Positions 1-64,000 of a stretch of DNA of 64,000 nucleotides are shown in pieces. Both the position numbers and the translations under genes were made by a program. Numbering within the stretch: position 1 is the first letter of the stretch; each line of letters opens with the position of its first letter. The notes beneath the pieces were generated by a model, which worked only from the letters and a program-made list of their open reading frames with translations, made no database searches and had not been told where the DNA came from. The DNA is from an uncultured Methanosarcinales archaeon (lineage in GTDB: Archaea > Nanobdellota > Nanobdellia > Woesearchaeales > ARS49), in the NCBI GenBank assembly GCA_964353335.1, contig CAYGVI010000003.1, positions 263,085-327,084 on the forward strand, written 5' to 3'.

Positions 1-159
1 ATTTTTTGCAATATCAGGCTTGCCGGCACTCCCTGCAAAACCTGCTGGTGCATAACCTCTACAAATTCAGGCTGTGACAAGGATGCTAGAAGCTCTGGCT
101 TGACGAGCACTTGCTGGCTTAGGAGATATTTTACAATTTCCTTTTTTTGTGTGTCTGTG

Positions 160-1389
160 TCAGGATTCATTTGGGGATGTCAGCGCGAACTCTTCGGCGA
201 GAGTCTGAAGGATTTGGGGGGTTAGCTCGTCATTTGTTGAAACCGAGATTTCCCTTGTCCTCCCATAGCGTCCCTTTGAGATGACCTTGGCGTTTATGAT
301 GCCAAGCATGTCAAGCTCGCCGATGATGTCCGAGATTCTGCGTTGGGTAAGCGGCCTTAGGCCGACCCTGCTGCAGAGCGACTGGTAAAGGTCATACACC
401 TCCCCGGTGAAGACCTGTTCTTTTTTCTTTGAGCAAATTGAGTAAATTGAGTAGAGTGCAGCCTGATATTGCTGGGGCTGGGTCTTGATAATCTCAAAAA
501 TCCTGTCTGTTTCTATCTTGTGCTCTGCGTGGTCAAGGTGATCTGTTGTGACTTTTGACAAGCCTGCGCGTTCAGAGAGCTCTGCCGCGACCCTGAGAAG
601 CTCTATTGCCCTTCTCGCGTCTCCGTGGTCACGGGCTGCAAAAGCAGCGCATTTTTCTATCAGCCCAGGAGTTATCGCTCCGTGGACAAATGCCTCTTCT
701 GAGCGCTGCTTCAGTATGTCCTGCAGCTGCAGGGCATTATATGGCGGGAAGAAAAGCTCTTCCTGTGACAATGAGCTCTTGACTCTTGGGTCAAGCACGT
801 TTATGAAATTGGTGTTGTTTGAAATTCCGATGATTGAAATCTGGGCTTTCTTGAGCTCTGTGTTGATTCTTGTGAGATTGTAAAGCATGTCGTCGCCCTC
901 TTTGTCCATCAGCTGGTCAATTTCGTCAAGAACAAGGAGGATGATTTGCTTCTTTGTGTCAACAGCCCTTAGGAAGGCCGCATAAATTTCCTCTGTTGGA
1001 AGCCCTGTTATCGGCAGGTTTGCATTGAATTTTTCCCTTGTGATGTGGGCTATGAGCCTGTACTGGGTGTCTGCGACTTTCTTCATCTTGCAGTTTATGT
1101 AAACAGGCACTATTGGGACTTCCCTGCCTGAGGCTACTTTTGCCAGGTTTTCAACAGTGTGCTGTGCAACAAGCGTTTTTCCTGTTCCTGTCTTGCCATA
1201 AATAAAAACATTGGATGGTTTTTCACCGCGCAGGCTCGGAGCCAAAATTGTGGCCAGGCTGTTGATTTGCGCTTCCCTGTGCGGTATTGTGTCAGGATTG
1301 AAATTAGACTGAAGAACTGCCTTGTTCTTGAACATTGATTTTCTGTCCAAGTACTTCTCAAAAAAATCTACCAACCCCTTTTCCTGCAT
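160..1389 (-). CDS. cdc6: Orc1/Cdc6 replication initiator (AAA+ ATPase with C-terminal winged helix)
   Basis: 409 aa; Walker A 'GKTGTGKT', Walker B 'LVLDEIDQL', sensor motifs, C-terminal wH domain; sits next to an AT-rich intergenic region as is typical for archaeal origins. Confidence 0.9.
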   Translation of the reverse strand: MQEKGLVDFFEKYLDRKSMFKNKAVLQSNFNPDTIPHREAQINSLATILAPSLRGEKPSNVFIYGKTGTGKTLVAQHTVENLAKVASGREVPIVPVYINCKMKKVADTQYRLIAHITREKFNANLPITGLPTEEIYAAFLRAVDTKKQIILLVLDEIDQLMDKEGDDMLYNLTRINTELKKAQISIIGISNNTNFINVLDPRVKSSLSQEELFFPPYNALQLQDILKQRSEEAFVHGAITPGLIEKCAAFAARDHGDARRAIELLRVAAELSERAGLSKVTTDHLDHAEHKIETDRIFEIIKTQPQQYQAALYSIYSICSKKKEQVFTGEVYDLYQSLCSRVGLRPLTQRRISDIIGELDMLGIINAKVISKGRYGRTREISVSTNDELTPQILQTLAEEFALTSPNES

Positions 1390-1850
1390 CTCAAAGTTCC
1401 AAGTGAAACGCAGGTATTTATACTTTTCTTTTGGGTAGACTGTATATCACACCCCATCGTTTCTTATGGAGAAATGGAAGTATTGGTTGTGTTGTATGTA
1501 TGTATTGTATAGTAAAATATGTATATTATGTAGTATTTGTTCGTGAAGCGAGGTTTTATATATTATTTATTATCTTTCTATATAATAAATAATAATGTAT
1601 TTAAAAACAACTCAAAAACACATATTTAAAAATAACTACTACAATATACCTATTATAAACAAATAAAACACGCATTCGACGATAAAAATGATGCTTTCCA
1701 AAGGAACTGGTGGGGTCACCCTTCGCCGTCTTAATTGTTGCTACTCCTCGATACTAAAAAATCAAAAGCTTTATATAGCGCACACTCCTACTCAGGAGTA
1801 ACAAATCAAAGAATGGAACCACAAATAATTAACCAAGGGGGCTCTCAAAA
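1390..1850. other. Candidate replication origin (oriC): AT-rich unwinding region flanked by ORB-like boxes
   Basis: Intergenic region adjacent to orc1/cdc6. 'gTTCCAaGTGAAAC' at ~1400 and 'TTTCCAAAGGAACTGGTGGGG' at ~1698 resemble the archaeal ORB core TTCCAGTGGAAAC plus G-string. Between them lies a ~200 bp stretch >80% AT with short TGTAT/TATAT repeats (1490-1680). Confidence 0.5.
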
Positions 1851-2654
1851 ATGATAGTTCAAAGGGATTTTTTGAATAAACTCAAGGATTTCGGACTGAA
1901 CAGTTACGAAGCAAAATTGTGGACCGCACTTCTTTCCCGTGGTGTTGCAACCGCAGGAGAACTTTCTGACATTGCAAACGTGCCAAGATCGCGTTCTTAT
2001 GACGTTTTGGAGAGCCTTGAGAGGAAGGGATTTGTTGTGATGAAGCTCGGCAAGCCAATCAAGTATATTGCGATTCCTCCTGCTGAAGTCCTTGAAAGGG
2101 TCAAGAAAAATGTTTCTGAGGAAGCAGGCAAGCAGGTTCAGTTGATTGAAAGCTTGAAAGGAAGCGAAGTCCTTGGCGACTTGAACACCTTGCACAAGCA
2201 GGGTGTTGAGCTCGTCGACCCGGCTGATTTGACTGGCGCAGTAAAGGGCCGCTCAAACCTTAACAGCCACCTTGCAGCCATGATTAAGGGCGCTGAGAAG
2301 TCTGTATCGATAATTACAACCGAGCAGGGCATGGTCAGGAAGCTCGAGTCATTGGGTAATGTTCTTTCGAAGGCAAAAGAGCGCGGCGTTAGGATACGCA
2401 TTGCCGCGCCTGTCACAAAAGTTTCACAGGCAGCTGCAAAGGCATTGTCTGCGCACGCGCAAATCAGGCACATTGATGATGTCAAGGCAAGGTTTGTTGT
2501 TATTGACGGCAAGAGCGCCACAGTGATGGTCCTTGACGACGCAACCACACACCCAAGCTATGACTTCGGCGTCTGGGTTAACACAGAATTTTTTGCCAAA
2601 TCCTTTGAGAACATCTTCAACACACTCTGGGACAACGGCAAAGCTGTTAAGTAA
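1851..2654 (+). CDS. TrmB-family transcriptional regulator (wHTH N-terminus plus C-terminal effector domain), paralog 1
   Basis: 267 aa; N-terminal 'YEAKLWTALLSRGVATAGELSDIANVPRSRSYDVLESLERKGFV' typical of the TrmB wHTH; strong RBS 'aaggggg' upstream; close paralog at 24769. Confidence 0.75.
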   Translation: MIVQRDFLNKLKDFGLNSYEAKLWTALLSRGVATAGELSDIANVPRSRSYDVLESLERKGFVVMKLGKPIKYIAIPPAEVLERVKKNVSEEAGKQVQLIESLKGSEVLGDLNTLHKQGVELVDPADLTGAVKGRSNLNSHLAAMIKGAEKSVSIITTEQGMVRKLESLGNVLSKAKERGVRIRIAAPVTKVSQAAAKALSAHAQIRHIDDVKARFVVIDGKSATVMVLDDATTHPSYDFGVWVNTEFFAKSFENIFNTLWDNGKAVK

Positions 2655-2716
2655 ACCCAAACCTTTTTATACTCTTTTAAGTCAGTTTTCTGTATTATTA
2701 TCAATAAACGAGGTGG

Positions 2717-2920
2717 ATGATTATGGCTGTCGATGATATGGTTTTGAGGATTACTCTTGCTGTTATTGTGGGAACGCTTGCGGCGATTGTTTACTGTATC
2801 CGTGTGCTTATCCTGATGGAGCGACGTGTCGCAAGGATTGAAGAGCACATTGACAACATTGCCCACAAGATTCTTGTTGAAGAGCAAACCATAGAAAAAT
2901 CAATGCGCAGGAAGCGCTGA
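2717..2920 (+). CDS. Small single-TM membrane protein (hypothetical)
   Basis: 67 aa; one hydrophobic helix 'ITLAVIVGTLAAIVYCIRVLIL' followed by a charged tail; RBS-like 'gaggtgg' upstream. Confidence 0.3.
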   Translation: MIMAVDDMVLRITLAVIVGTLAAIVYCIRVLILMERRVARIEEHIDNIAHKILVEEQTIEKSMRRKR

Positions 2921-2928
2921 GGATTTTC

Positions 2929-3645
2929 ATGGCTCGCAACCCTGTATCGAGCCTCGCACACGCATATTTGGATGCTTTTTCAGAGCTGCTGCACAGCTGC
3001 AAGCCTGAAAGCGCAGTTGCAAAATTCTCAAAGCTTGTTGCCGGCAAAAAGCTTGACGCTATCAGCTCAAATGCGCTTTATTTTGTCACGCACCCGGCTA
3101 GCGGGAAAAACCTGAAAGAAGAGCTTCTCTCGAGGGCAAACCAGGCAAAAAAAGTGCTTGACGAATGCACCGGCCAGATGTCAGACTTTGCAAAGAAAAG
3201 AATGGCTAGCAAGACAGTGGTTGTCCACCCGCTGAGCACATTCAGCGCCCTGCTTTTGCGGGATGCAAAGGAAGTCCGCTTCACAAATGCTGACAATGAG
3301 GCAATAAAATTGCTTCCTGAGACAGACATGGATGTCCACCACCCGCTTACATCTTACACGGCTTTGGAAAACGCAGACCTTTTACTTCTTGAGCCGAGCG
3401 CAATAACAGCCAAGGGGGTGTTTGTGGAGCGCGGCGGAAGGATTCTCGCAGAGCTTGCCAGAGCCCGTGGAATGCCTGTTTATGCGCTGGCAACATCCTG
3501 GCACACCTCGCCGAACTGGAAGCCTGGCCAGACTGATGAGCACGTTCCTCAGGAGTTTTTGACAGGCATTATTTCAGAGCACGGCATTTACGAGCACAAC
3601 GAATTTTTGGCAAAAGTTCAGAAAGCGTTTCCGTGGATGCTTTAA
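2929..3645 (+). CDS. eIF-2B alpha/beta/delta-family-like protein (short form)
   Basis: 238 aa; Rossmann-like core 'KTVVVHPLSTFSALL...LLLLEPSAITAKGVFVERGGRILAELARARGMPVYALATSWH' resembles the IF-2B/MtnA family; shorter than canonical aIF-2B. Confidence 0.4.
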   Translation: MARNPVSSLAHAYLDAFSELLHSCKPESAVAKFSKLVAGKKLDAISSNALYFVTHPASGKNLKEELLSRANQAKKVLDECTGQMSDFAKKRMASKTVVVHPLSTFSALLLRDAKEVRFTNADNEAIKLLPETDMDVHHPLTSYTALENADLLLLEPSAITAKGVFVERGGRILAELARARGMPVYALATSWHTSPNWKPGQTDEHVPQEFLTGIISEHGIYEHNEFLAKVQKAFPWML

Positions 3646-4157
3646 TTCTTTACCTTTAATTCCTTCTCTAATTTTTGGAGCTCCTTTTCAAGCTCTTTTA
3701 TCCTTGGCAGGTTGTCTTCCTGCTGGAGGATTTCGCCGCATTCAGGGCACTTGTACTCGAATTCTGTTGCCTGGTCAAAGTCAAGGCGTATGCACTTGTT
3801 TGCGCAGGCGAAGAAATTGGTTGATTTCTCGCGGTGAAGGCGCTCTTTCAGCCTTTCTGCTTTTGTCTTTTTCAGGTTCCTCGCAATCTCCTTTATCCTC
3901 TTGGGGTTGAAAGTCCAGTAATAGATGTACCAGCCCTTTTTCTTATCCTTCTTGCGTATGAATGTGACAAGGTGGTGGTCATAAAGCCTGTAAAGCATGT
4001 TTCTTGTGAGGTTTATTTCCTTCTTTATCGAGTCAGCCAGCTTAAATTCAGAAATGTTCTTCTTGTTCTTCAGCGACCTGACTAATGGCCACACATCAGG
4101 TCCTGCGACTTCTGCAATGACGTCCTGGAGAAGCTTGTCAGATGCTTTCATCTTCAT
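3642..4157 (-). CDS. tfe: Transcription factor E (TFE, TFIIE-alpha homolog)
   Basis: 171 aa; N-terminal winged helix, C-terminal zinc ribbon 'CANKC...CPECG', Lys/Glu-rich tail. Confidence 0.8.
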   Translation of the reverse strand: MKMKASDKLLQDVIAEVAGPDVWPLVRSLKNKKNISEFKLADSIKKEINLTRNMLYRLYDHHLVTFIRKKDKKKGWYIYYWTFNPKRIKEIARNLKKTKAERLKERLHREKSTNFFACANKCIRLDFDQATEFEYKCPECGEILQQEDNLPRIKELEKELQKLEKELKVKN

Positions 4158-4178
4158 TCAAAAACGTTTGCCTGCTGT

Positions 4179-4580
4179 TTATATACCTTTCGCTGCGCTG
4201 AGCAATGCGTCAAGCAGCCTTCCGCTTTCCAGTGCAAGCTTCTTGCTCACCACGAACTGGGAGACTGTGACGTCAAGCTCGTCAGGATGCAGGAATCTCC
4301 ATTCTTCGCGCGCAAAACGGACAGCGATGTATGGCTCTGCGCCTGTTATTTTGGCATACTCTTTCAGGTCGTCGACTTCCTCTTTTGTCAAATACTGGCT
4401 GTCACTTTTTGTGGTCTTGCATTCTATCGCGAGCATCCTGTTGTTTTTTGAGGCGAGAATGTCAGGGACAGGGTATTTTATGCTTCCTGAGCCGGCAACT
4501 CTTGACGCAGCCCATTCTTTTGCCCAGAACAAGTGCACCAATTCCCTTTCTGCGCCTGTTCCTTTTGTTTTTGCGCCCAT
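4179..4580 (-). CDS. hjc: Holliday junction resolvase Hjc
   Basis: 133 aa; 'GAERELVHLFWAKEWAASRVAGSG...PDILASKNNRMLAIECKTT' matches the Hjc nuclease fold and catalytic E..PD..ExK arrangement. Confidence 0.85.
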   Translation of the reverse strand: MGAKTKGTGAERELVHLFWAKEWAASRVAGSGSIKYPVPDILASKNNRMLAIECKTTKSDSQYLTKEEVDDLKEYAKITGAEPYIAVRFAREEWRFLHPDELDVTVSQFVVSKKLALESGRLLDALLSAAKGI

Positions 4581-4645
4581 ACTATTCTCGTTTGGCGCAA
4601 TGTTTATATATAATTTCCCTTCATTTGCAAAAATGGGGTGATTTT

Positions 4646-4867
4646 ATGGCGCAAACATCAAAAAGACTCATTCCTCTGGCTGCAATGGAGAAAATAATCA
4701 AGACTGCAGGCGCAGAGCGAGTTTCAGACAAGGCAAAGGCGGCTCTTAAGGAGGTTCTTGAGGAATATGCCGAGAAAATGGCCCAGAGCGCAGTCAAGCT
4801 TGCAATGCACGCAGGAAGAAAAACAGTCAAGGCAAGTGATATAAAACTGGCGGCAAAGCCTGCATGA
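4646..4867 (+). CDS. Archaeal histone (HMf-like histone fold)
   Basis: 73 aa from the internal ATG at 4646 (in frame with ORF 4331..4867); 'LPLAAMEKIIKTAGAERVSDKAKAALKEVLEEYAEKMAQSAVKLAMHAGRKTVKASDIKLAA' is a typical archaeal histone fold. Confidence 0.8.
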   Translation: MAQTSKRLIPLAAMEKIIKTAGAERVSDKAKAALKEVLEEYAEKMAQSAVKLAMHAGRKTVKASDIKLAAKPA

Positions 4868-4923
4868 GACCGCAGTTGAATGCAGGCCAGCCAACATCAG
4901 TTGGCGCTGCCGGCGTGAATCAA

Positions 4924-5532
4924 ATGAAAACTTTCCTCACTTTTATTTGCATACTTTTGCTTGTTTTTTCCATAGGCTGTTCAAAGCAGGAGGCAACAGC
5001 GCCTATTGTTGCGCCGGCAGAGCCGACAGCACCAGTAGAGCCTGCAGTGCCAGTTGCTCCTGTTCAAGAACCACAGCCAGCGGCACAACCCGCTGCGCCT
5101 GAGCCACAGCCGGCAGCGCAGCCAGCGCCAATCGCGACAAGTACTGCCGCCCTGATAAGCAACTGGTCTCTTGAAGAACAGTATATTTGGGATATAGTCA
5201 CAAACCAATGGGCTCCTGGAATATTCCTTGAAGATGGCACTGTAACCGCAATACCCCCTGAGCCGATTATAATGGAAATCCTGGGCGGAGCTAACACTGA
5301 CTGGTGTCCTGATGCAAAGCCGGAAAGCGGGGTAGAATATGTAACACTTGTCCCTGGCGGCTGCTGGAAAGTTGCAGGAAACACAATGACAGAAATTGAC
5401 CTGCCTCCTGAAGCAGGCACTGGCTCAATGAACTGGCAGATAAAGGACTCAAAGCTTGAAATGGACATCACTTTCAAGGAACCCGACGGCGCAGTAAACC
5501 GCAACAAGGCAGTCCTTTTGGCGTTGCGATAA
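4924..5532 (+). CDS. Secreted lipoprotein with Pro/Ala-rich linker (hypothetical)
   Basis: Start at internal ATG 4924 'MKTFLTFICILLLVFSIGC' (signal peptide plus lipobox-like Cys), then an (AP/EP/QP)n linker and a globular C-terminal domain. Confidence 0.5.
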   Translation: MKTFLTFICILLLVFSIGCSKQEATAPIVAPAEPTAPVEPAVPVAPVQEPQPAAQPAAPEPQPAAQPAPIATSTAALISNWSLEEQYIWDIVTNQWAPGIFLEDGTVTAIPPEPIIMEILGGANTDWCPDAKPESGVEYVTLVPGGCWKVAGNTMTEIDLPPEAGTGSMNWQIKDSKLEMDITFKEPDGAVNRNKAVLLALR

Positions 5533-5679
5533 TATCACGCAACGTTTTGGTCAGTTTCAACAGGCTCTTCAGAAACAGGGGGCTGTGGAAAATTATCCTC
5601 TTTAGGCTTCCTGAGAGATATCCGCATTTCAACAATGATAAAGCGCTCAGGCTATTTAAAATTTGTTATATAAATTCAA

Positions 5680-6465
5680 TTATCCGCCTGCGCTGGTGTA
5701 TTTTCTTATCGTGCTGTGCCAGGCCCACAAAGCAAGGACAAACAGCACAACAACAGGCATAATGACTCCTGCCATGCCAAGCGGCGTCATTCCGCGCAGC
5801 AATGCCTCGACAGGGTAAAACGAGCTTACTGCAACCGGAAACAGGAATGTGAGCGCGAACTGCAGTCCAACTCCGTAAACTGTCAAAGGATACCTTGCAA
5901 AGTCAGCCAGCTTCATGTAAAGTATGACAAGAGACTCATTCTTGACTGCGATGAAGCTTCCTGCAGTGATTAATGTTATGACTGCGAACTGGAAAAGCAC
6001 TCCTGCGCCCATCAGCACCAAATACATTGCAAATCCAAGGCTTAGCGCGCTTATGTGCAGCTTTGTCATCGTGTAGATTATTATGCCTACTCCAAGAATT
6101 GCCTCAAAAAAGCCATTCCAGTCAATGCCCATTGCCATCAGGTAGAGCCAGGAATTGTACGGCTTGAGCAAATACTTGTCAAACTCCCCGCGGTTGATTG
6201 CTTCAAATGCCTTCCAGAAAAAATCACCTGTTAAAGCCCTTCCAACGCCGTAAACAAAGATGAGCGTCCCCTGGAACAGCAAAAACTGGTCAAAAGTCCA
6301 GCCTGGAATGCCGACTGTTGTGCCGTAAATTATAAGCGCGAGCATTGGTCCGATAAGGTCGTTTATCACCATTCCGCACATCATGATAATGAAGTTTGCT
6401 TTGTATGCAAGTTCCTTGTTCAGGTAAATCTGCGCTGTTTTTGCCGCGAGTGTGAAGTATTTCAT
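5680..6465 (-). CDS. ABC-2 type transporter permease
   Basis: Likely start 'MKYFTLAAKT' (ATGA overlap with the upstream permease); ~6 TM helices; follows the ABC ATPase and a first permease in the same operon. Confidence 0.6.
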   Translation of the reverse strand: MKYFTLAAKTAQIYLNKELAYKANFIIMMCGMVINDLIGPMLALIIYGTTVGIPGWTFDQFLLFQGTLIFVYGVGRALTGDFFWKAFEAINRGEFDKYLLKPYNSWLYLMAMGIDWNGFFEAILGVGIIIYTMTKLHISALSLGFAMYLVLMGAGVLFQFAVITLITAGSFIAVKNESLVILYMKLADFARYPLTVYGVGLQFALTFLFPVAVSSFYPVEALLRGMTPLGMAGVIMPVVVLFVLALWAWHSTIRKYTSAGG

Positions 6466-7253
6466 AGTCCCACGCTCACAAAACGCCTTACTGCCTGCTT
6501 TGTGACAAAGTGTATGATTGTGTAAAGCACCACAACCCATGCAAGCTGAATGAGCAATGACTGCACAAGAGGCGCCCTTTGCAGGTAAATCAGGATTGGC
6601 ACTGACCTTGCGTATTCAAACGGCAAAAACTTTGAGACTGCCTGCACTCCTGCTGGGAAAAACGCAAGAGGAATAAAGCTTCCTCCAAGGAATGCGATTA
6701 GTGTCCTTCTGACGCGCCTTAATCCTGTAATGCGCCTCATCCAGAACGCGCCAAGCCCGAGCAGGTATGCCATTCCAAAGTAAATCAGGAAAGCAAGCAC
6801 AAGTGAAGCTACAAATGCCGCAAGGTTTGCTATCGGAGCCATTGGCAGTCCGAAGAACAAAAGCCCGATCAGGAACACAGGAATCATCTGGCTCACAATA
6901 TTGTACGCGTTTATCCCCATTTCAAAGCTTAAATACCAGGGAGTGAGCCCTATTGGTTTCAGCATTCCCCTCGCCATCCAGCCATTAATCAGGTCGCTTT
7001 CCATCCACTTGTCAACCTCAGACCATGTTACAAATCCAACTATCATGGAGAGTACGTAATAGCTTACCATGTCAGGAAAAGTGAATCCGCGAATCATAGG
7101 CGCGCCTGTGTAAGCAAAAACAGATTTCCACAAAAAGTAATAGATGACCAGCGAGATTGGAGTTGTGATTACCGAAGCTATTGCCTCCCAGCGGTAGCGC
7201 GTGGCTATCTTGATTCCGCTGTTCGCCAGTCCGATATGGTGGTGTATGTTCAT
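6462..7253 (-). CDS. ABC-2 type transporter permease
   Basis: 263 aa polytopic membrane protein; start overlaps the ATPase stop. Confidence 0.6.
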   Translation of the reverse strand: MNIHHHIGLANSGIKIATRYRWEAIASVITTPISLVIYYFLWKSVFAYTGAPMIRGFTFPDMVSYYVLSMIVGFVTWSEVDKWMESDLINGWMARGMLKPIGLTPWYLSFEMGINAYNIVSQMIPVFLIGLLFFGLPMAPIANLAAFVASLVLAFLIYFGMAYLLGLGAFWMRRITGLRRVRRTLIAFLGGSFIPLAFFPAGVQAVSKFLPFEYARSVPILIYLQRAPLVQSLLIQLAWVVVLYTIIHFVTKQAVRRFVSVGL

Positions 7254-8227
7254 GTTTTGTAAATCTTGGTGATTATTTCCTCAATTGGCGGGTCAGCAAC
7301 TATTATGTCTGCAACTTCAAAGTTCTTCAGCAGGTAGGTGATAAGGTCCTGGATTTTTGCCTTGCGCGTGTCCAGCTCAAGCATCAGGTCATAGTCGCGC
7401 TGTTCTATCACTTTGCAGCCCTTGAACTTGAACTGCTTTGCTTTTTCCGCGAGCTTTACCTCTATGTGCTTGTCAGTGAAGTACTTCTTCCTGATTTCCT
7501 CCAGGGGGCCGTCATAAATGATTTTGCCGTGGTTGATTATTATGACCCTGTCGCACAGGCGCTCAATATCCTGCATATCATGAGTCGTGACTATGAATGT
7601 TGTTTTTTGTTCCTTGTTCAGGCTCAGGATGAAGTCCCTGAGCTTTTCCTTTGCGATGATGTCAAGCCCGATTGATGGCTCGTCAAGGAATACAAGGCGC
7701 GGGTTGTGGAGCAGTGCCTGGATTATTTCGCATCTCATTCGTTCTCCAAGGCTTAAGTCCCTCACAGGTGTCTTTGCTATTTGTTCTGCCTCGAGCAGTT
7801 TGGTTAGCTTGTGCATCCTTTTTTCAAATTCCTTTGGTGGAACATCATAAAGGTCCCTGTGCAGGTAAAATGTGTCAACAGGAGGAAGGTCCCAGAACAG
7901 GCTTGTTTTCTGCCCAAAGACAGCGCCGATGTTCTTAACATACTTTACCCTGTCTTTCCAGGGCTGCATGCCCATTACATTTGCGTCTCCGCTGTCAGGC
8001 CAGAGGAGCCCGCAGAGTATCTTGAGCGCTGTGCTCTTTCCTGCGCCGTTTGGGCCTATGAGTCCGACTATTTCGCCTTCCTTGATGTCAAAGCTGATTC
8101 CTTTCAGGGCCTGCTTGTACTCTATTTTGGGCTTCAGGAAGCTCTTGAAAGCCGCGACAAGCCCCTGCCCTCGTTTGACTGTCTTGAACTGCTTCTTCAG
8201 GTCCTTTACTTGGATTATGTTTGTCAT
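7250..8227 (-). CDS. ABC transporter ATP-binding protein
   Basis: 325 aa; Walker A 'GPNGAGKST', signature 'LSLGERMR', Walker B 'LVFLDEPS', H-loop 'TTHDM'. Confidence 0.85.
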   Translation of the reverse strand: MTNIIQVKDLKKQFKTVKRGQGLVAAFKSFLKPKIEYKQALKGISFDIKEGEIVGLIGPNGAGKSTALKILCGLLWPDSGDANVMGMQPWKDRVKYVKNIGAVFGQKTSLFWDLPPVDTFYLHRDLYDVPPKEFEKRMHKLTKLLEAEQIAKTPVRDLSLGERMRCEIIQALLHNPRLVFLDEPSIGLDIIAKEKLRDFILSLNKEQKTTFIVTTHDMQDIERLCDRVIIINHGKIIYDGPLEEIRKKYFTDKHIEVKLAEKAKQFKFKGCKVIEQRDYDLMLELDTRKAKIQDLITYLLKNFEVADIIVADPPIEEIITKIYKT

Positions 8228-8391
8228 TTTGTGTGTGCCTCGCGCTTGTGTGCTGTTAAACTTTTAGTACTCCCAGCCAGGTATCACTGGAAGACTAGCG
8301 ATGTAAATAGAAAAACACAGAGCCAATGCAACTATTGGTTTGAGCTCATAATGAACAGAAATAGGGCGTTATTTTTATGTTTTTCGGTTTT

Positions 8392-9288
8392 TCACAGCTT
8401 TATCTTCATCAAGTCCTTTGCTGCCTGCGTGTTATCAAAGATGTCCCTTGCATCCTGTTCGAGTTCTGTGATATCTTTGTACCTTGCTGAGAAGTGGATT
8501 AGTATGAGCTTTTTTGCGTTTGCCTGCGATGCGAGCTGTGCTGCTTCTTTTGCAGTCATGTGCGCGTACTGGTGCGCTTCGTCTGTGCGCTCGCTTGTGT
8601 AAGTTGATTCGCACATAACAATGTCAGCGTTTTCAGCGAGCTTTTGCGCCCCTGAGCACATTACTGAATCTGTTATGTATGCCACTTTCTTTCCTGGAAC
8701 TACCTCGCTGACCATATCAGGAGTAATCTTCTTTCCATTGACTGTCACAACATTGCCTTCCTGCAGTTTTCCAACCAGCGGCCCAAGAGGCACGCCGTGT
8801 TTCTTGAGCAGCTTGACATCCATTTTGCGCGTGTCATTCTCAATAAATGCGTATCCGACTGTGGGAACGCTGTGCTTTAATGGCGCGCACTCTACGCGGA
8901 AGTCATCTGTTTCAAGGATTGTTCCTGACTTGACCTCATGTACGCGGATGTCAATGTTTTTTGCGTACTCATACGCGCTGAAAATGTGCCCAAGGCGTTC
9001 TTTTGTGCCTGCAGGACCGTAAATTTCCATGGTTCCTGAATAATTGTAAAGTGTGAGCCCAAGGCTGAAAAGCAAACCAGGCAGTCCGATGACATGGTCT
9101 CCGTGCCAGTGAGTTATGAATATCCTTGTGACCTTTGACAGCGGTATTCCTGCTATTTTCATCTGCCTTTGCGTGCCTTCTCCGCAGTCAAACAGCAATC
9201 CCTCTGCCTTGTACTTCAAAAACACTGAAAGGACATTTCTCTCCTTGGTCGGCATTGAGCCTGCTGTTCCCAAAATTGTTATTTCCAT
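8392..9288 (-). CDS. rnz: Ribonuclease Z (tRNA 3' endonuclease, metallo-beta-lactamase fold)
   Basis: 298 aa; 'ITHWHGDH' zinc motif; 'MEITILGTAGSMPT' N-terminus typical of RNase Z. Confidence 0.85.
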   Translation of the reverse strand: MEITILGTAGSMPTKERNVLSVFLKYKAEGLLFDCGEGTQRQMKIAGIPLSKVTRIFITHWHGDHVIGLPGLLFSLGLTLYNYSGTMEIYGPAGTKERLGHIFSAYEYAKNIDIRVHEVKSGTILETDDFRVECAPLKHSVPTVGYAFIENDTRKMDVKLLKKHGVPLGPLVGKLQEGNVVTVNGKKITPDMVSEVVPGKKVAYITDSVMCSGAQKLAENADIVMCESTYTSERTDEAHQYAHMTAKEAAQLASQANAKKLILIHFSARYKDITELEQDARDIFDNTQAAKDLMKIKL

Positions 9289-9354
9289 ACGCGCAATTAC
9301 TGGGCAGACGATATTTAAACCTTTGCAAGAGCAAGGTTTTTAAACTGCCCGTCG

Positions 9355-9897
9355 ATGGTTTGTTTTATGGCAGCAACAGTAAAAGCATTGCTTGAGGGCG
9401 ATGTTGTTAGGACAGAGAATAATGATGAGGCAAGGGAGCTGTTCAGCAGGAGCCAGTTTGGCGGCTTGCTTGATGACGGAAGAGTCCAGCTCTCTCCCAT
9501 TGAGGCTGTTTATCTTACTGCCAAGAAGCGTTTGCAGGTTTATGACGGAAGGAACAAGCAGGTAAAGCTTGACAAGCTTGTCGCAAAGGTGCGCAGGAAA
9601 GACAGGAACTTCTGGGTGAGGTATTCAACCTTCAAGGACTTGCGCGACAGGGGATACATTGTAAAGACCGCCCTAAAATTTGGCGCTGATTTCAGGGTTT
9701 ATGACCGCGGTATAAAACCTGGTGAAGGCCACGCAAAGTGGATTGCATACCCTGTGAGTGAGCACGAGCGCCTTACCTGGCAGGAATTCGCGGCAAAGAA
9801 CCGGGTTGCGCACAGCACAAAGAAGAATCTGCTTGTCTGCGTTGTTGATGATGAAGGTGATGTGAGCTACTGGGTAGTCCACTGGACAAAGCCCTGA
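9355..9897 (+). CDS. endA: tRNA-splicing endonuclease EndA
   Basis: 180 aa; C-terminal catalytic domain 'KFGADFRVYDRG...HAKWIAYPVSEHERLTWQEFAAKNRVAHSTKKNLLVCVVDDEGDVSYWVVHW'. Confidence 0.8.
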   Translation: MVCFMAATVKALLEGDVVRTENNDEARELFSRSQFGGLLDDGRVQLSPIEAVYLTAKKRLQVYDGRNKQVKLDKLVAKVRRKDRNFWVRYSTFKDLRDRGYIVKTALKFGADFRVYDRGIKPGEGHAKWIAYPVSEHERLTWQEFAAKNRVAHSTKKNLLVCVVDDEGDVSYWVVHWTKP

Positions 9898-9928
9898 ACT
9901 TGCATAATCTATTTATACCACGTTCTAA

Positions 9929-10990
9929 TTGGTTTTTGATATGGCCGCTTTGGATTATCGCGACAAGATTCGCGCAATGGCAGAGCAGAAGCCAGTCCAG
10001 CCCACTGCTGTCGCAAAAGAGCTGATGACAAATTCAATGCTCTCAAGCGCAATGCTTTCTGAGATGACTGAGAAAGGACTTCTGAAAGTCTCTTCCCTGA
10101 AAGTTGGCAGTTCGCCGATTTACTATCACCCAGACCATCCAGAGCACCTGCTTGACTATGTCCAGAACCTGAATGAGAAAGACAGGAGGACAGTTGTATT
10201 GCTTAAGGAGCAAGGGGTGCTTAGCGACACTTCACAAGACCCATTGACAAGGGTTTCTTTGAGGAATGTGAAGGATTTTGCAAAGCCATTGGATGTCACA
10301 GTTGATGGCAGCAAGTCAATGTTCTGGAAGTTTTACGCGCTCACAGATGAGGAGGCAGCAGAGAAGATAAAACAAATGCTTCAGCCTGCAGAACAGCCAA
10401 AGGCTCCAAAGGCAAGAAAGCCAAGGGTAAAAAAGCCAAAGGTTGCGATTGAGCCTCAGACACAATTGCAGGCAGCGCAGGCTCCTGTTGCCGCTCAGAA
10501 AGCGCCGGTTGCTGCGCAGATTGCAGCGCCGGTGGCTGCCAAAGCGTCTGTTGCTTCAGCTCCTGTTGTTTCTGCTTCTGTAAGGGAAGAGCCTGCACTA
10601 AAGCCCGCAGCAATTGAAGCGCCTTCAGATGAACAAAAGCCAATTGCACCAGCAGAGGCAGCGAGCCAGGCATTGACAGGAGATGACCCGTTCCTGCAGA
10701 AGCTGATGGCATTCTTCGCCTCAAACAACATCACAATCCTTGAACAGATTGCACTTAAGAAGAAAAGCGAGTATGACTTTGTTCTCCAGCTTGCCTCTCC
10801 TGTTGGCCAGCTGCATTATTACTGCAAGGCAAAGAACAAGGCAAAAGTTGGCGAGGCTGACCTTAGCCACGCTTTTGTGCAGGGTCAGCTGAAAAAACTG
10901 CCTGTGCTTTTCCTTGCGCCTGGAATTCTGACAAAGCCAGCCCAGGACCTGATGAAAGAGCTTAAGGGGCTCACTGTCAAGCAGGTGTAA
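9929..10990 (+). CDS. Hypothetical protein with Ala/Pro/Gln/Lys-rich central linker
   Basis: 353 aa; N-terminal globular domain, low-complexity 'KAPKARKPRVKKPKVAIEPQTQLQAAQAPVAAQKAPVAAQIAAPVAAKASVASAPVVSASV', C-terminal ~100 aa domain; no recognisable motif. Confidence 0.4.
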   Translation: MVFDMAALDYRDKIRAMAEQKPVQPTAVAKELMTNSMLSSAMLSEMTEKGLLKVSSLKVGSSPIYYHPDHPEHLLDYVQNLNEKDRRTVVLLKEQGVLSDTSQDPLTRVSLRNVKDFAKPLDVTVDGSKSMFWKFYALTDEEAAEKIKQMLQPAEQPKAPKARKPRVKKPKVAIEPQTQLQAAQAPVAAQKAPVAAQIAAPVAAKASVASAPVVSASVREEPALKPAAIEAPSDEQKPIAPAEAASQALTGDDPFLQKLMAFFASNNITILEQIALKKKSEYDFVLQLASPVGQLHYYCKAKNKAKVGEADLSHAFVQGQLKKLPVLFLAPGILTKPAQDLMKELKGLTVKQV

Positions 10991-10993
10991 GCA

Positions 10994-12025
10994 ATGGGAG
11001 TAAATCTCAAGGAAATTGTTGCGAAAAAGCCGATTACCTTTGAGGAATTATCAGGAAAAATTCTTGCTGTTGACGGCTACAACATCCTTTACCAGTTCCT
11101 GACAACTATTCGCACACCTGACGGAAGGCCTTTGACAGACAGCAAGGGCAATGTTACATCGCACTTGATTGGCTTGTTCTCAAGGACTTCAAGCTTTCTC
11201 AAGCAGGGGCTGAAGCCAGTGTTTGTTTTTGACGGCAAGGTTCCTGAGCTTAAGCACCGCGAGCTGGAAAAGCGCGCTGAAATAAAGATGGAAGCGCAGA
11301 AAAAGTTTGAGGAGGCAGTTAAGGAAAAAGATGTTGAGGCAATGCAGAAATATGGCGGCCGCACAGCCCGCCTGACCAAGGAAATGGTTGAGGACGCGAA
11401 AACACTTCTTACTTTAATGGGTGTTCCTGTGATTCAGTCTCCGAGCGAGGGCGATGCGCAGGCTGCTTTCCTTGTCAAGAACGGAGATGCCTGGGCTGTT
11501 GTGAGCCAGGACTATGATGCCCTGCTCCACGGCGCTGACAGGCTGATACAAAATTTGTCAATTGCCGGCAGGAGAAAAAAGACAAAAGCCCTTGCCACTG
11601 TAATCGTAAAGCCTGAGATGATTGTCCTGAAGGAACTTCTGAAAGAGCTTGGCATCAATCACGACCAGCTTATTGCGCTTTCAATGCTTGTGGGAACTGA
11701 CTATCATCCTGGCGGAATAAAAGGCCTTGGCCCTAAGAAATCTTTGGCGCTTGTAAAAGAGCACAAGACTCCTGAGAAAATCTTTGAAGCTGCAAAATGG
11801 TCAGAGAACTGCAGTGTTCCCTGGCAGGACATATTCAAATTGTTCAGGGAAATGCCTGTTACAAGGGATTACAAGCTCGTTTTCAAGGCGCCTGACAAGG
11901 AAGGGATAAAGAAATTCCTTGTTGAAGGCCATGATTTCGGCATTGAGCGCGTTGAAAATACTCTTGAAGAGCTGAAAGAACAGCACAGCAAAAGGCAGCA
12001 AAAAGGACTGGGTGATTTCCAATGA
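10994..12025 (+). CDS. fen: Flap endonuclease FEN-1
   Basis: 343 aa; 'ILAVDGYNILYQFLTTIRTPDGRPLTDSKGNVTSHLIGLF...KPVFVFDG' (XPG-N), XPG-I and H3TH regions, C-terminal PCNA-interacting tail. Confidence 0.9.
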   Translation: MGVNLKEIVAKKPITFEELSGKILAVDGYNILYQFLTTIRTPDGRPLTDSKGNVTSHLIGLFSRTSSFLKQGLKPVFVFDGKVPELKHRELEKRAEIKMEAQKKFEEAVKEKDVEAMQKYGGRTARLTKEMVEDAKTLLTLMGVPVIQSPSEGDAQAAFLVKNGDAWAVVSQDYDALLHGADRLIQNLSIAGRRKKTKALATVIVKPEMIVLKELLKELGINHDQLIALSMLVGTDYHPGGIKGLGPKKSLALVKEHKTPEKIFEAAKWSENCSVPWQDIFKLFREMPVTRDYKLVFKAPDKEGIKKFLVEGHDFGIERVENTLEELKEQHSKRQQKGLGDFQ

Positions 12026-12840
12026 AGCTAAAAGAAGCATTGAAAGGAAAATTAACAGACAAAGAATGTGATTTGCTCCGCGGTTTTGACACCATCGGCG
12101 ATATTGCAGTCCTTGAAATTCCGCGCGAGCTTGAAAAGAAAAAGAAAATCATTGCAAAAACACTGCTCGGGCTTTTGCCTTACATCAAGGTTGCTGTGAA
12201 AAAGAAAGGCGGGCACAAAGGAGTTTACAGGAAGCAGCCTGTTGAGGTTCTTGCCGGCGAAAAGAGAAAAGACACTGTTCACAAGGAATTTGGTGTTGAG
12301 ATGGCAATGAATATTGAAACCTGTTATTTCTCTCCAAGGCTTGCGAATGAGCGCGAGAGGATTGCAAAGCAAATCCGGCCAGGTGAAAATGTCCTTGTGA
12401 TGTTCTCTGGCGTTGCGCCTTATCCGCTTATCATTGCAAAGCTCTCGCAGGCTTACAAAGTGTATGGAATTGAGGCAAATCCTGCAGCTCACAAGTATGC
12501 AGTTGAGAATGTTGCGAGGAACAAGCTTGGCCACAAGGTCATCCTGATTAAGGGCGATGCGAAAAAAGCAATTCCAAAGGTAAAGTTTGACAGAATTGTA
12601 ATGCCTTGGCCTCAAAGGGCAGACGAATTCCTTGGCGTAGCATTAAAGGCTGCAAACAAAGGCACTTTCATGCACTTTTATGACTTCCAGCCAGAAGGAA
12701 AATGGGATGATGCAGCAGAAATTGTAAAGCAGGCCTGCAGGAAAGCAAAGAAGAAGTGCAAGATACTCAAAGTTGTCGAATGCGGCCAGGTTGGAGTCAG
12801 GCAGAACCGTGTTTGCGTTGATTTTGTCGTGCAGAACTAG
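12022..12840 (+). CDS. tRNA (guanine37-N1)-methyltransferase, Trm5/Taw2 family (class I SAM MTase)
   Basis: 272 aa; '[13 protein letters not shown]' N-terminus typical of Trm5/TYW2, SAM-binding '[13 protein letters not shown]'; start overlaps the fen stop (ATGA). Confidence 0.7.
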
Positions 12841-13976
12841 CCAAACATCGCGACATAATCAGTGTCATCAGCAGGACCGCCTGCCCTGATTTTCTCTATT
12901 GCCAGAAGGAAGTCTGCTTCCTCTACTTTTGTCCTGCTGTCTCGGATTGCAAAGTAGCCTGCCTCTGTGACAACTGCGTTGATTTCTGCGCCTGAGAATC
13001 CTTCCATTGCGCCGATAATGTCAGGCATGTTGATCTTTGCAGTGTTGACATTCTTGATGTGTATCTTGAAAATTTCCTTGCGCGCGTCTGCGTCAGGGAT
13101 TGGGACATAAATTCTCCTGTCAAGCCTTCCTGGGCGGATGATTGCAGTGTCAAGTATGTCCCTTCTGTTTGTACAGCCGATTATCTTGACATTGCCCAAT
13201 GGCTTGAAGCCGTCAATCTCTGCCAGTAATTGCATGAATGTCCTTTGCACTTCGCGTTCTCCAGAGGTGCCGATGTCAATCCTTGTCGCCGCGATTGCGT
13301 CAAGCTCGTCAATGAATATGATGCTCGGCGCCTTCTCGCGTGCCAGCTGGAAAATCTCCTTGACAAGCTTTGCCCCTTCGCCGATGAACTTCTGAACTAA
13401 TTCCGACCCAACCACCTGTATGAATGTGCTGTTTGTGCTTGCCGCGACTGCCTTTGCAAGCAATGTCTTTCCTGTTCCTGGCGGTCCGAAAAGCAAAATT
13501 CCTTTTGGCGGGGTTATTCCGATCTGCTTGAACAGTTCAGGCTTTTTCAATGGAAGCTCTATGACTTCCTTTATTTCCTGCACCTGATCTGCAAGCCCGC
13601 CGACTTCGCTCCACTTCATGTCTGGCTTTTCAAGTATTACAAATTTTTCAACATCAAACTTCTTGTTCGCGCCGACCTTGCGCAGTATTGTGAGGTTTTT
13701 CTGCTCTGCAAGCACGCTGTCGCCGGGCAGGAGCCCTTCGCAGTTCGTGGCAATCTCAACAAGGAACTCGTTTCCGTTCGGCAGCCTTATCAGCGCCTTG
13801 CCTTCAAGAATGTCGCGTATTTCGCACGCAATCAGGGGCACCTTGCGGAATTTTTCAACCTCTTTCTCAAGGCTGTCAACGCTTTCGCGCAAAAACCTGT
13901 TTTCTTCCTCAAGCCCGTTTACGTTTGTTGCGTAGGAATAGCTGACGTCATCAACTTTTGTATTGTTGTTCGTCAT
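12837..13976 (-). CDS. pan: Proteasome-activating nucleotidase PAN (AAA+ ATPase)
   Basis: 379 aa; N-terminal coiled coil, OB region, Walker A 'GPPGTGKTLLAKAVA', Walker B 'IIFIDELDAI', second region of homology. Confidence 0.9.
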   Translation of the reverse strand: MTNNNTKVDDVSYSYATNVNGLEEENRFLRESVDSLEKEVEKFRKVPLIACEIRDILEGKALIRLPNGNEFLVEIATNCEGLLPGDSVLAEQKNLTILRKVGANKKFDVEKFVILEKPDMKWSEVGGLADQVQEIKEVIELPLKKPELFKQIGITPPKGILLFGPPGTGKTLLAKAVAASTNSTFIQVVGSELVQKFIGEGAKLVKEIFQLAREKAPSIIFIDELDAIAATRIDIGTSGEREVQRTFMQLLAEIDGFKPLGNVKIIGCTNRRDILDTAIIRPGRLDRRIYVPIPDADARKEIFKIHIKNVNTAKINMPDIIGAMEGFSGAEINAVVTEAGYFAIRDSRTKVEEADFLLAIEKIRAGGPADDTDYVAMFG

Positions 13977-14048
13977 TGGAATTGTTTTTACCCCAAGATT
14001 GTTTATAAGCTTTGTGGTGAAGCTTTTTATTGGCGAAATCAGCGTTTT

Positions 14049-15125
14049 TTACCGCGTGACGTCAAAGCTTTTCACTTTTTCAAGCAGTTCTTTTGGCTTT
14101 CCCCTGCTGAAATGCTTCCTGACAGGCTCAAGATAGCTGTCAATTGCTGCAGCAACCGCCTTTTTCAGGTCCATTGGGTGCAGTTTGCCTGTTGCATATG
14201 CCTTTTCAAGCTCTTCAAAGCTCTTTAAGTTGATATCCCCGCCAAACTTTTCAGGCCTTGGTATCATGAGTTCATTTTGTTTTTCAAAAACAATGTATTT
14301 GCAGTACTCCAGTATCGGGTTTTCGTGCAATTGCTTTGCAGGGCAGTAGGCGTTTCCTATTTTGCGCTCCACATCCTTTGATGTGTCATCCATGAAGATT
14401 GCGCTGTCAGGGTTGCTCTTGCTCATTTTCATTGCTATTGCGCGCTCAACAGCGTCTTTTTCTTCTGATGCAGGCGGCTGCTGGAGCCCCATGAGCATGT
14501 GGTGGTGGACTGCAACAGGCGTTTTGTATCCGAGCTTGGGTGCCATCTCCCTTACAAGCACGTTTACCTTGCGCTGGTCCATTCCCAATTGGCAGATGTC
14601 TATGTTGAGCTGGAATACGTCTGCTGCCTGCATTACAGGATAGAAAATCTGGGATGCATTAAGTGATTCGCTTTCCTTTCTGCCCATTATCTGCGAGCAG
14701 CGCACAATCCTGTTTACAGTGTTGTGTCTTGCTATCTGCATTACTGTTTTCCAGTATTCGCTTTTGCCTGCATAATCAGAGCACCATACAAACTTGACCT
14801 TGTTTACATCCATTCCGCAGGCTTTCCAGACTTCAACAAAGTATTTGCCTGCTGTCTGAATTTTGTCAAGGTCTCCGCCAAACTTGTTGTTTGCCCAGGC
14901 ATGCCAGTCTGCAACCCACATTATGAATTCGCAGCCTGCATTGAGCATCTTGTTGACATTGATTGCCCTTAACAGCCCCTGGCCGATATGAAGCCTTCCA
15001 GAGGGCTCAAAGCCGTCATAAGCTACTGGATTTTTCTTTTTCTCAAGAAGCTCCCTGAGTTCCTTCTCTGTGAGAATTTCCTCCCCAACCTGCTTTATTA
15101 GTGCAAGGCGCTCATCAATGTTCAT
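14049..15125 (-). CDS. tyrS: Tyrosyl-tRNA synthetase (archaeal type)
   Basis: 358 aa; 'AYDGFEPSGRLHIGQG' (HIGH region), 'KMSKS', and a C-terminal segment 'RPEKFGGDINLKSFEELEKAYATGKLHPMDLKKAVAAAI' that matches archaeal TyrRS closely. Confidence 0.85.
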   Translation of the reverse strand: MNIDERLALIKQVGEEILTEKELRELLEKKKNPVAYDGFEPSGRLHIGQGLLRAINVNKMLNAGCEFIMWVADWHAWANNKFGGDLDKIQTAGKYFVEVWKACGMDVNKVKFVWCSDYAGKSEYWKTVMQIARHNTVNRIVRCSQIMGRKESESLNASQIFYPVMQAADVFQLNIDICQLGMDQRKVNVLVREMAPKLGYKTPVAVHHHMLMGLQQPPASEEKDAVERAIAMKMSKSNPDSAIFMDDTSKDVERKIGNAYCPAKQLHENPILEYCKYIVFEKQNELMIPRPEKFGGDINLKSFEELEKAYATGKLHPMDLKKAVAAAIDSYLEPVRKHFSRGKPKELLEKVKSFDVTR

Positions 15126-15232
15126 GTCCTGTTCCCTTTCTCCGTCGTTATTTAAACTTTTCCCCTGATTTCAAAAGAAAACATTTAAATACAACCTACA
15201 CTCATTCGGGAGGAGTAAATAAGGTGTAACTA

Positions 15233-15499
15233 ATGGCAACAACTGATGAAAAGAAATTCTCAAAGCAATTGATGGGCAAAACCGTAGTAAGCAAGTCTGG
15301 AAAGCGGTTTGGTGAGGTTGGCGACATTGTTTTCGAGACCAAGTCCGGTGAGCTTATTCACTTGGTTCTCACAAACCCGACAGCATACACTGAAAAGCTT
15401 GAGCTTGAAAAGGACAAGGAAGGGCGCATGCTTATACCGTACAGCGCGGTCATAGCATCAGGCGACTTCATGGTTGTGTCAGAAGAAGACATTGTCTGA
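15233..15499 (+). CDS. PRC-barrel domain protein
   Basis: 88 aa; 'LMGKTVVSKSGKRFGEVGDIVFETKSGELIHLVL' PRC-barrel signature; TATA-like 'tttaaata' ~40 nt upstream. Confidence 0.5.
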   Translation: MATTDEKKFSKQLMGKTVVSKSGKRFGEVGDIVFETKSGELIHLVLTNPTAYTEKLELEKDKEGRMLIPYSAVIASGDFMVVSEEDIV

Positions 15500-15551
15500 T
15501 TTCCCTAAATCTTTTTAAACTGGCGGCTGTTCGTGCTATTCAGGGGGATGC

Positions 15552-16514
15552 ATGGCTGAAGAAAGTTCTATAATCTGGACAGAGAAATACCGCCCAAAGA
15601 AGTTCTCAGAAGTCAAGGGCCAGGACGCTGTTGTCAGCAAGATACAGTCATTTGTCAGCCAGAAAAACCTGCCCCACCTGCTTTTTGCAGGACCGCCGGG
15701 TGTTGGCAAGAGCACTCTGGCTTTGGTCGCTGCCCGCGAGCTTTTTGGGGAGAACTGGCGCCAGAATTTCCTTGAGCTGAACGCATCTGATGAGCGCGGC
15801 ATTGACGTTGTCAGGGTAAAGGTCAAGGACTTTGCAAGGACAAAGGCAATGGGCAATGTGCCTTTCAAGATTATCTTCCTTGACGAATGCGATGCGCTCA
15901 CAAAAGAAGCACAGCAGGCATTGAGGAGGACAATGGAGAACTACACCTCAACGTGCCGTTTCATACTCGCAGCAAACTATTCAAGCAAAATCCTTGACCC
16001 GATACAGTCGCGTTGCGCAGTATTCCGCTTCAGGCCGCTGCCAAAGGAGGAGGTCTTTGGAATAATTGAGGCAGTGGCAAAGCAGGAAGGGCTTACTCTC
16101 ACGCAGGAAGGCAAGAGTGCGCTTTTCGAGGTTTCTGAGGGTGACTGCCGCCGTCTTGAGAACATAATGCAGAGCTGTGCTGCAATGCAGGACAAAATCA
16201 CTCCAGAGCTTGTTTTCTCGCTCGCGAGCATGGCCCAGCCAAAGGAAATCGCGCAATTGCTCCAGACCGCTCTCACAGGAGATTTTGTCAAGGCAAGGAA
16301 CTCTTTGCTTGACACAATGCTGAAGTACGGGCTGTCAGGGCTTGACGTAATCAGGCAGATTCAGAAGGAAGTCTGGAATCTTGGCATTGACAACCGCGAA
16401 AAAGTAAAGCTCATTGACAAGTGCGGAGAAATAGAGTTCAGGATGGTCGAAGGCTCTGATGAGTACATACAGCTCGAAGCTCTTCTTGCGCATGTTTCTG
16501 CTGTAGCAAAGTGA
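15552..16514 (+). CDS. rfcS: Replication factor C small subunit
   Basis: 320 aa; 'IWTEKYRPKKFSEVKGQ', Walker A 'GPPGVGKST', 'DECDAL', SRC motif 'SRC'. Confidence 0.9.
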   Translation: MAEESSIIWTEKYRPKKFSEVKGQDAVVSKIQSFVSQKNLPHLLFAGPPGVGKSTLALVAARELFGENWRQNFLELNASDERGIDVVRVKVKDFARTKAMGNVPFKIIFLDECDALTKEAQQALRRTMENYTSTCRFILAANYSSKILDPIQSRCAVFRFRPLPKEEVFGIIEAVAKQEGLTLTQEGKSALFEVSEGDCRRLENIMQSCAAMQDKITPELVFSLASMAQPKEIAQLLQTALTGDFVKARNSLLDTMLKYGLSGLDVIRQIQKEVWNLGIDNREKVKLIDKCGEIEFRMVEGSDEYIQLEALLAHVSAVAK

Positions 16515-16546
16515 TTTAATTTTCTGATAAGAACTTTTATGGTTGG

Positions 16547-16617
16547 TCACTTGTGGACGGAGTCCACAAGTTCGTCGACAATCTGTGGATTGTCGAGATC
16601 TGTGCCGTAGGCACCCA
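16547..16617. repeat. Conserved multi-hairpin intergenic element, copy A (candidate structured ncRNA or mini-repeat)
   Basis: Perfect palindrome ACTTGTGGAC-GG-AGTCCACAAGT, then 'TCGTCGACAATC-TGTG-GATTGTCGAGA', then a 'GTGCC-GTAG-GCAC' hairpin. The core 'CAAGTTCrTCGACAATC...GATTGTCGAGA' recurs at 33345-33378. Confidence 0.35.
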
Positions 16618-16645
16618 ATATGCAGAATTCGTTTTATTATTGTGT

Positions 16646-17608
16646 TCAGCTAGTTGCAGGCGTCTCTGCTGGCGCTTCCCCTGAGTTCTTGACTGTCAGT
16701 TGTGTCTGCTTGTATTCTTCGTAGTCATATGTGACATCTATGCTTATCTGCTGTTCAAAGTCTGTCCTTGAGGTTACTGTCTGCGTGCAGGTAACAATCT
16801 TCTTTCCTTCGTAGAGTGTCACAAATCCTGCTGCCTTTGTCCCTGTTGTTGTGAGCGGGGTGCAAACCAGCCCTGGCATTCCTGTGTCAACACTAACATA
16901 AACCTTGTTTTCCTTTGCCCTGGTGCTCCTGTCGCATACAGAGCCCTGCTCAAATATCTGTCCTGTTCCTGCGTTGGAGATTTCAAAGCTGAAGCTGAGC
17001 TTGTCCTTTCCGCGCGCTGTCTCTTTTACAGCTCCGACCTGCACTGGCGCCCCTGAGTTCTTGGCGTCTTTGTCCTCGTTGATTTCGCAGATTCCGCCTG
17101 CCTCTGGCGCGAGCAGGTTTGAACGTATGCAAATCTTGCTGGCTGCCTGCGTCAGGTATGTGTAGCAGATGTCTGCGCGCAATGGGAATGTGACCTGTGA
17201 GCCTGATATTGGCGAGAAGTGGTTGAGCCCTGTGAATTCAATTGTTGACTGGCTTCCGGGGAGCACGTTTCCCTGGGCATCCTTTTTAACACCCATGAGC
17301 TCTTCTGAACTTGCCTTTGTCAGCTCTTCCTCGTGCTTGCTGAATTCCGCAGGGTTGATTCCTGAAATCTTCACCCTTACCCTGCCTGTTGCAACAGTTG
17401 CCTCTCCCTTGTTTTCAATCTTGACAACAACATCAAATGGGTCCCTTCCGCCGTCAAACACAGCGCTGCGGAAATCAAGGAAGTCAGCAACAAGACCTGC
17501 TGTGCCGCCAACAAAAGGCGATCCGAGGTCAACAGTCTCTCCTGTTTTCCCTCCAGTGCACGCAGTAAGCATTGCAAAAAGAACCATTATCGCTATAATC
17601 TTTCGCAT
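16646..17608 (-). CDS. Secreted lipoprotein, paralog family member 1 (hypothetical)
   Basis: Start at 'MRKIIAIMVLFAMLTAC' (lipobox LTAC); ~320 aa; third of three tandem paralogs in the operon. Confidence 0.55.
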   Translation of the reverse strand: MRKIIAIMVLFAMLTACTGGKTGETVDLGSPFVGGTAGLVADFLDFRSAVFDGGRDPFDVVVKIENKGEATVATGRVRVKISGINPAEFSKHEEELTKASSEELMGVKKDAQGNVLPGSQSTIEFTGLNHFSPISGSQVTFPLRADICYTYLTQAASKICIRSNLLAPEAGGICEINEDKDAKNSGAPVQVGAVKETARGKDKLSFSFEISNAGTGQIFEQGSVCDRSTRAKENKVYVSVDTGMPGLVCTPLTTTGTKAAGFVTLYEGKKIVTCTQTVTSRTDFEQQISIDVTYDYEEYKQTQLTVKNSGEAPAETPATS

Positions 17609-17665
17609 AGGCATTTCCGAGGATAATTGGTATATAAACATTTCTATGGCGTATTTGTTTTCGGC

Positions 17666-18595
17666 TTATACGCCAGGCAGAATGGTAAGGTCCTGGAACA
17701 GCGAGTCCTTGTATCCATAGCGCAGGTGTACTGTTATCGGGCTCACATATGTTGCCTCTCCGCGCGGCCTGTCAAACTCGCAGTACACAACTCCCTGCCT
17801 GTTTGTCAGCCTTATGTGGCCTGAGTCAAGCGGCCTGCAGCTTCCCCTTATGGAAACTCCGCTTACGCTCACATCCCCGAGTTCAACATAGTCCACCTCG
17901 TCAAAGCCGAGCTGGCCTCCTGGTGCGCATTTGTTGAGCATAGACCCGCCTGACCTGAAGACTTGTCCTCCTCCGACATTCTGGACATGTATCTTGAACC
18001 TTGTCTTGCCTGGGCTTGCGTCAACCTCTATTGTGTTTACCGAGATTGGCGCTCCCTGTCCGCCTCCAAGCCCCACATTCTGGGGTATGCAGACCTTTTG
18101 CATTACTGCAGCAGCATATGGCTCAGGGTCAATGCAGACATTTGCAGAGGCAACTGTTTCGTATTCATAGCACGCTGTTGCAAGAAGCCTTACAGGATAC
18201 CTGTCTGTCAGAATCCGCGTCATTGCCTTGAATGAGACAGTGTCAAAGCCTCCCTGGCTGATGAACTGTGTCCTTCCCTCAAGCAGTGGTATCTGTTCGC
18301 CTGCTGGTGAAATTCCGCTGATTATTGACGGGTCAAAACCTGAGACATAAACGCGGTCTCCTGGCCCGCCAACAGTATAAGTGCCCCTGTTTTCAAGTTC
18401 AAGGACAACAGCGAGCTGTTCTCCTGAGAAAAGCCTTGTCGGCGGCATGTTCTGGCTGAACCTCATCGCGAGCCCTTGCGAGCCTGTCCTGAATTCCTGG
18501 ACAAATGTTTGCTGTGTCTTGGATACTGTTCCAGACTTGCAGCCTGCGAGCAATAGTATGAGCATGATTCCTAAAACCAGGATTGCCTTTCGCAT
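17666..18595 (-). CDS. Secreted lipoprotein, paralog family member 2 (hypothetical)
   Basis: Start at 'MRKAILVLGIMLILLLAGC' (lipobox LAGC); shares 'NxGxGQ', 'ICI', 'xVxxxYxY' features with its neighbours. Confidence 0.55.
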   Translation of the reverse strand: MRKAILVLGIMLILLLAGCKSGTVSKTQQTFVQEFRTGSQGLAMRFSQNMPPTRLFSGEQLAVVLELENRGTYTVGGPGDRVYVSGFDPSIISGISPAGEQIPLLEGRTQFISQGGFDTVSFKAMTRILTDRYPVRLLATACYEYETVASANVCIDPEPYAAAVMQKVCIPQNVGLGGGQGAPISVNTIEVDASPGKTRFKIHVQNVGGGQVFRSGGSMLNKCAPGGQLGFDEVDYVELGDVSVSGVSIRGSCRPLDSGHIRLTNRQGVVYCEFDRPRGEATYVSPITVHLRYGYKDSLFQDLTILPGV

Positions 18596-18633
18596 TGTGT
18601 TCAAGCCCGATTTTGAATTATATAAATGTTTGG

Positions 18634-19557
18634 TCATTGTTGAAGTGCAGGCAGTAGTTTCACCTGCGTTGTTTTGCTTGCAATGTAGCCGTAATCAAGC
18701 GCGACTGAGAGCGGGGCAGTGTATGTTCCAAGCCTTGAGTCAATCCCCTCTTCCACCCGGCAGATGACTTTTGTCTCGCCCTGCGGCTTTATCTTGACTG
18801 TCTGGGGCGCGCAGGTCATTGGGCTGTCAGAGAGAACTGCGCCTACAGAAACAACATTCCATCCTCCTTCTCCAAGGGACCGTCCTGAGCACGCGTCGCG
18901 GTAGAGCGGGGATGATACAATCTGTCCGCTTCCCTGGTTCTTGAGAGTGAGTGTGAATTCAGGTATTACCCTGCCTGGCATTTCATGCGGCATCATCCTC
19001 TGGTCAACTGTTGCGACAGCGACAGGTGCGCCCTGCCCCTGCGGGAATGACTGCGCTTTTGCCGTGCAGACCTTGTCTGTTTTCTTTCCTGTTAGGTCTG
19101 TGTCTATGCATACTATTATTGCAGCGTTGGTAACATAGGGATAGCAGGCATTGAATGTGATTGTGGTCGTGTAGCCCTGCAGTTGCGGCCCAAGCGCCTT
19201 TGTGGTGAATGGCAGGTTGACCTGCGTCTCCATTCCCTGCGGTATGAATTCTGACTTGCCCCTGACAATAAACCTGCCCTGCTGCTTGGGGGTGTAAAGG
19301 TATTGGGGCTCATAGCTGATTGAGAAAACCCCTTCGTCAACATCTGTTGCGCCGAGGTTTGAGAGTGTTGTGAGCATTGTGAACTTGCTGTTCTCATAAA
19401 CTTCAGGCGGAGGGGAATAAGGGGTGAAATAAATTTCAACTCCCTGGTTTCCCACTTTCACTTCAGGCAGCGACATTGTGCTTTTGCTCTGGAAAAGCCC
19501 GTACTGGCAGCCTGCGAGCAGGAGCATAATCATTGCCAGAGTGAGTGTTTTTTTCAT
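18634..19557 (-). CDS. Secreted lipoprotein, paralog family member 3 (hypothetical)
   Basis: 'MKKTLTLAMIMLLLAGC' lipobox; 307 aa; stop overlaps the downstream paralog start. Confidence 0.55.
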   Translation of the reverse strand: MKKTLTLAMIMLLLAGCQYGLFQSKSTMSLPEVKVGNQGVEIYFTPYSPPPEVYENSKFTMLTTLSNLGATDVDEGVFSISYEPQYLYTPKQQGRFIVRGKSEFIPQGMETQVNLPFTTKALGPQLQGYTTTITFNACYPYVTNAAIIVCIDTDLTGKKTDKVCTAKAQSFPQGQGAPVAVATVDQRMMPHEMPGRVIPEFTLTLKNQGSGQIVSSPLYRDACSGRSLGEGGWNVVSVGAVLSDSPMTCAPQTVKIKPQGETKVICRVEEGIDSRLGTYTAPLSVALDYGYIASKTTQVKLLPALQQ

Positions 19558-21107
19558 ACCGTTGCCTGCGGTTGTGATTCCCGCACTGTTGCGCTTGTTG
19601 TGCGCTCAAGCCTGTAGCGGTATTGCACGCTTGCCTTGAAGTTCTGCACTCCAAGAGGCGCCTTGCCAAGCACTTTTTCAGAGTTTTCAATATCAATCGG
19701 GATGCGGAATGTCTTCATTGTGAGGTTTTTGTAAATTGCCTTTGAAAGCTCTTCTGTTGTTAGCGCGTAAACCTTTACAAGGGTGTCATCGCATGTTGCG
19801 CGCTCTTCTTCAGCCATGGCATCGCAGCTTGACTCAGTTATGCCAACACCTTCAATATTGGCAATCTTCAGCCCTGCAGGAATTATTATGAACACATTTG
19901 TTAGGTCAAGCACTTTTCCTTCCCACGCATTCTCAATTGTGAGCCCAAGGCTTGACAGCGGGTCTCCTGATGCTCCAATTGCAACAGGCTGCTGGCCGAT
20001 TGACATTCCAATGCGCACAGGCCCTGATGTGTAAATTGCAATGGGGCTCTTATCAGGGATGTTTGCAAGAGGGTCAACATTCTGCCGCCTGTACTCCTTC
20101 AGCCTTTCCATGTCAATCATGTATGCCTTGAGGTATGCTCTTGTTGTGAATTCAAATTCAGACCTTAGCCTCAAGGTGTGGCTGCCTTTTGGAAGTACTC
20201 CCTTGTTCCATACACAGTCAATGTCATACTGGTCTGAAGTCAGGACTGAGAATGACTCTTTTGGGCGCACCATGCTTGCAGTGGTGTTTGAGTCTGCGTC
20301 GCACAGGATGTTTATGTTGAGCTCTTTGTCAATTGTTTCTGCTTTCATCGTGGCATATGCCATTACCGGAGTGTTGTCGTAAAATATTGGCTCAGAAGTC
20401 CTGAAGTTTTCAAGATAAACCCCAAGCCTTTTCTTTGCTGCAGTGTCAACCTGGCCTGTGTAATAATCCCCTGTTGCCATTCTGTAAGAGCGGGTTGCTT
20501 CCTCTGCAAACATTGATGTTGTTTTTTGACCGTAGGTTATCAGGTTTGTCCAGCCTTCCTGCGCTTTTTCCCAGGAATAGCTTAACACCATGCTCGGGCT
20601 CAGGCTGTTTGGCATTGGATAGCCGCTTTCCTGTGCGTATTGCTGGATGTTTGGGAAAAGCATGAACATGACTATGAAAAACCAGAGGATTGTGTAGCTG
20701 AGTGAGAACCAGGTTGGCGCTGCCTGGGTTGCGAATACGACTGCGAGCAGCCAGAATGGCGCGATTATCATCATTATTGCCGCGAGGTATTTTATTGCAG
20801 GGAAATAATTCGGGGCTATTGACCAAAGAGGGCCCCAGACATAGGCAATGAGCGCGATGATTACAAGGCTTTTTGTGCCGACATCCTTGAATGCCTCTAG
20901 CTTGTTTGCGATTAAAAAGACAACGCCATAAAAGAAAGCGAACCCGAGCCACAGCCCAGGGCTTCCAGAGTTTCCTCCAATCGGGAAAGGCAGTGTGCCA
21001 TAGCGTACGAAACAGTCAAAAAAATGCAAAAGAATAACCAATCCCAGGAAACCTGTCAGTGACTTTCCTCCTGACAAAGGAGTTCCTGCGGGGGCAGGCA
21101 TTTTCAC
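19554..21107 (-). CDS. Large polytopic membrane protein (hypothetical) with extracytoplasmic C-terminal domain
   Basis: 517 aa; ~6-8 TM helices in the N-terminal half, soluble C-terminal domain; translationally coupled with flanking genes. Confidence 0.55.
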   Translation of the reverse strand: MKMPAPAGTPLSGGKSLTGFLGLVILLHFFDCFVRYGTLPFPIGGNSGSPGLWLGFAFFYGVVFLIANKLEAFKDVGTKSLVIIALIAYVWGPLWSIAPNYFPAIKYLAAIMMIIAPFWLLAVVFATQAAPTWFSLSYTILWFFIVMFMLFPNIQQYAQESGYPMPNSLSPSMVLSYSWEKAQEGWTNLITYGQKTTSMFAEEATRSYRMATGDYYTGQVDTAAKKRLGVYLENFRTSEPIFYDNTPVMAYATMKAETIDKELNINILCDADSNTTASMVRPKESFSVLTSDQYDIDCVWNKGVLPKGSHTLRLRSEFEFTTRAYLKAYMIDMERLKEYRRQNVDPLANIPDKSPIAIYTSGPVRIGMSIGQQPVAIGASGDPLSSLGLTIENAWEGKVLDLTNVFIIIPAGLKIANIEGVGITESSCDAMAEEERATCDDTLVKVYALTTEELSKAIYKNLTMKTFRIPIDIENSEKVLGKAPLGVQNFKASVQYRYRLERTTSATVRESQPQATV

Positions 21108-22303
21108 TCCACCCGCACATCAACGCTGATTATGTTGAGGTCAGCCATTGGTTCTATTCCGATGAAGTTGTTTCCGTCCCTGACCACTTCTGAGATGTCG
21201 CGCCCGAACTTGGGCGCTTTCTGCGAGAGCACATCAAGCCTTCCATTCACATTGGTCTGGGCTTCCTTCAGCTGCCCGTCATCCACAAACTCAATCTCAA
21301 GTATTGCGTGCGCCTTTCCTGTTACGATTGCGTTGAAGACTTCTGGCTTGATAAAGAAGAAATCAGAATATCCCTTTGTGGGCTTGACAAATGTCTTTAT
21401 CTTTATCTGCTCTATGCGCGCATTGCCTGAAGCGAGCCTGAAGCCGAGAGTGTTCTTTCCTGCTGCAAAGTCCTCCTTGAAGAGGTCCTCGCGCCCTGGG
21501 TTTTCGCATACAGGGACTGCAGAGTAAATCACTTTTCCATTAAGTGTTATGTCAAGCACTCCGACAGTGTTCTGGTCGCAAATAGGGTAGAATCCAAGGT
21601 ATGCTGTCTCAATGTTCTGGTGCTCTGCTTCAGGGATGCTGAACGCGTTTGCCGCCTGCTGTTTCTTGAGGTCGGTTATTTCGCCGATTATCTTCACGTC
21701 CTCCATATTGTACTGGCGCTTGAATATGAGCCCAAAGCCCCACACCTGGAATTCAACAGAGTTTTCTGTCTTCAGCAATCCCCTTGGTATTGGTATTGGG
21801 TTTGGATTCTGCACATTGATTGTATTCTCAAATACAGGAACACCATTGAATATTATTTTCAGCCTTCCACGCCTTATTGGCGTCTGGAATATGAGGAAGA
21901 CATTGTCAACGCTTTCAAGGTCAGATATGTAGAAGCTGACATTCCTGAACTGCCTGCTGAACCATCCTTTCTTAATGATAAATGGCGGAGCGTCTGCCAT
22001 TACTTTTGCCTGGCGTTCCTCTGAAAGCAAAATGTTTGGGATGACGTGCTGGAATTCTGTCTGGCCGACAAATGCCAGCCTGCCTGGCGCTCCCTTGAAG
22101 ATTGTTTCGCCGCCTTCAGGAATTACCCCGGGCACGACTCCTTCCTGGTCTTCCTGCAGTAATTCCTTGCGCTCTGCCGGAGGGAGGAAAAGGATATAGA
22201 ATATTATCAGGAGGGTGATAATGCCAACCAGTGTCGATGCTGCTGAACCGCTTGCCTGTCCGCGTTTTCTCACTTTATTCACCTTCTTTTTGTAAACAAG
22301 CAA
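21104..22303 (-). CDS. N-terminally membrane-anchored extracellular protein (hypothetical)
   Basis: 399 aa; basic N-terminus then TM 'LVGIITLLIIFYILFL'; first gene of the 5-gene minus-strand operon. Confidence 0.5.
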   Translation of the reverse strand: MLVYKKKVNKVRKRGQASGSAASTLVGIITLLIIFYILFLPPAERKELLQEDQEGVVPGVIPEGGETIFKGAPGRLAFVGQTEFQHVIPNILLSEERQAKVMADAPPFIIKKGWFSRQFRNVSFYISDLESVDNVFLIFQTPIRRGRLKIIFNGVPVFENTINVQNPNPIPIPRGLLKTENSVEFQVWGFGLIFKRQYNMEDVKIIGEITDLKKQQAANAFSIPEAEHQNIETAYLGFYPICDQNTVGVLDITLNGKVIYSAVPVCENPGREDLFKEDFAAGKNTLGFRLASGNARIEQIKIKTFVKPTKGYSDFFFIKPEVFNAIVTGKAHAILEIEFVDDGQLKEAQTNVNGRLDVLSQKAPKFGRDISEVVRDGNNFIGIEPMADLNIISVDVRVE

Positions 22304-22395
22304 ATTCGTACATATATAAATGTATTGCCCTGTTTTACCGCAACCTTTTTAAGCACCGTTCACTACTTTTTAGTTAGAATACAGGGGGATTTGGT

Positions 22396-22899
22396 ATGAA
22401 ACCGCTTCGACTGCTTGCACTTGCAATTGTGATGGTTCTTTCAGCTTTCAGTGTTTCTGCGTATTATTATGCAGACGACTATTATGACAATTATTATCCT
22501 GCTTATGGCAATGATTACAGCAGCTCATATTCGCGCTCCTCTAATTCAGAGAGTGTGAGCGTCCGCGAGTCAGAGAGTGAAAGGTCCTCAAGCTCCAGCT
22601 CAAGGTATTATCCAAGGCAGAGCACAAGTTATTCGCGCTCAAGGGATTTTTCATTCTCAAGAAGCTCTGAGTCAGAAAGCGAGAGCGCGAGTTATGATTC
22701 TGGCTACAATTATCCTTCAAGCCGTTATTATTATGATGGCATTGATTACCGCTATCCGTATTATGATGCAGGCACAAATTACGGCTATGATTACCGGCCG
22801 TTCTCAGACTATTATGAGTATGGGTACACAAGCCCATACTACAACAGGTACTCAGGTGTGGGCTCGTATTCAAAATATCCGCCATATGGCTATTACTGA
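22396..22899 (+). CDS. Secreted Tyr/Ser/Asp-rich low-complexity protein
   Basis: 167 aa; Sec signal 'MKPLRLLALAIVMVLSAFSVSA', then YY/DY dipeptide repeats, SESESES acidic poly-Ser, ~26% Tyr. Confidence 0.5.
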   Translation: MKPLRLLALAIVMVLSAFSVSAYYYADDYYDNYYPAYGNDYSSSYSRSSNSESVSVRESESERSSSSSSRYYPRQSTSYSRSRDFSFSRSSESESESASYDSGYNYPSSRYYYDGIDYRYPYYDAGTNYGYDYRPFSDYYEYGYTSPYYNRYSGVGSYSKYPPYGYY

Positions 22900-22901
22900 A
22901 A

Positions 22902-23534
22902 ATGAAAAAGCTCGCATTGTTAGTACTTGTAGCAGTCCTGTCTATTGAGCTAGCATCAGCAAAAGTTTTCTTTTATGATGACGAAGTTGATTACAGGAGC
23001 AATGTCGGCTATGCATTAAGCAATCCTTGGAAAGGCATTGACCTTGATGTTGTTGGCGACTTTGACAACTATAACTGCATCTCTGCTGATGACTACAACA
23101 GGCGTGCAAACTCAAACTCCTATGATGCCAATGATGAGCTTAACGCGAGGACTGCATCATCAAGCGACCTGAAAAAAATTCGAAGAGCAGACCAGCTTGC
23201 AATCGCAGACGAAAATCCTTATGATGGCATTGACCGAGATGACTTTGACAATTATAATGACTGGAACTGCTACACTCTCAAGGACTATAATTCTCTTGCA
23301 AGGCAAAATCCTTATGACAGCAAGCGCGTTGTTGACTTCACTCACTTTGATGACATTTACGAAGTCCAGGAAATCGGCAAGTACAGGTATAACAATTTCT
23401 TCCAGCCAGACGACTTCAACAAGTTCAACCTGCAGTACACGCAGGCAAGGCAGCCATACTACGAGCCATATGATTACAGGGATTCTCCATACCCATTGTA
23501 CGGTTATGGCATTGTGCGCCGTGAAGATTATTAA
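22902..23534 (+). CDS. Secreted Asp/Asn/Tyr-rich repeat protein
   Basis: 210 aa; Sec signal 'MKKLALLVLVAVLSIELASA'; internal ~36-aa repeats 'NPxxGIDxDxxxDFDNYNxxxCxxxDYN'. Confidence 0.5.
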   Translation: MKKLALLVLVAVLSIELASAKVFFYDDEVDYRSNVGYALSNPWKGIDLDVVGDFDNYNCISADDYNRRANSNSYDANDELNARTASSSDLKKIRRADQLAIADENPYDGIDRDDFDNYNDWNCYTLKDYNSLARQNPYDSKRVVDFTHFDDIYEVQEIGKYRYNNFFQPDDFNKFNLQYTQARQPYYEPYDYRDSPYPLYGYGIVRREDY

Positions 23535-23542
23535 ACCACCTT

Positions 23543-24607
23543 GTGTTCTTGCGTTTTATGAAGCAGCTTGCATTAAAGCTCAAGCAGGGAGAGGCAAAAG
23601 TATTAGTTGAAAACCCAGATGACTTGTGGTTTCTCAACAATATTATTGACAAGGGAGACCAGATTAAGGGAAAGACACTGCGCAAGCTTAAGGTGAATGA
23701 AGAGGCTTCTGCTGAGAGAAAGAAAGTTTTTCTCGCCATACAGGTTGAGAAAGTTGAGTTCACAGCAACAGAGCTGAGGGTTGCAGGAAAAGTCACAGAA
23801 GGTCCTGAGGATGTTCCGAAAGGCAGCTATCACACTTTCTCAGTCGAGGTTGGAAGCACAATCACAATAATCAAGACTGAATGGCTCGGCTACCAGCTTG
23901 ATTATCTCAAGGAAGCAACAACAGCAAAGGTGCCGAAGATTGTTCTTTGCGTTTTTGACCGCGAGGAGGCATTGTTTGCAAAGCTCACGCGCGACGGCTA
24001 TGAGATGCTGACAACAATCAAGGGCAAGGTCGCGAAGAAATCAGTTCCTGAAAAAGTAAAGGAAACATTTTACGAGAGCATTATTGAACAGCTTGAGCAG
24101 TATGACAAGCGGTTTGAGCTTGACAAAATAATAGTCGCGAGCCCTGCATTTTGGAAAGAGGACTTGTACAAGGTTCTTGGCAACCAGAAATTAAAGGAAA
24201 AAATAATCCAGGCAACGTGCTCTGGTGTTGACGAAACAGCAATCGCAGAAGTCCTGAAAAGAAAAGAAACACAGGAAGCACTGCGACAGGAGCGTGTCAG
24301 CAGGGAAATGTCAATTGTTGAGGAATTGTTCAGCAAAATCGCAAAACAGGGTCCAGCAGCTTACGGCATGAAAGAAACAGCAATTGCCGCAGAAGCAGGC
24401 GCAGTGGAGCACTTGTTAGTCACAGACAAGATTATCCAAAAAGCGCGCGAAGCAGACAGGTTTGCAGCGCTTGACAAAATAATGAAGCAGGTTGACCGCG
24501 CCAAGGGAAAGGTGTGGATTGTCTCGACAGAGCACGAGGGCGGCAAGCGCCTGGAAGGGCTTGGCGGCATTGGAGCAATACTGAGATACAAGATGTCATG
24601 GGAATAG
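23543..24607 (+). CDS. pelA: Pelota/Dom34 mRNA surveillance factor (aPelota)
   Basis: 354 aa; N-terminal 'VLVENPDDLWFLNNIIDKGDQIKGKTLRK' Sm-like domain, eRF1-like central and C-terminal domains. Confidence 0.85.
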   Translation: MFLRFMKQLALKLKQGEAKVLVENPDDLWFLNNIIDKGDQIKGKTLRKLKVNEEASAERKKVFLAIQVEKVEFTATELRVAGKVTEGPEDVPKGSYHTFSVEVGSTITIIKTEWLGYQLDYLKEATTAKVPKIVLCVFDREEALFAKLTRDGYEMLTTIKGKVAKKSVPEKVKETFYESIIEQLEQYDKRFELDKIIVASPAFWKEDLYKVLGNQKLKEKIIQATCSGVDETAIAEVLKRKETQEALRQERVSREMSIVEELFSKIAKQGPAAYGMKETAIAAEAGAVEHLLVTDKIIQKAREADRFAALDKIMKQVDRAKGKVWIVSTEHEGGKRLEGLGGIGAILRYKMSWE

Positions 24608-24768
24608 TGCATAATCTGATTCTCGACCACAACAATCATTATATACAAGCACCCCAAATTGAGTACTAGGGAGTAAATATCCCCCTTGTGCGGTGGTTAA
24701 AATCGTAACATTTTAATACCCGCCTTGATTTACCCCAGTCACATAACAACAAAAGGGGGGAGGTAAGT

Positions 24769-25572
24769 ATGATTGTCAAAGAAGAATTTTTGAGCAAGCT
24801 CCGTCGATATTTCTCATTGAACCTCTATGAGGTCAAGATTTGGACGGCGCTTCTTTCCCGTGGTGTTGCAACCGCAGGGGAGCTTTCTGACATTGCAAAC
24901 GTTCCAAGGTCAAGGAGCTATGACGTCCTTGAGAGCCTTGAGCGCAAGGGATTTGTTATAATGAAGCTCGGCAAGCCAATCAAGTACATTGCGGTTCCAC
25001 CGCAGGAAGTGCTTGAGCGTGTCAAGAAGAACATGAAAGAAGAGGCAGACGAAAAAGTCAAGCGCCTCGAGCAGCTCAAAACAACAGATGTCCTCAACGA
25101 GCTTAACCTGCTCCACACGCAGGGAATCGAGCTTATCGAGCCTGCAGACCTTTCAGGTTCGCTGCGCGGACGGCACAACCTCTACTCGCACCTCGAGCTT
25201 ACCATCAGGAACGCCGAGAAGAGCGTGACCATAATGACAACCTCACAGGGCTTCCTCAGGAAAGTTGAAGGCCTGAAGCCGGTCTTTGAGAAGCTGAAGC
25301 GAAAGGGAGTCAAGGTCCGCATCGCAGCCCCGCTGACAAAGGAGACAAAGGATGCATTGAAGGACGTCTCTGAAGTCGCAGAGGTCAGGCACACTGATTC
25401 CAAGGCAAGGTTTGTCGTTGTTGACGGCAAAGACATCGTGTTCATGATTCTGGACGACAAGGAAGTCCACCCGACGTATGACGTCGGAATATGGGTCAAC
25501 ACGCCGTTCTTCGCGTCCGCAGTAGAGAACCTGTTCGACACTGCCTGGAAGAACATGAAGCCAGGCAAGTAA
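24769..25572 (+). CDS. TrmB-family transcriptional regulator, paralog 2
   Basis: 267 aa; a 38-aa stretch identical to the 1851..2654 protein in the wHTH; conserved C-terminal 'ARFVV(I/V)DGK...HP(S/T)YD.G.WVNT.FFA'; RBS 'aagggggg aggt'. Confidence 0.75.
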   Translation: MIVKEEFLSKLRRYFSLNLYEVKIWTALLSRGVATAGELSDIANVPRSRSYDVLESLERKGFVIMKLGKPIKYIAVPPQEVLERVKKNMKEEADEKVKRLEQLKTTDVLNELNLLHTQGIELIEPADLSGSLRGRHNLYSHLELTIRNAEKSVTIMTTSQGFLRKVEGLKPVFEKLKRKGVKVRIAAPLTKETKDALKDVSEVAEVRHTDSKARFVVVDGKDIVFMILDDKEVHPTYDVGIWVNTPFFASAVENLFDTAWKNMKPGK

Positions 25573-25617
25573 ATGGGCGTGTTTTCTTTTTTTTTCTTGC
25601 AATTTTCCAGGTAGCAC

Positions 25618-27150
25618 ATGAACCTAGACAAGCTCGCACAAAGCTTGCACCCGCTGGAACGCAAGGTGCTTCCGGTACTGGATAAGCACACAACGGTTCC
25701 TGCGATATGCACGGCCACAGGATTGAAAGATGTTGAGGTAGTCAGGGCTTTGCAGTGGCTTGAGAACCGCAAGGCAGTCAAGGTTGACATTTCTTCAAAT
25801 GAGGTTGTTGTTCTGGACAAGAATGGCGAGCTGTACAAAAAGCAGGGATTGCCAGAGCGCAGGTTCCTGCAGGCGCTTGGCGACAAGGAGCTTGGCGTTG
25901 ACAAAATCTGCGACAAGGCAAAGCTTTCCCGCGACGAGCTTAACATCTGCCTCGGGCTGCTCAGGAGAAAGGCGCTTATCAACATTTCCCAGGACAAGGG
26001 GCTGAAGATAAAGCTCACAGACCAGGGAAAGGCTGCGCTGAAAAAAGAATTCCTTGAGGAAGCATTCCTGATAAAGGATTTTCCGCTTCACGTGAACTCC
26101 CTTGCAGCAGAGGAAAAGGCAACACTGCAGGCATTGCGCCAGAGAAAGGCGATTGTGCGCGTTGACCAGCAGAAAACAAAGGCAGTCACCCTGCTTCCAA
26201 TGGGCAGGCAGCTGCTCGAGCTTGGTGTCCGCGATGAAAAAATCATTGATTCACTTTCTCCGCAGATAATTTTGTCAGGCGAATGGAAGAAAAAGCCGAT
26301 AAGGCGTTACGATGTAGCAATACAGGTTCCGAAGATTGCAGGCGGAAGAAGGCATTTTGTCAGCGACGCAATCAACAACATGAAGCAGATATGGCGGGAA
26401 ATGGGATTCAGCGAGATGACTGGCTCGATTGTTCAGTCAGCATTCTGGAACATGGATGCACTGTATATCCCGCAGGACCATCCCGCAAGGGAAATGCAGG
26501 ACACTTTCTACTTGAAGAAGCCGAACAAGGCATTGCTGCCAAAGGAGTTTGTAAATGACATCAAGGCAGTGCACGAATACGGCGGAAAAACAGGAAGCAC
26601 AGGCTGGCAGCAGCCCTGGAGCGAGGAAAAGGCAAAAGACCTCCTCCTGAGGACGCACAGCACAGTCCTCAGCGCTCAGGCAATCTCGCGCCTTACAGAG
26701 GCAGACCTTCCTGCAAAATTCTTCAGCGTTGTCAAAGTCTTCCGAAATGAAACCCTTGACTGGAAGCACTTATTTGAGTTCTACCAGGTTGAGGGAATTG
26801 TTATTGACCCAAAGGCAAACCTTTCAAATCTGCAGGGTTATCTTAAGGAATTTTTTGCAAAGCTCGGATTCAAGAACATCAGGCTCAGGCCGTCATATTT
26901 CCCATACACAGAGCCCTCAATGGAAGTTGATGTCTGGCATCCTGTAAGGAATGAGTGGGTTGAGCTTGGCGGCTCAGGAATTTTCCGCCCTGAAGTTGTT
27001 GAGCCATTGCTTGGAAAGGCAGTGCCTGTGCTTGCGTGGGGCTTGGGAATGGAGCGCATAATCACGGATTATTACAAAATCACAGACCTTCGCGATGTTT
27101 ACAAGAATGATGTCCAGCAATTGCGCGAAGCAAAGCTCTTGGTGAAATAA
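25618..27150 (+). CDS. pheS: Phenylalanyl-tRNA synthetase alpha subunit (archaeal type)
   Basis: 510 aa; N-terminal wH repeats, class II catalytic core with 'FRNETLDWKHLFEFYQVEG' (motif 2) and 'GSGIFRPEVVEPLLG...AWGLGMERI' (motif 3). Confidence 0.9.
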   Translation: MNLDKLAQSLHPLERKVLPVLDKHTTVPAICTATGLKDVEVVRALQWLENRKAVKVDISSNEVVVLDKNGELYKKQGLPERRFLQALGDKELGVDKICDKAKLSRDELNICLGLLRRKALINISQDKGLKIKLTDQGKAALKKEFLEEAFLIKDFPLHVNSLAAEEKATLQALRQRKAIVRVDQQKTKAVTLLPMGRQLLELGVRDEKIIDSLSPQIILSGEWKKKPIRRYDVAIQVPKIAGGRRHFVSDAINNMKQIWREMGFSEMTGSIVQSAFWNMDALYIPQDHPAREMQDTFYLKKPNKALLPKEFVNDIKAVHEYGGKTGSTGWQQPWSEEKAKDLLLRTHSTVLSAQAISRLTEADLPAKFFSVVKVFRNETLDWKHLFEFYQVEGIVIDPKANLSNLQGYLKEFFAKLGFKNIRLRPSYFPYTEPSMEVDVWHPVRNEWVELGGSGIFRPEVVEPLLGKAVPVLAWGLGMERIITDYYKITDLRDVYKNDVQQLREAKLLVK

Positions 27151-28803
27151 ATGTCAGCAATAACAGTCAACAAAAAGGAACTTTTGCACCTTGTTGGGAA
27201 AAAGTTGAGCGACAAGGAGATAGAAGACAGGCTTTCAATGATGGGCGCCCCTGTTGACGCAGTGCTTGAGACAGAACTTGAGGTTGATGTTTCTCCAAAC
27301 AGGCCTGACTGGCTCAGCGAACAGGGATTGGCAAGGTCATTAAGCTCTTTTGTCGGTGCAAAGACCGGGCTGAAGCAGTACAAGGTGGCAAAAGAGCGCT
27401 TCCAGGTTGTTGTTGACAAGGCAGTGCACTCTGTCCGCCCTTACACTGCCTGCGCTGTTGTCAGGGGATTGAAGCTTGATGATGAAAAAATCAGGGAAAT
27501 AATTCAGGTGCAGGAAAAACTGCACATGACTTTCTGCAGGAACCGCAAGAAAGCGGCAATTGGAATTTATCCGCTTGAAAAAATCCAGTTCCCAATCACT
27601 TACACTGCGAAAAAGCCGCAGGAAATTGTTTTTATCCCGCTTGAAAGCACCAGGGAAATGAATGCCAGCCAAATGCTTGCCCAGCACCCGACAGGAAGGG
27701 CTTATGCGCATTTGCTTGAAGGCCAGTCAAAGTTCCCTGTTTTTATTGACGGAAAAGGGCAGGTGCTCAGCGTTCCTCCGATTATCAATTCGCAGCTTAC
27801 TGGCAAGGTTGAGGCTACAACAAAGGATGTTTTCATTGAATGCTCTGGATTTGACCTGCGCATACTGAAGATTTTGCTTAACATCATTGTGACAATGCTT
27901 GCTGACATGGGCGGAAGGATTGTTTCTGTTGACGTGAAGTACGCAAAGAAAATTACCACCCCTGATTTGTCTCCAAGAAAGATGAAAATCGACATTGACG
28001 CAATTAGCAGCCTTATCGGAATTGAATTGAAAGAAGCTGAGCTCAAGAAACTGCTTGAGAGGATGGGCTTTGGCTACCAGAACAAGCAGGTTTTGATTCC
28101 TGCCTGGCGCGCAGACATAATGCACATTGTTGACATTGCAGAGGATGTTGCGATTGCGTACGGCTACAATAACATAAAGCCTGAAATTCCGCAGGTCGCG
28201 ACAATCGGCTCGCTTGACGCATTCAATGATTTCAAGGAAATTGTTGCCAACTTCCTTGTCGGGCTTGGAATGCTTGAGGCGCACACTTATCACATCACAA
28301 ATGTTCCTGTGCAGACAAAGGCAATGAACTGCAATGCAGAAGTGATTGAGCTTGCGAATGCCCTGACTCCTGATTACAATGCATTGCGCGCATGGATGCT
28401 TCCTTCCCTAATGGAAGTGCTCAAGGTCAACAAGATGAAGGATTATCCGCAGAAATTATTCACCATGGGAACAGTGTTCTCCCCAAATCCAAAGACTCCG
28501 ACACAGGTTGAGGAAATCACAAAAATGGCAGTTGTTTCTGCGCAGCCAAAGGCAGACTACACCGACATAAGGCAGATTCTTGAATATCTTTTCAGGGCTC
28601 TCGGGCTGAATGTTTCTTTTGAGGAAACAGAGCACTCAAGTTTTGTTTCGGGCAGGGCTGCTCAGGTAAAGCTTGACAACCACGCGATTGCAACAATCGG
28701 CGAAGTCCATCCGCAGGTCATAACTAACTTCGGATTGGAAATGCCTGTTGCTGCAGCAGAGATAAACCTGACAGAATTATTTTTTCACCTGAAAAAAGTT
28801 TAG
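27151..28803 (+). CDS. pheT: Phenylalanyl-tRNA synthetase beta subunit (archaeal type)
   Basis: 550 aa; B3/4 and B5 domains; starts 1 nt after the pheS stop; archaeal two-gene pheST arrangement. Confidence 0.9.
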   Translation: MSAITVNKKELLHLVGKKLSDKEIEDRLSMMGAPVDAVLETELEVDVSPNRPDWLSEQGLARSLSSFVGAKTGLKQYKVAKERFQVVVDKAVHSVRPYTACAVVRGLKLDDEKIREIIQVQEKLHMTFCRNRKKAAIGIYPLEKIQFPITYTAKKPQEIVFIPLESTREMNASQMLAQHPTGRAYAHLLEGQSKFPVFIDGKGQVLSVPPIINSQLTGKVEATTKDVFIECSGFDLRILKILLNIIVTMLADMGGRIVSVDVKYAKKITTPDLSPRKMKIDIDAISSLIGIELKEAELKKLLERMGFGYQNKQVLIPAWRADIMHIVDIAEDVAIAYGYNNIKPEIPQVATIGSLDAFNDFKEIVANFLVGLGMLEAHTYHITNVPVQTKAMNCNAEVIELANALTPDYNALRAWMLPSLMEVLKVNKMKDYPQKLFTMGTVFSPNPKTPTQVEEITKMAVVSAQPKADYTDIRQILEYLFRALGLNVSFEETEHSSFVSGRAAQVKLDNHAIATIGEVHPQVITNFGLEMPVAAAEINLTELFFHLKKV

Positions 28804-28859
28804 CTTTTTTCAGACCAGCTGACTTCAGTCAGCGCTGCATGAAAAAGGTTTAATCCTTC

Positions 28860-29339
28860 TTACGCGAGCTTCTTTTGCACTGCCGGCTTTGGCGCAGATG
28901 GTTTTGCCGCTGGCTTATTTTCTGCAGGTGCTTTTACTGCAGCAGTATTTGCGGGTGCTGCGGCCGGTGCCTTAGGAGCTGCTGCGTTGGCAGGAGCCTT
29001 TGCAGCCGCTGGCTTTGCTGCTGCTTTTGGAGCAGCAGTTTTTCCTGCGAGCTTGCTCTTCCTTGCCTTTCTTGGGCGCAGTGCCTTCTTTGGCTTTGTC
29101 TTGGGCGCGAACACGCCATAGCCTGCTGCCTCAAATGCCTTGGCAACCTGCTCGTGGCTTGCCCCTTTTTTTATGTCAAGAACTTTGTCAAGCGGCTCGA
29201 TGTGGAGTATGTTGCACTTTCTCCTCCTTGTCTCGCCGTCTATGAGCACGAAATTGTCATCAATGATATCAACTACAACGCATTTCAGCCCTGCGTCTCT
29301 TCCTGCTATTTTTACGCACAATCTTCCGATTTCAATCAT
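28860..29339 (-). CDS. rpl14e: Ribosomal protein L14e (KOW fold) with Lys/Ala/Pro-rich C-terminal extension
   Basis: 159 aa; 'MIEIGRLCVKIAGRDAGLKCVVVDIIDDNFVLIDG' is the L14e core, followed by a ~75-aa 'KPKKALRPRKARK...AAPKAAAKPAAAKAP...' histone-H1-like tail. Confidence 0.75.
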   Translation of the reverse strand: MIEIGRLCVKIAGRDAGLKCVVVDIIDDNFVLIDGETRRRKCNILHIEPLDKVLDIKKGASHEQVAKAFEAAGYGVFAPKTKPKKALRPRKARKSKLAGKTAAPKAAAKPAAAKAPANAAAPKAPAAAPANTAAVKAPAENKPAAKPSAPKPAVQKKLA

Positions 29340-29389
29340 TTTGTTCCTCCGCTCTCCTCAAGGGAATTCGTCACCGAGATTCCAAGAGC

Positions 29390-29656
29390 TTACATTCTTG
29401 CTTGTTCGATTATTTTGCGGCGCATGCATTGAGAACACAGCACGCCGCCATAAGGCCTTTCAGGCCTCTTCTGGCTTTTGGGCATTGAGTGCAAAGCGCG
29501 CGGAATAACAGCCTTTGAACCGTGCAGCACATTGCCGCAGCTGGCGCAGTGTGGCCTGCTTTTCTTGCGCACCTTGTAATGTATGACGTTCCTTCCGCCA
29601 GGTGTGCGTACGAATACGCGCCTGAACGTCCTTGAACGCTTCTTGCCTTCAACCAT
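29390..29656 (-). CDS. rpl34e: Ribosomal protein L34e
   Basis: 88 aa; 'RRVFVRTPGGRNVIHYKVRKKSRPHCASCGNVLHG...GGVLCSQCMRR' zinc-ribbon L34e. Confidence 0.85.
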   Translation of the reverse strand: MVEGKKRSRTFRRVFVRTPGGRNVIHYKVRKKSRPHCASCGNVLHGSKAVIPRALHSMPKSQKRPERPYGGVLCSQCMRRKIIEQARM

Positions 29657-29714
29657 AAGCTGGAACTTCCAGAGGGGTATTTAAAAAGGTTTCGGAGTAT
29701 ATTTAATAGGTCTG

Positions 29715-30572
29715 GTGCGTCCTGGGTTTTCTATGGTTGTACTTGTGAGATATGCTGAAATCGGGATAAAGGGCAAAAACCGTGATAAGTTTGAGCACGC
29801 CCTTGTCGCATGCATAGAGCGCAGCCTGCGCAAGCATGATGTAAAATTCTCAAAAGTCCGCAGGATGTACGGCAGGATTTGCATCGAGACAGATGACCCC
29901 TGCCCGTGCCTGAAGCATGTTTTCGGAATTGCCTCTTTCTCATTCGCAATTCCAACTGGAAAAACCATTGAGGAGGCATTTGCAGCCTCAAAGCAGCTTG
30001 TCGCAAAGCTGTCTGAAAACGATTCTTTCCGTGTTTCCTGCCAGCGGCTTGACAAAAAATTTGCACTTAAGTCACAGGAGGTCTGTTCCAAGCTGGGTGA
30101 AATGCTAAGGGCTGTGACAAAGGCAAAAGTAAAAATGGAAAAGCAGACGGTTGATGTCGCCCTTGAAATAATTGAGGGCACAATTTATCTGCTCACCGGC
30201 AGGACAGAAGGCCCTGGCGGAATGCCCATCGGCTCTGAAGGCAAAGTCATTGCGCTTATCGAGGATGATTCTTCAGTCCTTGCAGCCCTGCTGATTATGA
30301 AGCGCGGCTGTGAAATTATTCCTGCAATGCTCAAGGAAACTGATTTGTCCCTGCTGAAAGAGTTTGCCTGCGGCCAGGAGATAAAGCCATGGCACATAAG
30401 CGCAATTAATGAGATTGATGAAATCGCTGAAAAGCGCAAGGCATTGGCAGTTGTGATTAATGACACGTTTGAAAAAATACGCAGCATTGACCTGAAGTTG
30501 CTTGTGCTCAGGCCGCTTTCAGGATTAACAGGAGATGAAATTGCAAATGAGAGAAATGCAATGCAGTGTTGA
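29715..30572 (+). CDS. ThiI-like THUMP-domain protein with degenerate PP-loop (truncated ThiI paralog)
   Basis: 285 aa; the N-terminus 'VVLVRYAEIGIKGKNRDKFE' matches the ThiI N-terminal ferredoxin-like/THUMP region. 'GKVIALIEDDSSVLAALLIMKRGCEI' aligns with the ThiI PP-loop 'SLLSGGxDSPVA..LMMKRGVEV', but SGGxDS is replaced by EDDSSV; the protein ends ~100 aa later. Confidence 0.6.
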   Translation: MRPGFSMVVLVRYAEIGIKGKNRDKFEHALVACIERSLRKHDVKFSKVRRMYGRICIETDDPCPCLKHVFGIASFSFAIPTGKTIEEAFAASKQLVAKLSENDSFRVSCQRLDKKFALKSQEVCSKLGEMLRAVTKAKVKMEKQTVDVALEIIEGTIYLLTGRTEGPGGMPIGSEGKVIALIEDDSSVLAALLIMKRGCEIIPAMLKETDLSLLKEFACGQEIKPWHISAINEIDEIAEKRKALAVVINDTFEKIRSIDLKLLVLRPLSGLTGDEIANERNAMQC

Positions 30573-31536
30573 AGCGCCTGAAAAGGCTGCCTGGACACGG
30601 GACGATGCAAAGTTTGCCAATGACTTTGAGAAAAAAGTCAGCAAGACCATAACGCAGTACGGGCTCCTGTCAAAAAATGAGAAAATAATTGTTGCAGTCA
30701 GCGGCGGAAAAGACAGCACTGCAATCCTGCACATCCTGAAAAAGCTCGGCTATCCTGTTGAGGCAGTAACTGTTGACGCCCACATCGGCTGTTACACAGA
30801 GGAGAACCTGAAAAATCTTCGGGCGACGTGCAAAAAGCTCAATGTGAAGCTGCACGAGGTGCCTTTCAGGAAAGTTTTTGGCGCCTCATTGTGCTACATC
30901 CGGGATTATTTGAAGGAAAAAGGCCACAATTTCAAGTCCTGCACTGTCTGCGGCGTCCTGAGGCGGTATTTGCTGAACAAAAAGGCAAAAGAACTCAGGG
31001 CAGACAAGCTTGTCCTCGGCCACAATCTTGATGATGAAGCCCAGTCTGTTATGATGAATCTGCTAAAGAACCGCCCGGAGCTAAACGCAAGGCTTGGGCC
31101 CAAGGTTGACATGTCGGAAACCGCGAAGGTTTCCGAGCATGCTCAAGAACACGCCGCGGGCTTCAGCCCGGCGGTTCTTGACAGTGTCAAGGACAAAAAA
31201 TTTGTGCCGCGGGTAAAGCCTTTTTACAATATCCGCGAGGATGAGATTGTCCGTTACTCAAGGCTTATGGAGTTTCCTGTCAAGTACACGCGGTGCCCGT
31301 GCTCTGTTGAGGGCTTCAGGAGCGCTGTGAGGAATTTCCTGACTGATTTTGAGCAGGTTCAGCCGGGAATCAAGGAGAATGTTGTCAAAAGATTCCTTTT
31401 ACAGAGGGAAAAACTGCAGAAGCGCTATGCAAAAGGAAAGCATGCATTTTGCGCCCAATGCGGTGAATTCTCAAGCGGAAATGTCTGCAAGGCGTGCACT
31501 TTACTCGGGCTGCTGCACAAGCCTTTGAAGTCCTAG
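30535..31536 (+). CDS. PP-loop ATPase of the TtcA/TtuA (Ncs6) tRNA 2-thiolation family
   Basis: 333 aa; intact PP-loop 'VAVSGGKDSTAIL', Fe-S-type cysteines 'CTVCG...RCPCS', C-terminal zinc finger 'CAQCG...CKAC'; overlaps the upstream ThiI-like gene by ~38 nt. Confidence 0.7.
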   Translation: MKLQMREMQCSVEAPEKAAWTRDDAKFANDFEKKVSKTITQYGLLSKNEKIIVAVSGGKDSTAILHILKKLGYPVEAVTVDAHIGCYTEENLKNLRATCKKLNVKLHEVPFRKVFGASLCYIRDYLKEKGHNFKSCTVCGVLRRYLLNKKAKELRADKLVLGHNLDDEAQSVMMNLLKNRPELNARLGPKVDMSETAKVSEHAQEHAAGFSPAVLDSVKDKKFVPRVKPFYNIREDEIVRYSRLMEFPVKYTRCPCSVEGFRSAVRNFLTDFEQVQPGIKENVVKRFLLQREKLQKRYAKGKHAFCAQCGEFSSGNVCKACTLLGLLHKPLKS

Positions 31537-32259
31537 AAGCTCAGCGCGGGTTAGTTCCCTGTACCCTCCTGATGGCAAATCCCTGAGGGAAATGTTTGCA
31601 ATCTGGGTCCTCTTCAAACGCGCGACAGTGTAGCCGAGCTTTTTGAAAATAATCTTGACAATGTGCTTCATTCCCTCGTGCAGCGCAATCTCAATGTGTG
31701 ACGGCGTGTGCAAAACCACTTTGTCAGTTATCACCAGGTGCCTTCCCAAGCGTATTCCCTTTTTCAGCCTGCGCACGTCCTTGCGGTCAATCTCCCCTGT
31801 CAATGTGATGTGATAAGTTTTTTCTGTCTCATACCGCGGGTGCATAAGCCTGTTCGCGAGCTCGCCGTCATTTGTCATCAGGATTAACCCTTCTGCATCG
31901 CGGTCAAGCCTTCCGACAGGATACACGCGCGCGCCAGGCGGCACAAGCTGCATCACAGTTGGCCTTCCCTCAGGGTCAGAAACAGTGCTGACGACTCCGC
32001 GTGGCTTGTTGATGACAAAATATTTTTTTACCTCAGGCTTCCTGATTCTCGCGCCATCTACGCGTATATCGTCAAGCTCTATGTCTGCCTGGTCGCCCAG
32101 CTTGATAGTCTTGCCATTGACAATGACCTTTCCTGCAGCGATAATCTCCTCGCATTTTCTTCGCGAGGCAATCCCCGCCCTTGCCATTATTTTCTGCAAT
32201 CTTTCTCGCATAAGTGCTGATTTAATGCGAATGTTTATATAATTATGGTCGGTAAACAA
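31501..32259 (-). CDS. Pseudouridine synthase, RsuA/RluB family (S4 domain plus catalytic domain)
   Basis: 252 aa as tracked (true start may be the internal 'MRERLQKIMARAG'); S4 domain 'RLQKIMARAGIASRRKCEEIIAAGKVIVNG', catalytic 'YFVINKPRGVVSTVSD' and 'GRLDRDAEGLILMTNDG'. Confidence 0.75.
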   Translation of the reverse strand: MFTDHNYINIRIKSALMRERLQKIMARAGIASRRKCEEIIAAGKVIVNGKTIKLGDQADIELDDIRVDGARIRKPEVKKYFVINKPRGVVSTVSDPEGRPTVMQLVPPGARVYPVGRLDRDAEGLILMTNDGELANRLMHPRYETEKTYHITLTGEIDRKDVRRLKKGIRLGRHLVITDKVVLHTPSHIEIALHEGMKHIVKIIFKKLGYTVARLKRTQIANISLRDLPSGGYRELTRAELLGLQRLVQQPE

Positions 32260-32264
32260 AATTC

Positions 32265-32852
32265 ATGATTGACATTGTGTTTCCTGAGAAAAACGAGCAG
32301 GAATTTTTTGAAATGGCAAAAAAGCTCGGCTACAAGGGGCTTGTGCTTGTTTATCCCTCGCCTGCTGCTGCGAAAAGCGCGCCGAAGGCGCCTGCAGGGC
32401 TGAGTGTCAGGGCTGCTGTTCTTGCTGAGCCAAAAAAAGCATTTCAGCTGAGAAGCCAGGGCATACTGACTTTTGTGCAGTGCTCTGACCAGGACCGCGC
32501 TGTGCTCGAAAGGGGTTCTGCAGATGTGCTTTTCGGGGCAGAGAGCACAATGCCAAAGGATTACATGCACCAGCGCGGCTCAGGATTAAACCACGTGATG
32601 TGTGAGCTCGCGAAAAAGAATAATGTCACGATTGGATTCAGCTTTGCAGGCATACTCGCCTCAAGCCAGCGCTCGCAATTGCTCGGCAGGATATCGCAGA
32701 ACATAGTCCTCTGCAGGAAATATAAGGTCAGCACAGTCATTGCTTCATTTGCAAAAGACCCGTGGAAAATGCGCTCTCCGCATGACCTTGCCTCTTTTTT
32801 CACAGTACTTGGAATGCATCCCTCTGAGGCAAAAAGCGCATTAAAATTCTAG
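32265..32852 (+). CDS. rnp3: RNase P protein component 3 (Rpp30/Rnp3, TIM-barrel)
   Basis: 195 aa; 'GLNHVMCELAKKNNVTIGFSF...KYKVSTVIASFAKDPWKMRSPHDLASFFTVLGM' aligns closely with archaeal Rpp30 (PhoRpp30 '[21 protein letters not shown]...[33 protein letters not shown]'). Confidence 0.75.
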   Translation: MIDIVFPEKNEQEFFEMAKKLGYKGLVLVYPSPAAAKSAPKAPAGLSVRAAVLAEPKKAFQLRSQGILTFVQCSDQDRAVLERGSADVLFGAESTMPKDYMHQRGSGLNHVMCELAKKNNVTIGFSFAGILASSQRSQLLGRISQNIVLCRKYKVSTVIASFAKDPWKMRSPHDLASFFTVLGMHPSEAKSALKF

Positions 32853-33235
32853 CTAGAGGTCTCAAAAACTACAGATACTTTTCCAATCTCTGCCTGTTTG
32901 AGGCATTCCTCAGTATTTGTGGAATTGCTGCACTCAGAGATTGTCTTGCATTCTGGAAGGTCTGGCTGTTCACTGCACGGGATTAGCTCTTCTCTGGGGC
33001 CTGTTACTGCTTCAAAGCATTTCTGCAAATCCGCAATGCCTTCTTCGCCCGGTGCAATATTTTGCTCGCATTTCAGGAGTTGTTTTTCTTCCCTTATGCA
33101 CGCACTTTTGTCAGGGGTGGTTTCACATTCCTTGATTCTGGCTTCGTCAAGCTTTGGCTGGCTTTGCCAATATAGAATTGCTACTGCAGCAACCACCACA
33201 AGAAGGATTACCGCGATTAAAATGCCTCTTTTCAT
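32849..33235 (-). CDS. Small membrane-anchored/secreted Cys-rich protein (hypothetical)
   Basis: 128 aa; N-terminal TM/signal 'ILIAVILLVVVAAVAILYW', then 8 Cys in a Glu/Lys-rich domain. Confidence 0.4.
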   Translation of the reverse strand: MKRGILIAVILLVVVAAVAILYWQSQPKLDEARIKECETTPDKSACIREEKQLLKCEQNIAPGEEGIADLQKCFEAVTGPREELIPCSEQPDLPECKTISECSNSTNTEECLKQAEIGKVSVVFETSS

Positions 33236-33278
33236 GGCTTAAAAAAACGCCCTTTGGTTTATAAGCCTTTTCATCATG

Positions 33279-33405
33279 TCGGAAACCGCTTGTCAAGCAT
33301 TTTAGAGGATAGAGGCGGTTTCCGAGACTTGGGAATTGAAGATTCCCAAGTTCATCGACAATCCGAGATTGTCGAGACGTGCTCAAGAACCAGCGGGTTC
33401 TTGAC
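33279..33405. repeat. Conserved multi-hairpin intergenic element, copy B
   Basis: Hairpins GTCGGAAACCGC...GCGGTTTCCGAG and ACTTGGGAAT-TGAAG-ATTCCCAAGT, then 'TCATCGACAATC-CGA-GATTGTCGAGA', then AAGAACC-AGCGG-GTTCTT. The core is shared with copy A (16547-16617), with compensatory changes in the first stem. Confidence 0.35.
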
Positions 33406-33442
33406 ATAAAGTTTAAATACTCTCGTCTGTAAAATCCTCTGC

Positions 33443-35512
33443 ATGGGAAAAAAGAGGTTGTTGGCGCTAATTACATTTCTGGCTCTCCTAGGCGCATCTG
33501 CAGCAGCAGGCGCTACTATTGCGGGATACGCTGAAGAATATGTCTATACAAACCCCGGCTGCATCCCTTTTTGTTTTGGGAATAACAAAACATATGACCT
33601 TGGCGGAACATTTCAGGTTTTTGAAGCGACCAAAGTGGGTGGCCACCAGAATCATGAGGCAGAGTGGTTTGACGGCGGGCTTGCGCTCTTTGTTGGCAAC
33701 ACCCAGACCACGAGCTGGTACTTTTTGGGGGCTGCAAACCGCCCTCTGCAGACATTTTACCATGATTTTAACGGCTCATATGCAGACCGCGTTGTTGCCT
33801 GTGGCTGCAGTTATGACTACCACCAGAGCACCCACCCTTTTTCAATAGAATACAACAGGAATTTCTTTGTCAGAAGGACCAGTGTATTAGACGACCCAAA
33901 CGAGCCGCTCGGTGAGGCTGGAAGCTTCTTTACCAAGTTTTCAAACCTGACAAATGACTCAGGATGGAGGATAAGAGTGAATGCTGCCAGCCCCAACTCA
34001 ATGGTTTGGCTTGGTGACGAGGAAAGCTACACCACGCATGAAACCTCTGATTTGACTGCTAAAGTGTATGGCTGCGCAGACACAAACAAAAACCAAATCT
34101 GCGATGTTAGAGAGCCGAGCTTTATGTTATGCAATGATGTAGGCGGCGACTGGTACGATGACTTGTGTTGCGGAACAAACTATACAGAAGGATATGTCAA
34201 GTCAGAACCCATAAATATCACCCAGATTTGTGTTCAAAGCACTTATGCAGGATCCTGCACTCGTTATGCCGATGTTGTGCACAACAAGAGCATTAATGCC
34301 ATTTGCGGAAAGACTGCTGAAGGAAAATGGAAATGGGCTCCGCTTGATGAGGTTGGTGAAGTTTTTGACCTTCTCGGCTGGCCAAATGCATCTGTTGTTT
34401 CTGACGGAACAAACCTTTACAGCTGTGGAAACCAGATTGAAAACTACTCAGTACCGTCTGATGTTTACTCGGTGTGCTTAAAAACAGAAAGGCAACGGAC
34501 TGCAAAGGGATATGAGGATGTTTGCGTCAAGTACCAGTATTTGTGGAGACACACACAAATCATCAACAGCCCTGCAACAACCCTGTTTGGGCAATTCATC
34601 AGTGTCGCTGTCGGCAGTGCAACTCACATGTATTCCTGCAAGGACAAGGTTGTTTACGAATGCTCTGGCAAGACAGGGCCTTTCTCAACAAACAATGGCG
34701 CTGAGATGGGCACAACAAACCCGAGCTTTACTAATGAAACATTTTACTGCGCCTCTGACGCTGACTGGACATCTGACCTTGACATAAAGGACGATGAGAG
34801 CTGTGAGGCAGCAGGATTTTCATGGACAGGCTCGCGCTGCTGCAGCGAGGCAGATGACACTTCAGAATACTACAATGACCCCAAGTTCCCGAATGCAACA
34901 GGCGGCTGCTGGAACAAGATGTTTGTCAGGTCAGGCGATTATGCAGTAACTGACAGGATTCTCAACTACAAGGGCAAATTCTTCGGCTGCAGACTCAGCC
35001 TGATAAATGATGCCATCCTGCTTAATATCAAGGATTATCACCTGGATAACCTGCTTATTGACAACAGCATAACCCCTTGCGGCGCGGTGCTTATGGATGC
35101 CCAGCCAGGCGGAATGCCGCACGCAAAATGCCAGCCGAACGGCGAGTGGATGTTTACTGACGAGCCTGGCGGAGTAATCAACAAGAGCATAAAGTGGGCA
35201 GGCCTTGTCGGTCCGGGAATAGCATTGTCAGGCTGCTGCGCTCCAGACCAGTGCTGGAATGGCACAAAATGCCAGAAGCTCGGGACTTATTACAGGCTTG
35301 GCGAAGAGGGTTTCATTTGCAAGATGCTGCCGCCAACTTCAACGCCAGAACCGCCTACATCAGAAATATGTCACCACAACAATGATTGTCCCACGGGGCA
35401 ATACTGCGCAGATCAGGAGTGCATCAGTGGCTCGCTTCCAGATACCTGCGCTAACAATAATGCGTGTCCTTCGGGATATCACTGCCAACAACACGAATGT
35501 GTTGAAGAGTAA
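33443..35512 (+). CDS. Large secreted Cys-rich protein (hypothetical surface protein)
   Basis: 689 aa; Sec signal 'MGKKRLLALITFLALLGASAAAG'; >50 Cys; C-terminus carries two 'NxCPxGxxCxxxxC' knots. Confidence 0.6.
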   Translation: MGKKRLLALITFLALLGASAAAGATIAGYAEEYVYTNPGCIPFCFGNNKTYDLGGTFQVFEATKVGGHQNHEAEWFDGGLALFVGNTQTTSWYFLGAANRPLQTFYHDFNGSYADRVVACGCSYDYHQSTHPFSIEYNRNFFVRRTSVLDDPNEPLGEAGSFFTKFSNLTNDSGWRIRVNAASPNSMVWLGDEESYTTHETSDLTAKVYGCADTNKNQICDVREPSFMLCNDVGGDWYDDLCCGTNYTEGYVKSEPINITQICVQSTYAGSCTRYADVVHNKSINAICGKTAEGKWKWAPLDEVGEVFDLLGWPNASVVSDGTNLYSCGNQIENYSVPSDVYSVCLKTERQRTAKGYEDVCVKYQYLWRHTQIINSPATTLFGQFISVAVGSATHMYSCKDKVVYECSGKTGPFSTNNGAEMGTTNPSFTNETFYCASDADWTSDLDIKDDESCEAAGFSWTGSRCCSEADDTSEYYNDPKFPNATGGCWNKMFVRSGDYAVTDRILNYKGKFFGCRLSLINDAILLNIKDYHLDNLLIDNSITPCGAVLMDAQPGGMPHAKCQPNGEWMFTDEPGGVINKSIKWAGLVGPGIALSGCCAPDQCWNGTKCQKLGTYYRLGEEGFICKMLPPTSTPEPPTSEICHHNNDCPTGQYCADQECISGSLPDTCANNNACPSGYHCQQHECVEE

Positions 35513-35527
35513 GCATAAAAAAGAGGA

Positions 35528-36727
35528 ATGATGGGAATGAAATGGGTTTGGGCATTGGTATTTTTGATACTTGCAGTTCTGCCATTTGTTGCCGCAGAAG
35601 ACCAGGCTGACTGGTTCGCAATTCCGATACGCTACTCTTGGGACCTGTCAATGGGAGGCTCTTGCACAAACAGCACCCAGTGCCTCATACACCTGCTTGG
35701 AAACGACACTTATGACGGCGACATACAAAGATACTTCAAGCAGTTGGACACCCCTGGGCTCGGTCCGAGGTGCGCAAACAATTCGCAGTACATACTTGAT
35801 TATTCCTGCGATGCAGGAAACTGGACAACCCGCACAAAATACCTTGCGCTTTACCTCCTGAAATATGCCGAGGCAAATTCAGCAGGCGCATTCACGCTTT
35901 ACTGTGACACTTATGAGCGCGTGCTGAACCAGTTCAGTTATTATGTGAAGAACGTGCTTGTGTCTGATTATTTCCAAAATGCCTGTGTCATTCAGGGAAA
36001 GACTGTTCCCTGCATTAACAAAATCTGCGTGCTGAGAACACCCCAGGTTGTCGCAATCGGAACCACAATCAATGGGCCAATCAATGACCCTGCCCGCTCA
36101 TTCCTGATTGCGCTGAATGAAAGCCCTTCATTGTGCGACGGCCACGATGCTGAGCACGGAACTGATTTCACAAAATGCGAAGCTGAAAAGCCTGTTTGGT
36201 ATAACCCCTCATTGCAGGCTGTTGTCTGGCTTTCTGCAGGCTCTCTTGCACCGCCAACAGCAGACACCAGGACAAAAATCACAACGCCAATGAGCAGCAT
36301 GAGCTCTTATGTGATGAATGTCCTGCACAATGAGGCAAAGTCTGGGATGAATTTCATTTATTTCCCGCGCACAAGATTGTTCAACCACATTTATGTTGCG
36401 CAGAACGGCCCAAGGGGGATATTTGGCTTCCTTGAGGCAGGCTTGCGCCCAGAGTACACGCTCCTGCCTGATAATGAGTCAGAGCCAATCCCGCTTGACT
36501 ACATCGGCGTGCGTTACACAGGAATAGAGCTGTATGAAACCAGCAACCTCACCTGCCTGAATCTCATAAAGAAGTATGACACCAATGCATTCTGCGAAAA
36601 CCAGACAGCAACAGGATTCAATGTAATCGCAAGGCACCGCTGCGAGCCGGGCTATGAGGATAAATGCAAGGGCGCAAGCCCGATTGTGGGAGTATGGCCT
36701 GCCTTGGCAGGAAAGCTGAGGCCATGA
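35528..36727 (+). CDS. Secreted Cys-containing protein (hypothetical)
   Basis: 399 aa; signal 'MKWVWALVFLILAVLPFVAAE'; multiple N-x-S/T sequons. Confidence 0.5.
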   Translation: MMGMKWVWALVFLILAVLPFVAAEDQADWFAIPIRYSWDLSMGGSCTNSTQCLIHLLGNDTYDGDIQRYFKQLDTPGLGPRCANNSQYILDYSCDAGNWTTRTKYLALYLLKYAEANSAGAFTLYCDTYERVLNQFSYYVKNVLVSDYFQNACVIQGKTVPCINKICVLRTPQVVAIGTTINGPINDPARSFLIALNESPSLCDGHDAEHGTDFTKCEAEKPVWYNPSLQAVVWLSAGSLAPPTADTRTKITTPMSSMSSYVMNVLHNEAKSGMNFIYFPRTRLFNHIYVAQNGPRGIFGFLEAGLRPEYTLLPDNESEPIPLDYIGVRYTGIELYETSNLTCLNLIKKYDTNAFCENQTATGFNVIARHRCEPGYEDKCKGASPIVGVWPALAGKLRP

Positions 36728-38043
36728 AAATGAAAGCGCAGCTTACGCTGATGATGCTAATGGGGCTTGTAATGCTTATCGCGGTTGGAATTGTTTTGTA
36801 CATCGGCGGGTCTTCAATGACAAAAAGCACAGAGCGGGGAAGTGAGCAGCAGCGTTTGAGCCAGTCTGCAATCCAGACAATCAGGGATTATGTCCACTCG
36901 TGCCTTGACGCAACCACAACAGCTGCATTGGACCTTATCGGAAAGCAGGGCGGAGTGCTTTACAGGGCGCAGGGCGGCTTGACTCCTGACATCCTGCCTT
37001 CAGACCCGCAGGGCGGGCGCTATGTTATTTATGATGGGCTTAATGTCAGCTACCTCATCCACAGGCCCAGCCAGAATGTTGGCAGGCTTTATTTTGCAGA
37101 GCCTCCGGATTATCCATGGGTTACATTCCCGTATGTCCTTAACAAGTCAGACATGTCAGTCATGAGGACAACATACACCGGCTACTTTGGCATATCGCTT
37201 TTGCCCCCGCTTTTCAAGCCAGGCAAGGACTCCATCCAGGAACAGATTGAGTCATACATCAGCTTCAACCTTCCGCGCTGCACAGACTGGAGCTCATTCA
37301 AGGGGCTTTCAATCACTGCTGACAAGCCAAATGTCTCTGTAATAATCGCAGAGAACAAGACGCAGATTGAAACAGAGCAGTATTTCTCAGTGGTCGCGAA
37401 CTGGCAGGTGAACATCACTGACAGTTCCACAGGTTCCAACACCACACTTGACATGTTCTCGCGCGGTTATCCTGTCCACCTCGCAAAATTCTATGTTTTC
37501 GTGCAGAGCCTGATTTACAGCGAGATAAATGATTCATCATTTGACCCGCTCTCGCAAAGCTCGCCTGCAAGCCCTGTTTTTGTTTTCAGGGACATTTTCA
37601 AAAATCCAGAGGATGAAGGCGCTGATGACCTGATTATTGTAAAGGATGCAGAGTCAGAATTGCGCGGCAAGCCATTGGAGTTCAGGATACTGAGGCAGAA
37701 CCGCTATCCTGCGCTTGTCTGGATAAACCAGTCTGACATCAACAGCTATGCGTTTTACAGGATGGGCATGTGCCCAGCGAAAGCGCAGTCAATATTCCTC
37801 GAAGGCAACCAGCTCAAAATAACTTATGCAACAGACTCTCCGTATGAATGGTCTGGCACGCTTTCAGCAATTGACCCTGATGAGGACAATGTCAGCTTCA
37901 GCATCAAGCCTGAGGACGGGATAATAGATGACGTCCCGCTAAATGACGCCCTGTTCAGGCTGTTTGTTTATGCCTCTGACGGCGGAAACACAAAGGATTA
38001 CCAGATTGTCAACCTGACACTTGCGGGTTGCCCTGAAGAATGA
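36724..38043 (+). CDS. Class III signal peptide (type-IV-pilin-like) protein, 440 aa
   Basis: Start 'MKMKAQLTLMMLMGLVMLIAVGIVLYIGG' (basic residues, A, then Q+1 and a hydrophobic helix) overlaps the upstream stop (ATGA); large extracellular domain. Confidence 0.5.
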   Translation: MKMKAQLTLMMLMGLVMLIAVGIVLYIGGSSMTKSTERGSEQQRLSQSAIQTIRDYVHSCLDATTTAALDLIGKQGGVLYRAQGGLTPDILPSDPQGGRYVIYDGLNVSYLIHRPSQNVGRLYFAEPPDYPWVTFPYVLNKSDMSVMRTTYTGYFGISLLPPLFKPGKDSIQEQIESYISFNLPRCTDWSSFKGLSITADKPNVSVIIAENKTQIETEQYFSVVANWQVNITDSSTGSNTTLDMFSRGYPVHLAKFYVFVQSLIYSEINDSSFDPLSQSSPASPVFVFRDIFKNPEDEGADDLIIVKDAESELRGKPLEFRILRQNRYPALVWINQSDINSYAFYRMGMCPAKAQSIFLEGNQLKITYATDSPYEWSGTLSAIDPDEDNVSFSIKPEDGIIDDVPLNDALFRLFVYASDGGNTKDYQIVNLTLAGCPEE

Positions 38044-41000
38044 GAAAACTTTTGCTTATCGCGGTGGTTGCGGCATTTTTCTACATGGCACTCTTTTCCC
38101 AACAGGCATCCGGCCAGGAGCAGGGATGCTGCTGCGAGCCGATTTATCACCGCGGAATCATTGAGGAGCGCTCTGCGTGCGAGGAAAAAGGATATAACTT
38201 CACGTCAGAGCTTCCTGCCGAGGTCGGAGAAAGCTGCGACCCCATCTGCAATTCAACATTCGGCATTCCAATCATCATAACCCCGCCTGCTGACTGCGAG
38301 TCCCCGTTTTTCAACCCTGCTCCAATGAGCGTGGTTGCAAAGGCAGTCAAGGGAAAGAAGCAGATCAGGCTAATCTACACTGTTCCGTGCCCGATGCAGG
38401 CAATTGCTGTTAACATCTCGCGCTGTGCAGGTGATGATTGCGAGGACTTTTCCCAGATTGCCCAGATGTCGCCCACAGGGGTTTACACTGACGCGTCACC
38501 TGACCTTCTCTGGAACACCCCTTACACTTACATGGTGGTCATTACCTCGCGGATTTCAGGCGCTTCAGAGCCTGGCTTCGCAATAGGCAATGCAGGTGAC
38601 ATTGAATGCTGGAATCAGGGATTTGACAAGTTTTGCATTTCAGATTACTACTACACCCGCTTCCAGGAATATTTGTCAATGTATGGCTACAAGGATACCA
38701 GTGCAGATGCATTTGCAGGCGATTTACAGTCTTCTGTTGAGCTGACATTTGCTGACAAGTTTAATACCGGGAGATACTGCAATGATATCAACCTGCTCAG
38801 CGACACTGGCTTAAGCTGCCCTGAAGGAAAGAAGTGTGTCTCAGGAAAGCTCGGGCTTGCTTGCATCACTCCAACGTCCTGCGAAGGCGGCGGATTGTTC
38901 GGGCTTTACTCATCACTTGAAACCTGCGAGGGAACCGCGTCCGCGAAGAAGTACTGCTTCTTTGACCGCTCGCACAGTTCTGTTGACCGGTGCTACTCCT
39001 GCAGTCCGCAGATGAGCTGCGCTGACTACAGGTCAGAGGGCACGTGCAACCGCGACAACTGCTTTGCAGGCAACTGCTCATGGAAGCCTGTTTTCCCTGA
39101 CATCGGAATCGGTGTTTGTGTTGACAGCAGGTTCCCAAACTGCGCGTGGTGCACAAAGCAGGGCACAGAAGGGCTTGAAAACACTGATGCCTACAATGAA
39201 GTGTTTGACCAGTGCACTACAAGGAAATCAATAGCGCTCACTGTTCCAAATTATCTTTGCACATTTGACAAGAATGCCCAGGAAAGCAATGGCTGTGACG
39301 CCACTGCCTGCATGGATTACAATGACACTGACTGCGGCTCGCCTGCAGGAGGCATTCAGCTCAATCCTGACAACTCGCTTGAGGTTGGAAGCACTGACCC
39401 GTGCAGCATAAAGGTCTGCCAGCTTCAGTCCGGCATAGGCTGCCTGAAGAATGCTGACGGAAACGGTCTCTTTGACTGCGGCATAAAATCTGATGACCGA
39501 AGGCAGTGCGAGCTTGACCATTATCCGCCGAACACAACTTTTGTCGCTACCTCTTACAAGCCAAACCGCATGGACTGGCTCGAGGCAAGGATGCTTGACC
39601 AGGTGAACGGCACTGCAGACGCAGATTACATGCAGGGCAAACAGGGCTACAGGCTGAGGGTTTGCGTTGACAGCGAAGAAACACCCTGCGCTGAAGCCAC
39701 AACATTTGCCGAGACAAACCTTTCCTTGCTGAACTTCAATGACCTTTACCTGCAGGCAGGCAGGGATGTGGTTGCCACGATGTCCGACGGCGAGAACACG
39801 CTGAAATATTATGGAGTTGACCGCAGCAACAACCCTGAAGTTATCAAGGAAATGACAATACTTGCCTGCGACAAATGCCAGGGGCCCAAAGTGCTTGGCA
39901 TCAATGTCACCCCAAGCCGGAGCTACGAAGGAAAGTTTTACACAATATCCGAAATTCCAGTAATAACTGTCGCGTTCAATGAGCTTTCAACCCTGACAAC
40001 TGCCACGCTTTCAATCGGCAACAAGGTGATGCCTGTAAACGTCATGCCTCTTGGAGGGGCGAATTATGATTACACTTTTATCCCGATAAACACGCTGGAG
40101 GATGGCGAATACCTGCTGGCGTTCAATGCAAAGGACAGCAATGGGCTGCTTATGGACTTGCCTGGCTTGGCAATTATTGTTGTTGACACCACCCCTGGGG
40201 ATGTCACAATACTTCCTCCTGACGGAACTGTCATCAATGACACGTCAGTTGCAATCTCTTTCACCTTCAATCAGCCTCCTGTCAGCCTGCTTGGTGCTTA
40301 CCTTGACAATGAAGTCTGGATTAGCAAGTATGCCACGAAGAAAAAAATAATGAACCTGACATCAAGCCTTGTGGAAACAGAGCCCAATAAGGTCTATGAC
40401 ACCACTGTCGATGAGCTTTACGGCGGAAAGAAGAACATCAGGGTTTATGCAGAGGACTTCGCAGGCAATCCTGTAATAGGAAAGTCAAGCTTCTGGATTA
40501 ACAGCGGCCCATTGCAGATGAGGATGCGCGAGCCGAGCTGGGGTGTAAGCGCAACATATGTGTTTGACATCGCGATTGATACATCAATAGCCGCCACGTG
40601 CAAGTATGCGTATGACCTGCCTGCGCCTGTTCCTGTTGCGGCGTTTAATGACTTCCTTGCCCCATTCCCAGAGGAAAAAGAGGTTGTCCACAAGATTCCC
40701 GGATTTAACAAGATTTCTTTCGGTGATATGAAAGCGCACAAGCTTAGTGTTTATTGCAAGGCAGGGGCTAACATCACGATGGAGACATTTGAGCTACGCG
40801 TTGACCCAAGCCCGCCAACAATCAAGTCTGCTTACGCAGACCCTGCGGTAATAATTGAGCGCAGGACTCCAAGCGTGGACATATTCACAACATACCTGAA
40901 GGCTCAGACAGATGATGACGGCTTCTGCAGGTACAGCACCGAGAGCAAGCCGTTCATACTTATGGACGGGCTGTTCTCAGGCTTTGACGAATACCCCAAG

Positions 41001-43118
41001 AAATCCCACAGCGCTGAAATAAACGTAACTAAGGACATGACGTCATACACTTACTATGTTGCCTGCAAGAACACAGCAGAGCTGCCTTCTGCAACAGTGC
41101 CTGTCAAATTCAGCGTTGACACAACCATACCATTCGCGATAACAAGCCTCACCCCGCCATACTCCAACTCAACAGAATTCAGCATCGCCCTGCAGACAAA
41201 CAAGCGCGCATTATGCTACATTGCAGAAGACCCTGAAGTCACGCCCACTTTCATGGGATTGATGGGCCATTCGCACGTCTACCCTGTTGAAGTCAATAAG
41301 TCAGGCAATTATTCCTGGTATGTGAAGTGCAGCACAGGCGCAGGAAGCGAGGTTGCTGATATGTGGATCAATGTGCTTGTTGACACAACCCCGCCTGTAA
41401 TGCTGTATGTGAATGACAGTTCCAACCTGGCTGAGACTCCTGATGTCTCTTACTTCCTTGACCAGTTGATGGTAAAATTCCTTGGAGTTGACAATGAGAC
41501 CGCTGTTAATGCGTATTATTACCGCCTGCAGACTTTCTTCGCGAACGCCACAATCCTCAACTGGACTCTCAGCACAAACACAAACGGCACAGCATTTTAC
41601 GTGACAGGGTTGAACCTCACCGACGGCAACAAGTACAGGTTCGAGGCCTATCCTGTGAACATTATCGGGCTGCAGGGCGAGGCAAAGCAGAGCGATGGTG
41701 TGACGATTGATTCAACCAAGAAGCCTGCTGACTGCGTTAATGACATTCAGGATGGAAATGAAACAGACCTTGACTGCGGTGGCTTATGCCCTGGCTGCAA
41801 TGATGGCGGCAAGTGCAATGCTGATACAGACTGCCTGTCAGGATTCTGCGACAATGGACTCTGCGCACTGGTCGGCTGCGATGATGTTGCAAAGAATGGC
41901 AATGAAACAGATGTTGACTGCGGCGGAGGAGTGTGCCTGCCGTGCGGAATGAACAAGAGCTGCGTGCAGGATGCTGACTGCGCGAGCGGCAGCTGCAATT
42001 ATGGCACGTGCGGCGACCCGATACCATGCTCAGACGGCTTGCTCACAGGAACAGAATCAGACATTGACTGCGGAGGCTCATGCCCGAACAAGTGCGGCGA
42101 GGGAAAGAACTGCCAGGTGCCTTCTGACTGCGCAGGCGCACTGCTTTGCATTGACGAAACCTGCCAGGGATTGCTCGACAGCGACAATGACGGCGTTGAG
42201 GACGCAAAAGACAAGTGCCCGAACACGCCTGTCGGTGAAGCAGTTGATGAAAACGGCTGCTCTGCCTCGCAAAGGTTCACCTGTGGCGATGAGATATCTG
42301 ACGGCTGGAGGATAAAGTACTTTGGCAGCGTGCTTTGCGACGGAGACGGCGCCCCTGGTGCAGACCCTGACAAGGACGGCCTTACAAATGTTGAGGAATA
42401 CAGGGCGCGCACTGACCCGGCAAACGCAGACACTGATGGCGATGGATGGAATGACAAGGTTGAGCTTGACAAGGGCTATGACCCTCTTGACCCTGCTTCG
42501 CACCCGCCAAGCAAGGTGCGTATTTTGCTCTGGACTCTGCTCATACTTCTTTTGCTTGCAGTTCTGGGTGTCGGCGGATGGCTCGGCTACCAGTATTACA
42601 TGGAGAAGAGGCTTGAAGCCCTTCCGCCTTCAATACCTGCAAAGGCAGAAGCCCCTGAGCGCAAGTACAGGAAGTGGCCTTCAATAATTGAAAAGCTGCG
42701 CAGGATAGCGCGCAAGGAAGAGCCTGGTGTCATTGACCGCGACTGGGTATCGCTCGCAGAGCTTTCAGAGCGCCTGAAGGAAGGGAAAGTGCACGTGCAC
42801 AAGGATGTCTTTGAACGCCTTGAGGGCCTGATAAGCGGAAAGATTCCAAAGGAGGAGACAGAAAGCATCCTTGAGGCAATCCAGAAGGAGCCAAAGGCAT
42901 TCAAGCTTTTGCGCAGGATTTCATTTGAGAAGCTCTCTCCTGCTGAAAAGGAGTTTGTGCGCAAGCGCCTTGCATTCCTAAAGTCAGGAAAGCTCACATC
43001 AGCAGAGCTTGAGCAGGTGCTCACAAAGCTGCGCATAACCGCAGCATATTATAGGACTCACAGGGAAGAGCTTGAGCGCGAGCTTGAGGAATGGCTTGAT
43101 GAGCGGAGGCACAAATGA
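38040..43118 (+). CDS. Giant (1,692 aa) Cys-rich surface protein with thrombospondin-type-3-like Ca-binding repeats, C-terminal TM anchor and cytoplasmic coiled-coil tail
   Basis: Signal 'MRKLLLIAVVAAFFYMALFS'. Three ~40-aa tandem repeats '(N)ETDxDCGGxCxxCxxGxxCxxxxDCxSGxCxxGxC' (nt ~41730-42170). TSP3-like 'DSDNDGVEDAKDKCPNTP' and 'DPDKDGLTNVEEY...DTDGDGWNDKVELD' motifs. TM 'ILLWTLLILLLLAVLGVGGWLGY', then a Lys/Glu-rich tail. Confidence 0.7.
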   Translation: MRKLLLIAVVAAFFYMALFSQQASGQEQGCCCEPIYHRGIIEERSACEEKGYNFTSELPAEVGESCDPICNSTFGIPIIITPPADCESPFFNPAPMSVVAKAVKGKKQIRLIYTVPCPMQAIAVNISRCAGDDCEDFSQIAQMSPTGVYTDASPDLLWNTPYTYMVVITSRISGASEPGFAIGNAGDIECWNQGFDKFCISDYYYTRFQEYLSMYGYKDTSADAFAGDLQSSVELTFADKFNTGRYCNDINLLSDTGLSCPEGKKCVSGKLGLACITPTSCEGGGLFGLYSSLETCEGTASAKKYCFFDRSHSSVDRCYSCSPQMSCADYRSEGTCNRDNCFAGNCSWKPVFPDIGIGVCVDSRFPNCAWCTKQGTEGLENTDAYNEVFDQCTTRKSIALTVPNYLCTFDKNAQESNGCDATACMDYNDTDCGSPAGGIQLNPDNSLEVGSTDPCSIKVCQLQSGIGCLKNADGNGLFDCGIKSDDRRQCELDHYPPNTTFVATSYKPNRMDWLEARMLDQVNGTADADYMQGKQGYRLRVCVDSEETPCAEATTFAETNLSLLNFNDLYLQAGRDVVATMSDGENTLKYYGVDRSNNPEVIKEMTILACDKCQGPKVLGINVTPSRSYEGKFYTISEIPVITVAFNELSTLTTATLSIGNKVMPVNVMPLGGANYDYTFIPINTLEDGEYLLAFNAKDSNGLLMDLPGLAIIVVDTTPGDVTILPPDGTVINDTSVAISFTFNQPPVSLLGAYLDNEVWISKYATKKKIMNLTSSLVETEPNKVYDTTVDELYGGKKNIRVYAEDFAGNPVIGKSSFWINSGPLQMRMREPSWGVSATYVFDIAIDTSIAATCKYAYDLPAPVPVAAFNDFLAPFPEEKEVVHKIPGFNKISFGDMKAHKLSVYCKAGANITMETFELRVDPSPPTIKSAYADPAVIIERRTPSVDIFTTYLKAQTDDDGFCRYSTESKPFILMDGLFSGFDEYPKKSHSAEINVTKDMTSYTYYVACKNTAELPSATVPVKFSVDTTIPFAITSLTPPYSNSTEFSIALQTNKRALCYIAEDPEVTPTFMGLMGHSHVYPVEVNKSGNYSWYVKCSTGAGSEVADMWINVLVDTTPPVMLYVNDSSNLAETPDVSYFLDQLMVKFLGVDNETAVNAYYYRLQTFFANATILNWTLSTNTNGTAFYVTGLNLTDGNKYRFEAYPVNIIGLQGEAKQSDGVTIDSTKKPADCVNDIQDGNETDLDCGGLCPGCNDGGKCNADTDCLSGFCDNGLCALVGCDDVAKNGNETDVDCGGGVCLPCGMNKSCVQDADCASGSCNYGTCGDPIPCSDGLLTGTESDIDCGGSCPNKCGEGKNCQVPSDCAGALLCIDETCQGLLDSDNDGVEDAKDKCPNTPVGEAVDENGCSASQRFTCGDEISDGWRIKYFGSVLCDGDGAPGADPDKDGLTNVEEYRARTDPANADTDGDGWNDKVELDKGYDPLDPASHPPSKVRILLWTLLILLLLAVLGVGGWLGYQYYMEKRLEALPPSIPAKAEAPERKYRKWPSIIEKLRRIARKEEPGVIDRDWVSLAELSERLKEGKVHVHKDVFERLEGLISGKIPKEETESILEAIQKEPKAFKLLRRISFEKLSPAEKEFVRKRLAFLKSGKLTSAELEQVLTKLRITAAYYRTHREELERELEEWLDERRHK

Positions 43119-43633
43119 ATAATCGTGCGCAAATGATAGGCCAGGTTTTCATCTTTGTCATAGCGGGGCTTGTCTTCGTGCTTATCCTGGGCTATGGCTA
43201 CAAGGCAATAATGGGCTTAATGGAAAAAGGCGAGAAGGTCCAGCTGATTGACTTCCGCAACAAGCTTGACTCCTCAATCAACATCATAAAAAGGGATTAT
43301 GGGAGCGTGCAGCGCGTTGACCTTATTGTGCCTTCAAATACAGATGAAGTCTGCTTTGCGACTTCTGACAAGAATGATGTGCGTTCGGGCGAATGGGAAA
43401 AGAATTTCCAGGAAGAGCGCCCATTGTTTTACGGCGCTTGGGTAACCGGCACTGAGAATGTGTTCTTTGTGCCAAAACAGTCCACTCCAATACCTGAGAA
43501 GGATATTGTTGTTGACCCTGAAGGCAAGGGCTATCTCTGCGTCAATGCTGCAGGCGGCAGGATAAGCCTGCGCATGGAGGGCATTGGAAGCAAGGTGCTG
43601 ATAACAGAATGGCCTGTGCAGGGGGCAGAATGA
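43115..43633 (+). CDS. Pilin-like protein with class III signal peptide
   Basis: 172 aa; 'MNNRAQMIGQVFIFVIAGLVFVLILGYGY'; start overlaps the upstream stop. Confidence 0.5.
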   Translation: MNNRAQMIGQVFIFVIAGLVFVLILGYGYKAIMGLMEKGEKVQLIDFRNKLDSSINIIKRDYGSVQRVDLIVPSNTDEVCFATSDKNDVRSGEWEKNFQEERPLFYGAWVTGTENVFFVPKQSTPIPEKDIVVDPEGKGYLCVNAAGGRISLRMEGIGSKVLITEWPVQGAE

Positions 43634-44712
43634 GCAAGCGCGCGGTTGAAATGCAGTTCAACTGGATTTTCATCCTGATAGCAGGCGCTGTCATCCTTGC
43701 TTTCTTTTTCAACGTTGTGCAAAAGCAGCGCGCGCTCAGCGAGGAAAAGCTTTCAATAAAGCTTGCATCGCAGATGGATGCTATTTTTTCAGGAGCTATA
43801 GAAAGCAAGGGCACAATCCAGCCGCTCGCAACCCCCAAGCCAGGGATTGCGTTTTCCTGCAGTGATACCTGCGTCTGCAAATACCACGTAGGCAAAAGCG
43901 GAATAGAGTTTAATGACAAACTGATTTTCGCGCCTCCCTTAATCAAGGAACAGGATGCAAGGGCATGGGCTGTTGAGTGGAAGCTGCCGTTCCGCATTGC
44001 AAACTTCTTGATGCTCACAAATCCCGCAATAAAGTATTACCTTGTTTATGACTCTGCAAACCCGCTGTCAGCGCAGGCTTTCCAGCGCATCAGCAAGGGG
44101 CTGCCAAAGGAAATCAACAGGGAAACAATCTCATCCCCTTCAGGAGCAGGGGATGTTTCACCAGAGGGGTATGTGCAGACGCGCTTTGTTTTCATCGGCA
44201 CATCAGAGCCTGACCTTAGCAATCTCAGGATGGAATTCCAGAGCGAGGATGTTTCAGGCGTTTGGATTGATGACACTCTTGAGAAAGTTGTGTTTTACGA
44301 GAAATCAGACCCTGACAGGCTTGAATTCAACCAGTACCCTTCGTCCCTTGCCGGCGAGGAGACTGCTTATGCGACAATATTTGCCGCAGACCACATGATG
44401 TACAACTGCATGATGCAGCGCGCATTTGACAAGCTCGGCGCAATAGCAGGCGTGCACGAAGCCCGCGCCCGCGCTTTGCAGGAAACTATGGGCGCGCTTG
44501 ACACTCCGCGGCTTGACTGTGTTGGCGCTTATGACCCGATTATCACCTCGCTTGCGAATATGAGGCAGAAGGCAGTATTGCTTGGCACTTCATTTTCCCA
44601 GGAAGCCGATGCGCAGGGCGCAGGAGCCCTTGCTGGAATACTCGGAGTCCAGACAGAGCTTAACACCCAGAATACAAACCTGATAAAGCAGAACTGCCCG
44701 GAGATTTACTGA
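43609..44712 (+). CDS. Pilin-like protein with class III-like signal peptide
   Basis: 367 aa; 'MSKRAVEMQFNWIFILIAGAVILAFFF'; overlaps upstream gene. Confidence 0.45.
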   Translation: MACAGGRMSKRAVEMQFNWIFILIAGAVILAFFFNVVQKQRALSEEKLSIKLASQMDAIFSGAIESKGTIQPLATPKPGIAFSCSDTCVCKYHVGKSGIEFNDKLIFAPPLIKEQDARAWAVEWKLPFRIANFLMLTNPAIKYYLVYDSANPLSAQAFQRISKGLPKEINRETISSPSGAGDVSPEGYVQTRFVFIGTSEPDLSNLRMEFQSEDVSGVWIDDTLEKVVFYEKSDPDRLEFNQYPSSLAGEETAYATIFAADHMMYNCMMQRAFDKLGAIAGVHEARARALQETMGALDTPRLDCVGAYDPIITSLANMRQKAVLLGTSFSQEADAQGAGALAGILGVQTELNTQNTNLIKQNCPEIY

Positions 44713-45194
44713 TGAAAAAAGCGCAGATACAGATGTTTGAGACTGTTGGCGTGCTTGTGGTATTCTTCTTCCTGCTTGTTGCCGGCGCAGTGTTTTATTT
44801 TAACATCCAGAAGTCATCTATGCAGAAGGAGCTTGTCCAGCAGGCTCAGCTCAGAAGCCTGCAGTCAGCCCAGCGCGCTGTCTTTTTGCCAGAGCTTGAC
44901 TGCAGCTTTGCACGCGTGACGCGCGACAACTGCTTTGACCGCTTCAAGATCGCGGCATTGCATGAAATTATCGCAAATGATGACCACACGCGCCAGGTTT
45001 ATACCCGCTCTTTCGGATATGCAAACATCTCTGTAACAGAGGTCTTTCCAGGCTCTGGGATGACTGTGATTTATGACTATCCGCCTGAGGAATACCGCGG
45101 CATACTGAAGTCGCAGCTGCCTGTCCTGCTTTATGACCCTGTGACATGGGATGCTGCATTTGGAATAATGGAGGTCACAACATATGCGTCGTGA
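44712..45194 (+). CDS. Pilin-like protein with class III signal peptide
   Basis: 160 aa; 'MKKAQIQMFETVGVLVVFFFLLVAGAVFYF'. Confidence 0.5.
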   Translation: MKKAQIQMFETVGVLVVFFFLLVAGAVFYFNIQKSSMQKELVQQAQLRSLQSAQRAVFLPELDCSFARVTRDNCFDRFKIAALHEIIANDDHTRQVYTRSFGYANISVTEVFPGSGMTVIYDYPPEEYRGILKSQLPVLLYDPVTWDAAFGIMEVTTYAS

Positions 45195-45675
45195 TAAGCG
45201 CGGCCAGATGGAGATAATGGGCCTGGCAATAATAGTGATACTTGTTTCCCTTGCGATGCTCTTTGCAGTGCAGTGGATGCTTAAGCCTTCAACAGCAACT
45301 GTCCAGAAGACAAAGCAGTCTGTTCTCGCCACAAGTATGCTCACCACAATGGTCGGCACAACAACAGACTGCAACAAGCGCACAGTTGGTGATTTGCTTG
45401 GCGACTGCGCGCTCACGCAGGGTGCGACAAAATGCGCTGACATGACATCCTGCGATTATGTGCGCGGGGTAATGGGCAGCATCTTTAACGCGACAATGAA
45501 AAAATGGAAGCTTAATTATTATTTCCACATCACCGGAGCGAGTTCTGTTGAGGATATGAAGTTCGGAAGCGGCTCCACGCCCCAGCCGTGCAAAGGCGCA
45601 AAGCAGGGCAAGGAATACCCCCTTGTCGTCACCCAGACATATGAGCTCAAGCTCTATCTTGATATCTGCGGGTGA
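45184..45675 (+). CDS. Pilin-like protein with class III signal peptide
   Basis: 163 aa; 'MRRDKRGQMEIMGLAIIVILVSLAMLFAV' (KRG|Q plus hydrophobic helix); 8 Cys in the mature part. Confidence 0.5.
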   Translation: MRRDKRGQMEIMGLAIIVILVSLAMLFAVQWMLKPSTATVQKTKQSVLATSMLTTMVGTTTDCNKRTVGDLLGDCALTQGATKCADMTSCDYVRGVMGSIFNATMKKWKLNYYFHITGASSVEDMKFGSGSTPQPCKGAKQGKEYPLVVTQTYELKLYLDICG

Positions 45676-45723
45676 GAATATCGTCGGCGAAGATTTAAAA
45701 GCGCCTGGGGTTTAGATTCCCAT

Positions 45724-47622
45724 ATGGGGCTGTGGGACAGGATAAAGCGGCTTATTCCAATAGCGCTTTTGGCAGGAGGAGCCACATACATGATAGCCAA
45801 CCGCCCGCAGGCAGTTCCCCCGAGTCCTGCATATTCTGTTAATGAGCAGGCAGAGAGGTCAAGAAGGGGTGATGAGAGATTTTGGAAATTTGTTTTGTGT
45901 GGCACAGCGCTTTCCGTTGGTGCGCTTGGCGCCGCGCATGTTGCCCAAAGAATGAAAGGGAAAACGCCATCATTTTTACAGCCTGCTGTTGAAAAACCAG
46001 GCTTGACAGGCATTGCCGCAGGGGCATCATACGGTCTTGCTTACTATTCCCAGCTGCCAAAGCAGGAGGATGCGCCTTATGCGCTCGGCATTGCAGCAAT
46101 GTCAGGCATTCTCGGATACCTTGTGCCATCGCTTCTCAAGCAGTACCGCCCGCCGTATGTGATAAATTATGCGAAATGCCTGCCTGGAATAATACATTCC
46201 GTTTTTACCCGTGACCCTGTAAAAAAGCAAAAGATTCTGGAGGGATTGAGAAATAGTTTGGCAGTTCCTGAAAGGGCAGACATCGAACTTGTTGATGTAT
46301 TGTTTGCGCAGGGCAAAGTTGATGAGGCATGCAACCTTCTCAAGGACACAGCAAGGACTGCTGCAAAGGCACTTCCATCAACAGATTTTGAGCGTTATTT
46401 TACCCTGCCGCTTTCATCTGAAATAGTCAGGGGGAGGGCTGGCTCAAAGAGCCCGTTTAGCCTGATGTGCGAATACCTGCGCCAGGGCGACCTTGAAGAG
46501 GCGCTTTCAGCAGCAGACAACTTCGCGGCTCAGGAAAAAACACCAAGCAGGCTGGCTGCGCGGGCTTATGCAGTCCAGTCAGTGGCTGAAATGCTTCCTT
46601 CGCTGAAAGGGATTTTTCCGCATTTGTTGCTCAGGGAGACTGAGCTTGACGAACGCACCAGCCGCGCATGGAATGATGCCATCGGTGCAATCCTGTCAGA
46701 CCCGTCGCGCGAGCAGAAATTCCGCGTGATGGGCGAATCGCGCAATGAGGTGCTTGAGTATGCCGCAAGCGAATTCCTGAAGGGTCTGCTCGTGTTTAAG
46801 CGCTGTGACGTAAGGCTTGGCTCAAGGCTGGTGCAGGAGCGCGTGAATGTTATTTCCCTGAAAAACTCATTGGGGGACAGGATTGTGCAGTCAATCGCGT
46901 ATGTTGAGCGCGATGGCAAGGCGTATCATGTGCTGAAGCACGGCACTTCCCGCACTCTTGAGGATGTTATGCGCGCAGGCTCTCCTGAGGAAAAGCTAAA
47001 GTGCATGGACCAAGCTGCCCGTTTGCTCGCGAAAATACACCAGAGCAGGATTCCTGAGCCACAGGTTGCTGCCTGCGAGTCTTATTATCAAAACAGGCTT
47101 TCATCCTGCTTTTATGACCAGCTTGCGAACAGCCCGCTGTGCAAAGAAATTCCTTCATCAATAAAGGATGAGTTTCAATTTTTGGGCGAAAGGGTCAAGG
47201 ACGAGCTTTCTGACGCGCCGACAGGCTGGTACAAGGACGCAAACCCGAGGAATTGGCTTGTTGAGGACAATGGAAAGGTTGTGGCGATTGATTTTGAGCA
47301 CCGCATAAGGCTTCCTGTTCTTTTTGACCTTGTCAGCCTGCTTGAGTTCAGCCCTGTGCCTGCGCCAACTGAGATTAAGAGCAGGGTAATTGAGTATTAT
47401 CTTGGTGAATTCTACTCCACCAGCAAGCTGCCCATGGCAAAATTCATGCGGCACTACAGGATTTCCGCTCTCCAGCGTCACATTGAGCTTGCAGGCTACA
47501 GGGCAAGGGACAAGGATGCAAAGGCAGCAGCATTCCACATTGACCGCGCACAGTCATATGCCTATGAGCTTGGCGAGGATGTTTTTGCAGAAAAGCTTAG
47601 CAAGATAATCATAAGTGCATAA
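45724..47622 (+). CDS. Membrane-anchored protein-kinase-like (APH/choline-kinase fold) protein
   Basis: 632 aa; 4 predicted TM helices in the first ~140 aa; C-terminal domain with 'WYKDANPRNWLVEDNGKVVAIDFE', which resembles the APH/ChoK catalytic 'H.D..p.N.l...liDwE' brace. Confidence 0.45.
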   Translation: MGLWDRIKRLIPIALLAGGATYMIANRPQAVPPSPAYSVNEQAERSRRGDERFWKFVLCGTALSVGALGAAHVAQRMKGKTPSFLQPAVEKPGLTGIAAGASYGLAYYSQLPKQEDAPYALGIAAMSGILGYLVPSLLKQYRPPYVINYAKCLPGIIHSVFTRDPVKKQKILEGLRNSLAVPERADIELVDVLFAQGKVDEACNLLKDTARTAAKALPSTDFERYFTLPLSSEIVRGRAGSKSPFSLMCEYLRQGDLEEALSAADNFAAQEKTPSRLAARAYAVQSVAEMLPSLKGIFPHLLLRETELDERTSRAWNDAIGAILSDPSREQKFRVMGESRNEVLEYAASEFLKGLLVFKRCDVRLGSRLVQERVNVISLKNSLGDRIVQSIAYVERDGKAYHVLKHGTSRTLEDVMRAGSPEEKLKCMDQAARLLAKIHQSRIPEPQVAACESYYQNRLSSCFYDQLANSPLCKEIPSSIKDEFQFLGERVKDELSDAPTGWYKDANPRNWLVEDNGKVVAIDFEHRIRLPVLFDLVSLLEFSPVPAPTEIKSRVIEYYLGEFYSTSKLPMAKFMRHYRISALQRHIELAGYRARDKDAKAAAFHIDRAQSYAYELGEDVFAEKLSKIIISA

Positions 47623-48508
47623 TCATCAGGGCGCCATTAAGGTCAAATGTTTTCTCAACTATGTCTTCCAGCCAGAATAAGAGCCTTTGCTCAGCTGGTT
47701 TTGCCTTGTTATGCGCTTTATCCAGATCGGAAAGTATTTCTTTTCTCATCGCCACGAATTTTTTAAGTTCTGGCAGGCTGAACTTGTAGAAGCATTCGTA
47801 AAACCTGTTGAGATAGTCTGCGGTTTGCGCGTAAAGCCCGATGAACTGCCTGCTTGGCGCGAGCTTTTGCCCTGCAGCTGCCGCGCTAATGTCCCTGTAC
47901 CTGTCGCTTATTTTCTCCAGCTGCTCAACAATAAGGTAAAGCACAGGCGAATTTGAGGATTGCTGCTTGTTTATCAGCCTCCTGCAGAAGTCAGCGAGCT
48001 TGTTGACATCCTTGTCCCTCAGAACAAGGCGCTTCAGCCAGCCAAAATCCCGATTCTGCAGCGCAGTTGATATTTCTGATGCATAATCTTTTATCACAAG
48101 GAACTGGCGCCTGAGGACTGCATCAAACTGCTCAGGGTTTGGCAGGGATATTTCACGCACAACAATGTGGTTTTTTCCATGCTGGACAACCTCAAAGCCT
48201 GTGAATTCCTCGCGGACAACTTCATAAGCGGTTTCAAGCTCGTCGTGTTTGCCAAAATGGACTGTGAATTCATCATATCCTTTCTTGTAAAGTGCGCCAA
48301 GTGCGCGCTTTATCGCGGGATTGAGCCCTGTTATGTCTATTGCCGCCTTGTTTCCTGCAGGCATGCTTGTGCTTTGCAGGACAAGCTTTCCCTCCTTTTC
48401 CTCAACAGAAATCTCATCACCCTTTCTTATGCCGTGCTGCTGCACCCACTTGCTTGGAAGGCTGACAAGAAGCGAGTTCTCCCCCAGCTTTATGACCTTG
48501 CGCCGCAT
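47609..48508 (-). CDS. AbrB/SpoVT-type DNA-binding domain protein with PhoU-like C-terminal domain
   Basis: 299 aa; N-terminal 'MRRKVIKLGENSLLVSLPSKWVQQHGIRKGDEISVEEKEGKLVLQ' swapped-hairpin AbrB/MazE fold; helical C-terminus as in archaeal PhoU-type regulators. Confidence 0.5.
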   Translation of the reverse strand: MRRKVIKLGENSLLVSLPSKWVQQHGIRKGDEISVEEKEGKLVLQSTSMPAGNKAAIDITGLNPAIKRALGALYKKGYDEFTVHFGKHDELETAYEVVREEFTGFEVVQHGKNHIVVREISLPNPEQFDAVLRRQFLVIKDYASEISTALQNRDFGWLKRLVLRDKDVNKLADFCRRLINKQQSSNSPVLYLIVEQLEKISDRYRDISAAAAGQKLAPSRQFIGLYAQTADYLNRFYECFYKFSLPELKKFVAMRKEILSDLDKAHNKAKPAEQRLLFWLEDIVEKTFDLNGALMIMHL

Positions 48509-48635
48509 GGATGGACTTAGCTGTTCTTCGTATATAAAACTTGCGGCGTATAAGCGTATAAGGGAATATATATGGTATATGGAAAAAGTATATACCCTTT
48601 CCGGATATATTACGGTCTATTGCGAGGTGATTCCG

Positions 48636-49112
48636 ATGGTTTCGAAAAAAGAACTGTTGATTGTGGCGAATTTGCGGAAGAATGCGCGGGTGAAGCTCAC
48701 AGAGCTGTCGCGCAGGACAGGCCTGCCGGTGAGCACGCTGTTTGACCGCGTCCATAATCTCTGCGATTTGGGCATAACAAGGCTCAGCGCGCTGCTTGAC
48801 TTTCCCGCGATGGGCTTTGGGACCTGCGCCACGATTCTTTTGAAGGTCGCAAAGGAAAAGCGCGATGAGCTCAGGGAGCACCTGATTGTTGCCCATTCCG
48901 TGAACTCCCTGATGCGCGTCAATAATGGCTATGACTTCATGGCAGAGTGTGTTTTCAGGGACATGCGCGAGCTTGAGGAGTTCTGCGAAAATCTCGAGCA
49001 GGCTTACGGCGTCAGGGGAAAGGAGCTGCATTTTGTGATTGAGGAGCTGAAGCGCGAGGGATTTCTTTCAGAGCCTTCGCTTGTCAGGCAGGTGGTAAAG
49101 GATGGGAAGTGA
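48636..49112 (+). CDS. Lrp/AsnC-family transcriptional regulator
   Basis: Start at the internal ATG 48636, in frame with ORF 48321..49112; 'KKELLIVANLRKNARVKLTELSRRTGLPVSTLFDRVHNL' HTH, then a RAM domain. Confidence 0.75.
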   Translation: MVSKKELLIVANLRKNARVKLTELSRRTGLPVSTLFDRVHNLCDLGITRLSALLDFPAMGFGTCATILLKVAKEKRDELREHLIVAHSVNSLMRVNNGYDFMAECVFRDMRELEEFCENLEQAYGVRGKELHFVIEELKREGFLSEPSLVRQVVKDGK

Positions 49113-49413
49113 GCGGCTTGGTCCTGCAGGGTTTGCGCTTGCCCTCACTATTGCAACTCTTGGCTCTGGGCTGATGATGTACCGCGGCTACTGCCACCTT
49201 GTCGCAACAGGTGTTTTTCCTCCTGTTGTGCGCAGGGAGGAGAAGCGCACCTTGTCTTACGAATCAAAAGAGGTTGAGCAGCTTGTGGAGAGCACGCTGT
49301 ACAGGCGGGCTGTTCCTCTTGACGCAAGGGAAAGGGAGCTCTACAGGATGGACAAGGACAGGGACTGCAAAATCACAGAGAAGGAAGTCATGTTTTATGT
49401 CAGGAACAAATAG
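49102..49413 (+). CDS. Small membrane protein with C-terminal EF-hand-like loop (variant)
   Basis: 103 aa; TM 'FALALTIATLGSGLMMY'; 'DKDRDCKITEKE' fits the EF-hand loop except Gly6 is Cys. Confidence 0.4.
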   Translation: MGSERLGPAGFALALTIATLGSGLMMYRGYCHLVATGVFPPVVRREEKRTLSYESKEVEQLVESTLYRRAVPLDARERELYRMDKDRDCKITEKEVMFYVRNK

Positions 49414-49416
49414 GAG

Positions 49417-49773
49417 GTGTTTGAAATGGATGAAACAATTGATTCAAAGGTGGAGGGTGCAAAAACTCCTTCAAAGATTGGAAGGTTTTTTGGCAATGCG
49501 GTTATGTACTTGGTTGTAATCGGCGCTGCAGGAGGAATTGGCGCAATCGGCAAGCAGGTGTATTATGACATCAAGGGAATCAGGCCTGTTGTGATGACTA
49601 ATGATGAGTATAATCAGTTTTCAGAGATTATGTCTGACTTGAGCAAAGCAAGGCATGAATACCTCTGCGAGCAGGCAAGGTATATCCGCGAAACTGTTAT
49701 GCCCACTATTGACAAGAATGGCGATGGCCATATCACCCGCGAGGAAGTGGGTTTGCCTCCAAAACAGCACTAA
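49417..49773 (+). CDS. Small membrane protein with canonical EF-hand Ca-binding loop
   Basis: 118 aa; TM 'AVMYLVVIGAAGGIGAIG'; 'DKNGDGHITREE' is a 12-residue EF-hand loop (D1,N3,D5,G6,I8,E12). Confidence 0.45.
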   Translation: MFEMDETIDSKVEGAKTPSKIGRFFGNAVMYLVVIGAAGGIGAIGKQVYYDIKGIRPVVMTNDEYNQFSEIMSDLSKARHEYLCEQARYIRETVMPTIDKNGDGHITREEVGLPPKQH

Positions 49774-49779
49774 CCAAGG

Positions 49780-49800
49780 AGTAAAGCTTATATACCTAAA
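49780..49800 (+). promoter_or_regulatory. Candidate BRE/TATA promoter for the small pilin gene
   Basis: 'gtaaagCTTATATAcc' ~35-45 nt upstream of the ATG at 49837; SD-like 'agaggtg' 7 nt upstream of the start. Confidence 0.35.
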
Positions 49801-49836
49801 TATTTCCCGAAGCAACATTGTAAGAGGTGTTCAAAT

Positions 49837-50142
49837 ATGGATAAGAAAGCTCAGGGGCTACCAATAACAACAATTATCATAGCTATCCTTGGACTGGTTG
49901 TTCTGGTCATTTTGTTCGCAATCACTACAGGCAGGCTTGCCATATTTGGAAGGGCTACTGCAGAATGCCAGGGCATTTGTGTCGGTGAATACACTGGCGC
50001 AACCCCTGACCAAAATGCCCGCGAATGCACAGCTGGTTTTGAGAAAGAAGTTGGCGGCAATTATGTTAAGCCAGGACAGCCGCAGAGTATCAAGGCAGAG
50101 GAAATACTCAAGTGCTCGCGCTGCTGCCTGCCAATTGCCTGA
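49837..50142 (+). CDS. Small pilin (class III signal peptide), paralog 1; candidate major pilin
   Basis: 101 aa; 'MDKKAQGLPITTIIIAILGLVVLVILFAI'; mature part has 6 Cys including a C-terminal 'CSRCC'. Confidence 0.55.
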   Translation: MDKKAQGLPITTIIIAILGLVVLVILFAITTGRLAIFGRATAECQGICVGEYTGATPDQNARECTAGFEKEVGGNYVKPGQPQSIKAEEILKCSRCCLPIA

Positions 50143-50272
50143 TGGCGCTTATCACAGAAGCAACGCCCGGAAAAATTGTTGTTTTGATTTTCCTCGCGCT
50201 GCTGCTAATATACCTTGTCACCACATTGTTTGTGCTTGACAAGCAGCTTGTAATACCAATAATACCCGTACC

Positions 50273-50551
50273 ATGAAGAAAGCACAAGGTCTTCCAATAA
50301 CAACAATCATTATTGCAGTTCTTGGGCTGGTTGTTCTGATTGTTATTATGGGAATATTCGGGGTCCGCAGCCAGAAGTTCGGCAAGGGCGTAAGCGAGGT
50401 AGCTGAGCCCGTCTGCCAGGCGCAGTATGTTACTTCCATGACTGACTGCGATGCACGTGGCGGCGAAGCCCAGGTTGGCAGCTTTGTTAAGGAAGACAAG
50501 AGCCGCCTTGGCTTTACAGAAGTCTGTTGCTCTAAGGCACAATCACCCTAA
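50273..50551 (+). CDS. Small pilin (class III signal peptide), paralog 2
   Basis: 92 aa; 'MKKAQGLPITTIIIAVLGLVVLIVIMGIFG', near-identical N-terminus to paralog 1; C-terminal 'VCCSK'. Confidence 0.55.
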   Translation: MKKAQGLPITTIIIAVLGLVVLIVIMGIFGVRSQKFGKGVSEVAEPVCQAQYVTSMTDCDARGGEAQVGSFVKEDKSRLGFTEVCCSKAQSP

Positions 50552-50715
50552 ACCCCTTCTTTTTTCACCGAAAGCCTTATATAAATAGTATTCTCGGAAT
50601 TGCTTATGAAAAAAGAGGCTGTGACATACACCCTACTTTTGTGGCTCGCAATGCTTCTTATACTGTTCTTAATCATAATTTCTGTCATGAGGCGCATGAC
50701 CGCAGGCGGTGCACC

Positions 50716-51642
50716 TTGAGGCGCGGCGCAATCGGTGTTAACACCCTTGTCAGTCTGGCAGTGCTGCTTATCGTGGTTTTTGTGATGCTGGGGTTGATTC
50801 CTGGGTTTACGCAAAAGCTTCAGGCAGCTGAAAGCGCGAGCACGTGCTCGTGGTCTATCCTTCTTGCTTCTGTGCAAAAGCTCGGCTCAGCAGGAATTGC
50901 ACAGGGAATTCCAGAGGGCTGCAAGGCAATAATGGTCAATGTCTCAATGAAAGACCTTGAGAAAAACCAGAGGCTCGCAAGCAACCGCATATCAGAGTTC
51001 ATGAACAAGCCTGACATTTACAAATCACAGTATTTCACAAACACAAACAAGGAAACACTTAACGAATTCGCGCTCGACAAGATACTTGCAGATGAGCTCG
51101 TTGACTGCTGGGAAAAAGTCTTCAAGGGAAAAATGCCCTTGTTTGATGAATGGTGGCGGCTTTACTCATGGAAAGAAGGCAACCCTGGCAGTGGTCCGGT
51201 TGCTCTGCAAGTCTGGAATGTGCAAGTGCATGGTCCGCCTGTCAACTGCGTTATTTGCTCGCGAATAACATTTTCAGATGAAGTTATTTCACAATTTAAG
51301 CAAAAGCAAATAATCTCACTTGAAGAATGGATGTCCCTGAATCCAGTTCCTCGGACAAATACTCCGTATCTTCAGTATATTTATGAAGGCCAGACCGGCA
51401 CAGACCTGTTCAAGCCAAAATACAGGCCAAAATACAGCTTTGTTGCTGATGAGCGTGGATTAGCGGTTCTTTATCAGCGCGTGAATGTCCATGGACTCGA
51501 AAGCGCTGTCACAACACCCTTGAAATGGATTGGAGCAATTCCTGAAAAAACTCCAGACCTGAACTATCTGAAGCTTGTTCCTTACTCGCAGGAAGCCATA
51601 ATTTCACAGGATGGCGAGGGCTGCACGCTTATAATTGACTAA
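50716..51642 (+). CDS. Pilin/archaellin-like protein with class III signal peptide (probable TTG start)
   Basis: ORF track gives an ATG at 50641, but that adds 25 residues with no function. A TTG at 50716 preceded by 'ggcggtg' yields 'MRRGAIGVNTLVSLAVLLIVVFVMLGL', a textbook archaeal class III signal; ~308 aa. Confidence 0.45.
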   Translation: MRRGAIGVNTLVSLAVLLIVVFVMLGLIPGFTQKLQAAESASTCSWSILLASVQKLGSAGIAQGIPEGCKAIMVNVSMKDLEKNQRLASNRISEFMNKPDIYKSQYFTNTNKETLNEFALDKILADELVDCWEKVFKGKMPLFDEWWRLYSWKEGNPGSGPVALQVWNVQVHGPPVNCVICSRITFSDEVISQFKQKQIISLEEWMSLNPVPRTNTPYLQYIYEGQTGTDLFKPKYRPKYSFVADERGLAVLYQRVNVHGLESAVTTPLKWIGAIPEKTPDLNYLKLVPYSQEAIISQDGEGCTLIID

Positions 51643-51809
51643 AATGATAAAAACACTTTATTCGTTGTGGAAAAACAGGAAGGCAATGGATATTCCCGGA
51701 TGGGCTTATGTCATCGCTTTGATTATCGGTCTGTTTGTGATACTGTTTGCAATCTGGATTGCTGCAAAGTCAGGTTCCAAGCAGTCCGGCTTCCTGGAGC
51801 AAATATAAG

Positions 51810-54800
51810 ATGCACAAGAAAGGCCAATTCGCGGGCATTCCTATCCCAATAATACTTGGGATTGTCGTGATTCTGATAGTTTCAGGAGGGCTTCTCTGGA
51901 GCATGGGCGGTGGAATTGCGCAAAAAATATTCGGAGAGCGCGGCATCCTTCCGCTTGGCCAGAAAGAAGGGGCATTTGTGCCTTATACAGGTCCCCCGCT
52001 TACAGAAGATGAACGCAAGGTTTTGAACTCAGCGAATGCCCTTCGCTGTGCTCTAAACAGCGTTGCAGTGGGCGAATTCAGGCCAGACGACCCTAAAGTC
52101 TGCCCTCCGCCTCTTGAATCAGTGCCGCAAAATATTGTTCAATCCCCCACAGGTCAGGCATGGGTTGTTGTTACTGGAATGGCTGCAACACCAAAGGCAT
52201 ATGACGCCTCTGCTGTGCAGTGCACAGGGATGGCTCCTAACCGCATTGTTGCCCCTGCAACAGAGGATGAAACACTCGTGGCGATTACAAAGGAAATACT
52301 CGATTGCAAGGCAAGAGCTTCAGTCACTTACTCTTCGCAAGACCTGCGTTGTGCATACATTGATTACAAAAGGAAGGCGGACAGCTTTTCAATCGATGAG
52401 GACAAGCTGATCGCATTCATGGAAAAAAACAAGGCAAAATTCCCCGGTCAGGAGAAAACAATTGATGAACTGCTTTCAAGCGCGAATTATGCTTGGCAGA
52501 ACCTCATTGAGATACAAACAACTTTCAATAAGGGGAAAATCAGCAGCAATCCTGATGAAGTGTTCTGCGTCGACTTCAGGCACGGGACCGTACTGAATTA
52601 TTACATCAGCATAAATGACTGCGACCTTGACGCCTCAGAAACATTCTCCTGCTCTGTGAAAGACTTTGAACTGCCGCAGGATGTTGGCGGAACCACGGCG
52701 AAATTGTTCCTCTCGGCATACGGCGACCCGCGATGGCTTGTCTATTACGAGTCATTCCCGTCTGAGGCTGCCGAATACTGGCACAAGGAATGGAGCGACA
52801 TGTTCAACGTGTGGACCATCGCCACCGTAACCGCCTCAGGGATGCTTAACCTGGCTGGCGGAGCAGGAAAAGGGGCAAAGGCAGTGAAGGCTGTTGCTGA
52901 AAAGGAAGCCAAGGAGCTCGCAAAGGAGACTGGTGAGGCATTGGCAAAGCGCGGGATTGCCGAAGCAGAAAAAGTGATTATTAACCGGCTTGCCAAGAAC
53001 GGTGTTGAAAACACGATGAAAGCAGCAGTGATGAAAGAATCATTCCAGGGAATAAAAGGGGTTGGCGAGGAAGCTGCTGACGAGATAACAGAGGTTATTT
53101 TGAAATCTGTCGGAACAAGGTCAGGTCCTCGCGCATGGGAAAAAGCAATGGAGCAGGGTGTTGCAAAGCAGATTGATGATGTTGTTGAGAAGAGGATTAA
53201 GGATGTTCCTGATGCATTTGTCAAGACTTGGAGGGAAACGGTGCCAATAACCGAATTGACCGGCCCTGGAATGACTGGGCTGCCTGACGCAGAAATCCGC
53301 GCAAAGGCATTGCAGGCGTACAAGGAGTCTGTAAAGAAGTTTGTTATTGAGGGCAAGGAACTGCCTGAAGAAGCCATAGAGGCAGGTGCAAAGAGGACAA
53401 TGTCATTTGCAGGCACAGAAGTCAAGGGCGGGCTAAAAGAACTGATTGAAAGGGACTTGACTAAGGAAATGTCAGCCAATATTATCAAGAAGCGCGCTTA
53501 TGAAAATCTTCTTTCCAAGATGATTACAAAAGAGGGAACGCTGGATACTGCGCTGTTCACAAAGAATGCAGAGTCAGCAATCAACAGCCTTAATGCTATA
53601 GGACAAATAAACCCCACTGGGCTTGGAAAGGCACTGGGCGGGTCTAGAGAAATACTTGACATTTTGCTGTCAAACTCATTAGGCGGATTCTCCACAAAGA
53701 ATTTCCCAAAAATATGGAATCCAAAAGAGCTTTTTGCATTTATCACTGCGCAATCGCCGATTAAGCTTTCAGGCAGGGGTTTTGTAGTTGGAGGAACCGC
53801 AGTTAAAACCGTTGCTAACATGCCTAGCTGGGTTGCCACTCACTCCTATCCTGCAATGCTGCTAATTTCCTGGTTTATCGCAGCACAGGATTCTACTAAT
53901 CAAAAATTCAGGCCTGTTGGCGGAAATACCATTGCCATCAACCAGCCGACCCTGCTTGGTCCGACGCTGCCGCTTGACCTGACTGGTACCGCGTATGACT
54001 TTTTTATCCAAAACAAGGACAAGTACGGCCAAAGGATGTATTATGTCAGCCCGTGCAAGGCAGACCTTACGGTTTACAAGCGCAAGTGCACATGCTACAA
54101 GAACCCGCAGCTGCATAAGTTCACTTATCCCACAGGAACAATCAATGTTGAGCCCGGCTCTGTTAAACCTTTGTCAGGCTCAGTCCTTGAGGCAAAGTTC
54201 AAGACAAAATGGGAGCAGACTGCCAAAGCAGTAAAGTTTGAGAACTGGCGCGCGCAATGGAATGCTCTTGATGCAAAGACAAAATCAGATGTATACGGTG
54301 ATTCGTATGATAAGTATGCGCTCGCTGAGTACATTGATGAGGAAATGGACAAGTATGATGCCAATTTCTTCCAGGAAGTGGTGTCTCCTGTAGGTGGGCT
54401 TGTAAAGGGAAGGAGTGGAATAATAACCTGGCTTGCCGGGACACAAAATGTGCAAACCGGGCTTTCTGCGCAATTGTATGGTGAGAGGATGAAGGAGTGG
54501 TATGATGCCTCGCACGCAATCAAGCGCTGTGACCAACCAGGGTTTGTAAAGGACGTTATGAATTTCGGAGGCACGCTTTATTACAGCTATATGGCAGGAG
54601 GAAACCTGTTCGACACAACAATGGACGCTGAAGCCAAGAAGAATCTCGAGAATAGCCTGCTCCAGGACGAGTACTTCAAGCCAGACTGCCTTGAAATAGA
54701 AACAAAGGTTCTTGATGGCACTTATTGTTATGACTCCTTCCCAAAACTGGAATGGGTGAGGAATGCAGTCACGATTGCTTCGCTTGCCGCTGATGCTATT

Positions 54801-54908
54801 ATAATTGGAGGGTCCGGCGGGTTTGCCACACCGCTTGCTCTGCTTGGAACAGGGATTTTGTCAGCAGGGACTGATGTTGTGCTGGAGGCTTGGGAGAAAT
54901 GGCCATGA
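51810..54908 (+). CDS. Giant (~1,032 aa) protein with class III signal peptide (pilus-associated adhesin candidate)
   Basis: Internal ATG 51810 gives 'MHKKGQFAGIPIPIILGIVVILIVSGG'; large extracellular region, central Ala/Lys/Glu-rich helical segment, C-terminal hydrophobic Gly-rich tail. Confidence 0.55.
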   Translation: MHKKGQFAGIPIPIILGIVVILIVSGGLLWSMGGGIAQKIFGERGILPLGQKEGAFVPYTGPPLTEDERKVLNSANALRCALNSVAVGEFRPDDPKVCPPPLESVPQNIVQSPTGQAWVVVTGMAATPKAYDASAVQCTGMAPNRIVAPATEDETLVAITKEILDCKARASVTYSSQDLRCAYIDYKRKADSFSIDEDKLIAFMEKNKAKFPGQEKTIDELLSSANYAWQNLIEIQTTFNKGKISSNPDEVFCVDFRHGTVLNYYISINDCDLDASETFSCSVKDFELPQDVGGTTAKLFLSAYGDPRWLVYYESFPSEAAEYWHKEWSDMFNVWTIATVTASGMLNLAGGAGKGAKAVKAVAEKEAKELAKETGEALAKRGIAEAEKVIINRLAKNGVENTMKAAVMKESFQGIKGVGEEAADEITEVILKSVGTRSGPRAWEKAMEQGVAKQIDDVVEKRIKDVPDAFVKTWRETVPITELTGPGMTGLPDAEIRAKALQAYKESVKKFVIEGKELPEEAIEAGAKRTMSFAGTEVKGGLKELIERDLTKEMSANIIKKRAYENLLSKMITKEGTLDTALFTKNAESAINSLNAIGQINPTGLGKALGGSREILDILLSNSLGGFSTKNFPKIWNPKELFAFITAQSPIKLSGRGFVVGGTAVKTVANMPSWVATHSYPAMLLISWFIAAQDSTNQKFRPVGGNTIAINQPTLLGPTLPLDLTGTAYDFFIQNKDKYGQRMYYVSPCKADLTVYKRKCTCYKNPQLHKFTYPTGTINVEPGSVKPLSGSVLEAKFKTKWEQTAKAVKFENWRAQWNALDAKTKSDVYGDSYDKYALAEYIDEEMDKYDANFFQEVVSPVGGLVKGRSGIITWLAGTQNVQTGLSAQLYGERMKEWYDASHAIKRCDQPGFVKDVMNFGGTLYYSYMAGGNLFDTTMDAEAKKNLENSLLQDEYFKPDCLEIETKVLDGTYCYDSFPKLEWVRNAVTIASLAADAIIIGGSGGFATPLALLGTGILSAGTDVVLEAWEKWP

Positions 54909-55549
54909 AAAAGCTGTTTGCCATACTTTTGGCAATAATCATTGTAATCCTGATTATTCTCGGAACGCGGTGGATTATGCAGCCAAAAATTCACGTGTAC
55001 AGCAACAATCCTGCTGACTGGCTTTCCACTGTTCCAGGCGGCGTAAGTGTTGACGTAAAAGAGGCAACTCGCGGAAAAGGGTCATACAATGACGTTAATG
55101 AGCAGATTTTGGTTCCGGGAATGGGCTTTACTGCATTTGCGTATGAGGGAATTTACAAGAGTAATTTCTTTGGCACTAAGTACATTGATGAAAACGGAAA
55201 GACAATAATGGAAGTGACTCCAAACATGAATCCAAATGATGGAATCCTGCAGGGATTTATGGTTGAGCGGGCTGTTAATGGCACGTTGGAAACCTATATT
55301 TTCATTGATGAGGACTGGCGCAGGGCTCTTGGCAATGACATCAGGATTGTTTGGGGCTCTGATTATTCAAAGAGCAGGCCATTTTCTTTCAGGCAGTTAA
55401 GGACAGGAATTTATCATGATTTTGTGCAGGACGACAGCGGAAGGCTTCAGGCTGAAATAAGCGTTGGCGGGGTCCAAGTTGGAAACATGCAGACAGGCGG
55501 GGTTGACCCTATGCAGGCAGGGAACATAATAATGATGGCAATACATTAG
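54905..55549 (+). CDS. Membrane-anchored protein (pilin-like N-terminus)
   Basis: 'MKKLFAILLAIIIVILIILG'; ATGA overlap with the upstream stop; ~214 aa. Confidence 0.45.
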   Translation: MKKLFAILLAIIIVILIILGTRWIMQPKIHVYSNNPADWLSTVPGGVSVDVKEATRGKGSYNDVNEQILVPGMGFTAFAYEGIYKSNFFGTKYIDENGKTIMEVTPNMNPNDGILQGFMVERAVNGTLETYIFIDEDWRRALGNDIRIVWGSDYSKSRPFSFRQLRTGIYHDFVQDDSGRLQAEISVGGVQVGNMQTGGVDPMQAGNIIMMAIH

Positions 55550-55575
55550 AAAAAGTTAAATACGGGGAAGCAAAA

Positions 55576-55881
55576 ATGATGCTTATGAAGAAGCGCGGAC
55601 AGGGTTTGCCAATCAACACTATCATTCTTGCAGTGCTTGGGCTGGCTGTTCTTGTCATCCTTCTTTTCCTTGTGAGCGGCAAGCTGAGTGAGGGCTCCAA
55701 GAAGTATGGCAATATCACCCAGAGCGCAGAACAGCAGGCAAAGTCACAGGATGTTTGCGAGAGTGTCTTTGCCTATCCGCAGAGAAAGTGCCTTTCTTCA
55801 TCCGAGTGTACCCAAAGGAACGGCTTTGACAGGCCAGGGTACAAGGGCTGTGGTTCTAATGTTTGCTGCGAGCTTGGATAG
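55576..55881 (+). CDS. Small pilin (class III signal peptide), paralog 3
   Basis: 101 aa; 'MMLMKKRGQGLPINTIILAVLGLAVLVILLFLV'; C-terminal 'CGSNVCCELG'; same architecture as 49837/50273. Confidence 0.55.
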   Translation: MMLMKKRGQGLPINTIILAVLGLAVLVILLFLVSGKLSEGSKKYGNITQSAEQQAKSQDVCESVFAYPQRKCLSSSECTQRNGFDRPGYKGCGSNVCCELG

Positions 55882-55917
55882 AAACATTTATATTCTCTTT
55901 TTAACGGCTTTTCCGTC

Positions 55918-56382
55918 ATGGACAAAAGAGGGGAAGTAGAGACTGCGCCGCTGATAGAACTTGTCAATATAGTGCGCTACGTAATCATTTTTCTCATCCT
56001 GCTCTCGATTTTTTACGGCACTTATGCATTGTTTTTCAAGGAAAAATCATCACCACAGCAGCTGGACTGGGACCGTGTTATCAGGGAAATCACTGCCCTT
56101 CCTGAAGGCAGGTCAGTGAATGTCATAACGTCTTCAGAGGGCTACCAGCTTTTCCTTTACGGTGGAAACAATGATGAGCAGCTTTGCGCAAAAAAGCCCT
56201 GCCTGTGCATTGAGCAGCCAGAAAAGCCAAGGAAATGCGCACTGCTTTCAGGTTTCCAGGACAACTGCGCAAACGGGCTTTGCGCCAGGCCGTCAATGTT
56301 CCCTGAGTCAGGAATACTGCCAAAAGGCACCCCTGTCCCAATCTGCAGGCAAAAAAACCAAATAACACTGGGCACGTGCTAA
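55918..56382 (+). CDS. Pilin-like protein (class III-like signal)
   Basis: 154 aa; 'MDKRGEVETAPLIELVNIVRYVIIFLILLSIFYG'; Cys-rich C-terminus. Confidence 0.4.
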   Translation: MDKRGEVETAPLIELVNIVRYVIIFLILLSIFYGTYALFFKEKSSPQQLDWDRVIREITALPEGRSVNVITSSEGYQLFLYGGNNDEQLCAKKPCLCIEQPEKPRKCALLSGFQDNCANGLCARPSMFPESGILPKGTPVPICRQKNQITLGTC

Positions 56383-56383
56383 G

Positions 56384-57298
56384 ATGTTCTCAAAAAAAGC
56401 ATCCTGGGTCGGTCTTGTATTGCATCCGTTATTTGAGACTGCCATCGCCCTGGGCATTGTGCTTCTTTACCTTCTCTGGTTCATACACGGAATAGGCGAA
56501 ACAGCCACGTATGAGAAAAGGTTTTTGTCAACAGACATTCCTTTGCTGATGGACTCAATACTTGCAATGCCGCAGAAAGGAAACCTGTACGCGCTTTACA
56601 ACCCACAGCGCTCGACAGATTTCAGCACAAATTACAGCTTTAGCTTCTTAAAAAACCAGGTAATAATAATGGCAGGACCTGCAGACAAAAAGCAGGTCAC
56701 TGGATATTATACTTCAAAGCCAGGAATATATGTGCAGGAAAAACAGTTTATTGCAAAAGACGCCATGATTGTTCCGCTGTTTATACTGCAGGGAAATGAC
56801 CTGTTGATTGACAATGCGAACAAGCGCGAACTCACATACAACCGCAACATAATGCCCTGCTCAGGCCCAAGATTCCCAGGAACACTGAGCATACAGGGGG
56901 AAAATGCTGCAGCACAGCTTCTTTTGGGCCAGCGCTGGGCTGTAAAGTCAGGCGGAAGCGGTGCTTTCAGCATGCAAATCAAGCAAGGGCAGGAAACTGT
57001 TGTCAAGGCATACTTTAACGCAGAACAGCCTGCAGACCAGCTTGCCCAGAGCAGGCGCATTGCCTGCGAGGTTGCAAATGCAGCAGTGCGCGGGCTTGAC
57101 AAGATAGGCATTGATGTTGCCGGCTCTGCATTCATCCCGATAAATCCCAAGCACACAGGCAGCACTGATGATGACTTCCTGCAGGGGCTTGGTGTTTTGC
57201 TTGAGATTGATACTCCTGAAAAGCTTGACAATGTTCAGACACAGGTAACGCCGCTTGCGCTTGCGGTCGGAGAAGGGGTGCAGAATGCGAAATCGTAA
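56384..57298 (+). CDS. Pilin-like/membrane-anchored protein
   Basis: 304 aa; 'MFSKKASWVGLVLHPLFETAIALGIVLLYLLWF'. Confidence 0.4.
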   Translation: MFSKKASWVGLVLHPLFETAIALGIVLLYLLWFIHGIGETATYEKRFLSTDIPLLMDSILAMPQKGNLYALYNPQRSTDFSTNYSFSFLKNQVIIMAGPADKKQVTGYYTSKPGIYVQEKQFIAKDAMIVPLFILQGNDLLIDNANKRELTYNRNIMPCSGPRFPGTLSIQGENAAAQLLLGQRWAVKSGGSGAFSMQIKQGQETVVKAYFNAEQPADQLAQSRRIACEVANAAVRGLDKIGIDVAGSAFIPINPKHTGSTDDDFLQGLGVLLEIDTPEKLDNVQTQVTPLALAVGEGVQNAKS

Positions 57299-57773
57299 GG
57301 CTGTGCTGGCAGAGGGGGTTATTTTCTGGATGATTTACATCGCTATGACCGGAGTTGTTATTTTCCTGATACGCGCAATCCCATCAACAGTTTACAGCCA
57401 GGCAACAGAGACTTTCGGAATGGAAAACGCAGTGCTCACAGACCGCGTTTACAATGAGGTCGCGTGGGAATCGCCTTTGACGCAGCGCGAATACATTGGC
57501 GAGCTTCCAAAGCTCTCTGACTGGGACACAAAGCGCATCAACAGCGCATTTGACACGCTCGGCGCTCCAAGGCAGCTCAGCTTCAAATTGACTCTTGAGG
57601 GCAAAGAGGCGTATTATGACGAGGCGTTTTACAAGCGCGCAAAGCCATTGTCTCCTGTGCGCTACAAGAGCTTTGTTGAGACGCGCCCTGTCTGGATTGT
57701 GGAAGACAAAAAAATTGCAACACTGGAGATTGACCAGGTGTTTGCGCCAGTGCCTCCTGGAGGGATGGTATGA
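57285..57773 (+). CDS. Pilin-like protein with class III signal peptide
   Basis: Start 'MRNRKAVLAEGVIFWMIYIAMTGVVIFLI' overlaps the upstream gene by 14 nt. Confidence 0.45.
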   Translation: MRNRKAVLAEGVIFWMIYIAMTGVVIFLIRAIPSTVYSQATETFGMENAVLTDRVYNEVAWESPLTQREYIGELPKLSDWDTKRINSAFDTLGAPRQLSFKLTLEGKEAYYDEAFYKRAKPLSPVRYKSFVETRPVWIVEDKKIATLEIDQVFAPVPPGGMV

Positions 57774-58159
57774 ACAGGAAGGCGGCAATGGGAAGGGCAT
57801 TGACAATCCTCATGTCAGCAGGGATTATCGCGCTGTTTTTCTTCATATTCATATTTGTTATTGAAATAGGCACGCCTGGCAAGGCAATGGGTATCAGCGA
57901 AAACCTGAACGGCCTCAGCAGAGAAAGCCAGCTGAGGACAATAATAAGCCATTCTGCAGATGACCTTGCTCAGGCAAAGCCAGGCAGTGTTCCTGAGATG
58001 GTCAAAGAAACATTTGGCAAGGATGCAAAGTTTGCCCTGTATATCAACAACGCAATTGTTTCAGGAGCAAAAGTTGGCAGGGTAACTGCGGCAATTAACA
58101 CAATGCTTCCAAATTATGAGGGCAGCACTGTCAGTGTAAGGCTGGAGGTAGGCTCATGA
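57770..58159 (+). CDS. Pilin-like protein with class III signal peptide
   Basis: 129 aa; 'MNRKAAMGRALTILMSAGIIALFFFIFIFVI'. Confidence 0.45.
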   Translation: MNRKAAMGRALTILMSAGIIALFFFIFIFVIEIGTPGKAMGISENLNGLSRESQLRTIISHSADDLAQAKPGSVPEMVKETFGKDAKFALYINNAIVSGAKVGRVTAAINTMLPNYEGSTVSVRLEVGS

Positions 58160-59022
58160 TTTCCCTTTTGCGCAACAAAAAGGGAATGGACTACGCAGCA
58201 CTTCTTGTCCTTGTGGTTATTATCTGCCTGATGTACCTTTACATCCAGCTGCAGGGCAAGGTAAACACTTTCCAGGTCAGCATTGGCGAATCCCAGATTG
58301 CTGTCCTCAATGCGTATCAGGAAGGGGAAAAGGCATTGCTCTATGTTGACCAGTCTGCAAAATTCTCTGCATACAAAGCACTTGACACCCTTGCCCAGCG
58401 CGCAGGCGTGAAAGAATATGCGTGCGCAGACATAACAGAAGGAGGCAAAAAGATTAATTCTTGGACAAAACAAAATGGAACTATCGATGAATGCCTCGCT
58501 CTTGTCCAGCCGTATGACGCATTTAATGAGCTTATGAACGGCCACATGACAATTTATTCCTCAAAATACACAAATGCATCCCTGCCTGCGAACAATTATG
58601 AGATGCTTGTTCAGAAAGACAGCATCACAGGCACTGCAATCTCTTCTGCTTCGGTTTATCTCAAGCCGCCAACACAATATGCTGCATTCTATGTCTGGTT
58701 CATAAAAGCAGCAGAGGCAGAGCTGAAGAAGGCTGCAATCGGCGAATATGCATTCAAGCCCTCATTCACTGTTCCTGTAAAGGCAGAGCTTGGCATTTAC
58801 GAGAATATGAAAAACGAAGTGAAAGCGTTCTATACGTGCACAAACACAAACTCTATTGATGAATGCGCAAAAGCGCCAAAGCTTTTCACGCTTGCACGCA
58901 GCTCTGAAAACCCTGATTATCTGATTGCAACAGCAAAGAACCCTGTGAGCAACCCGTATGGTGCAATGAGCGACATTGTTTTCGCGATTTCTGCCCCTGT
59001 TGCCCCTGCTGTAACCGCGTAA
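58156..59022 (+). CDS. Pilin-like protein with class III signal peptide
   Basis: 288 aa; 'MISLLRNKKGMDYAALLVLVVIICLMYLY'; last gene of the coupled block. Confidence 0.45.
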   Translation: MISLLRNKKGMDYAALLVLVVIICLMYLYIQLQGKVNTFQVSIGESQIAVLNAYQEGEKALLYVDQSAKFSAYKALDTLAQRAGVKEYACADITEGGKKINSWTKQNGTIDECLALVQPYDAFNELMNGHMTIYSSKYTNASLPANNYEMLVQKDSITGTAISSASVYLKPPTQYAAFYVWFIKAAEAELKKAAIGEYAFKPSFTVPVKAELGIYENMKNEVKAFYTCTNTNSIDECAKAPKLFTLARSSENPDYLIATAKNPVSNPYGAMSDIVFAISAPVAPAVTA

Positions 59023-59070
59023 TACAAAACTATTTATATCCGTTCCTGTTCCTTTGATTTTACAGAGAGG

Positions 59071-60102
59071 GTGGTTAAACTGATAAGGATACCATTTGAT
59101 GAAATGCTCGGCAAGATTGAGCAGAAGACAGGTCTTTCTCCAGCGCAGATTCAGGAAAAGATTGATGCAAAGCTCAACCAGCTCAAAGGATTAATCAGCA
59201 AGGAGGGCGCTGCGCACATCATCGCGAATGAGCTCGGTGTAAAGCTTCTTGAAAACTCAGGCAAGATAAAGGACATTTACGCAGGAATGCACAGTGTTGA
59301 GTTCTCAGGAAAAGTCCAGACAATTTACCCGCTTAACACTTTTGCACGCCAGGACGGCACAGAAGGAAAAGTCTCAAGCTGCATGGTCGCGGATGAGACA
59401 GGAGTCATGCGCGTTGTCGGCTGGGGCGAGCAGGCAGAGCTTGTCAGCAAGCTTGAGCAGGGAAACGTGGTAAAAGTCTCTGGCGGTTTTGCAAAGGACA
59501 ACAACCGCGGATATTCAGAAGTGCACCTTAATGACAAGTCGCACATCATTGTCAATCCTCCGGGAGTAACCCTTGGAGAAGTAAAGACAATCCAGCCAAG
59601 GGCAGCTGCAGTCCGCAAGGAAATCAAGGCTTTGCAGGAAAATGATGAAAACATTGAGCTTCTCGGAACAGTTGTCCAGATTTTTGAGCCAAGATTCTTT
59701 GAAATCTGCCCGACATGCAATGGCAGGGCAAGGGCGCAGGAAGACGGCCAGTTTGTCTGCGAAAAACACAGCGTTGTAAAGCCAGAATATGCTTTTGTGA
59801 TGAATGTTGTCCTTGATGACGGAACAGAAAGCATACGCTGCGTCCTTTTCAGGCAGCAGGCAGAAAGGCTTCTTGGAAAGACAATTGAGCAGATTCTTCC
59901 GATAAGGCAGGCTCCTGAGCAGTTTGAGCCAATAAAGACAGAAATGCTCGGACAGATTGTCAAGCTTGTCGGCAAAGCAAAGAAGAACACTTTCTTTGAC
60001 CGCCTTGAATTCAATGTCCAGATGGTCTTCCCAAACCCAGACGCCAAAGAAGAAATTGCCAGAATGCAGGCAACTGCGCCTGCGCAGTCTCCTTCTCAAT
60101 AG
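59071..60102 (+). CDS. rpa: Replication protein A / archaeal SSB (OB folds plus zinc ribbon)
   Basis: 343 aa; OB-fold regions 'VEFSGKVQTIYPLNTFARQDGTEGKVSSCMVADETGVMRVVGW' and a zinc ribbon 'CPTCNGRARAQEDGQFVCEKH'. Confidence 0.75.
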   Translation: MVKLIRIPFDEMLGKIEQKTGLSPAQIQEKIDAKLNQLKGLISKEGAAHIIANELGVKLLENSGKIKDIYAGMHSVEFSGKVQTIYPLNTFARQDGTEGKVSSCMVADETGVMRVVGWGEQAELVSKLEQGNVVKVSGGFAKDNNRGYSEVHLNDKSHIIVNPPGVTLGEVKTIQPRAAAVRKEIKALQENDENIELLGTVVQIFEPRFFEICPTCNGRARAQEDGQFVCEKHSVVKPEYAFVMNVVLDDGTESIRCVLFRQQAERLLGKTIEQILPIRQAPEQFEPIKTEMLGQIVKLVGKAKKNTFFDRLEFNVQMVFPNPDAKEEIARMQATAPAQSPSQ

Positions 60103-60180
60103 TTCTCGAGGCAGTAGCCGAGAGTCTCTGTGCCTCAGCACCCGAATAAGTATATATAATAGTGTTCCAACCAGGCATTT

Positions 60181-60636
60181 ATGCTTGCGAAGACTCATAT
60201 AGCGTTTGGAATTCTTGCAGGGCTTGTTGCGCTGAAGTATGTCCCGATTTCAAACCAGCTTCTTTTCATCGCGCTTGTGATTGTCGGAGTTTTTCTTCCT
60301 GACATTGACCATTATGACAGCAAGGTAAACAGGTCATTGAAAGTCACAAGAATAATCCCATTGTTTTTCGGCCACAGGGGATTTTTTCACAGCATTTTCG
60401 CAGCCCTGCTTGTGTTTGCGGGATTGTGGTGGTGGCAGGGCTTTATTTACGGCGCAGGAATCTTTGTCGGCTATGTCTCGCACCTAATCAGCGATGCACT
60501 TACAGTTTCAGGAGTCGGCTTTCTCAACCCGATAGCGCACTACAAAGTCCGCGGAGTTGTCCAGACAGGAACAATAACAGAAACATTTGTCTTCTTTCTC
60601 GTCATCGCGCTTGATGCCTGGCTTCTCGTCCACTAA
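60181..60636 (+). CDS. Membrane-bound metal-dependent hydrolase (YdjM/DUF457-like)
   Basis: 151 aa; 'THIAFGILAGL...LPDIDHYDS...GHRGFFHS...HLISD' His/Asp metal ligands within 4 TM helices. Confidence 0.55.
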   Translation: MLAKTHIAFGILAGLVALKYVPISNQLLFIALVIVGVFLPDIDHYDSKVNRSLKVTRIIPLFFGHRGFFHSIFAALLVFAGLWWWQGFIYGAGIFVGYVSHLISDALTVSGVGFLNPIAHYKVRGVVQTGTITETFVFFLVIALDAWLLVH

Positions 60637-61228
60637 ATATCCATACCAAGAACCAGTTTGTCACAAAGAACATTAGTATTCCAATAAATGGCCAGACGTG
60701 GACATAGCCTGGCAGCCATCGCATGCTAATGCAGGCTTGGTGAACGCAGTTAATATTGTAATCAGGCGTGATTATGTAGTAAGATATTATCCAGAGGATT
60801 GCTGCGTGGATTGTTGTGCCAAGCCACGCCCATCTCGCAGGCTTTCCAAGCAAATACATTGCGTAAAGCATCAATGGCACTGTGAAAAGGTGCTGGAGGC
60901 TGATTATGTGCGCCAGAAGAGTGCCGTCAAACATGTATTCTGTGATTCTGAAAATGTAAACGCCAAAGAAAACCTTGCCAATGAAGTCAATCACCCACAG
61001 GCTAAGGGGTATTAATGACCAGTTCAGCATTGCAGTGAGCCAGAACCTGTTCCTGAAAAGCACTGCAAGTCCTGATATTATCATTGCGTGATTGCAGAAC
61101 CAGACAGAATACTGCCATCTTCCAAATACTGAATGCTCAACAAGCACAGTGATGCCCATTAATAGCAAAACCACGCCGATTATGTTCAAAATTCTCTCTT
61201 TTTTGCTATTTTTCAGGTATTTTGCCAT
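60602..61228 (-). CDS. Polytopic membrane protein (hypothetical)
   Basis: Likely start 'MAKYLKNSKKERILNIIGVVLLL'; ~6 TM helices; TATA-like 'tttatata' (minus strand) ~27 nt upstream. Confidence 0.4.
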   Translation of the reverse strand: MAKYLKNSKKERILNIIGVVLLLMGITVLVEHSVFGRWQYSVWFCNHAMIISGLAVLFRNRFWLTAMLNWSLIPLSLWVIDFIGKVFFGVYIFRITEYMFDGTLLAHIISLQHLFTVPLMLYAMYLLGKPARWAWLGTTIHAAILWIISYYIITPDYNINCVHQACISMRWLPGYVHVWPFIGILMFFVTNWFLVWIFSGREARHQAR

Positions 61229-61265
61229 ACACTGGTCACTGGACACGGTCAGATAGCGTATATAA

Positions 61266-61718
61266 ATGAATCGGTCATCTGAGAGTGTGTTGCCAATGCG
61301 CAACTACCCCTCGTCAAAGGTTGGCGAGGGGGACCTCCTCTCCATTTCCAAGGGAGAGATGAAACAAAAGGCGAATAGCAAGAGGTGCTTTATGCAAGCA
61401 ATACCAATGGGCCAACAAACGGCCACAAATACAGGACTGCCCCACATACCGAGTGAGTCAAAGGGGCCTGAGAAAAAGTTCAGGGCAGGAGCTGTCTGCG
61501 CGACAATCTGGAAAAATGACCGCCAGCGCGCAACAGGAGAGAGCTTCTCCTACCACACTATTTCCCTTGAGCGCAGCTACAAGGACAAGGAAGGAAACTG
61601 GAAATCCGCAGGCTCAATGAGGCTGCAGGACCTTCCAAAAGCGGCTTTGGTGCTGCAGGAATCCTACCGCTACCTTGTGCTTAACGGAGCTCAGGCAGAA
61701 GAGGTGGTTGTGGAGTAA
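61266..61718 (+). CDS. Hypothetical protein
   Basis: 150 aa ORF with several candidate starts; no recognisable motifs; followed by a hairpin plus T-tract. Confidence 0.3.
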   Translation: MNRSSESVLPMRNYPSSKVGEGDLLSISKGEMKQKANSKRCFMQAIPMGQQTATNTGLPHIPSESKGPEKKFRAGAVCATIWKNDRQRATGESFSYHTISLERSYKDKEGNWKSAGSMRLQDLPKAALVLQESYRYLVLNGAQAEEVVVE

Positions 61719-61765
61719 TTCCTCGAAGCACGCAAGTGCGAGAGGTGCTCAGCAACAACAGTTGC
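61719..61765 (+). terminator. Hairpin plus T-tract transcription terminator candidate
   Basis: 'gctCAGCAACaacaGTTGCTGac' followed by 'attttttatttttttc'. Confidence 0.35.
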
Positions 61766-61890
61766 TGACATTTTTTATTTTTTTCATTATTTTCGGAAAG
61801 TTTCCGAATCCAAACAAAAATCATTTAAAACGAGGCAGCGTCGATTGATATCGACGGGTCTCATTTTTGAAACAAAAATGAGGTGTAAAA

Positions 61891-62892
61891 ATGACACAAG
61901 TGGTTGAAATCGAAATGGATGAGAACGGGCCAAAGGTTACTTCAAAAAAAGTCCAGTCAGTCGCAGACCTGCCTGGAATAGGTCCTGCAACAATTGAGAA
62001 GCTTGAGGCAGCAGGATTTAGTGACCTTATGAGCATTGCTGTCGCGACTCCTGGAGAACTGGTCGGCGCAACAGAGATGAGCGAGGCAACTGCAAAGAAA
62101 GTTATCGCGATAGCGCGAGCCAATCTTGAAATGGAATTCCTGTCAGGAGAGGAAGTCCTGAAAAAGCGCGAGCAGTGCATCAAGATTACAACAGGAAGCA
62201 AGGAGCTTGACAAGTTAATGGGCGGCGGATTTGAGACTGGCGGAATTTCAGAGGCATATGGCCAGTACGGGGCCGGGAAATCCCAGATTGCCCATGTCCT
62301 TGCAGTTCGCTGCCAATTGCCTGTTGAAAAAGGCGGCGCTGGAGGCGCCTGTGTATTTATTGACACAGAAAGCACTTTCCGCCCTGAAAGAATTGTGCAG
62401 TTTGCAAAAGGGCTTGACCTTGATCCAGAGGAAGTCCTGAAAAACATCAAGGTTGCAAGGGCTTTTAACAGTGACCACCAGGCTTTGCTCGCTGAAAAGG
62501 TTGAGGACCTTATCAAGAAGCACAATGTCCCTGTGAAACTATTGATTGTTGACTCGCTGACAGCCCACTTCCGCGCTGAATTCATCGGCAGGGGGACGCT
62601 CGCTGACAGGCAGCAGAAAATCAACAAACACATGCACGCACTGATGAAGCTCGCTGACAAGTACAACCTTTGCGTTTACGTCACCAATCAGGTCATGGCA
62701 AGGCCAGACACCTTTTTCGGAGACCCGACAGAAGCGATTGGCGGCCACATTGTCGCGCACAACTCAACTTACCGCATCTATCTCAGGCGCGGAAAGAAAG
62801 GAACCCGTGTCGCGAAGATGGTTGACGCGCCAAACCTTCCAGAGTCAGAGGCGACTTTCATGGTTGAAGAGACCGGCATCAAGGACGCGTAA
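61891..62892 (+). CDS. radA: DNA repair and recombination protein RadA
   Basis: 333 aa; N-terminal HhH '[17 protein letters not shown]', Walker A '[12 protein letters not shown]', Walker B '[12 protein letters not shown]'. Confidence 0.9.
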
Positions 62893-62915
62893 TTCTTTTT
62901 TATTTTTAATATACA
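62893..62915 (+). terminator. T-rich archaeal terminator candidate
   Basis: 'ttcttttttatttttaat' immediately after the radA stop. Confidence 0.35.
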
Positions 62916-63014
62916 CATAATCTGGTCGTCAAATACATAACTTTTAAAAACTCAGCGCTATAAAACACGGCTATTGCAGTGCCGAGGCATTGCAAGAAAG
63001 CATTTAATTGGTAG

Positions 63015-63467
63015 GTGAAATGGAACATGTATGGAACTCGAGGACGTGGAGGAGATAGAGGCGGCTATGGCAGCGGAGACGGCGGCTATGGCGGCGGCGG
63101 AGGAGGAGGATATGGCGGAGGCTACAGTCGTGGCCCAAGCACTGCGCCAGTCAAGGTCGGCGACGAGCTCGAGGTAACAATCGAGGCAGTCGGCGAGAAG
63201 GGAGACGGTATTGCCAAGAAGGACGGATTCGTGCTGTTCATTCCCGGCGTAAAGCAGGGCGACAAGGTTCGCATCCGCATCACCAAGGTTCTGCGTAAGG
63301 TAGGATTTGCAGAAGTCGCCGGAAGCGGCGGTTCAGCAGCTCCGGCAGCAGAAGGGGAATCAGCAGAAGAGGCGCCTGCAGAGGCAGCCGCGGCAGCTCC
63401 TGCAGAGGCAGCTGAGGAATCTGCTGAGGACTCAGAAAGCTTTGGCGAGGAAAAAAGCGAGCAATAA
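63015..63467 (+). CDS. TRAM-domain protein with Gly/Tyr/Arg-rich (RGG-like) N-terminus and acidic Ala-rich C-terminal tail
   Basis: 150 aa; 'GTRGRGGDRGGYGSGDGGYGGGGGGGYGGGYSRG', then a TRAM core 'VKVGDELEVTIEAVGEKGDGIAKKDGFVLFIPGVKQGDKVRIRITKVLRKVGFAEV', then 'AEGESAEEAPAEAAAAAPAEAAEESAEDSE'. Confidence 0.65.
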   Translation: MKWNMYGTRGRGGDRGGYGSGDGGYGGGGGGGYGGGYSRGPSTAPVKVGDELEVTIEAVGEKGDGIAKKDGFVLFIPGVKQGDKVRIRITKVLRKVGFAEVAGSGGSAAPAAEGESAEEAPAEAAAAAPAEAAEESAEDSESFGEEKSEQ

Positions 63468-63573
63468 GCTCGTTTTTTTATTTTATTTTTTATTTTTATG
63501 TCGGAAATACGCAGTCTGAATTGGAGATTGTGCGTATTTCCGATCATGCTCGTAAATCTGGAGGATTGACGAC

Positions 63574-64000
63574 ATGCGCTTGTTCCTATCGTGCGAAATA
63601 CCAAAGGCGATTTCTGATTACATTAACGAATTGTCCAAGCAATTGCCCGAGGCAAAGCTTGTTGTTCCGCACAACATTGATTTGACAATAAAGTTCCTGG
63701 GCGAAGTGCCTGACGCAAAGCTTGATGAAATTAAGCAAAAGCTCTCGGAGATAAAGTTCAAGCCTTTCAAAGCCATGCTTAACGGCACTGGTGTTTTCAC
63801 AGAGGATTTTATCAGGGTTGCCTGGGTTGGCTTGACTCCTTCTGAGAAGTTTGAAGAGCTGCACGTAATCGCTGACAATGCCCTGAAAGGATTGTTCCCT
63901 GAGGAAAAGCGCTTCCAGGCGCATTTGACAATCGCCCGGGTGAAATACGTTGAGGACAAGCAGAAATTCCTCGGCGTCCTCAAGCTGATAAAGGTTGAGC
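63574..64000 (+). CDS. thpR: RNA 2',3'-cyclic phosphodiesterase / 2'-5' RNA ligase (ThpR/LigT, 2H family), 3'-truncated by the window end
   Basis: 'MRLFLSCEIP...PHNIDLTIKFLGEV' and 'AHLTIARV' give the two H-x-T-x motifs of 2H phosphoesterases; the ORF runs off the window. Confidence 0.6.
   Translation, partial: MRLFLSCEIPKAISDYINELSKQLPEAKLVVPHNIDLTIKFLGEVPDAKLDEIKQKLSEIKFKPFKAMLNGTGVFTEDFIRVAWVGLTPSEKFEELHVIADNALKGLFPEEKRFQAHLTIARVKYVEDKQKFLGVLKLIKVE

Follow-up and report, generated by a model that had tools for sequence, protein, structure and literature searches.

Three small class-III-like proteins from a conserved Woesearchaeotal genomic island belong to a large family of possible type IV pilin-like subunits

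Introduction

Do three small paralogous genes in a 64-kb stretch of archaeal DNA, analysed here over its whole length and hereafter called the window, encode the main subunits of a pilus? The question bears on how Woesearchaeota and their relatives, abundant, uncultivated archaea with tiny genomes that are thought to live on other cells, attach to those cells. Cognate pilins for nanoarchaeal ATPases could not be identified previously (Makarova et al. 2016), and our literature search found no paper on the protein family described below or on Woesearchaeal pilins specifically, nor did the papers searched yield expression, proteomic or imaging data for Woesearchaeota. A sequence-only reading of the window had put the three gene products forward as recently duplicated major pilins. 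Here we compare them with their relatives, their genomic surroundings and known pilus systems.

Results

The three ORFs were confirmed on the + strand (Table 1). As the sequence-only reading had described, they share a near-identical N-terminus, MDKKAQGLPITTIIIAILGLVVL in copy 1, MKKAQGLPITTIIIAVLGLVVL in copy 2 and (MML)MKKRGQGLPINTIILAVLGLAVL in copy 3, and all three carry a C-terminal Cys-Cys pair (CSRCC, VCCSK and VCCELG, respectively). The three-copy alignment contains 20 invariant columns, nearly all within residues 1-25, and the N-terminal segment is spanned at the DNA level by an 80-nt repeat whose identity to copy 1 is 76% in copy 2 and 61% in copy 3, which bears out the nucleotide conservation noted earlier between the first two copies. 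The cysteines had also been said to lie at similar spacings; their positions are partly alignable, with six cysteines in copies 1 and 3 and four in copy 2. Copy 1 has 66 homologues, and its exact match in public data is labelled 'hypothetical protein'. The orthologue of copy 2 (L003, 10398-10667) ends LGFNEVCCEK. The head of copy 3 is orthologous to those encoded at L003 17261 and L005 16631, where the N-termini differ (KKRA/VEMSMQ and KKA/VELSVQ; here and below a slash marks the cleavage point). Public gene calls start copy 3 at 55576.

Table 1 Features around the three small genes, in window coordinates
Feature	Position	Strand	Description
Four consecutive class-III-like proteins	43115..45675	+	172, 360, 160 and 163 aa; NRA/QMIGQ, KRA/VEMQF, KKA/QIQMF, KRG/QMEIM
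Lrp/AsnC-type regulator	48636..49112	+	Pfam AsnC_trans_reg, E=3.4e-9
Copy 1 operon promoter and SD	49783..49829	+	'CTTATATA' BRE/TATA, AAAGCTTATATA at 49783-49794; SD AGAGGTG at 49823-49829
Copy 1	49837..50142	+	101 aa; predicted class III signal MDKKA/QGLP, 27-aa uncharged helix, 6-Cys head ending CSRCCLPIA
Conserved micro-ORF	50142..50276	+	44-aa single-TM microprotein; orthologues L001 10307-10438, L005 10330-10485
Copy 2	50273..50551	+	92 aa; MKKA/QGLPITTIIIAVLGLVVL, 4-Cys head ending VCCSKAQSP
Operon between copies 2 and 3	50606..55549	+	contents by ORF; no Pfam matches
TM microprotein	50606-50719	+	37 aa; in operon 50606..55549
Small ORF	51635/51644-51808	+	~55 aa; NRKA/MDIPGW; 57 aa from mechanical TTG start; in operon 50606..55549
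Copy 3 BRE/TATA	55548..55562	+	AGAAAAAG-TTAAATA; TTAAATA at 55556-55562, ~29 nt 5' of ATG 55585
Copy 3	55576..55881	+	101 aa (or 98 aa from 55585); MKKRG/QGLPINTIILAVLGLAVL, 6-Cys head ending VCCELG
Distal island part	55918..59022	+	five further proteins with N-terminal TM helices, the one at 56384-57298 among them
Diverged positional orthologue of Amidase_3 cell-wall hydrolase	56384-57298	+	23% identity, E=8e-12 to L001 14486-15454 (PF01520)

The genes had been taken for recent duplicates, and this claim fell. Positional orthologues of every one of the three copies occur in distant Woesearchaeota, and within the N-terminal codons shared by copies 1 and 2, 15 of 26 differ, nine of them synonymously. 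We therefore rejected recent duplication and gene conversion alike; the orthologues of each copy and the mostly synonymous codon differences indicate that the N-terminal similarity reflects purifying selection on an old module.

The same module is found far beyond the window. Similar N-termini, whose occurrence in other archaeal genomes the sequence-only reading had proposed as a check, define a family of 2668 cluster representatives (~64-157 aa, always annotated 'hypothetical') that is confined to Woesearchaeota/Nanoarchaeota-type genomes. Virtually all genomes of this kind that were examined have it, and 2-5 copies are frequent. Its members follow the pattern leader-[KR][AG]/QGL[SP][IL][NT]TIII..., with a head that ends in CC. 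The basic leader is 3-13 aa long, the residues at -2, -1 and +1 are KAQ, KGQ, RGQ or RAQ in 138 of 144 members from ~90 genomes, and the Gln at +1 is invariant (129/129 unique members); the predicted cleavage sites are KKA/Q in copies 1 and 2 and KRG/Q in copy 3. After the Gln come 27 uncharged residues with a mean pairwise identity of 61%, against 24% in the head (129 unique members), and helix positions outside the selection pattern are likewise near-invariant (V17 in 127, L18 in 121, F25 in 105 and G27 in 101 of 129). Position +5 is Leu or Ile, and Glu is absent there. The predicted mature length is 88-96 aa for the three copies, the family median being 89.

These properties correspond to those of class III signal peptides, which have Gly, Ala or Ser at -1, a charged residue at -2 and a short charged leader before the hydrophobic domain (PMC4371748), this domain running uninterrupted for at least ~20 residues at the mature N-terminus; all are present in the three copies, with a hydrophobic stretch of 27 residues. 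No above-threshold match to Pfam, NCBIfam or PHROGs was obtained with the three proteins, with their neighbours or with 14 members of the family, and curated pilin and class III HMMs (PF04021, PF07790, NCBIfam) did not match the three copies or the 14 members at E <= 1. We regard the missing pilin-HMM match as weak evidence, because the clear pilin-like neighbours of ATPases in L098 and L100 have no Pfam match either. The FlaFind pattern, for its part, would probably reject 'KAQGLP', which has Gly at +2.

The heads are variable in sequence and regular in their cysteines. An even, non-zero number of Cys occurs in 368 of 377 unique members (97.6%), most of the 377 have the CC pair 2-6 residues from the C-terminus, and most members show the six-Cys pattern C-x-G-x-C ... 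C ... C ... CC. The even count fits the disulfide stabilisation suggested earlier, which appears probable from these sequence data. With regard to the pilin fold that the sequence-only reading expected, AF2 predicts a helix at residues 10-37 and a head with three short strands for copy 1 (pLDDT 77.8) and a helix at 10-41 for copy 3 (pLDDT 94-96). The head of copy 3 (pLDDT ~50) is modelled with no confident fold, and structural comparison of the models gave no match to pilins.

The BRE/TATA box and SD ahead of copy 1, with a predicted leader of ~20 nt, recur in L001, L003, L005, L013 and L048, five other genomes in which they again stand 5' of the first small gene. They had been described as the strongest promoter-like element of the locus; their presence and conservation stand, but the promoter is not unique: comparable BRE/TATA boxes also lie ahead of 33443, 45724, 50606, 55585, 55918 and 59071. 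Copy 2 lacks a promoter and an SD of its own; it shares one operon and one transcript with copy 1, and a T6 tract follows it at 50560-50565. Between the two genes, a 44-aa micro-ORF that was absent from the sequence-only reading is translationally coupled on both sides: at its start it overlaps the stop codon of copy 1 (TGATG), and at its stop the start codon of copy 2 (ATGA). For copy 3, the distance from TATA to ATG predicts a leaderless, monocistronic mRNA. This spacing and the 98-aa length of the orthologue P0088 favour ATG 55585 as the most likely start of copy 3, giving 98 aa.

The three genes lie in a conserved ~25-kb island that is syntenic in at least eight genomes. Alongside giant surface proteins and a cell-wall hydrolase, the island encodes ~17 class-III-like proteins. 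In all syntenic loci the Lrp/AsnC-type regulator stands directly 5' of the first small gene. Farther upstream, a 1692-aa surface protein is followed by the four consecutive class-III-like proteins of Table 1, a set kept in L001, L003, L005, L007, L009 and L011 (~165, 350, 170 and 165 aa) that we consider candidate minor-pilin-like components; the ORF at 44712 gave a weak NCBIfam BasB match (E=7e-4, below the curated cut-off). Besides its two small ORFs, the operon between copies 2 and 3 encodes proteins of 308 aa (RRGA/IGVNTLV), 1032 aa (KKG/QFAGIP) and 214 aa. A PDB sequence search with the neighbours at 38040, 51810 and 45184 gave no match. Three other accounts of the island or its genes were considered and rejected: horizontal acquisition, in view of a uniform GC of 0.46-0.51 and clade-wide synteny; a viral origin, as no relatives were found in IMG/VR; and an RNA element, as the window has no Rfam matches or tRNAs.

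Machinery for pilus assembly was sought both in the window and around other family members. A Pfam sweep of 40 window ORFs detected no T2SSE, T2SSF or A24 peptidase in the 64 kb, and the 4 kb past the right end, reached via a near-identical contig, contained no machinery. Within 10 kb, no pilus ATPase, platform or peptidase was found in the syntenic loci read fully or in the 80 family-bearing loci scanned, and a Walker-A regex run over 1.5 Mb of family-bearing loci hit only an ABC transporter and Cdc6. With E. coli HofB/HofC as queries phmmer found one ATPase (L058), and with archaeal ATPase and T2SSF queries it found two (L058 and L034) and no T2SSF. Of 95 loci that bear the family, just two (L034 and L058) have a T2SSE ATPase no more than 10 kb away, which by our estimate is about what chance would give in genomes of ~1 Mb.

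The lack of linked machinery in these loci favours a reading without any filament, in which the proteins would be small bitopic membrane proteins that never polymerise, whether they keep an uncleaved type II signal anchor or are cleaved and nevertheless retained. The giant surface proteins and the hydrolase of the island would then have them as anchors, receptors or partners, with the helix packing against membrane components. Several observations agree with this: two family profiles searched against PDB sequences had no matches other than receptor TM helices, none of them with E below 0.1; the models have no structural match among pilins; and conserved TM microproteins are translationally coupled to the small genes, suggesting a membrane complex. 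However, simple anchors do not usually carry an invariant Gln and [KR][AG] exactly where the helix begins, as is the case throughout 2668 clusters here, and a charge-free segment of 27 residues at 61% identity beside an ectodomain at 24% is rare among them. Moreover, [KR][AG]/Q recurs on ~9 unrelated neighbours in the island, which points to a shared processing enzyme. On balance we consider the bitopic proteins an unlikely explanation, albeit one that deserves to be kept in mind.

The ATPase loci of related archaea bear both on the pilin reading and on a second alternative. In favour of pilins, an Epd-type 'system 1' has been reported for DPANN (preprint 10.64898/2026.04.22.720090), and PilB3-like ATPases are encoded together with two T2SSF platform genes at a locus of the same phylum-level group (L098). 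Likewise in favour, in two Nanopusillaceae genomes (L058 and L100) a protein with the same N-terminal module (hhalign probability 96%) is encoded one gene from a T2SSE ATPase; these proteins keep the helix, while their heads are completely different. The Nanoclepta ATPase locus also holds two conventional pilins (KRS/VSPIIATILL), which are the more obvious cognate subunits there. The pilin-like proteins are KRG/IIDVITLV and NRG/ISVIVSTLL at the L098 ATPase locus and two copies of KRS/VSPIIATILL at L100. As such loci (L098 and L100) contain other, larger pilin-like proteins, and as many of the island's products are secreted and cargo-like, the small proteins could be class III substrates that act as low-abundance minor pilins. 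Alternatively, they could form a short pseudopilus, a piston that exports or displays the giant proteins and the hydrolase much as bacterial type II secretion does. The main pilin would then be another protein, with its gene beside the ATPase. Against this, they rank as the smallest among the island's class-III-like proteins, none of which besides them has a helix conserved throughout the clade, their genes have consensus promoters of their own, and the major pilins of Methanococcus and Haloferax are themselves products of small, unlinked genes. We hold this division of roles to be rather improbable.

Least credible, and in our opinion hardly to be expected, is that the proteins are precursors of released cysteine-knot peptides (defensin- or toxin-like effectors against host or competitors) with the helix as an export or anchor signal only, for although most members have the six-Cys pattern, the island has peptidoglycan hydrolases and P0204 gave a sub-threshold Pfam match to a plant defensin-like family (E=6.5e-4, 20.4 bits vs a cut-off of 25), that match came from one of ten members scanned, a second conserved cleavage site between helix and head is missing, and it is the helix, not the head, that is conserved, being kept even in the Nanopusillaceae proteins with their completely different heads.

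Discussion

As far as sequence features can, four of them speak for the pilin-like nature that the sequence-only reading had proposed: the prepilin-type [KR][AG]/Q site, a hydrophobic helix that is long and conserved, a head of small size, and neighbouring genes that abound in class-III-like products. That the three proteins are type IV pilin-like subunits of a new mini-pilin family is, in our assessment, an even call. They would plausibly be major subunits, and the antigenic variation suggested in the sequence-only reading is a conjecture.

If they are pilins, the basic leader and the long hydrophobic segment would insert the protein in the membrane with its C-terminus outside. Cutting between Ala or Gly and the invariant Gln, a prepilin (class III signal) peptidase whose gene lies elsewhere would take off 5-8 residues and leave the mature proteins of 88-96 aa. 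A PilB-type ATPase and a platform, also encoded elsewhere, would pull the subunits out of the membrane, and a thin filament would arise as the subunits stack through their 27-residue helix, which is nearly invariant. Its surface would be decorated by tiny heads locked by two or three disulfides, one of which may staple the C-terminus through the invariant CC. Since the assembly helix is common to all three, the proteins could co-polymerise or be alternative main subunits with different surfaces. The larger class-III-like proteins, the giant surface proteins and the cell-wall hydrolase might provide tip, adhesin and lytic functions in host contact.

More tentatively, and with the balance somewhat against it, the family may be the missing main fibre subunit of Woesearchaeota/Nanoarchaeota, that is, of a mini-pilin filament with Epd-like machinery encoded elsewhere and a tip of giant adhesins and murein hydrolases, the archaea being pilus-mediated episymbionts of bacteria. 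A pilus subunit would offer a target for antibodies and mass spectrometry, a model for cryo-EM and a marker HMM for the attachment fibre, and would explain why earlier censuses missed nanoarchaeal pilins. Contact with hosts, possibly bacterial ones, would moreover become the single function of the 25-kb island with its ~20 unknown genes, its giant surface proteins and its peptidoglycan hydrolases. If they prove not to be subunits of a fibre, the proteins still constitute a well-defined new family in the class III signal peptide repertoire, with a processing-site signature and an even-Cys rule.

Bacterial type IVa pilins combine an N-terminal assembly helix with a head whose C-terminus (the D-region) is pinned by a disulfide, and the family resembles them in both respects. 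They differ in G/F cleavage, Glu at +5, N-methylation and much larger, four-stranded heads, and they gave no structural match to the family. Flp/Tad pilins are similarly tiny (50-80 aa) and have an evolutionary link with the Epd system of archaea, but they are bacterial, have a G/xxxxEY motif and lack a Cys-rich head. Cysteine bonds have been reported in the Pyrobaculum arsenaticum pilin. In Haloferax volcanii, each of PilA1-PilA6 is able to function as major pilin, and assembly requires the H-domain (PMC4371748). Like the present family, these are paralogues with a near-identical H-domain and different heads, none adjoining pilB/pilC; unlike it, they have an RA/VSPVIG-type N-terminus, are larger, are not Cys-rich and are haloarchaeal rather than DPANN proteins, and no homology was detected.

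The Epd pilins of Methanococcus differ from the family in several features. Glu at +5, typical of Epd/EppA substrates, is replaced in the family by Leu or Ile, and the family did not match in scans the model PF04021 (DUF361), whose signature is QxSxExxxL. An EppA-like peptidase was not seen in the window or the loci, and a globular head is reportedly missing from the major pilin of the Epd system, whereas the family has one of ~60 aa locked by predicted disulfides. On the side of likeness, both have a short leader (5-13 aa in Epd pilins, PMC3875500; 3-13 aa here) with Lys or Arg at -2, Gly or Ala at -1 and Gln at +1; the M. maripaludis sites are RAQ and KGQ, and the peptidase EppA needs the +1 Gln (PMC4371748). 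The Epd system has two platform genes, as does the DPANN locus L098. Finally, the proven major pilin EpdE/MMP1685 is very small (74 aa, 62 aa when mature), and its gene lies apart from the minor-pilin operon and from the ATPase and platform genes (PMC3875500).

Results

The three small ORFs that the sequence-only reading proposed as candidate pilins are real and lie at the positions it gave (see table). Their first ~25 residues are nearly identical and the remainder aligns at 30-44% identity; in the DNA, an 80-nt segment of copy 1 is repeated in copy 2 (76% identity) and copy 3 (61%). That reading took the copies for a recent duplication, which the comparison contradicts. Of 26 codons shared by copies 1 and 2, 15 differ, 9 of them synonymously, arguing that the N-terminal likeness is kept by selection on the protein, and every copy has positional orthologues, so the triplication is old. 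The orthologue of copy 2 lies at L003 10398 (…LGFNEVCCEK) and those of copy 3 at L003 17261-17599 and L005 16631-17008 (L numbers denote family-bearing or related loci in other archaeal genomes). The latter two share the head of copy 3 and carry a leader and helix of another type (KKRA/VEMSMQAIIV, KKA/VELSVQTMII; the slash marks the predicted cut). Judged from these sequences, the copy 3 head seems to have acquired the QGL N-terminal module by a swap in the window lineage, consistent with an interchangeable assembly module. A public contig of 487,933 bp contains the exact sequences of all three copies, every one labelled 'hypothetical protein'.

Features of the island around the three copies (window positions)
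Feature	Position	Strand	Length	Remarks
Copy 1	49837-50142		101 aa	
Copy 2	50273-50551		92 aa	
Copy 3	55576-55881		101 aa	98 aa if the start is ATG 55585
Conserved microprotein	50142-50276		44 aa	single TM; joins copies 1 and 2; codon overlaps TGATG, ATGA
Microprotein	50606-50719		37 aa	conserved single TM
Small ORF	51635/51644-51808		~55 aa	57 aa from mechanical TTG start; class-III-like start NRKA/MDIPGWAYV
Surface protein	38040-43118		1692 aa	N-terminal signal, C-terminal TM helix, cytoplasmic coiled tail
Membrane-anchored APH/protein-kinase-like protein	45724-47622			conserved between 'minor pilin-like' block and AsnC regulator
AbrB/MazE-PhoU-type regulator	47609-48508	-		conserved between 'minor pilin-like' block and AsnC regulator
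Diverged amidase orthologue	56384-57298		304 aa	N-terminal TM helix; positional counterpart of Amidase_3 (N-acetylmuramoyl-L-alanine amidase) proteins

For copy 1, 66 close homologues were retrieved, and the nearest relatives of all three copies come from Woesearchaeota-type metagenome-assembled genomes. When 1.84 billion cluster representatives were searched with a profile, 2668 matched at E <= 1e-3, of which 400 reached E <= 1e-10; the best 150 of the 2668 are 64-157 aa long throughout. A pattern scan in which each prokaryotic species was represented by a single genome returned 158 loci; the titles of the 80 kept read Woesearchaeota, Nanoarchaeota, Nanoarchaeia, Nanobdellota or unclassified 'archaeon', plus some TPA 'Methanosarcinales' bins. 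Many species-representative TPA genomes with family members (L018, L020, L024, L026, L029 and others) bear the title 'uncultured Methanosarcinales archaeon', which looks mislabelled since the gene order of the one bin examined, CAZDZV010000001.1 (L011/L024), is Woesearchaeal. The members fall outside every Pfam, NCBIfam and PHROG family, and viral contigs yielded no relatives.

The family consensus is M(K)KK[AG]QGL[SP][IL][NT]TIIIAALAL.VLVVL..IFTGR...F; the Cys-rich head after it ends in CC plus 2-6 residues. In 138 of 144 members taken from 95 loci, the predicted cut falls within KAQ (65), KGQ (49), RGQ (13) or RAQ (11). Gln at the predicted +1 is invariant in 129 unique members, whose mean pairwise identity is 61% over the 28 residues that begin with this Gln (27 uncharged ones and a final basic or polar one, Arg in copy 1) versus 24% for the head. 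V17 (127/129), L18 (121/129), F25 (105/129) and G27 (101/129) are near-invariant and lie well outside the pattern used for collecting members. An even, non-zero Cys count was found in 368 of 377 unique members (4 Cys in 86, 6 Cys in 268), and in 232 the first Cys falls at mature position 39. Such even counts would be expected if all cysteines were paired in disulfides, and they support the disulfide stabilisation suggested earlier. AlphaFold2 with a 42-sequence alignment modelled copy 1 as a helix (10-37) and three short strands (mean pLDDT 77.8, pTM 0.47); a model of copy 3 from the 60-sequence family alignment has a helix (10-41) at pLDDT 94-96 and a head at only ~50.

Upstream of copy 1, a BRE/TATA element (AAAGCTTATATA, 49783-49794, ~29 nt before the predicted start site) and a 6-nt SD are indeed present, and both are kept in five other genomes, but several other island genes have equally good TATA boxes, so that the further claim of the strongest promoter in the locus is not demonstrable. 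Neither a BRE/TATA nor an SD of its own was seen for copy 2, which is followed by a T6 tract. A separate TATA box (TTAAATA, 55556-55562) precedes copy 3, spaced for a leaderless mRNA from ATG 55585, and the next promoter comes directly after this copy. Three small ORFs (50142, 50606, 51635/51644) that the sequence-only reading lacked lie inside operons, their start and stop codons overlapping those of neighbours (TGATG, ATGA, TTGA). The first and third have orthologues in L001, L003 and L005, and L001 has a 40-aa small TM ORF at the position equivalent to the second.

The window's gene content is archaeal (Cdc6, eRF1, archaeal PheRS alpha and beta, RFC, FEN1, RadA, RPA). The copies lie in an island (33.4-59.0 kb) where nearly every product has a signal peptide or N-terminal hydrophobic helix; in ~17 proteins [KR][AGS] directly precedes this helix, 9 of them with Gln at +1. 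The gene order is kept in at least 8 genomes (L001-L015): one or more giant surface proteins; four class-III-like proteins of ~165, 350, 170 and 165 aa; an APH- or Pkinase-type kinase; a minus-strand AbrB/MazE-PhoU regulator; an AsnC regulator; two or three small QGL-family members; more uncharacterised proteins; a third small member; an Amidase_3 or SLT cell-wall hydrolase; three further proteins; and RPA, YdjM and RadA. In L007 a Pkinase-domain protein on the opposite strand replaces the APH-like kinase, and in other genomes (L009) an SLT lytic transglycosylase occupies the amidase position. These hydrolases hint that bacterial cell walls are targeted; earlier work had described uncharacterised families specific to Woesearchaeota and Pacearchaeota, along with large proteins of the murein-hydrolase kind (PMC8204110). 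The 1692-aa surface protein combines Cys-rich modules with Asp-rich thrombospondin-type-3-like repeats (DSDNDGVEDAKD, DPDKDGLTN, DTDGDGWND); its orthologues match TSP3_bac and Big_13 faintly, and it has no match by sequence in the PDB. Just upstream of copy 1, two small membrane proteins (49102-49413, 49417-49773) carry EF-hand-like calcium-binding loops (DKDRDCKITEKE, DKNGDGHITREE; Pfam EF-hand_5 E=1.6e-3, below threshold). A second cluster (16646-22303, minus strand), convergent with the RFC small-subunit gene, comprises five genes without a Pfam match, including a 389-aa class-III-like protein (MRKRG/QASGSAAS...TLVGIITLLIIF), a 517-aa protein and two lipobox proteins (…LLAGC, …LTAC).

The window and the ~4 kb past its right end yielded no T2SSE ATPase, T2SSF platform protein or A24 peptidase. 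Within the 1.5 Mb that surround the 95 family-bearing loci, only two T2SSE ATPases (L058 and L034) lie within 10 kb of a member, about the chance expectation, by our own estimate, for ~1-Mb genomes with one or two such ATPases. At the Nanopusillaceae loci L058 (9998-12807) and L100 (6001-9045; cultivated Nanoclepta minutus), one OB-fold gene separates a QGL-module protein from a T2SSE/PilB3-like ATPase. The N-terminal module of this protein aligns with the QGL family (hhalign probability 96% over 37 columns), and its head is different and larger (126-143 aa, 4 or 6 Cys). This adjacency is the only suggestive linkage to an ATPase; however, the L100 locus also codes two conventional pilins (KRS/VSPIIATILL), more obvious as ATPase partners, and the common neighbour is RPA-like, RPA also bordering the Woesearchaeal island, so that the adjacency may be old synteny rather than function. 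The Woesearchaeota-type contig L034 (207-7051) encodes a 769-aa T2SSE ATPase in a block ~6 kb from a family member, beside a 507-aa class-III-like protein (KKS/QITYFIII), two coiled-coil proteins and three polytopic ~200-aa membrane proteins without a Pfam match, which may be a divergent platform.

Discussion

The best-supported reading is that the QGL family represents new clade-specific type IV pilin-like mini-subunits. Following sequence rules and precedents in Methanococcus and Haloferax, they would be cut before the invariant Gln and assembled via the conserved helix, by machinery whose genes lie elsewhere. That they are filament subunits, within that mostly major or co-major ones, we put at about even chances. 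Non-polymerising membrane proteins, which would need no nearby ATPase, are the next and less probable reading; the predicted cleavage site and the conservation centred on the helix speak against it. Minor pilins or a pseudopilus are rather unlikely. Released cysteine-knot peptides are very improbable for proteins conserved mainly in the helix. Makarova et al. could not identify the cognate pilins of nanoarchaeal ATPases (PMC4858521), for which the QGL family is a concrete candidate.

Archaeal class III signals have G/A/S at -1, a charged -2 and a cut before the hydrophobic domain (PMC4371748), and by sequence the N-termini of the copies have all three. The [KR][AG]/Q site is common to the QGL family and the Epd pilins of Methanococcus maripaludis, whose dedicated peptidase EppA requires +1 Gln (sites RAQI, KGQV, KGQL, KGQI; PMC4371748), although the family lacks the Glu that EppA substrates have at +5. 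MMP1685, the proven major pilin of the Epd system, has 74 aa (mature 62 aa), and its gene is far from the minor-pilin operon and from the ATPase and platform genes (PMC3875500). A recent census reported the Epd-type 'system 1', whose platform is encoded by two genes, from methanogens and DPANN (10.64898/2026.04.22.720090), and in the 'Nanoarchaeia' genome L098 a pair of T2SSF genes, together with several class-III-like proteins, comes after a PilB3-like ATPase. For three window paralogues with one common helix, the nearest parallel is the Haloferax volcanii set of six paralogous pilins, which have a near-identical H-domain, lie apart from pilB/pilC and are each able to be the major pilin (PMC4371748).

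What the first reader, a model, noticed from the sequence alone, without database searches (positions are those of the whole stretch)
51810..54908. A protein of more than 1,000 aa carries a class III pilin-type signal peptide
From the internal ATG at 51810 the protein begins 'MHKKGQFAGIPIPIILGIVVILIV', a canonical KG|Q class III signal, and then runs for another ~1,000 aa. That region includes an Ala/Lys/Glu-rich helical segment ('GAGKGAKAVKAVAEKEAKELAKETGEALAKRGIAEAEK') and a Gly-rich hydrophobic C-terminus. Pilin-like signals on proteins this large are rare. They imply a pilus-incorporated or pilus-anchored adhesin, analogous to large minor pilins and tip proteins. The gene is followed by seven more coupled pilin-like genes.
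Basis: partly seen in the sequence, partly recalled or inferred. Interest (0 to 1): 0.6.

Follow-up and report, generated by a model that had tools for sequence, protein, structure and literature searches.

The report
Swappable giant pilin-signal surface protein
A 1,032-residue protein of a tiny symbiotic (DPANN) archaeon really does start with a pilin-type signal, sits in an operon of a dozen pilin-like genes, is exchanged between near-identical strains as a cassette, and has a 375-residue core that never carries a glycosylation site or a cysteine in any relative.

Summary
The gene runs 51810-54908 and encodes 1,032 aa starting MHKKG|QFAGIPIPIILGIVVILIV. The upstream in-frame start at 51747 is TTG, not ATG, and it overlaps a 40-aa gene that stops 1 nt before 51810.

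Two new findings:
- Strains with 96-98% identical flanks carry three alleles only 26-30% identical. They are swapped together with the next gene between 51953 and 55589, and the first 47 residues stay identical.
- Residues ~326-700 hold 0 N-x-S/T sequons in 30,411 residues of 78 relatives (130 +/- 11 expected) and almost no cysteine, while unglycosylatable N-P-S/T is kept.

Best reading: a prepilin-anchored, wholly extracellular, exchangeable contact subunit, not a simple pilin. Its function is untested.

The parts
51810..54908 (+). Gene for the 1,032-aa protein ('BIG'), stop codon included
   Evidence: ORF and start. Identical public gene call P0001. Family of 232 clusters at 50% identity.
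51810..51824 (+). n-region MHKKG. The putative prepilin-peptidase site lies between G5 and Q6.
   Evidence: Sequence. [KR][GA] in 96 of 118 relatives against 46 +/- 5 in shuffles. Site rule from PMC4371748. Cleavage itself is inferred.
51825..51929 (+). N-terminal hydrophobic helix (residues 6-40), the only clear membrane-spanning segment
   Evidence: Kyte-Doolittle peak 2.7. Median 24-residue uncharged run, at least 18 residues in 67 of 78 relatives. AF2 helix 11-40.
51990..52799 (+). Outer domain 1 (residues ~61-330), alpha/beta, with 8 Cys. It ends in the most conserved motif C-x-V-x2-F-x-LPQ ... DPxWLVYYESFP.
   Evidence: Cys map. Invariant columns. Family Cys density 2.76 per 100 residues. 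AF2 pLDDT 70-90.
52785..53909 (+). Central helical zone (residues ~326-700), free of Cys and of N-x-S/T sequons throughout the family
   Evidence: 0 sequons in 30,411 residues of 78 relatives against 130 +/- 11 in shuffles. N-P-S/T occurs 11 times against 3.2 expected. Cys is about 0.1 per 100 residues.
52806..52865 (+). Internal hydrophobic helix h2 (residues 333-352), rich in G/A/T with a conserved polar residue
   Evidence: Followed by a K/R-rich stretch (3.27 K+R per 15 aa).
53844..53891 (+). Internal hydrophobic helix h3 (residues 679-694), ending in invariant D694. It is too short to span a bilayer.
   Evidence: Median uncharged run of 14 residues, at least 18 in only 2 of 78 relatives. 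D694 is invariant.
53910..54734 (+). Outer domain 2 (residues ~701-975), with 6 Cys and the conserved SPCKA ... C-x-C motif
54741..54905 (+). C-terminal Gly-rich hydrophobic helix pair ending in KWP
   Evidence: AF2 helices 978-1001 and 1007-1030. A WP motif lies within the last 60 aa in 76 of 78 relatives, and the median uncharged run is 26 residues.
51953..55589 (.). Exchangeable cassette: BIG from about residue 48 to its end, plus the next gene
   Evidence: L003 and L049 are 96-98.7% identical to the window on both sides and show no DNA similarity inside. The edges are shown base by base.
54899..55549 (+). 216-aa partner gene (p216) that varies together with BIG: N-terminal helix plus a Cys-free beta-rich domain
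   Evidence: Next to BIG in 32-33 of 48 loci. Swapped with BIG, and inverted in L049 and L005. AF2 pLDDT 60, with only weak Ig-like fold hits.
51686..51808 (+). 40-aa single-helix gene whose stop lies 1 nt before the BIG start
50716..51642 (+). 308-aa pilin-like protein (MRRG|AIGVNTLVSLAVLL), the second most conserved neighbour
   Evidence: Found in 28-29 of 48 loci. N-termini. Weak ComGF-pilin hit on the N-terminal helix, E = 0.009.
49837..50551 (+). Two small Cys-rich pilin-like genes (101 and 92 aa, both KKA|QGLPITTIII) with a 44-aa gene between them
55576..59022 (+). Six further coupled genes with class-III-like N-termini (101, 154, 304, 162, 129 and 288 aa). The 304-aa one is a degenerate Amidase_3 relative.
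   Evidence: Amidase_3 in the L005 counterpart at 47.6 bits.
38040..45675 (+). Linked upstream set: a 1,692-aa sequon-rich surface protein and four class-III-signal proteins (172, 367, 160 and 163 aa, e.g. KRG|QMEIMGL)
   Evidence: Present beside BIG in 13-16 loci. N-termini. Sequons 81 against 50 expected.

Best explanation
BIG is the large, exchangeable subunit of a DPANN-specific cell-surface apparatus built from proteins with prepilin-type (class III) N-termini.

Proposed biogenesis: it is inserted by Sec with its N-terminus inside, held by its N-terminal hydrophobic helix, and probably trimmed after MHKKG by the cell's prepilin peptidase. The remaining ~990 residues lie outside the cytoplasm.

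Proposed architecture: two disulfide-bonded globular domains (61-330 and 701-975) flank a helical core (326-700). The core is bounded by two weakly hydrophobic helices and must stay free of glycans and disulfides. A C-terminal Gly-rich hydrophobic helix pair ending in KWP either re-anchors the protein or joins that core.

Proposed role: BIG and the downstream 216-aa protein form a specificity cassette. It is replaced by recombination between the sequence coding BIG's own N-terminal helix and that of the next pilin gene. BIG is therefore most likely the part that meets a variable partner, such as a host cell surface or a virus.

Shown: start, family, motif conservation, operon, cassette, and the cysteine and sequon patterns. 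Inferred: cleavage, outside location, contact role.
For: - Start and signal. Family-wide [KR][GA] before the helix: 96 of 118 against 46 +/- 5, matching the archaeal processing rule (PMC4371748).
- Operon of at least 13 proteins with such N-termini, syntenic in all the homologue loci looked up (L001-L008 and L049-L051) and, in part or whole, in many of the 40 distant loci from several DPANN phyla.
- Outside location. Even numbers of Cys occur only in 80-281 and 749-973. The whole family is about 3-fold depleted in sequons. The core has 0 N-[not P]-S/T against 130 +/- 11 expected, while N-P-S/T occurs 11 times against 3.2 expected. Cytoplasmic proteins of the window sit at expectation (16 against 14.4). 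Selection against oligosaccharyltransferase acceptor sites only makes sense for a segment that this enzyme can reach.
- h3 is too short to span a membrane.
- Cassette. Three alleles (26-30% identical) sit in 96-98% identical backgrounds with sharp, shared edges, and residues 1-47 are identical. The same allele lineages occur in other species. BIG and p216 are singletons at 90% identity, whereas flanking genes have 4-8 members.
Against: - No pilus ATPase, TadC/FlaJ platform or prepilin peptidase is in the window, 10 kb beyond its start, or within 10 kb in 48 loci.
- The +1 Gln is not conserved in the family (9 of 96), and the strict FlaFind-like pattern, recalled from memory, matches only 23 of 118.
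- The AF2 model is mediocre (pLDDT 58.6) and shows no pilin-like packing of the first helix.
- A K/R-rich stretch after h2 and the lack of Cys in the core would also fit a cytoplasmic loop.
- The C-terminal hydrophobic segment argues against extraction into a fibre.
- There are no experimental data for any member.
Confidence: 0.5

Rival explanations
1. Polytopic membrane scaffold. Helix 1, h2, h3 and the C-terminal pair all span the archaeon's own membrane. The two Cys-rich domains are outside, and the 330-residue A/K/E-rich middle is a cytoplasmic domain that couples the surface apparatus to cytoplasmic partners.
For: - Conserved hydrophobic segments at fixed positions.
- Cys absent from the middle (0.13 against 2.76 and 1.88 per 100 residues).
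- K+R of 3.27 per 15 aa after h2 against 0.9 before it, as the positive-inside rule predicts.
- Helices predicted at 328-349, 679-697, 978-1001 and 1007-1030.
Against: - A cytoplasmic domain has no reason to lose every N-x-S/T while keeping N-P-S/T: 0 against 130 +/- 11. Cytoplasmic proteins of the same window are at expectation.
- Cys is also far below the level in the cytoplasmic RadA and RPA families of these loci (0.73 and 1.47 per 100).
- h3 has a median uncharged run of 14 residues, at least 18 in only 2 of 78, and h2 carries a conserved N/D/E/R.
- No match to TadC/FlaJ or any membrane-protein family.
Confidence: 0.15
2. True pilus subunit. After cleavage BIG is lifted out of the membrane and sits at the tip of, or within, a type IV pilus made of the small neighbouring pilins. 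There it acts as an adhesin, like large minor pilins.
For: - Prepilin-type N-terminus and pilin-like neighbours.
- Hypervariability typical of adhesins.
- Large class-III-signal proteins have been proposed as adhesins or minor pilins in archaeal pilus loci (PMC4858521).
- Modular bacterial pilins exist (PMC8179133, listed).
Against: - The conserved C-terminal hydrophobic segment (median 26 uncharged residues) and the h2/h3 helices would have to leave the membrane too.
- No pilin-like helix-on-sheet packing in the model.
- No assembly genes nearby.
- The apparatus proteins are glycan-poor, unlike most exposed archaeal pilins.
Confidence: 0.15
3. Ordinary signal-anchored surface protein. The N-terminal helix is an uncleaved type II anchor, [KR][GA] is merely a common end of a charged n-region, and the protein has nothing to do with pilus-type machinery.
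For: No machinery genes nearby. No pilin family hit. The partner p216 often lacks the motif.
Against: - The motif is twice as frequent as in shuffles, with G/A/S after the last K/R in 80% of cases.
- At least 12 co-operonic proteins share it, many with the +1 Gln typical of EppA substrates.
- The recombination edges coincide with the two stretches that code for such N-termini.
Confidence: 0.2
4. The real start is the upstream in-frame codon at 51747, and the hydrophobic stretch is an internal segment or a cleavable Sec signal.
For: The frame is open from 51747. One relative (P0011) is annotated with a long N-terminal extension.
Against: - 51747 is TTG and lies inside the conserved 40-aa gene that ends at 51808.
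- Most relatives with a methionine start begin within about 3-28 residues (median 6) of the helix.
- Independent gene calls use 51810.
- The hydrophobic region is about 30 residues long, too long for a cleavable Sec signal, and no conserved A-x-A site follows it.
Confidence: 0.03

Closest known systems
Archaeal class III signal (prepilin-like) proteins processed by PibD/FlaK/EppA, including the Methanococcus maripaludis Epd pilins (sites KGQV, KGQL, KGQI, RAQI)
   Same: Short basic n-region, G/A at -1, K/R at -2 and, in this copy, Q at +1, followed directly by a hydrophobic helix of about 24 residues. Many such genes are clustered.
   Different: About 10 times larger than a pilin. No match to the Pfam pilin or class-III-signal models. 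No helix-on-sheet pilin fold in the model. Three extra hydrophobic elements. The +1 Gln is not conserved in the family.
Large class-III-signal or PilY-like (DUF2341) proteins proposed as adhesins or minor pilins in archaeal type IV pilus loci (Makarova et al. 2016, PMC4858521)
   Same: A large secreted protein encoded among minor-pilin-like genes, with many conserved cysteines in the outer domains.
   Different: No DUF2341 or any other Pfam domain. Not encoded next to an ATPase or TadC. Has the sequon-free, Cys-free core.
Modular bacterial minor pilins such as Streptococcus sanguinis PilB and PilC (PMC8179133, PMC9934059)
   Same: A pilin-type N-terminus grafted onto a bulky functional module.
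   Different: Those are about 50 kDa, have a genuine pilin fold and are proven to be in pili. BIG has no detectable homology to them, and its location is unknown.
Pseudomonas aeruginosa pilin allele groups with linked accessory genes (recalled from memory, not checked here)
   Same: The conserved N-terminal coding part stays with the genome. The variable remainder and a downstream accessory gene are swapped as a unit at a fixed locus.
   Different: The swapped gene here is 3 kb, the alleles are only 26-30% identical, and the lineages are shared between species.
Secreted proteins that must stay unmodified to cross or enter a membrane, such as type III secretion translocators and alpha-helical pore formers (analogy by mechanism only, from general knowledge)
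   Same: A Cys-free helical module flanked by weakly hydrophobic helices.
   Different: No sequence or fold similarity was found. No evidence of membrane insertion.

Membership tests
Archaeal class III (prepilin-type) signal peptide proteins | G/A/S at -1 and a charged residue at -2, placed before (not after) the hydrophobic domain, close to the N-terminus | tested here: met
   The site is MHKK-G|Q. In the family, 96 of 118 members have the motif against 46 +/- 5 in shuffles, and the median n-region is 6 residues. The rule is as stated in PMC4371748.
Archaeal class III (prepilin-type) signal peptide proteins | Hydrophobic domain of about 20 residues directly after the site | tested here: met
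   Kyte-Doolittle peak 2.7. Median uncharged run of 24 residues.
Archaeal class III (prepilin-type) signal peptide proteins | Actual cleavage by a prepilin peptidase (PibD/FlaK/EppA) | not testable with these tools
   Needs N-terminal mass spectrometry or a co-expression assay. No peptidase gene is in the window.
Type IV pilins (structural subunits) | N-terminal helix whose second half packs on a beta-sheet globular domain | tested here: inconclusive
   AF2 gives helix 11-40, then a low-confidence linker (41-65), then an alpha/beta domain. Overall pLDDT is 58.6.
Type IV pilins (structural subunits) | Encoded with, or dependent on, an assembly ATPase and a PilC/TadC/FlaJ platform | tested here: not met
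   None in the window, in 10 kb beyond its start, or within 10 kb in 48 loci. Pilin genes are often unlinked in archaea (PMC4858521), so this does not exclude dependence.
EppA-type (Epd/DUF361) pilins | Conserved +1 Gln and a match to the class III signal/DUF361 model | tested here: not met
   This copy has +1 Gln, but only 9 of 96 relatives do. No Pfam hit at E <= 0.1. The small neighbours do keep +1 Gln.
PilY1-like / DUF2341 pilus adhesins | DUF2341 or PilY1 beta-propeller domain | tested here: not met
   No Pfam hit for BIG or for 14 relatives. No fold match.
TadC/FlaJ/PilC platform proteins | T2SSF domains and several true membrane spans | tested here: not met
   No Pfam or NCBIfam hit. 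h3 is too short to span.
Archaeosortase (PGF-CTERM-type) sorted surface proteins | C-terminal sorting motif, then a membrane span, then a basic tail | tested here: not met
   The C-terminus is a Gly-rich helix pair followed by an acidic stretch and KWP. No NCBIfam hit.

The most novel reading that the evidence does not exclude
The glycan-free, cysteine-free helical core, bounded by two weakly hydrophobic G/A-rich helices, is a latent membrane-active module. BIG is held on the symbiont by its pilin-type N-terminus. On contact, the core would insert into or cross the host cell's membrane, forming a pore, bridge or fusion intermediate. That would require it to stay unfolded-competent, with no disulfides and no N-glycans. 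The swappable cassette would set host range. This would give a molecular candidate for how DPANN archaea open a connection to their hosts.
Probability: 0.12. Interest if true: 0.9.

Novelty: new variant of a known kind. Interest (0 to 1): 0.66.

Why it matters
DPANN archaea make up a large share of archaeal diversity and live attached to other cells. The proteins that mediate attachment and exchange are almost unknown, and pilin genes are reported as 'not annotated' in some DPANN genomes that do have Tad-type machinery (PMC9563170).

This locus supplies three things:
- A conserved set of at least 13 prepilin-type proteins found across several DPANN phyla.
- A giant member that behaves as a strain-level specificity cassette.
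- A family-wide, very strong selective signature, complete loss of N-glycosylation sites and cysteines in a 375-residue core. It gives a testable handle on topology and mechanism.

If the core is membrane-active, it bears on the open question of how these symbionts connect to host cytoplasm. If not, the locus is still a marker for host- or virus-driven diversification in uncultured archaea.

Tried and rejected
**Database searches with no significant result**
- Pfam, NCBIfam and PHROGs scans of BIG and its neighbours gave nothing significant.
- A profile search of PDB sequences gave only E >= 0.075.
- Foldseek against PDB gave no hit with E <= 0.001.
- A viral-contig scan found no relative, so a viral or prophage origin is not supported.
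- A second word-indexed homologue search with the alignment added no new sequences.

**Topology hypothesis dropped**
- I first favoured a five-span topology with a cytoplasmic middle, based on the Cys partition and the K/R stretch after h2.
- I dropped it after the sequon analysis with its N-P-S/T control and the run-length test on h3.
- The composition-only sequon expectation proved unreliable for conserved families (RPA 9 against 27.6). I replaced it with reversed-motif, neighbour-motif and shuffle controls.

**Other dead ends**
- The AF2 model of p216 was too weak (pLDDT 60) for its Ig-like hits to count.
- The weak MotA, FliG_N and ComGF hits are below significance and were not used.
- Szabo et al. 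2007 could not be read, so the strict FlaFind pattern rests on memory.
- Walking beyond the window end failed because the protein was not on record.
- Full-text searches and keyword look-ups in seven candidate papers found no description of this family or operon.
Full report
**1. The observation**

The frame is open from 51747 to 54908. The codon at 51747 is TTG, not ATG. The first ATG is 51810, one base after the TAA of a small upstream gene (51686-51808). From 51810 the product is 1,032 aa and starts MHKKGQFAGIPIPIILGIVVILIVSGG. Public gene calls use the same start (P0001). Seven coupled genes follow, with overlaps of 4-14 nt or gaps of at most 36 nt.

**2. Organism and context**

The window encodes Orc1/Cdc6, FEN1, RFC, eRF1, PheRS, TyrRS, RPA and RadA, so it is archaeal. 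Related loci come from Woesearchaeota, Nanoarchaeia/Nanoarchaeota, Aenigmatarchaeota and Nanohaloarchaeota genome bins, that is, DPANN archaea.

No type IV pilus ATPase, TadC/FlaJ platform or prepilin peptidase was found in any of these places:
- the 64-kb window;
- 10 kb beyond its start;
- as a recurring family within 10 kb of the gene in 48 loci.

**3. A large unannotated family**

An exhaustive HMMER search found 232 clusters (50% identity level) with E <= 0.001, and 112 with E <= 1e-10. Most are 900-1,300 aa. The shared core lies around residues 270-430 and 660-790.

**4. Is the N-terminus a class III signal?**

Archaeal prepilin peptidases need G/A/S at -1 and a charged residue at -2, placed before the hydrophobic domain. 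EppA substrates in M. maripaludis read KGQV, KGQL, KGQI and RAQI (PMC4371748). BIG reads K-G|Q-F.

Across relatives with an N-terminal helix:
- [KR][GA] directly precedes it in 96 of 118, against 45.8 +/- 5.0 in shuffles (maximum 58).
- The residue after the last K/R is G (52), A (32) or S (3) in 87 of 109.
- The n-region has a median length of 6 residues.
- The +1 Gln is not conserved (9 of 96).
- A strict FlaFind-like pattern, recalled from memory, fits only 23 of 118.

The neighbours make the case stronger. Examples are KKA|QGLPITTIII, KRG|QGLPINTII, RRG|AIGVNTLV, KRG|EVETAPL, NKKG|MDYAALLV, NRKA|VLAEGV, and upstream KRG|QMEIMGL, RA|QMIGQVF and KKA|QIQMFE. These motifs are kept in orthologues from many loci. 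Cleavage itself is inferred.

**5. The operon**

The order is:
- small pilin-like genes (101, 44, 92 and 37 aa);
- a 308-aa pilin-like protein;
- a 40-aa protein;
- BIG;
- a 216-aa protein (p216);
- then proteins of 101, 154, 304, 162, 129 and 288 aa;
- then RPA, YdjM and RadA.

This order is kept in all eleven homologue loci that were looked up, including one whose BIG is only 22% identical. Across the 48 loci (L001-L048), p216 lies next to BIG in 32-33 and p308 in 28-29. The 304-aa protein's counterpart in L005 has a full Amidase_3 domain (47.6 bits). The window copy lacks the first part of that domain. An upstream set, a 1,692-aa surface protein plus four class-III-signal proteins, accompanies BIG in 13-16 loci.

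**6. Architecture and topology**

The 14 cysteines lie only at 80-281 (8) and 749-973 (6). In 78 full-length relatives, Cys density is 2.76 per 100 residues in the N-terminal part, 0.13 in the middle and 1.88 in the C-terminal part. Conserved hydrophobic helices sit at 333-352 (h2), 679-694 (h3) and 978-1030. The most conserved motifs lie just before h2 (C-x-V-x2-F-x-LPQ ... DPxWLVYYESFP) and just after h3 (D694 ... SPCKA ... C-x-C).

I first read this as a five-span protein with a cytoplasmic middle, helped by a K/R-rich stretch after h2. Two tests speak against that.

First, run lengths. h3 has a median uncharged run of 14 residues, at least 18 in only 2 of 78. h2 carries a conserved polar or charged residue. 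Helix 1 has a median run of 24.

Second, sequons in the zone 326-700. Over 30,411 residues with a median pairwise identity of 15%:

| Motif | Count |
|---|---|
| N-[not P]-S/T (acceptor sequon) | 0 (shuffles 130 +/- 11, minimum 95) |
| S/T-x-N (reversed) | 156 |
| N-x-A/G | 134 |
| D-x-S/T | 164 |
| N-P-S/T (not an acceptor) | 11 (3.2 expected) |

For comparison, cytoplasmic proteins of the window have 16 sequons against 14.4 expected. The big secreted proteins at 33443-43118 are about 2-fold enriched. The flanking domains of BIG are about 3-fold depleted.

Selection aimed specifically at oligosaccharyltransferase acceptor sites implies that the zone is exposed outside the cytoplasm and must not be glycosylated. 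It also must not form disulfides. Why is unknown. Candidates are later insertion into or passage through a membrane or narrow opening, or burial in a tight assembly.

**7. A specificity cassette**

Two other assemblies (L003, L049) are 96.5-98.7% identical to the window over 41810/43894-51952/51987 and over 55590-59835/64000. Between those points they show no DNA similarity. The left edge falls at about codons 46-60 of BIG, just after the N-terminal helix. The right edge falls at the codons for the class III signal of the next pilin gene.

The three BIG alleles (1,032, 1,083 and 850 aa) are 26-30% identical overall but 100% identical over residues 1-47. p216 changes with them, and in L049 and L005 it is inverted. 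At 90% identity BIG and p216 are singletons, while flanking genes have 4-8 members.

Each allele lineage also occurs in another species whose flanks are about 70-75% identical, with the cassette colinear at similar identity (L009 and L007 for A, L050 for B, L051 for C). The lineages therefore predate, or move between, species. This is the pattern expected of a surface component under diversifying or frequency-dependent selection.

**8. Interpretation**

The best-supported reading is a prepilin-anchored, wholly extracellular, exchangeable contact subunit of a DPANN-wide pilin-like apparatus (confidence about 0.5). Whether it rides on a fibre, sits at its base or works without a fibre cannot be told. 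The conserved C-terminal hydrophobic pair (a WP motif in 76 of 78) argues against simple extraction into a pilus.

The rivals are a polytopic scaffold (0.15), a true pilus-tip adhesin (0.15), an unprocessed signal-anchored protein (0.2) and an upstream start (0.03).

The most novel reading not excluded is that the core is a latent membrane-inserting module used on the host membrane (about 0.12).

**9. Novelty**

Class III signals on large proteins are known in archaea: bindosome-binding proteins, and large proteins in pilus loci (PMC4371748, PMC4858521). The kind is therefore known.

New here are:
- the family itself;
- its DPANN-wide operon;
- the cassette behaviour, bracketed by pilin-signal coding sequence;
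- the complete sequon and Cys exclusion in the core.

Noticed in passing
window 38040-45675: A 1,692-aa sequon-rich surface protein with a Sec signal, thrombospondin-like D-x-D-x-D repeats, a C-terminal membrane span and a K/E-rich tail. It is followed by four proteins with textbook class III signals (RA|QMIGQ, KRA|VEMQF, KKA|QIQMFE, KRG|QMEIMGL). The set accompanies BIG in 13-16 related loci.
   Followed up: partly
window 33443-38043: Three further large Cys-rich secreted proteins (689, 399 and 459 aa) with no Pfam hit. N-x-S/T sequons are about 2-3 fold enriched, the opposite of BIG. Flanks only reach 10 kb, so their conservation in related loci could not be assessed.
   Followed up: partly
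window 16646-22303, minus strand: Another cluster with no family hits: three paralogous ~310-330-aa proteins with lipoprotein-like N-termini (LLAGC, LTAC), a 517-aa multi-span membrane protein, and a 399-aa protein with a class-III-like start (KRG|QASGSAASTLVGIITLLII).
   Followed up: no
window 22396-23534: Two secreted low-complexity proteins (167 and 210 aa), extremely rich in Tyr, Ser and Asp (e.g. YYYADDYYDNYYPAYGNDYSSSYSRSS).
   Followed up: no
window 56384-57298; L005 7005-8057: The 304-aa operon protein is 26% identical to a 350-aa counterpart that has a complete Amidase_3 (N-acetylmuramoyl-L-alanine amidase) domain. In the pairwise alignment the window copy is gapped across the stretch holding the counterpart's DPGHG motif, so it may be inactive. 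An amidase-type domain in an archaeal pilin-like operon is unexpected.
   Followed up: partly
family level: p154, u172, u367, p101a, p308 and p288 homologues in L001-L048: Several other proteins of the apparatus are also poor in N-x-S/T compared with the reversed motif S/T-x-N (1 vs 11, 1 vs 16, 15 vs 41, 1 vs 8, 16 vs 31, 16 vs 28). Characterised archaeal pilins often carry several sequons (Table 1 of PMC4371748). Numbers are small.
   Followed up: partly
window 55576-55620; L003 13914; L049 11201: The small pilin gene right of the cassette has a different pre-sequence in this strain (MMLMKKRGQ) than in the two sister strains (MKRAQ). The recombination edge therefore lies inside its signal-coding part.
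   Followed up: yes
window 45724-47622: A 632-aa protein with N-terminal hydrophobic segments and a C-terminal APH-type kinase domain. It sits between the two pilin-like clusters and is kept there in sister strains.
   Followed up: no
window 63015-63467: A protein whose homologues hit the TRAM domain carries a Gly/Tyr/Arg-rich N-terminal tail (GGDRGGYGSGDGGYGGGGGGGYGGGYSRG) and an acidic Ala/Glu-rich C-terminal tail.
   Followed up: no
window 160-1389, minus strand; L052: Orc1/Cdc6 lies next to the PolD small and large subunits just outside the window, so the window probably lies close to a replication origin.
   Followed up: no
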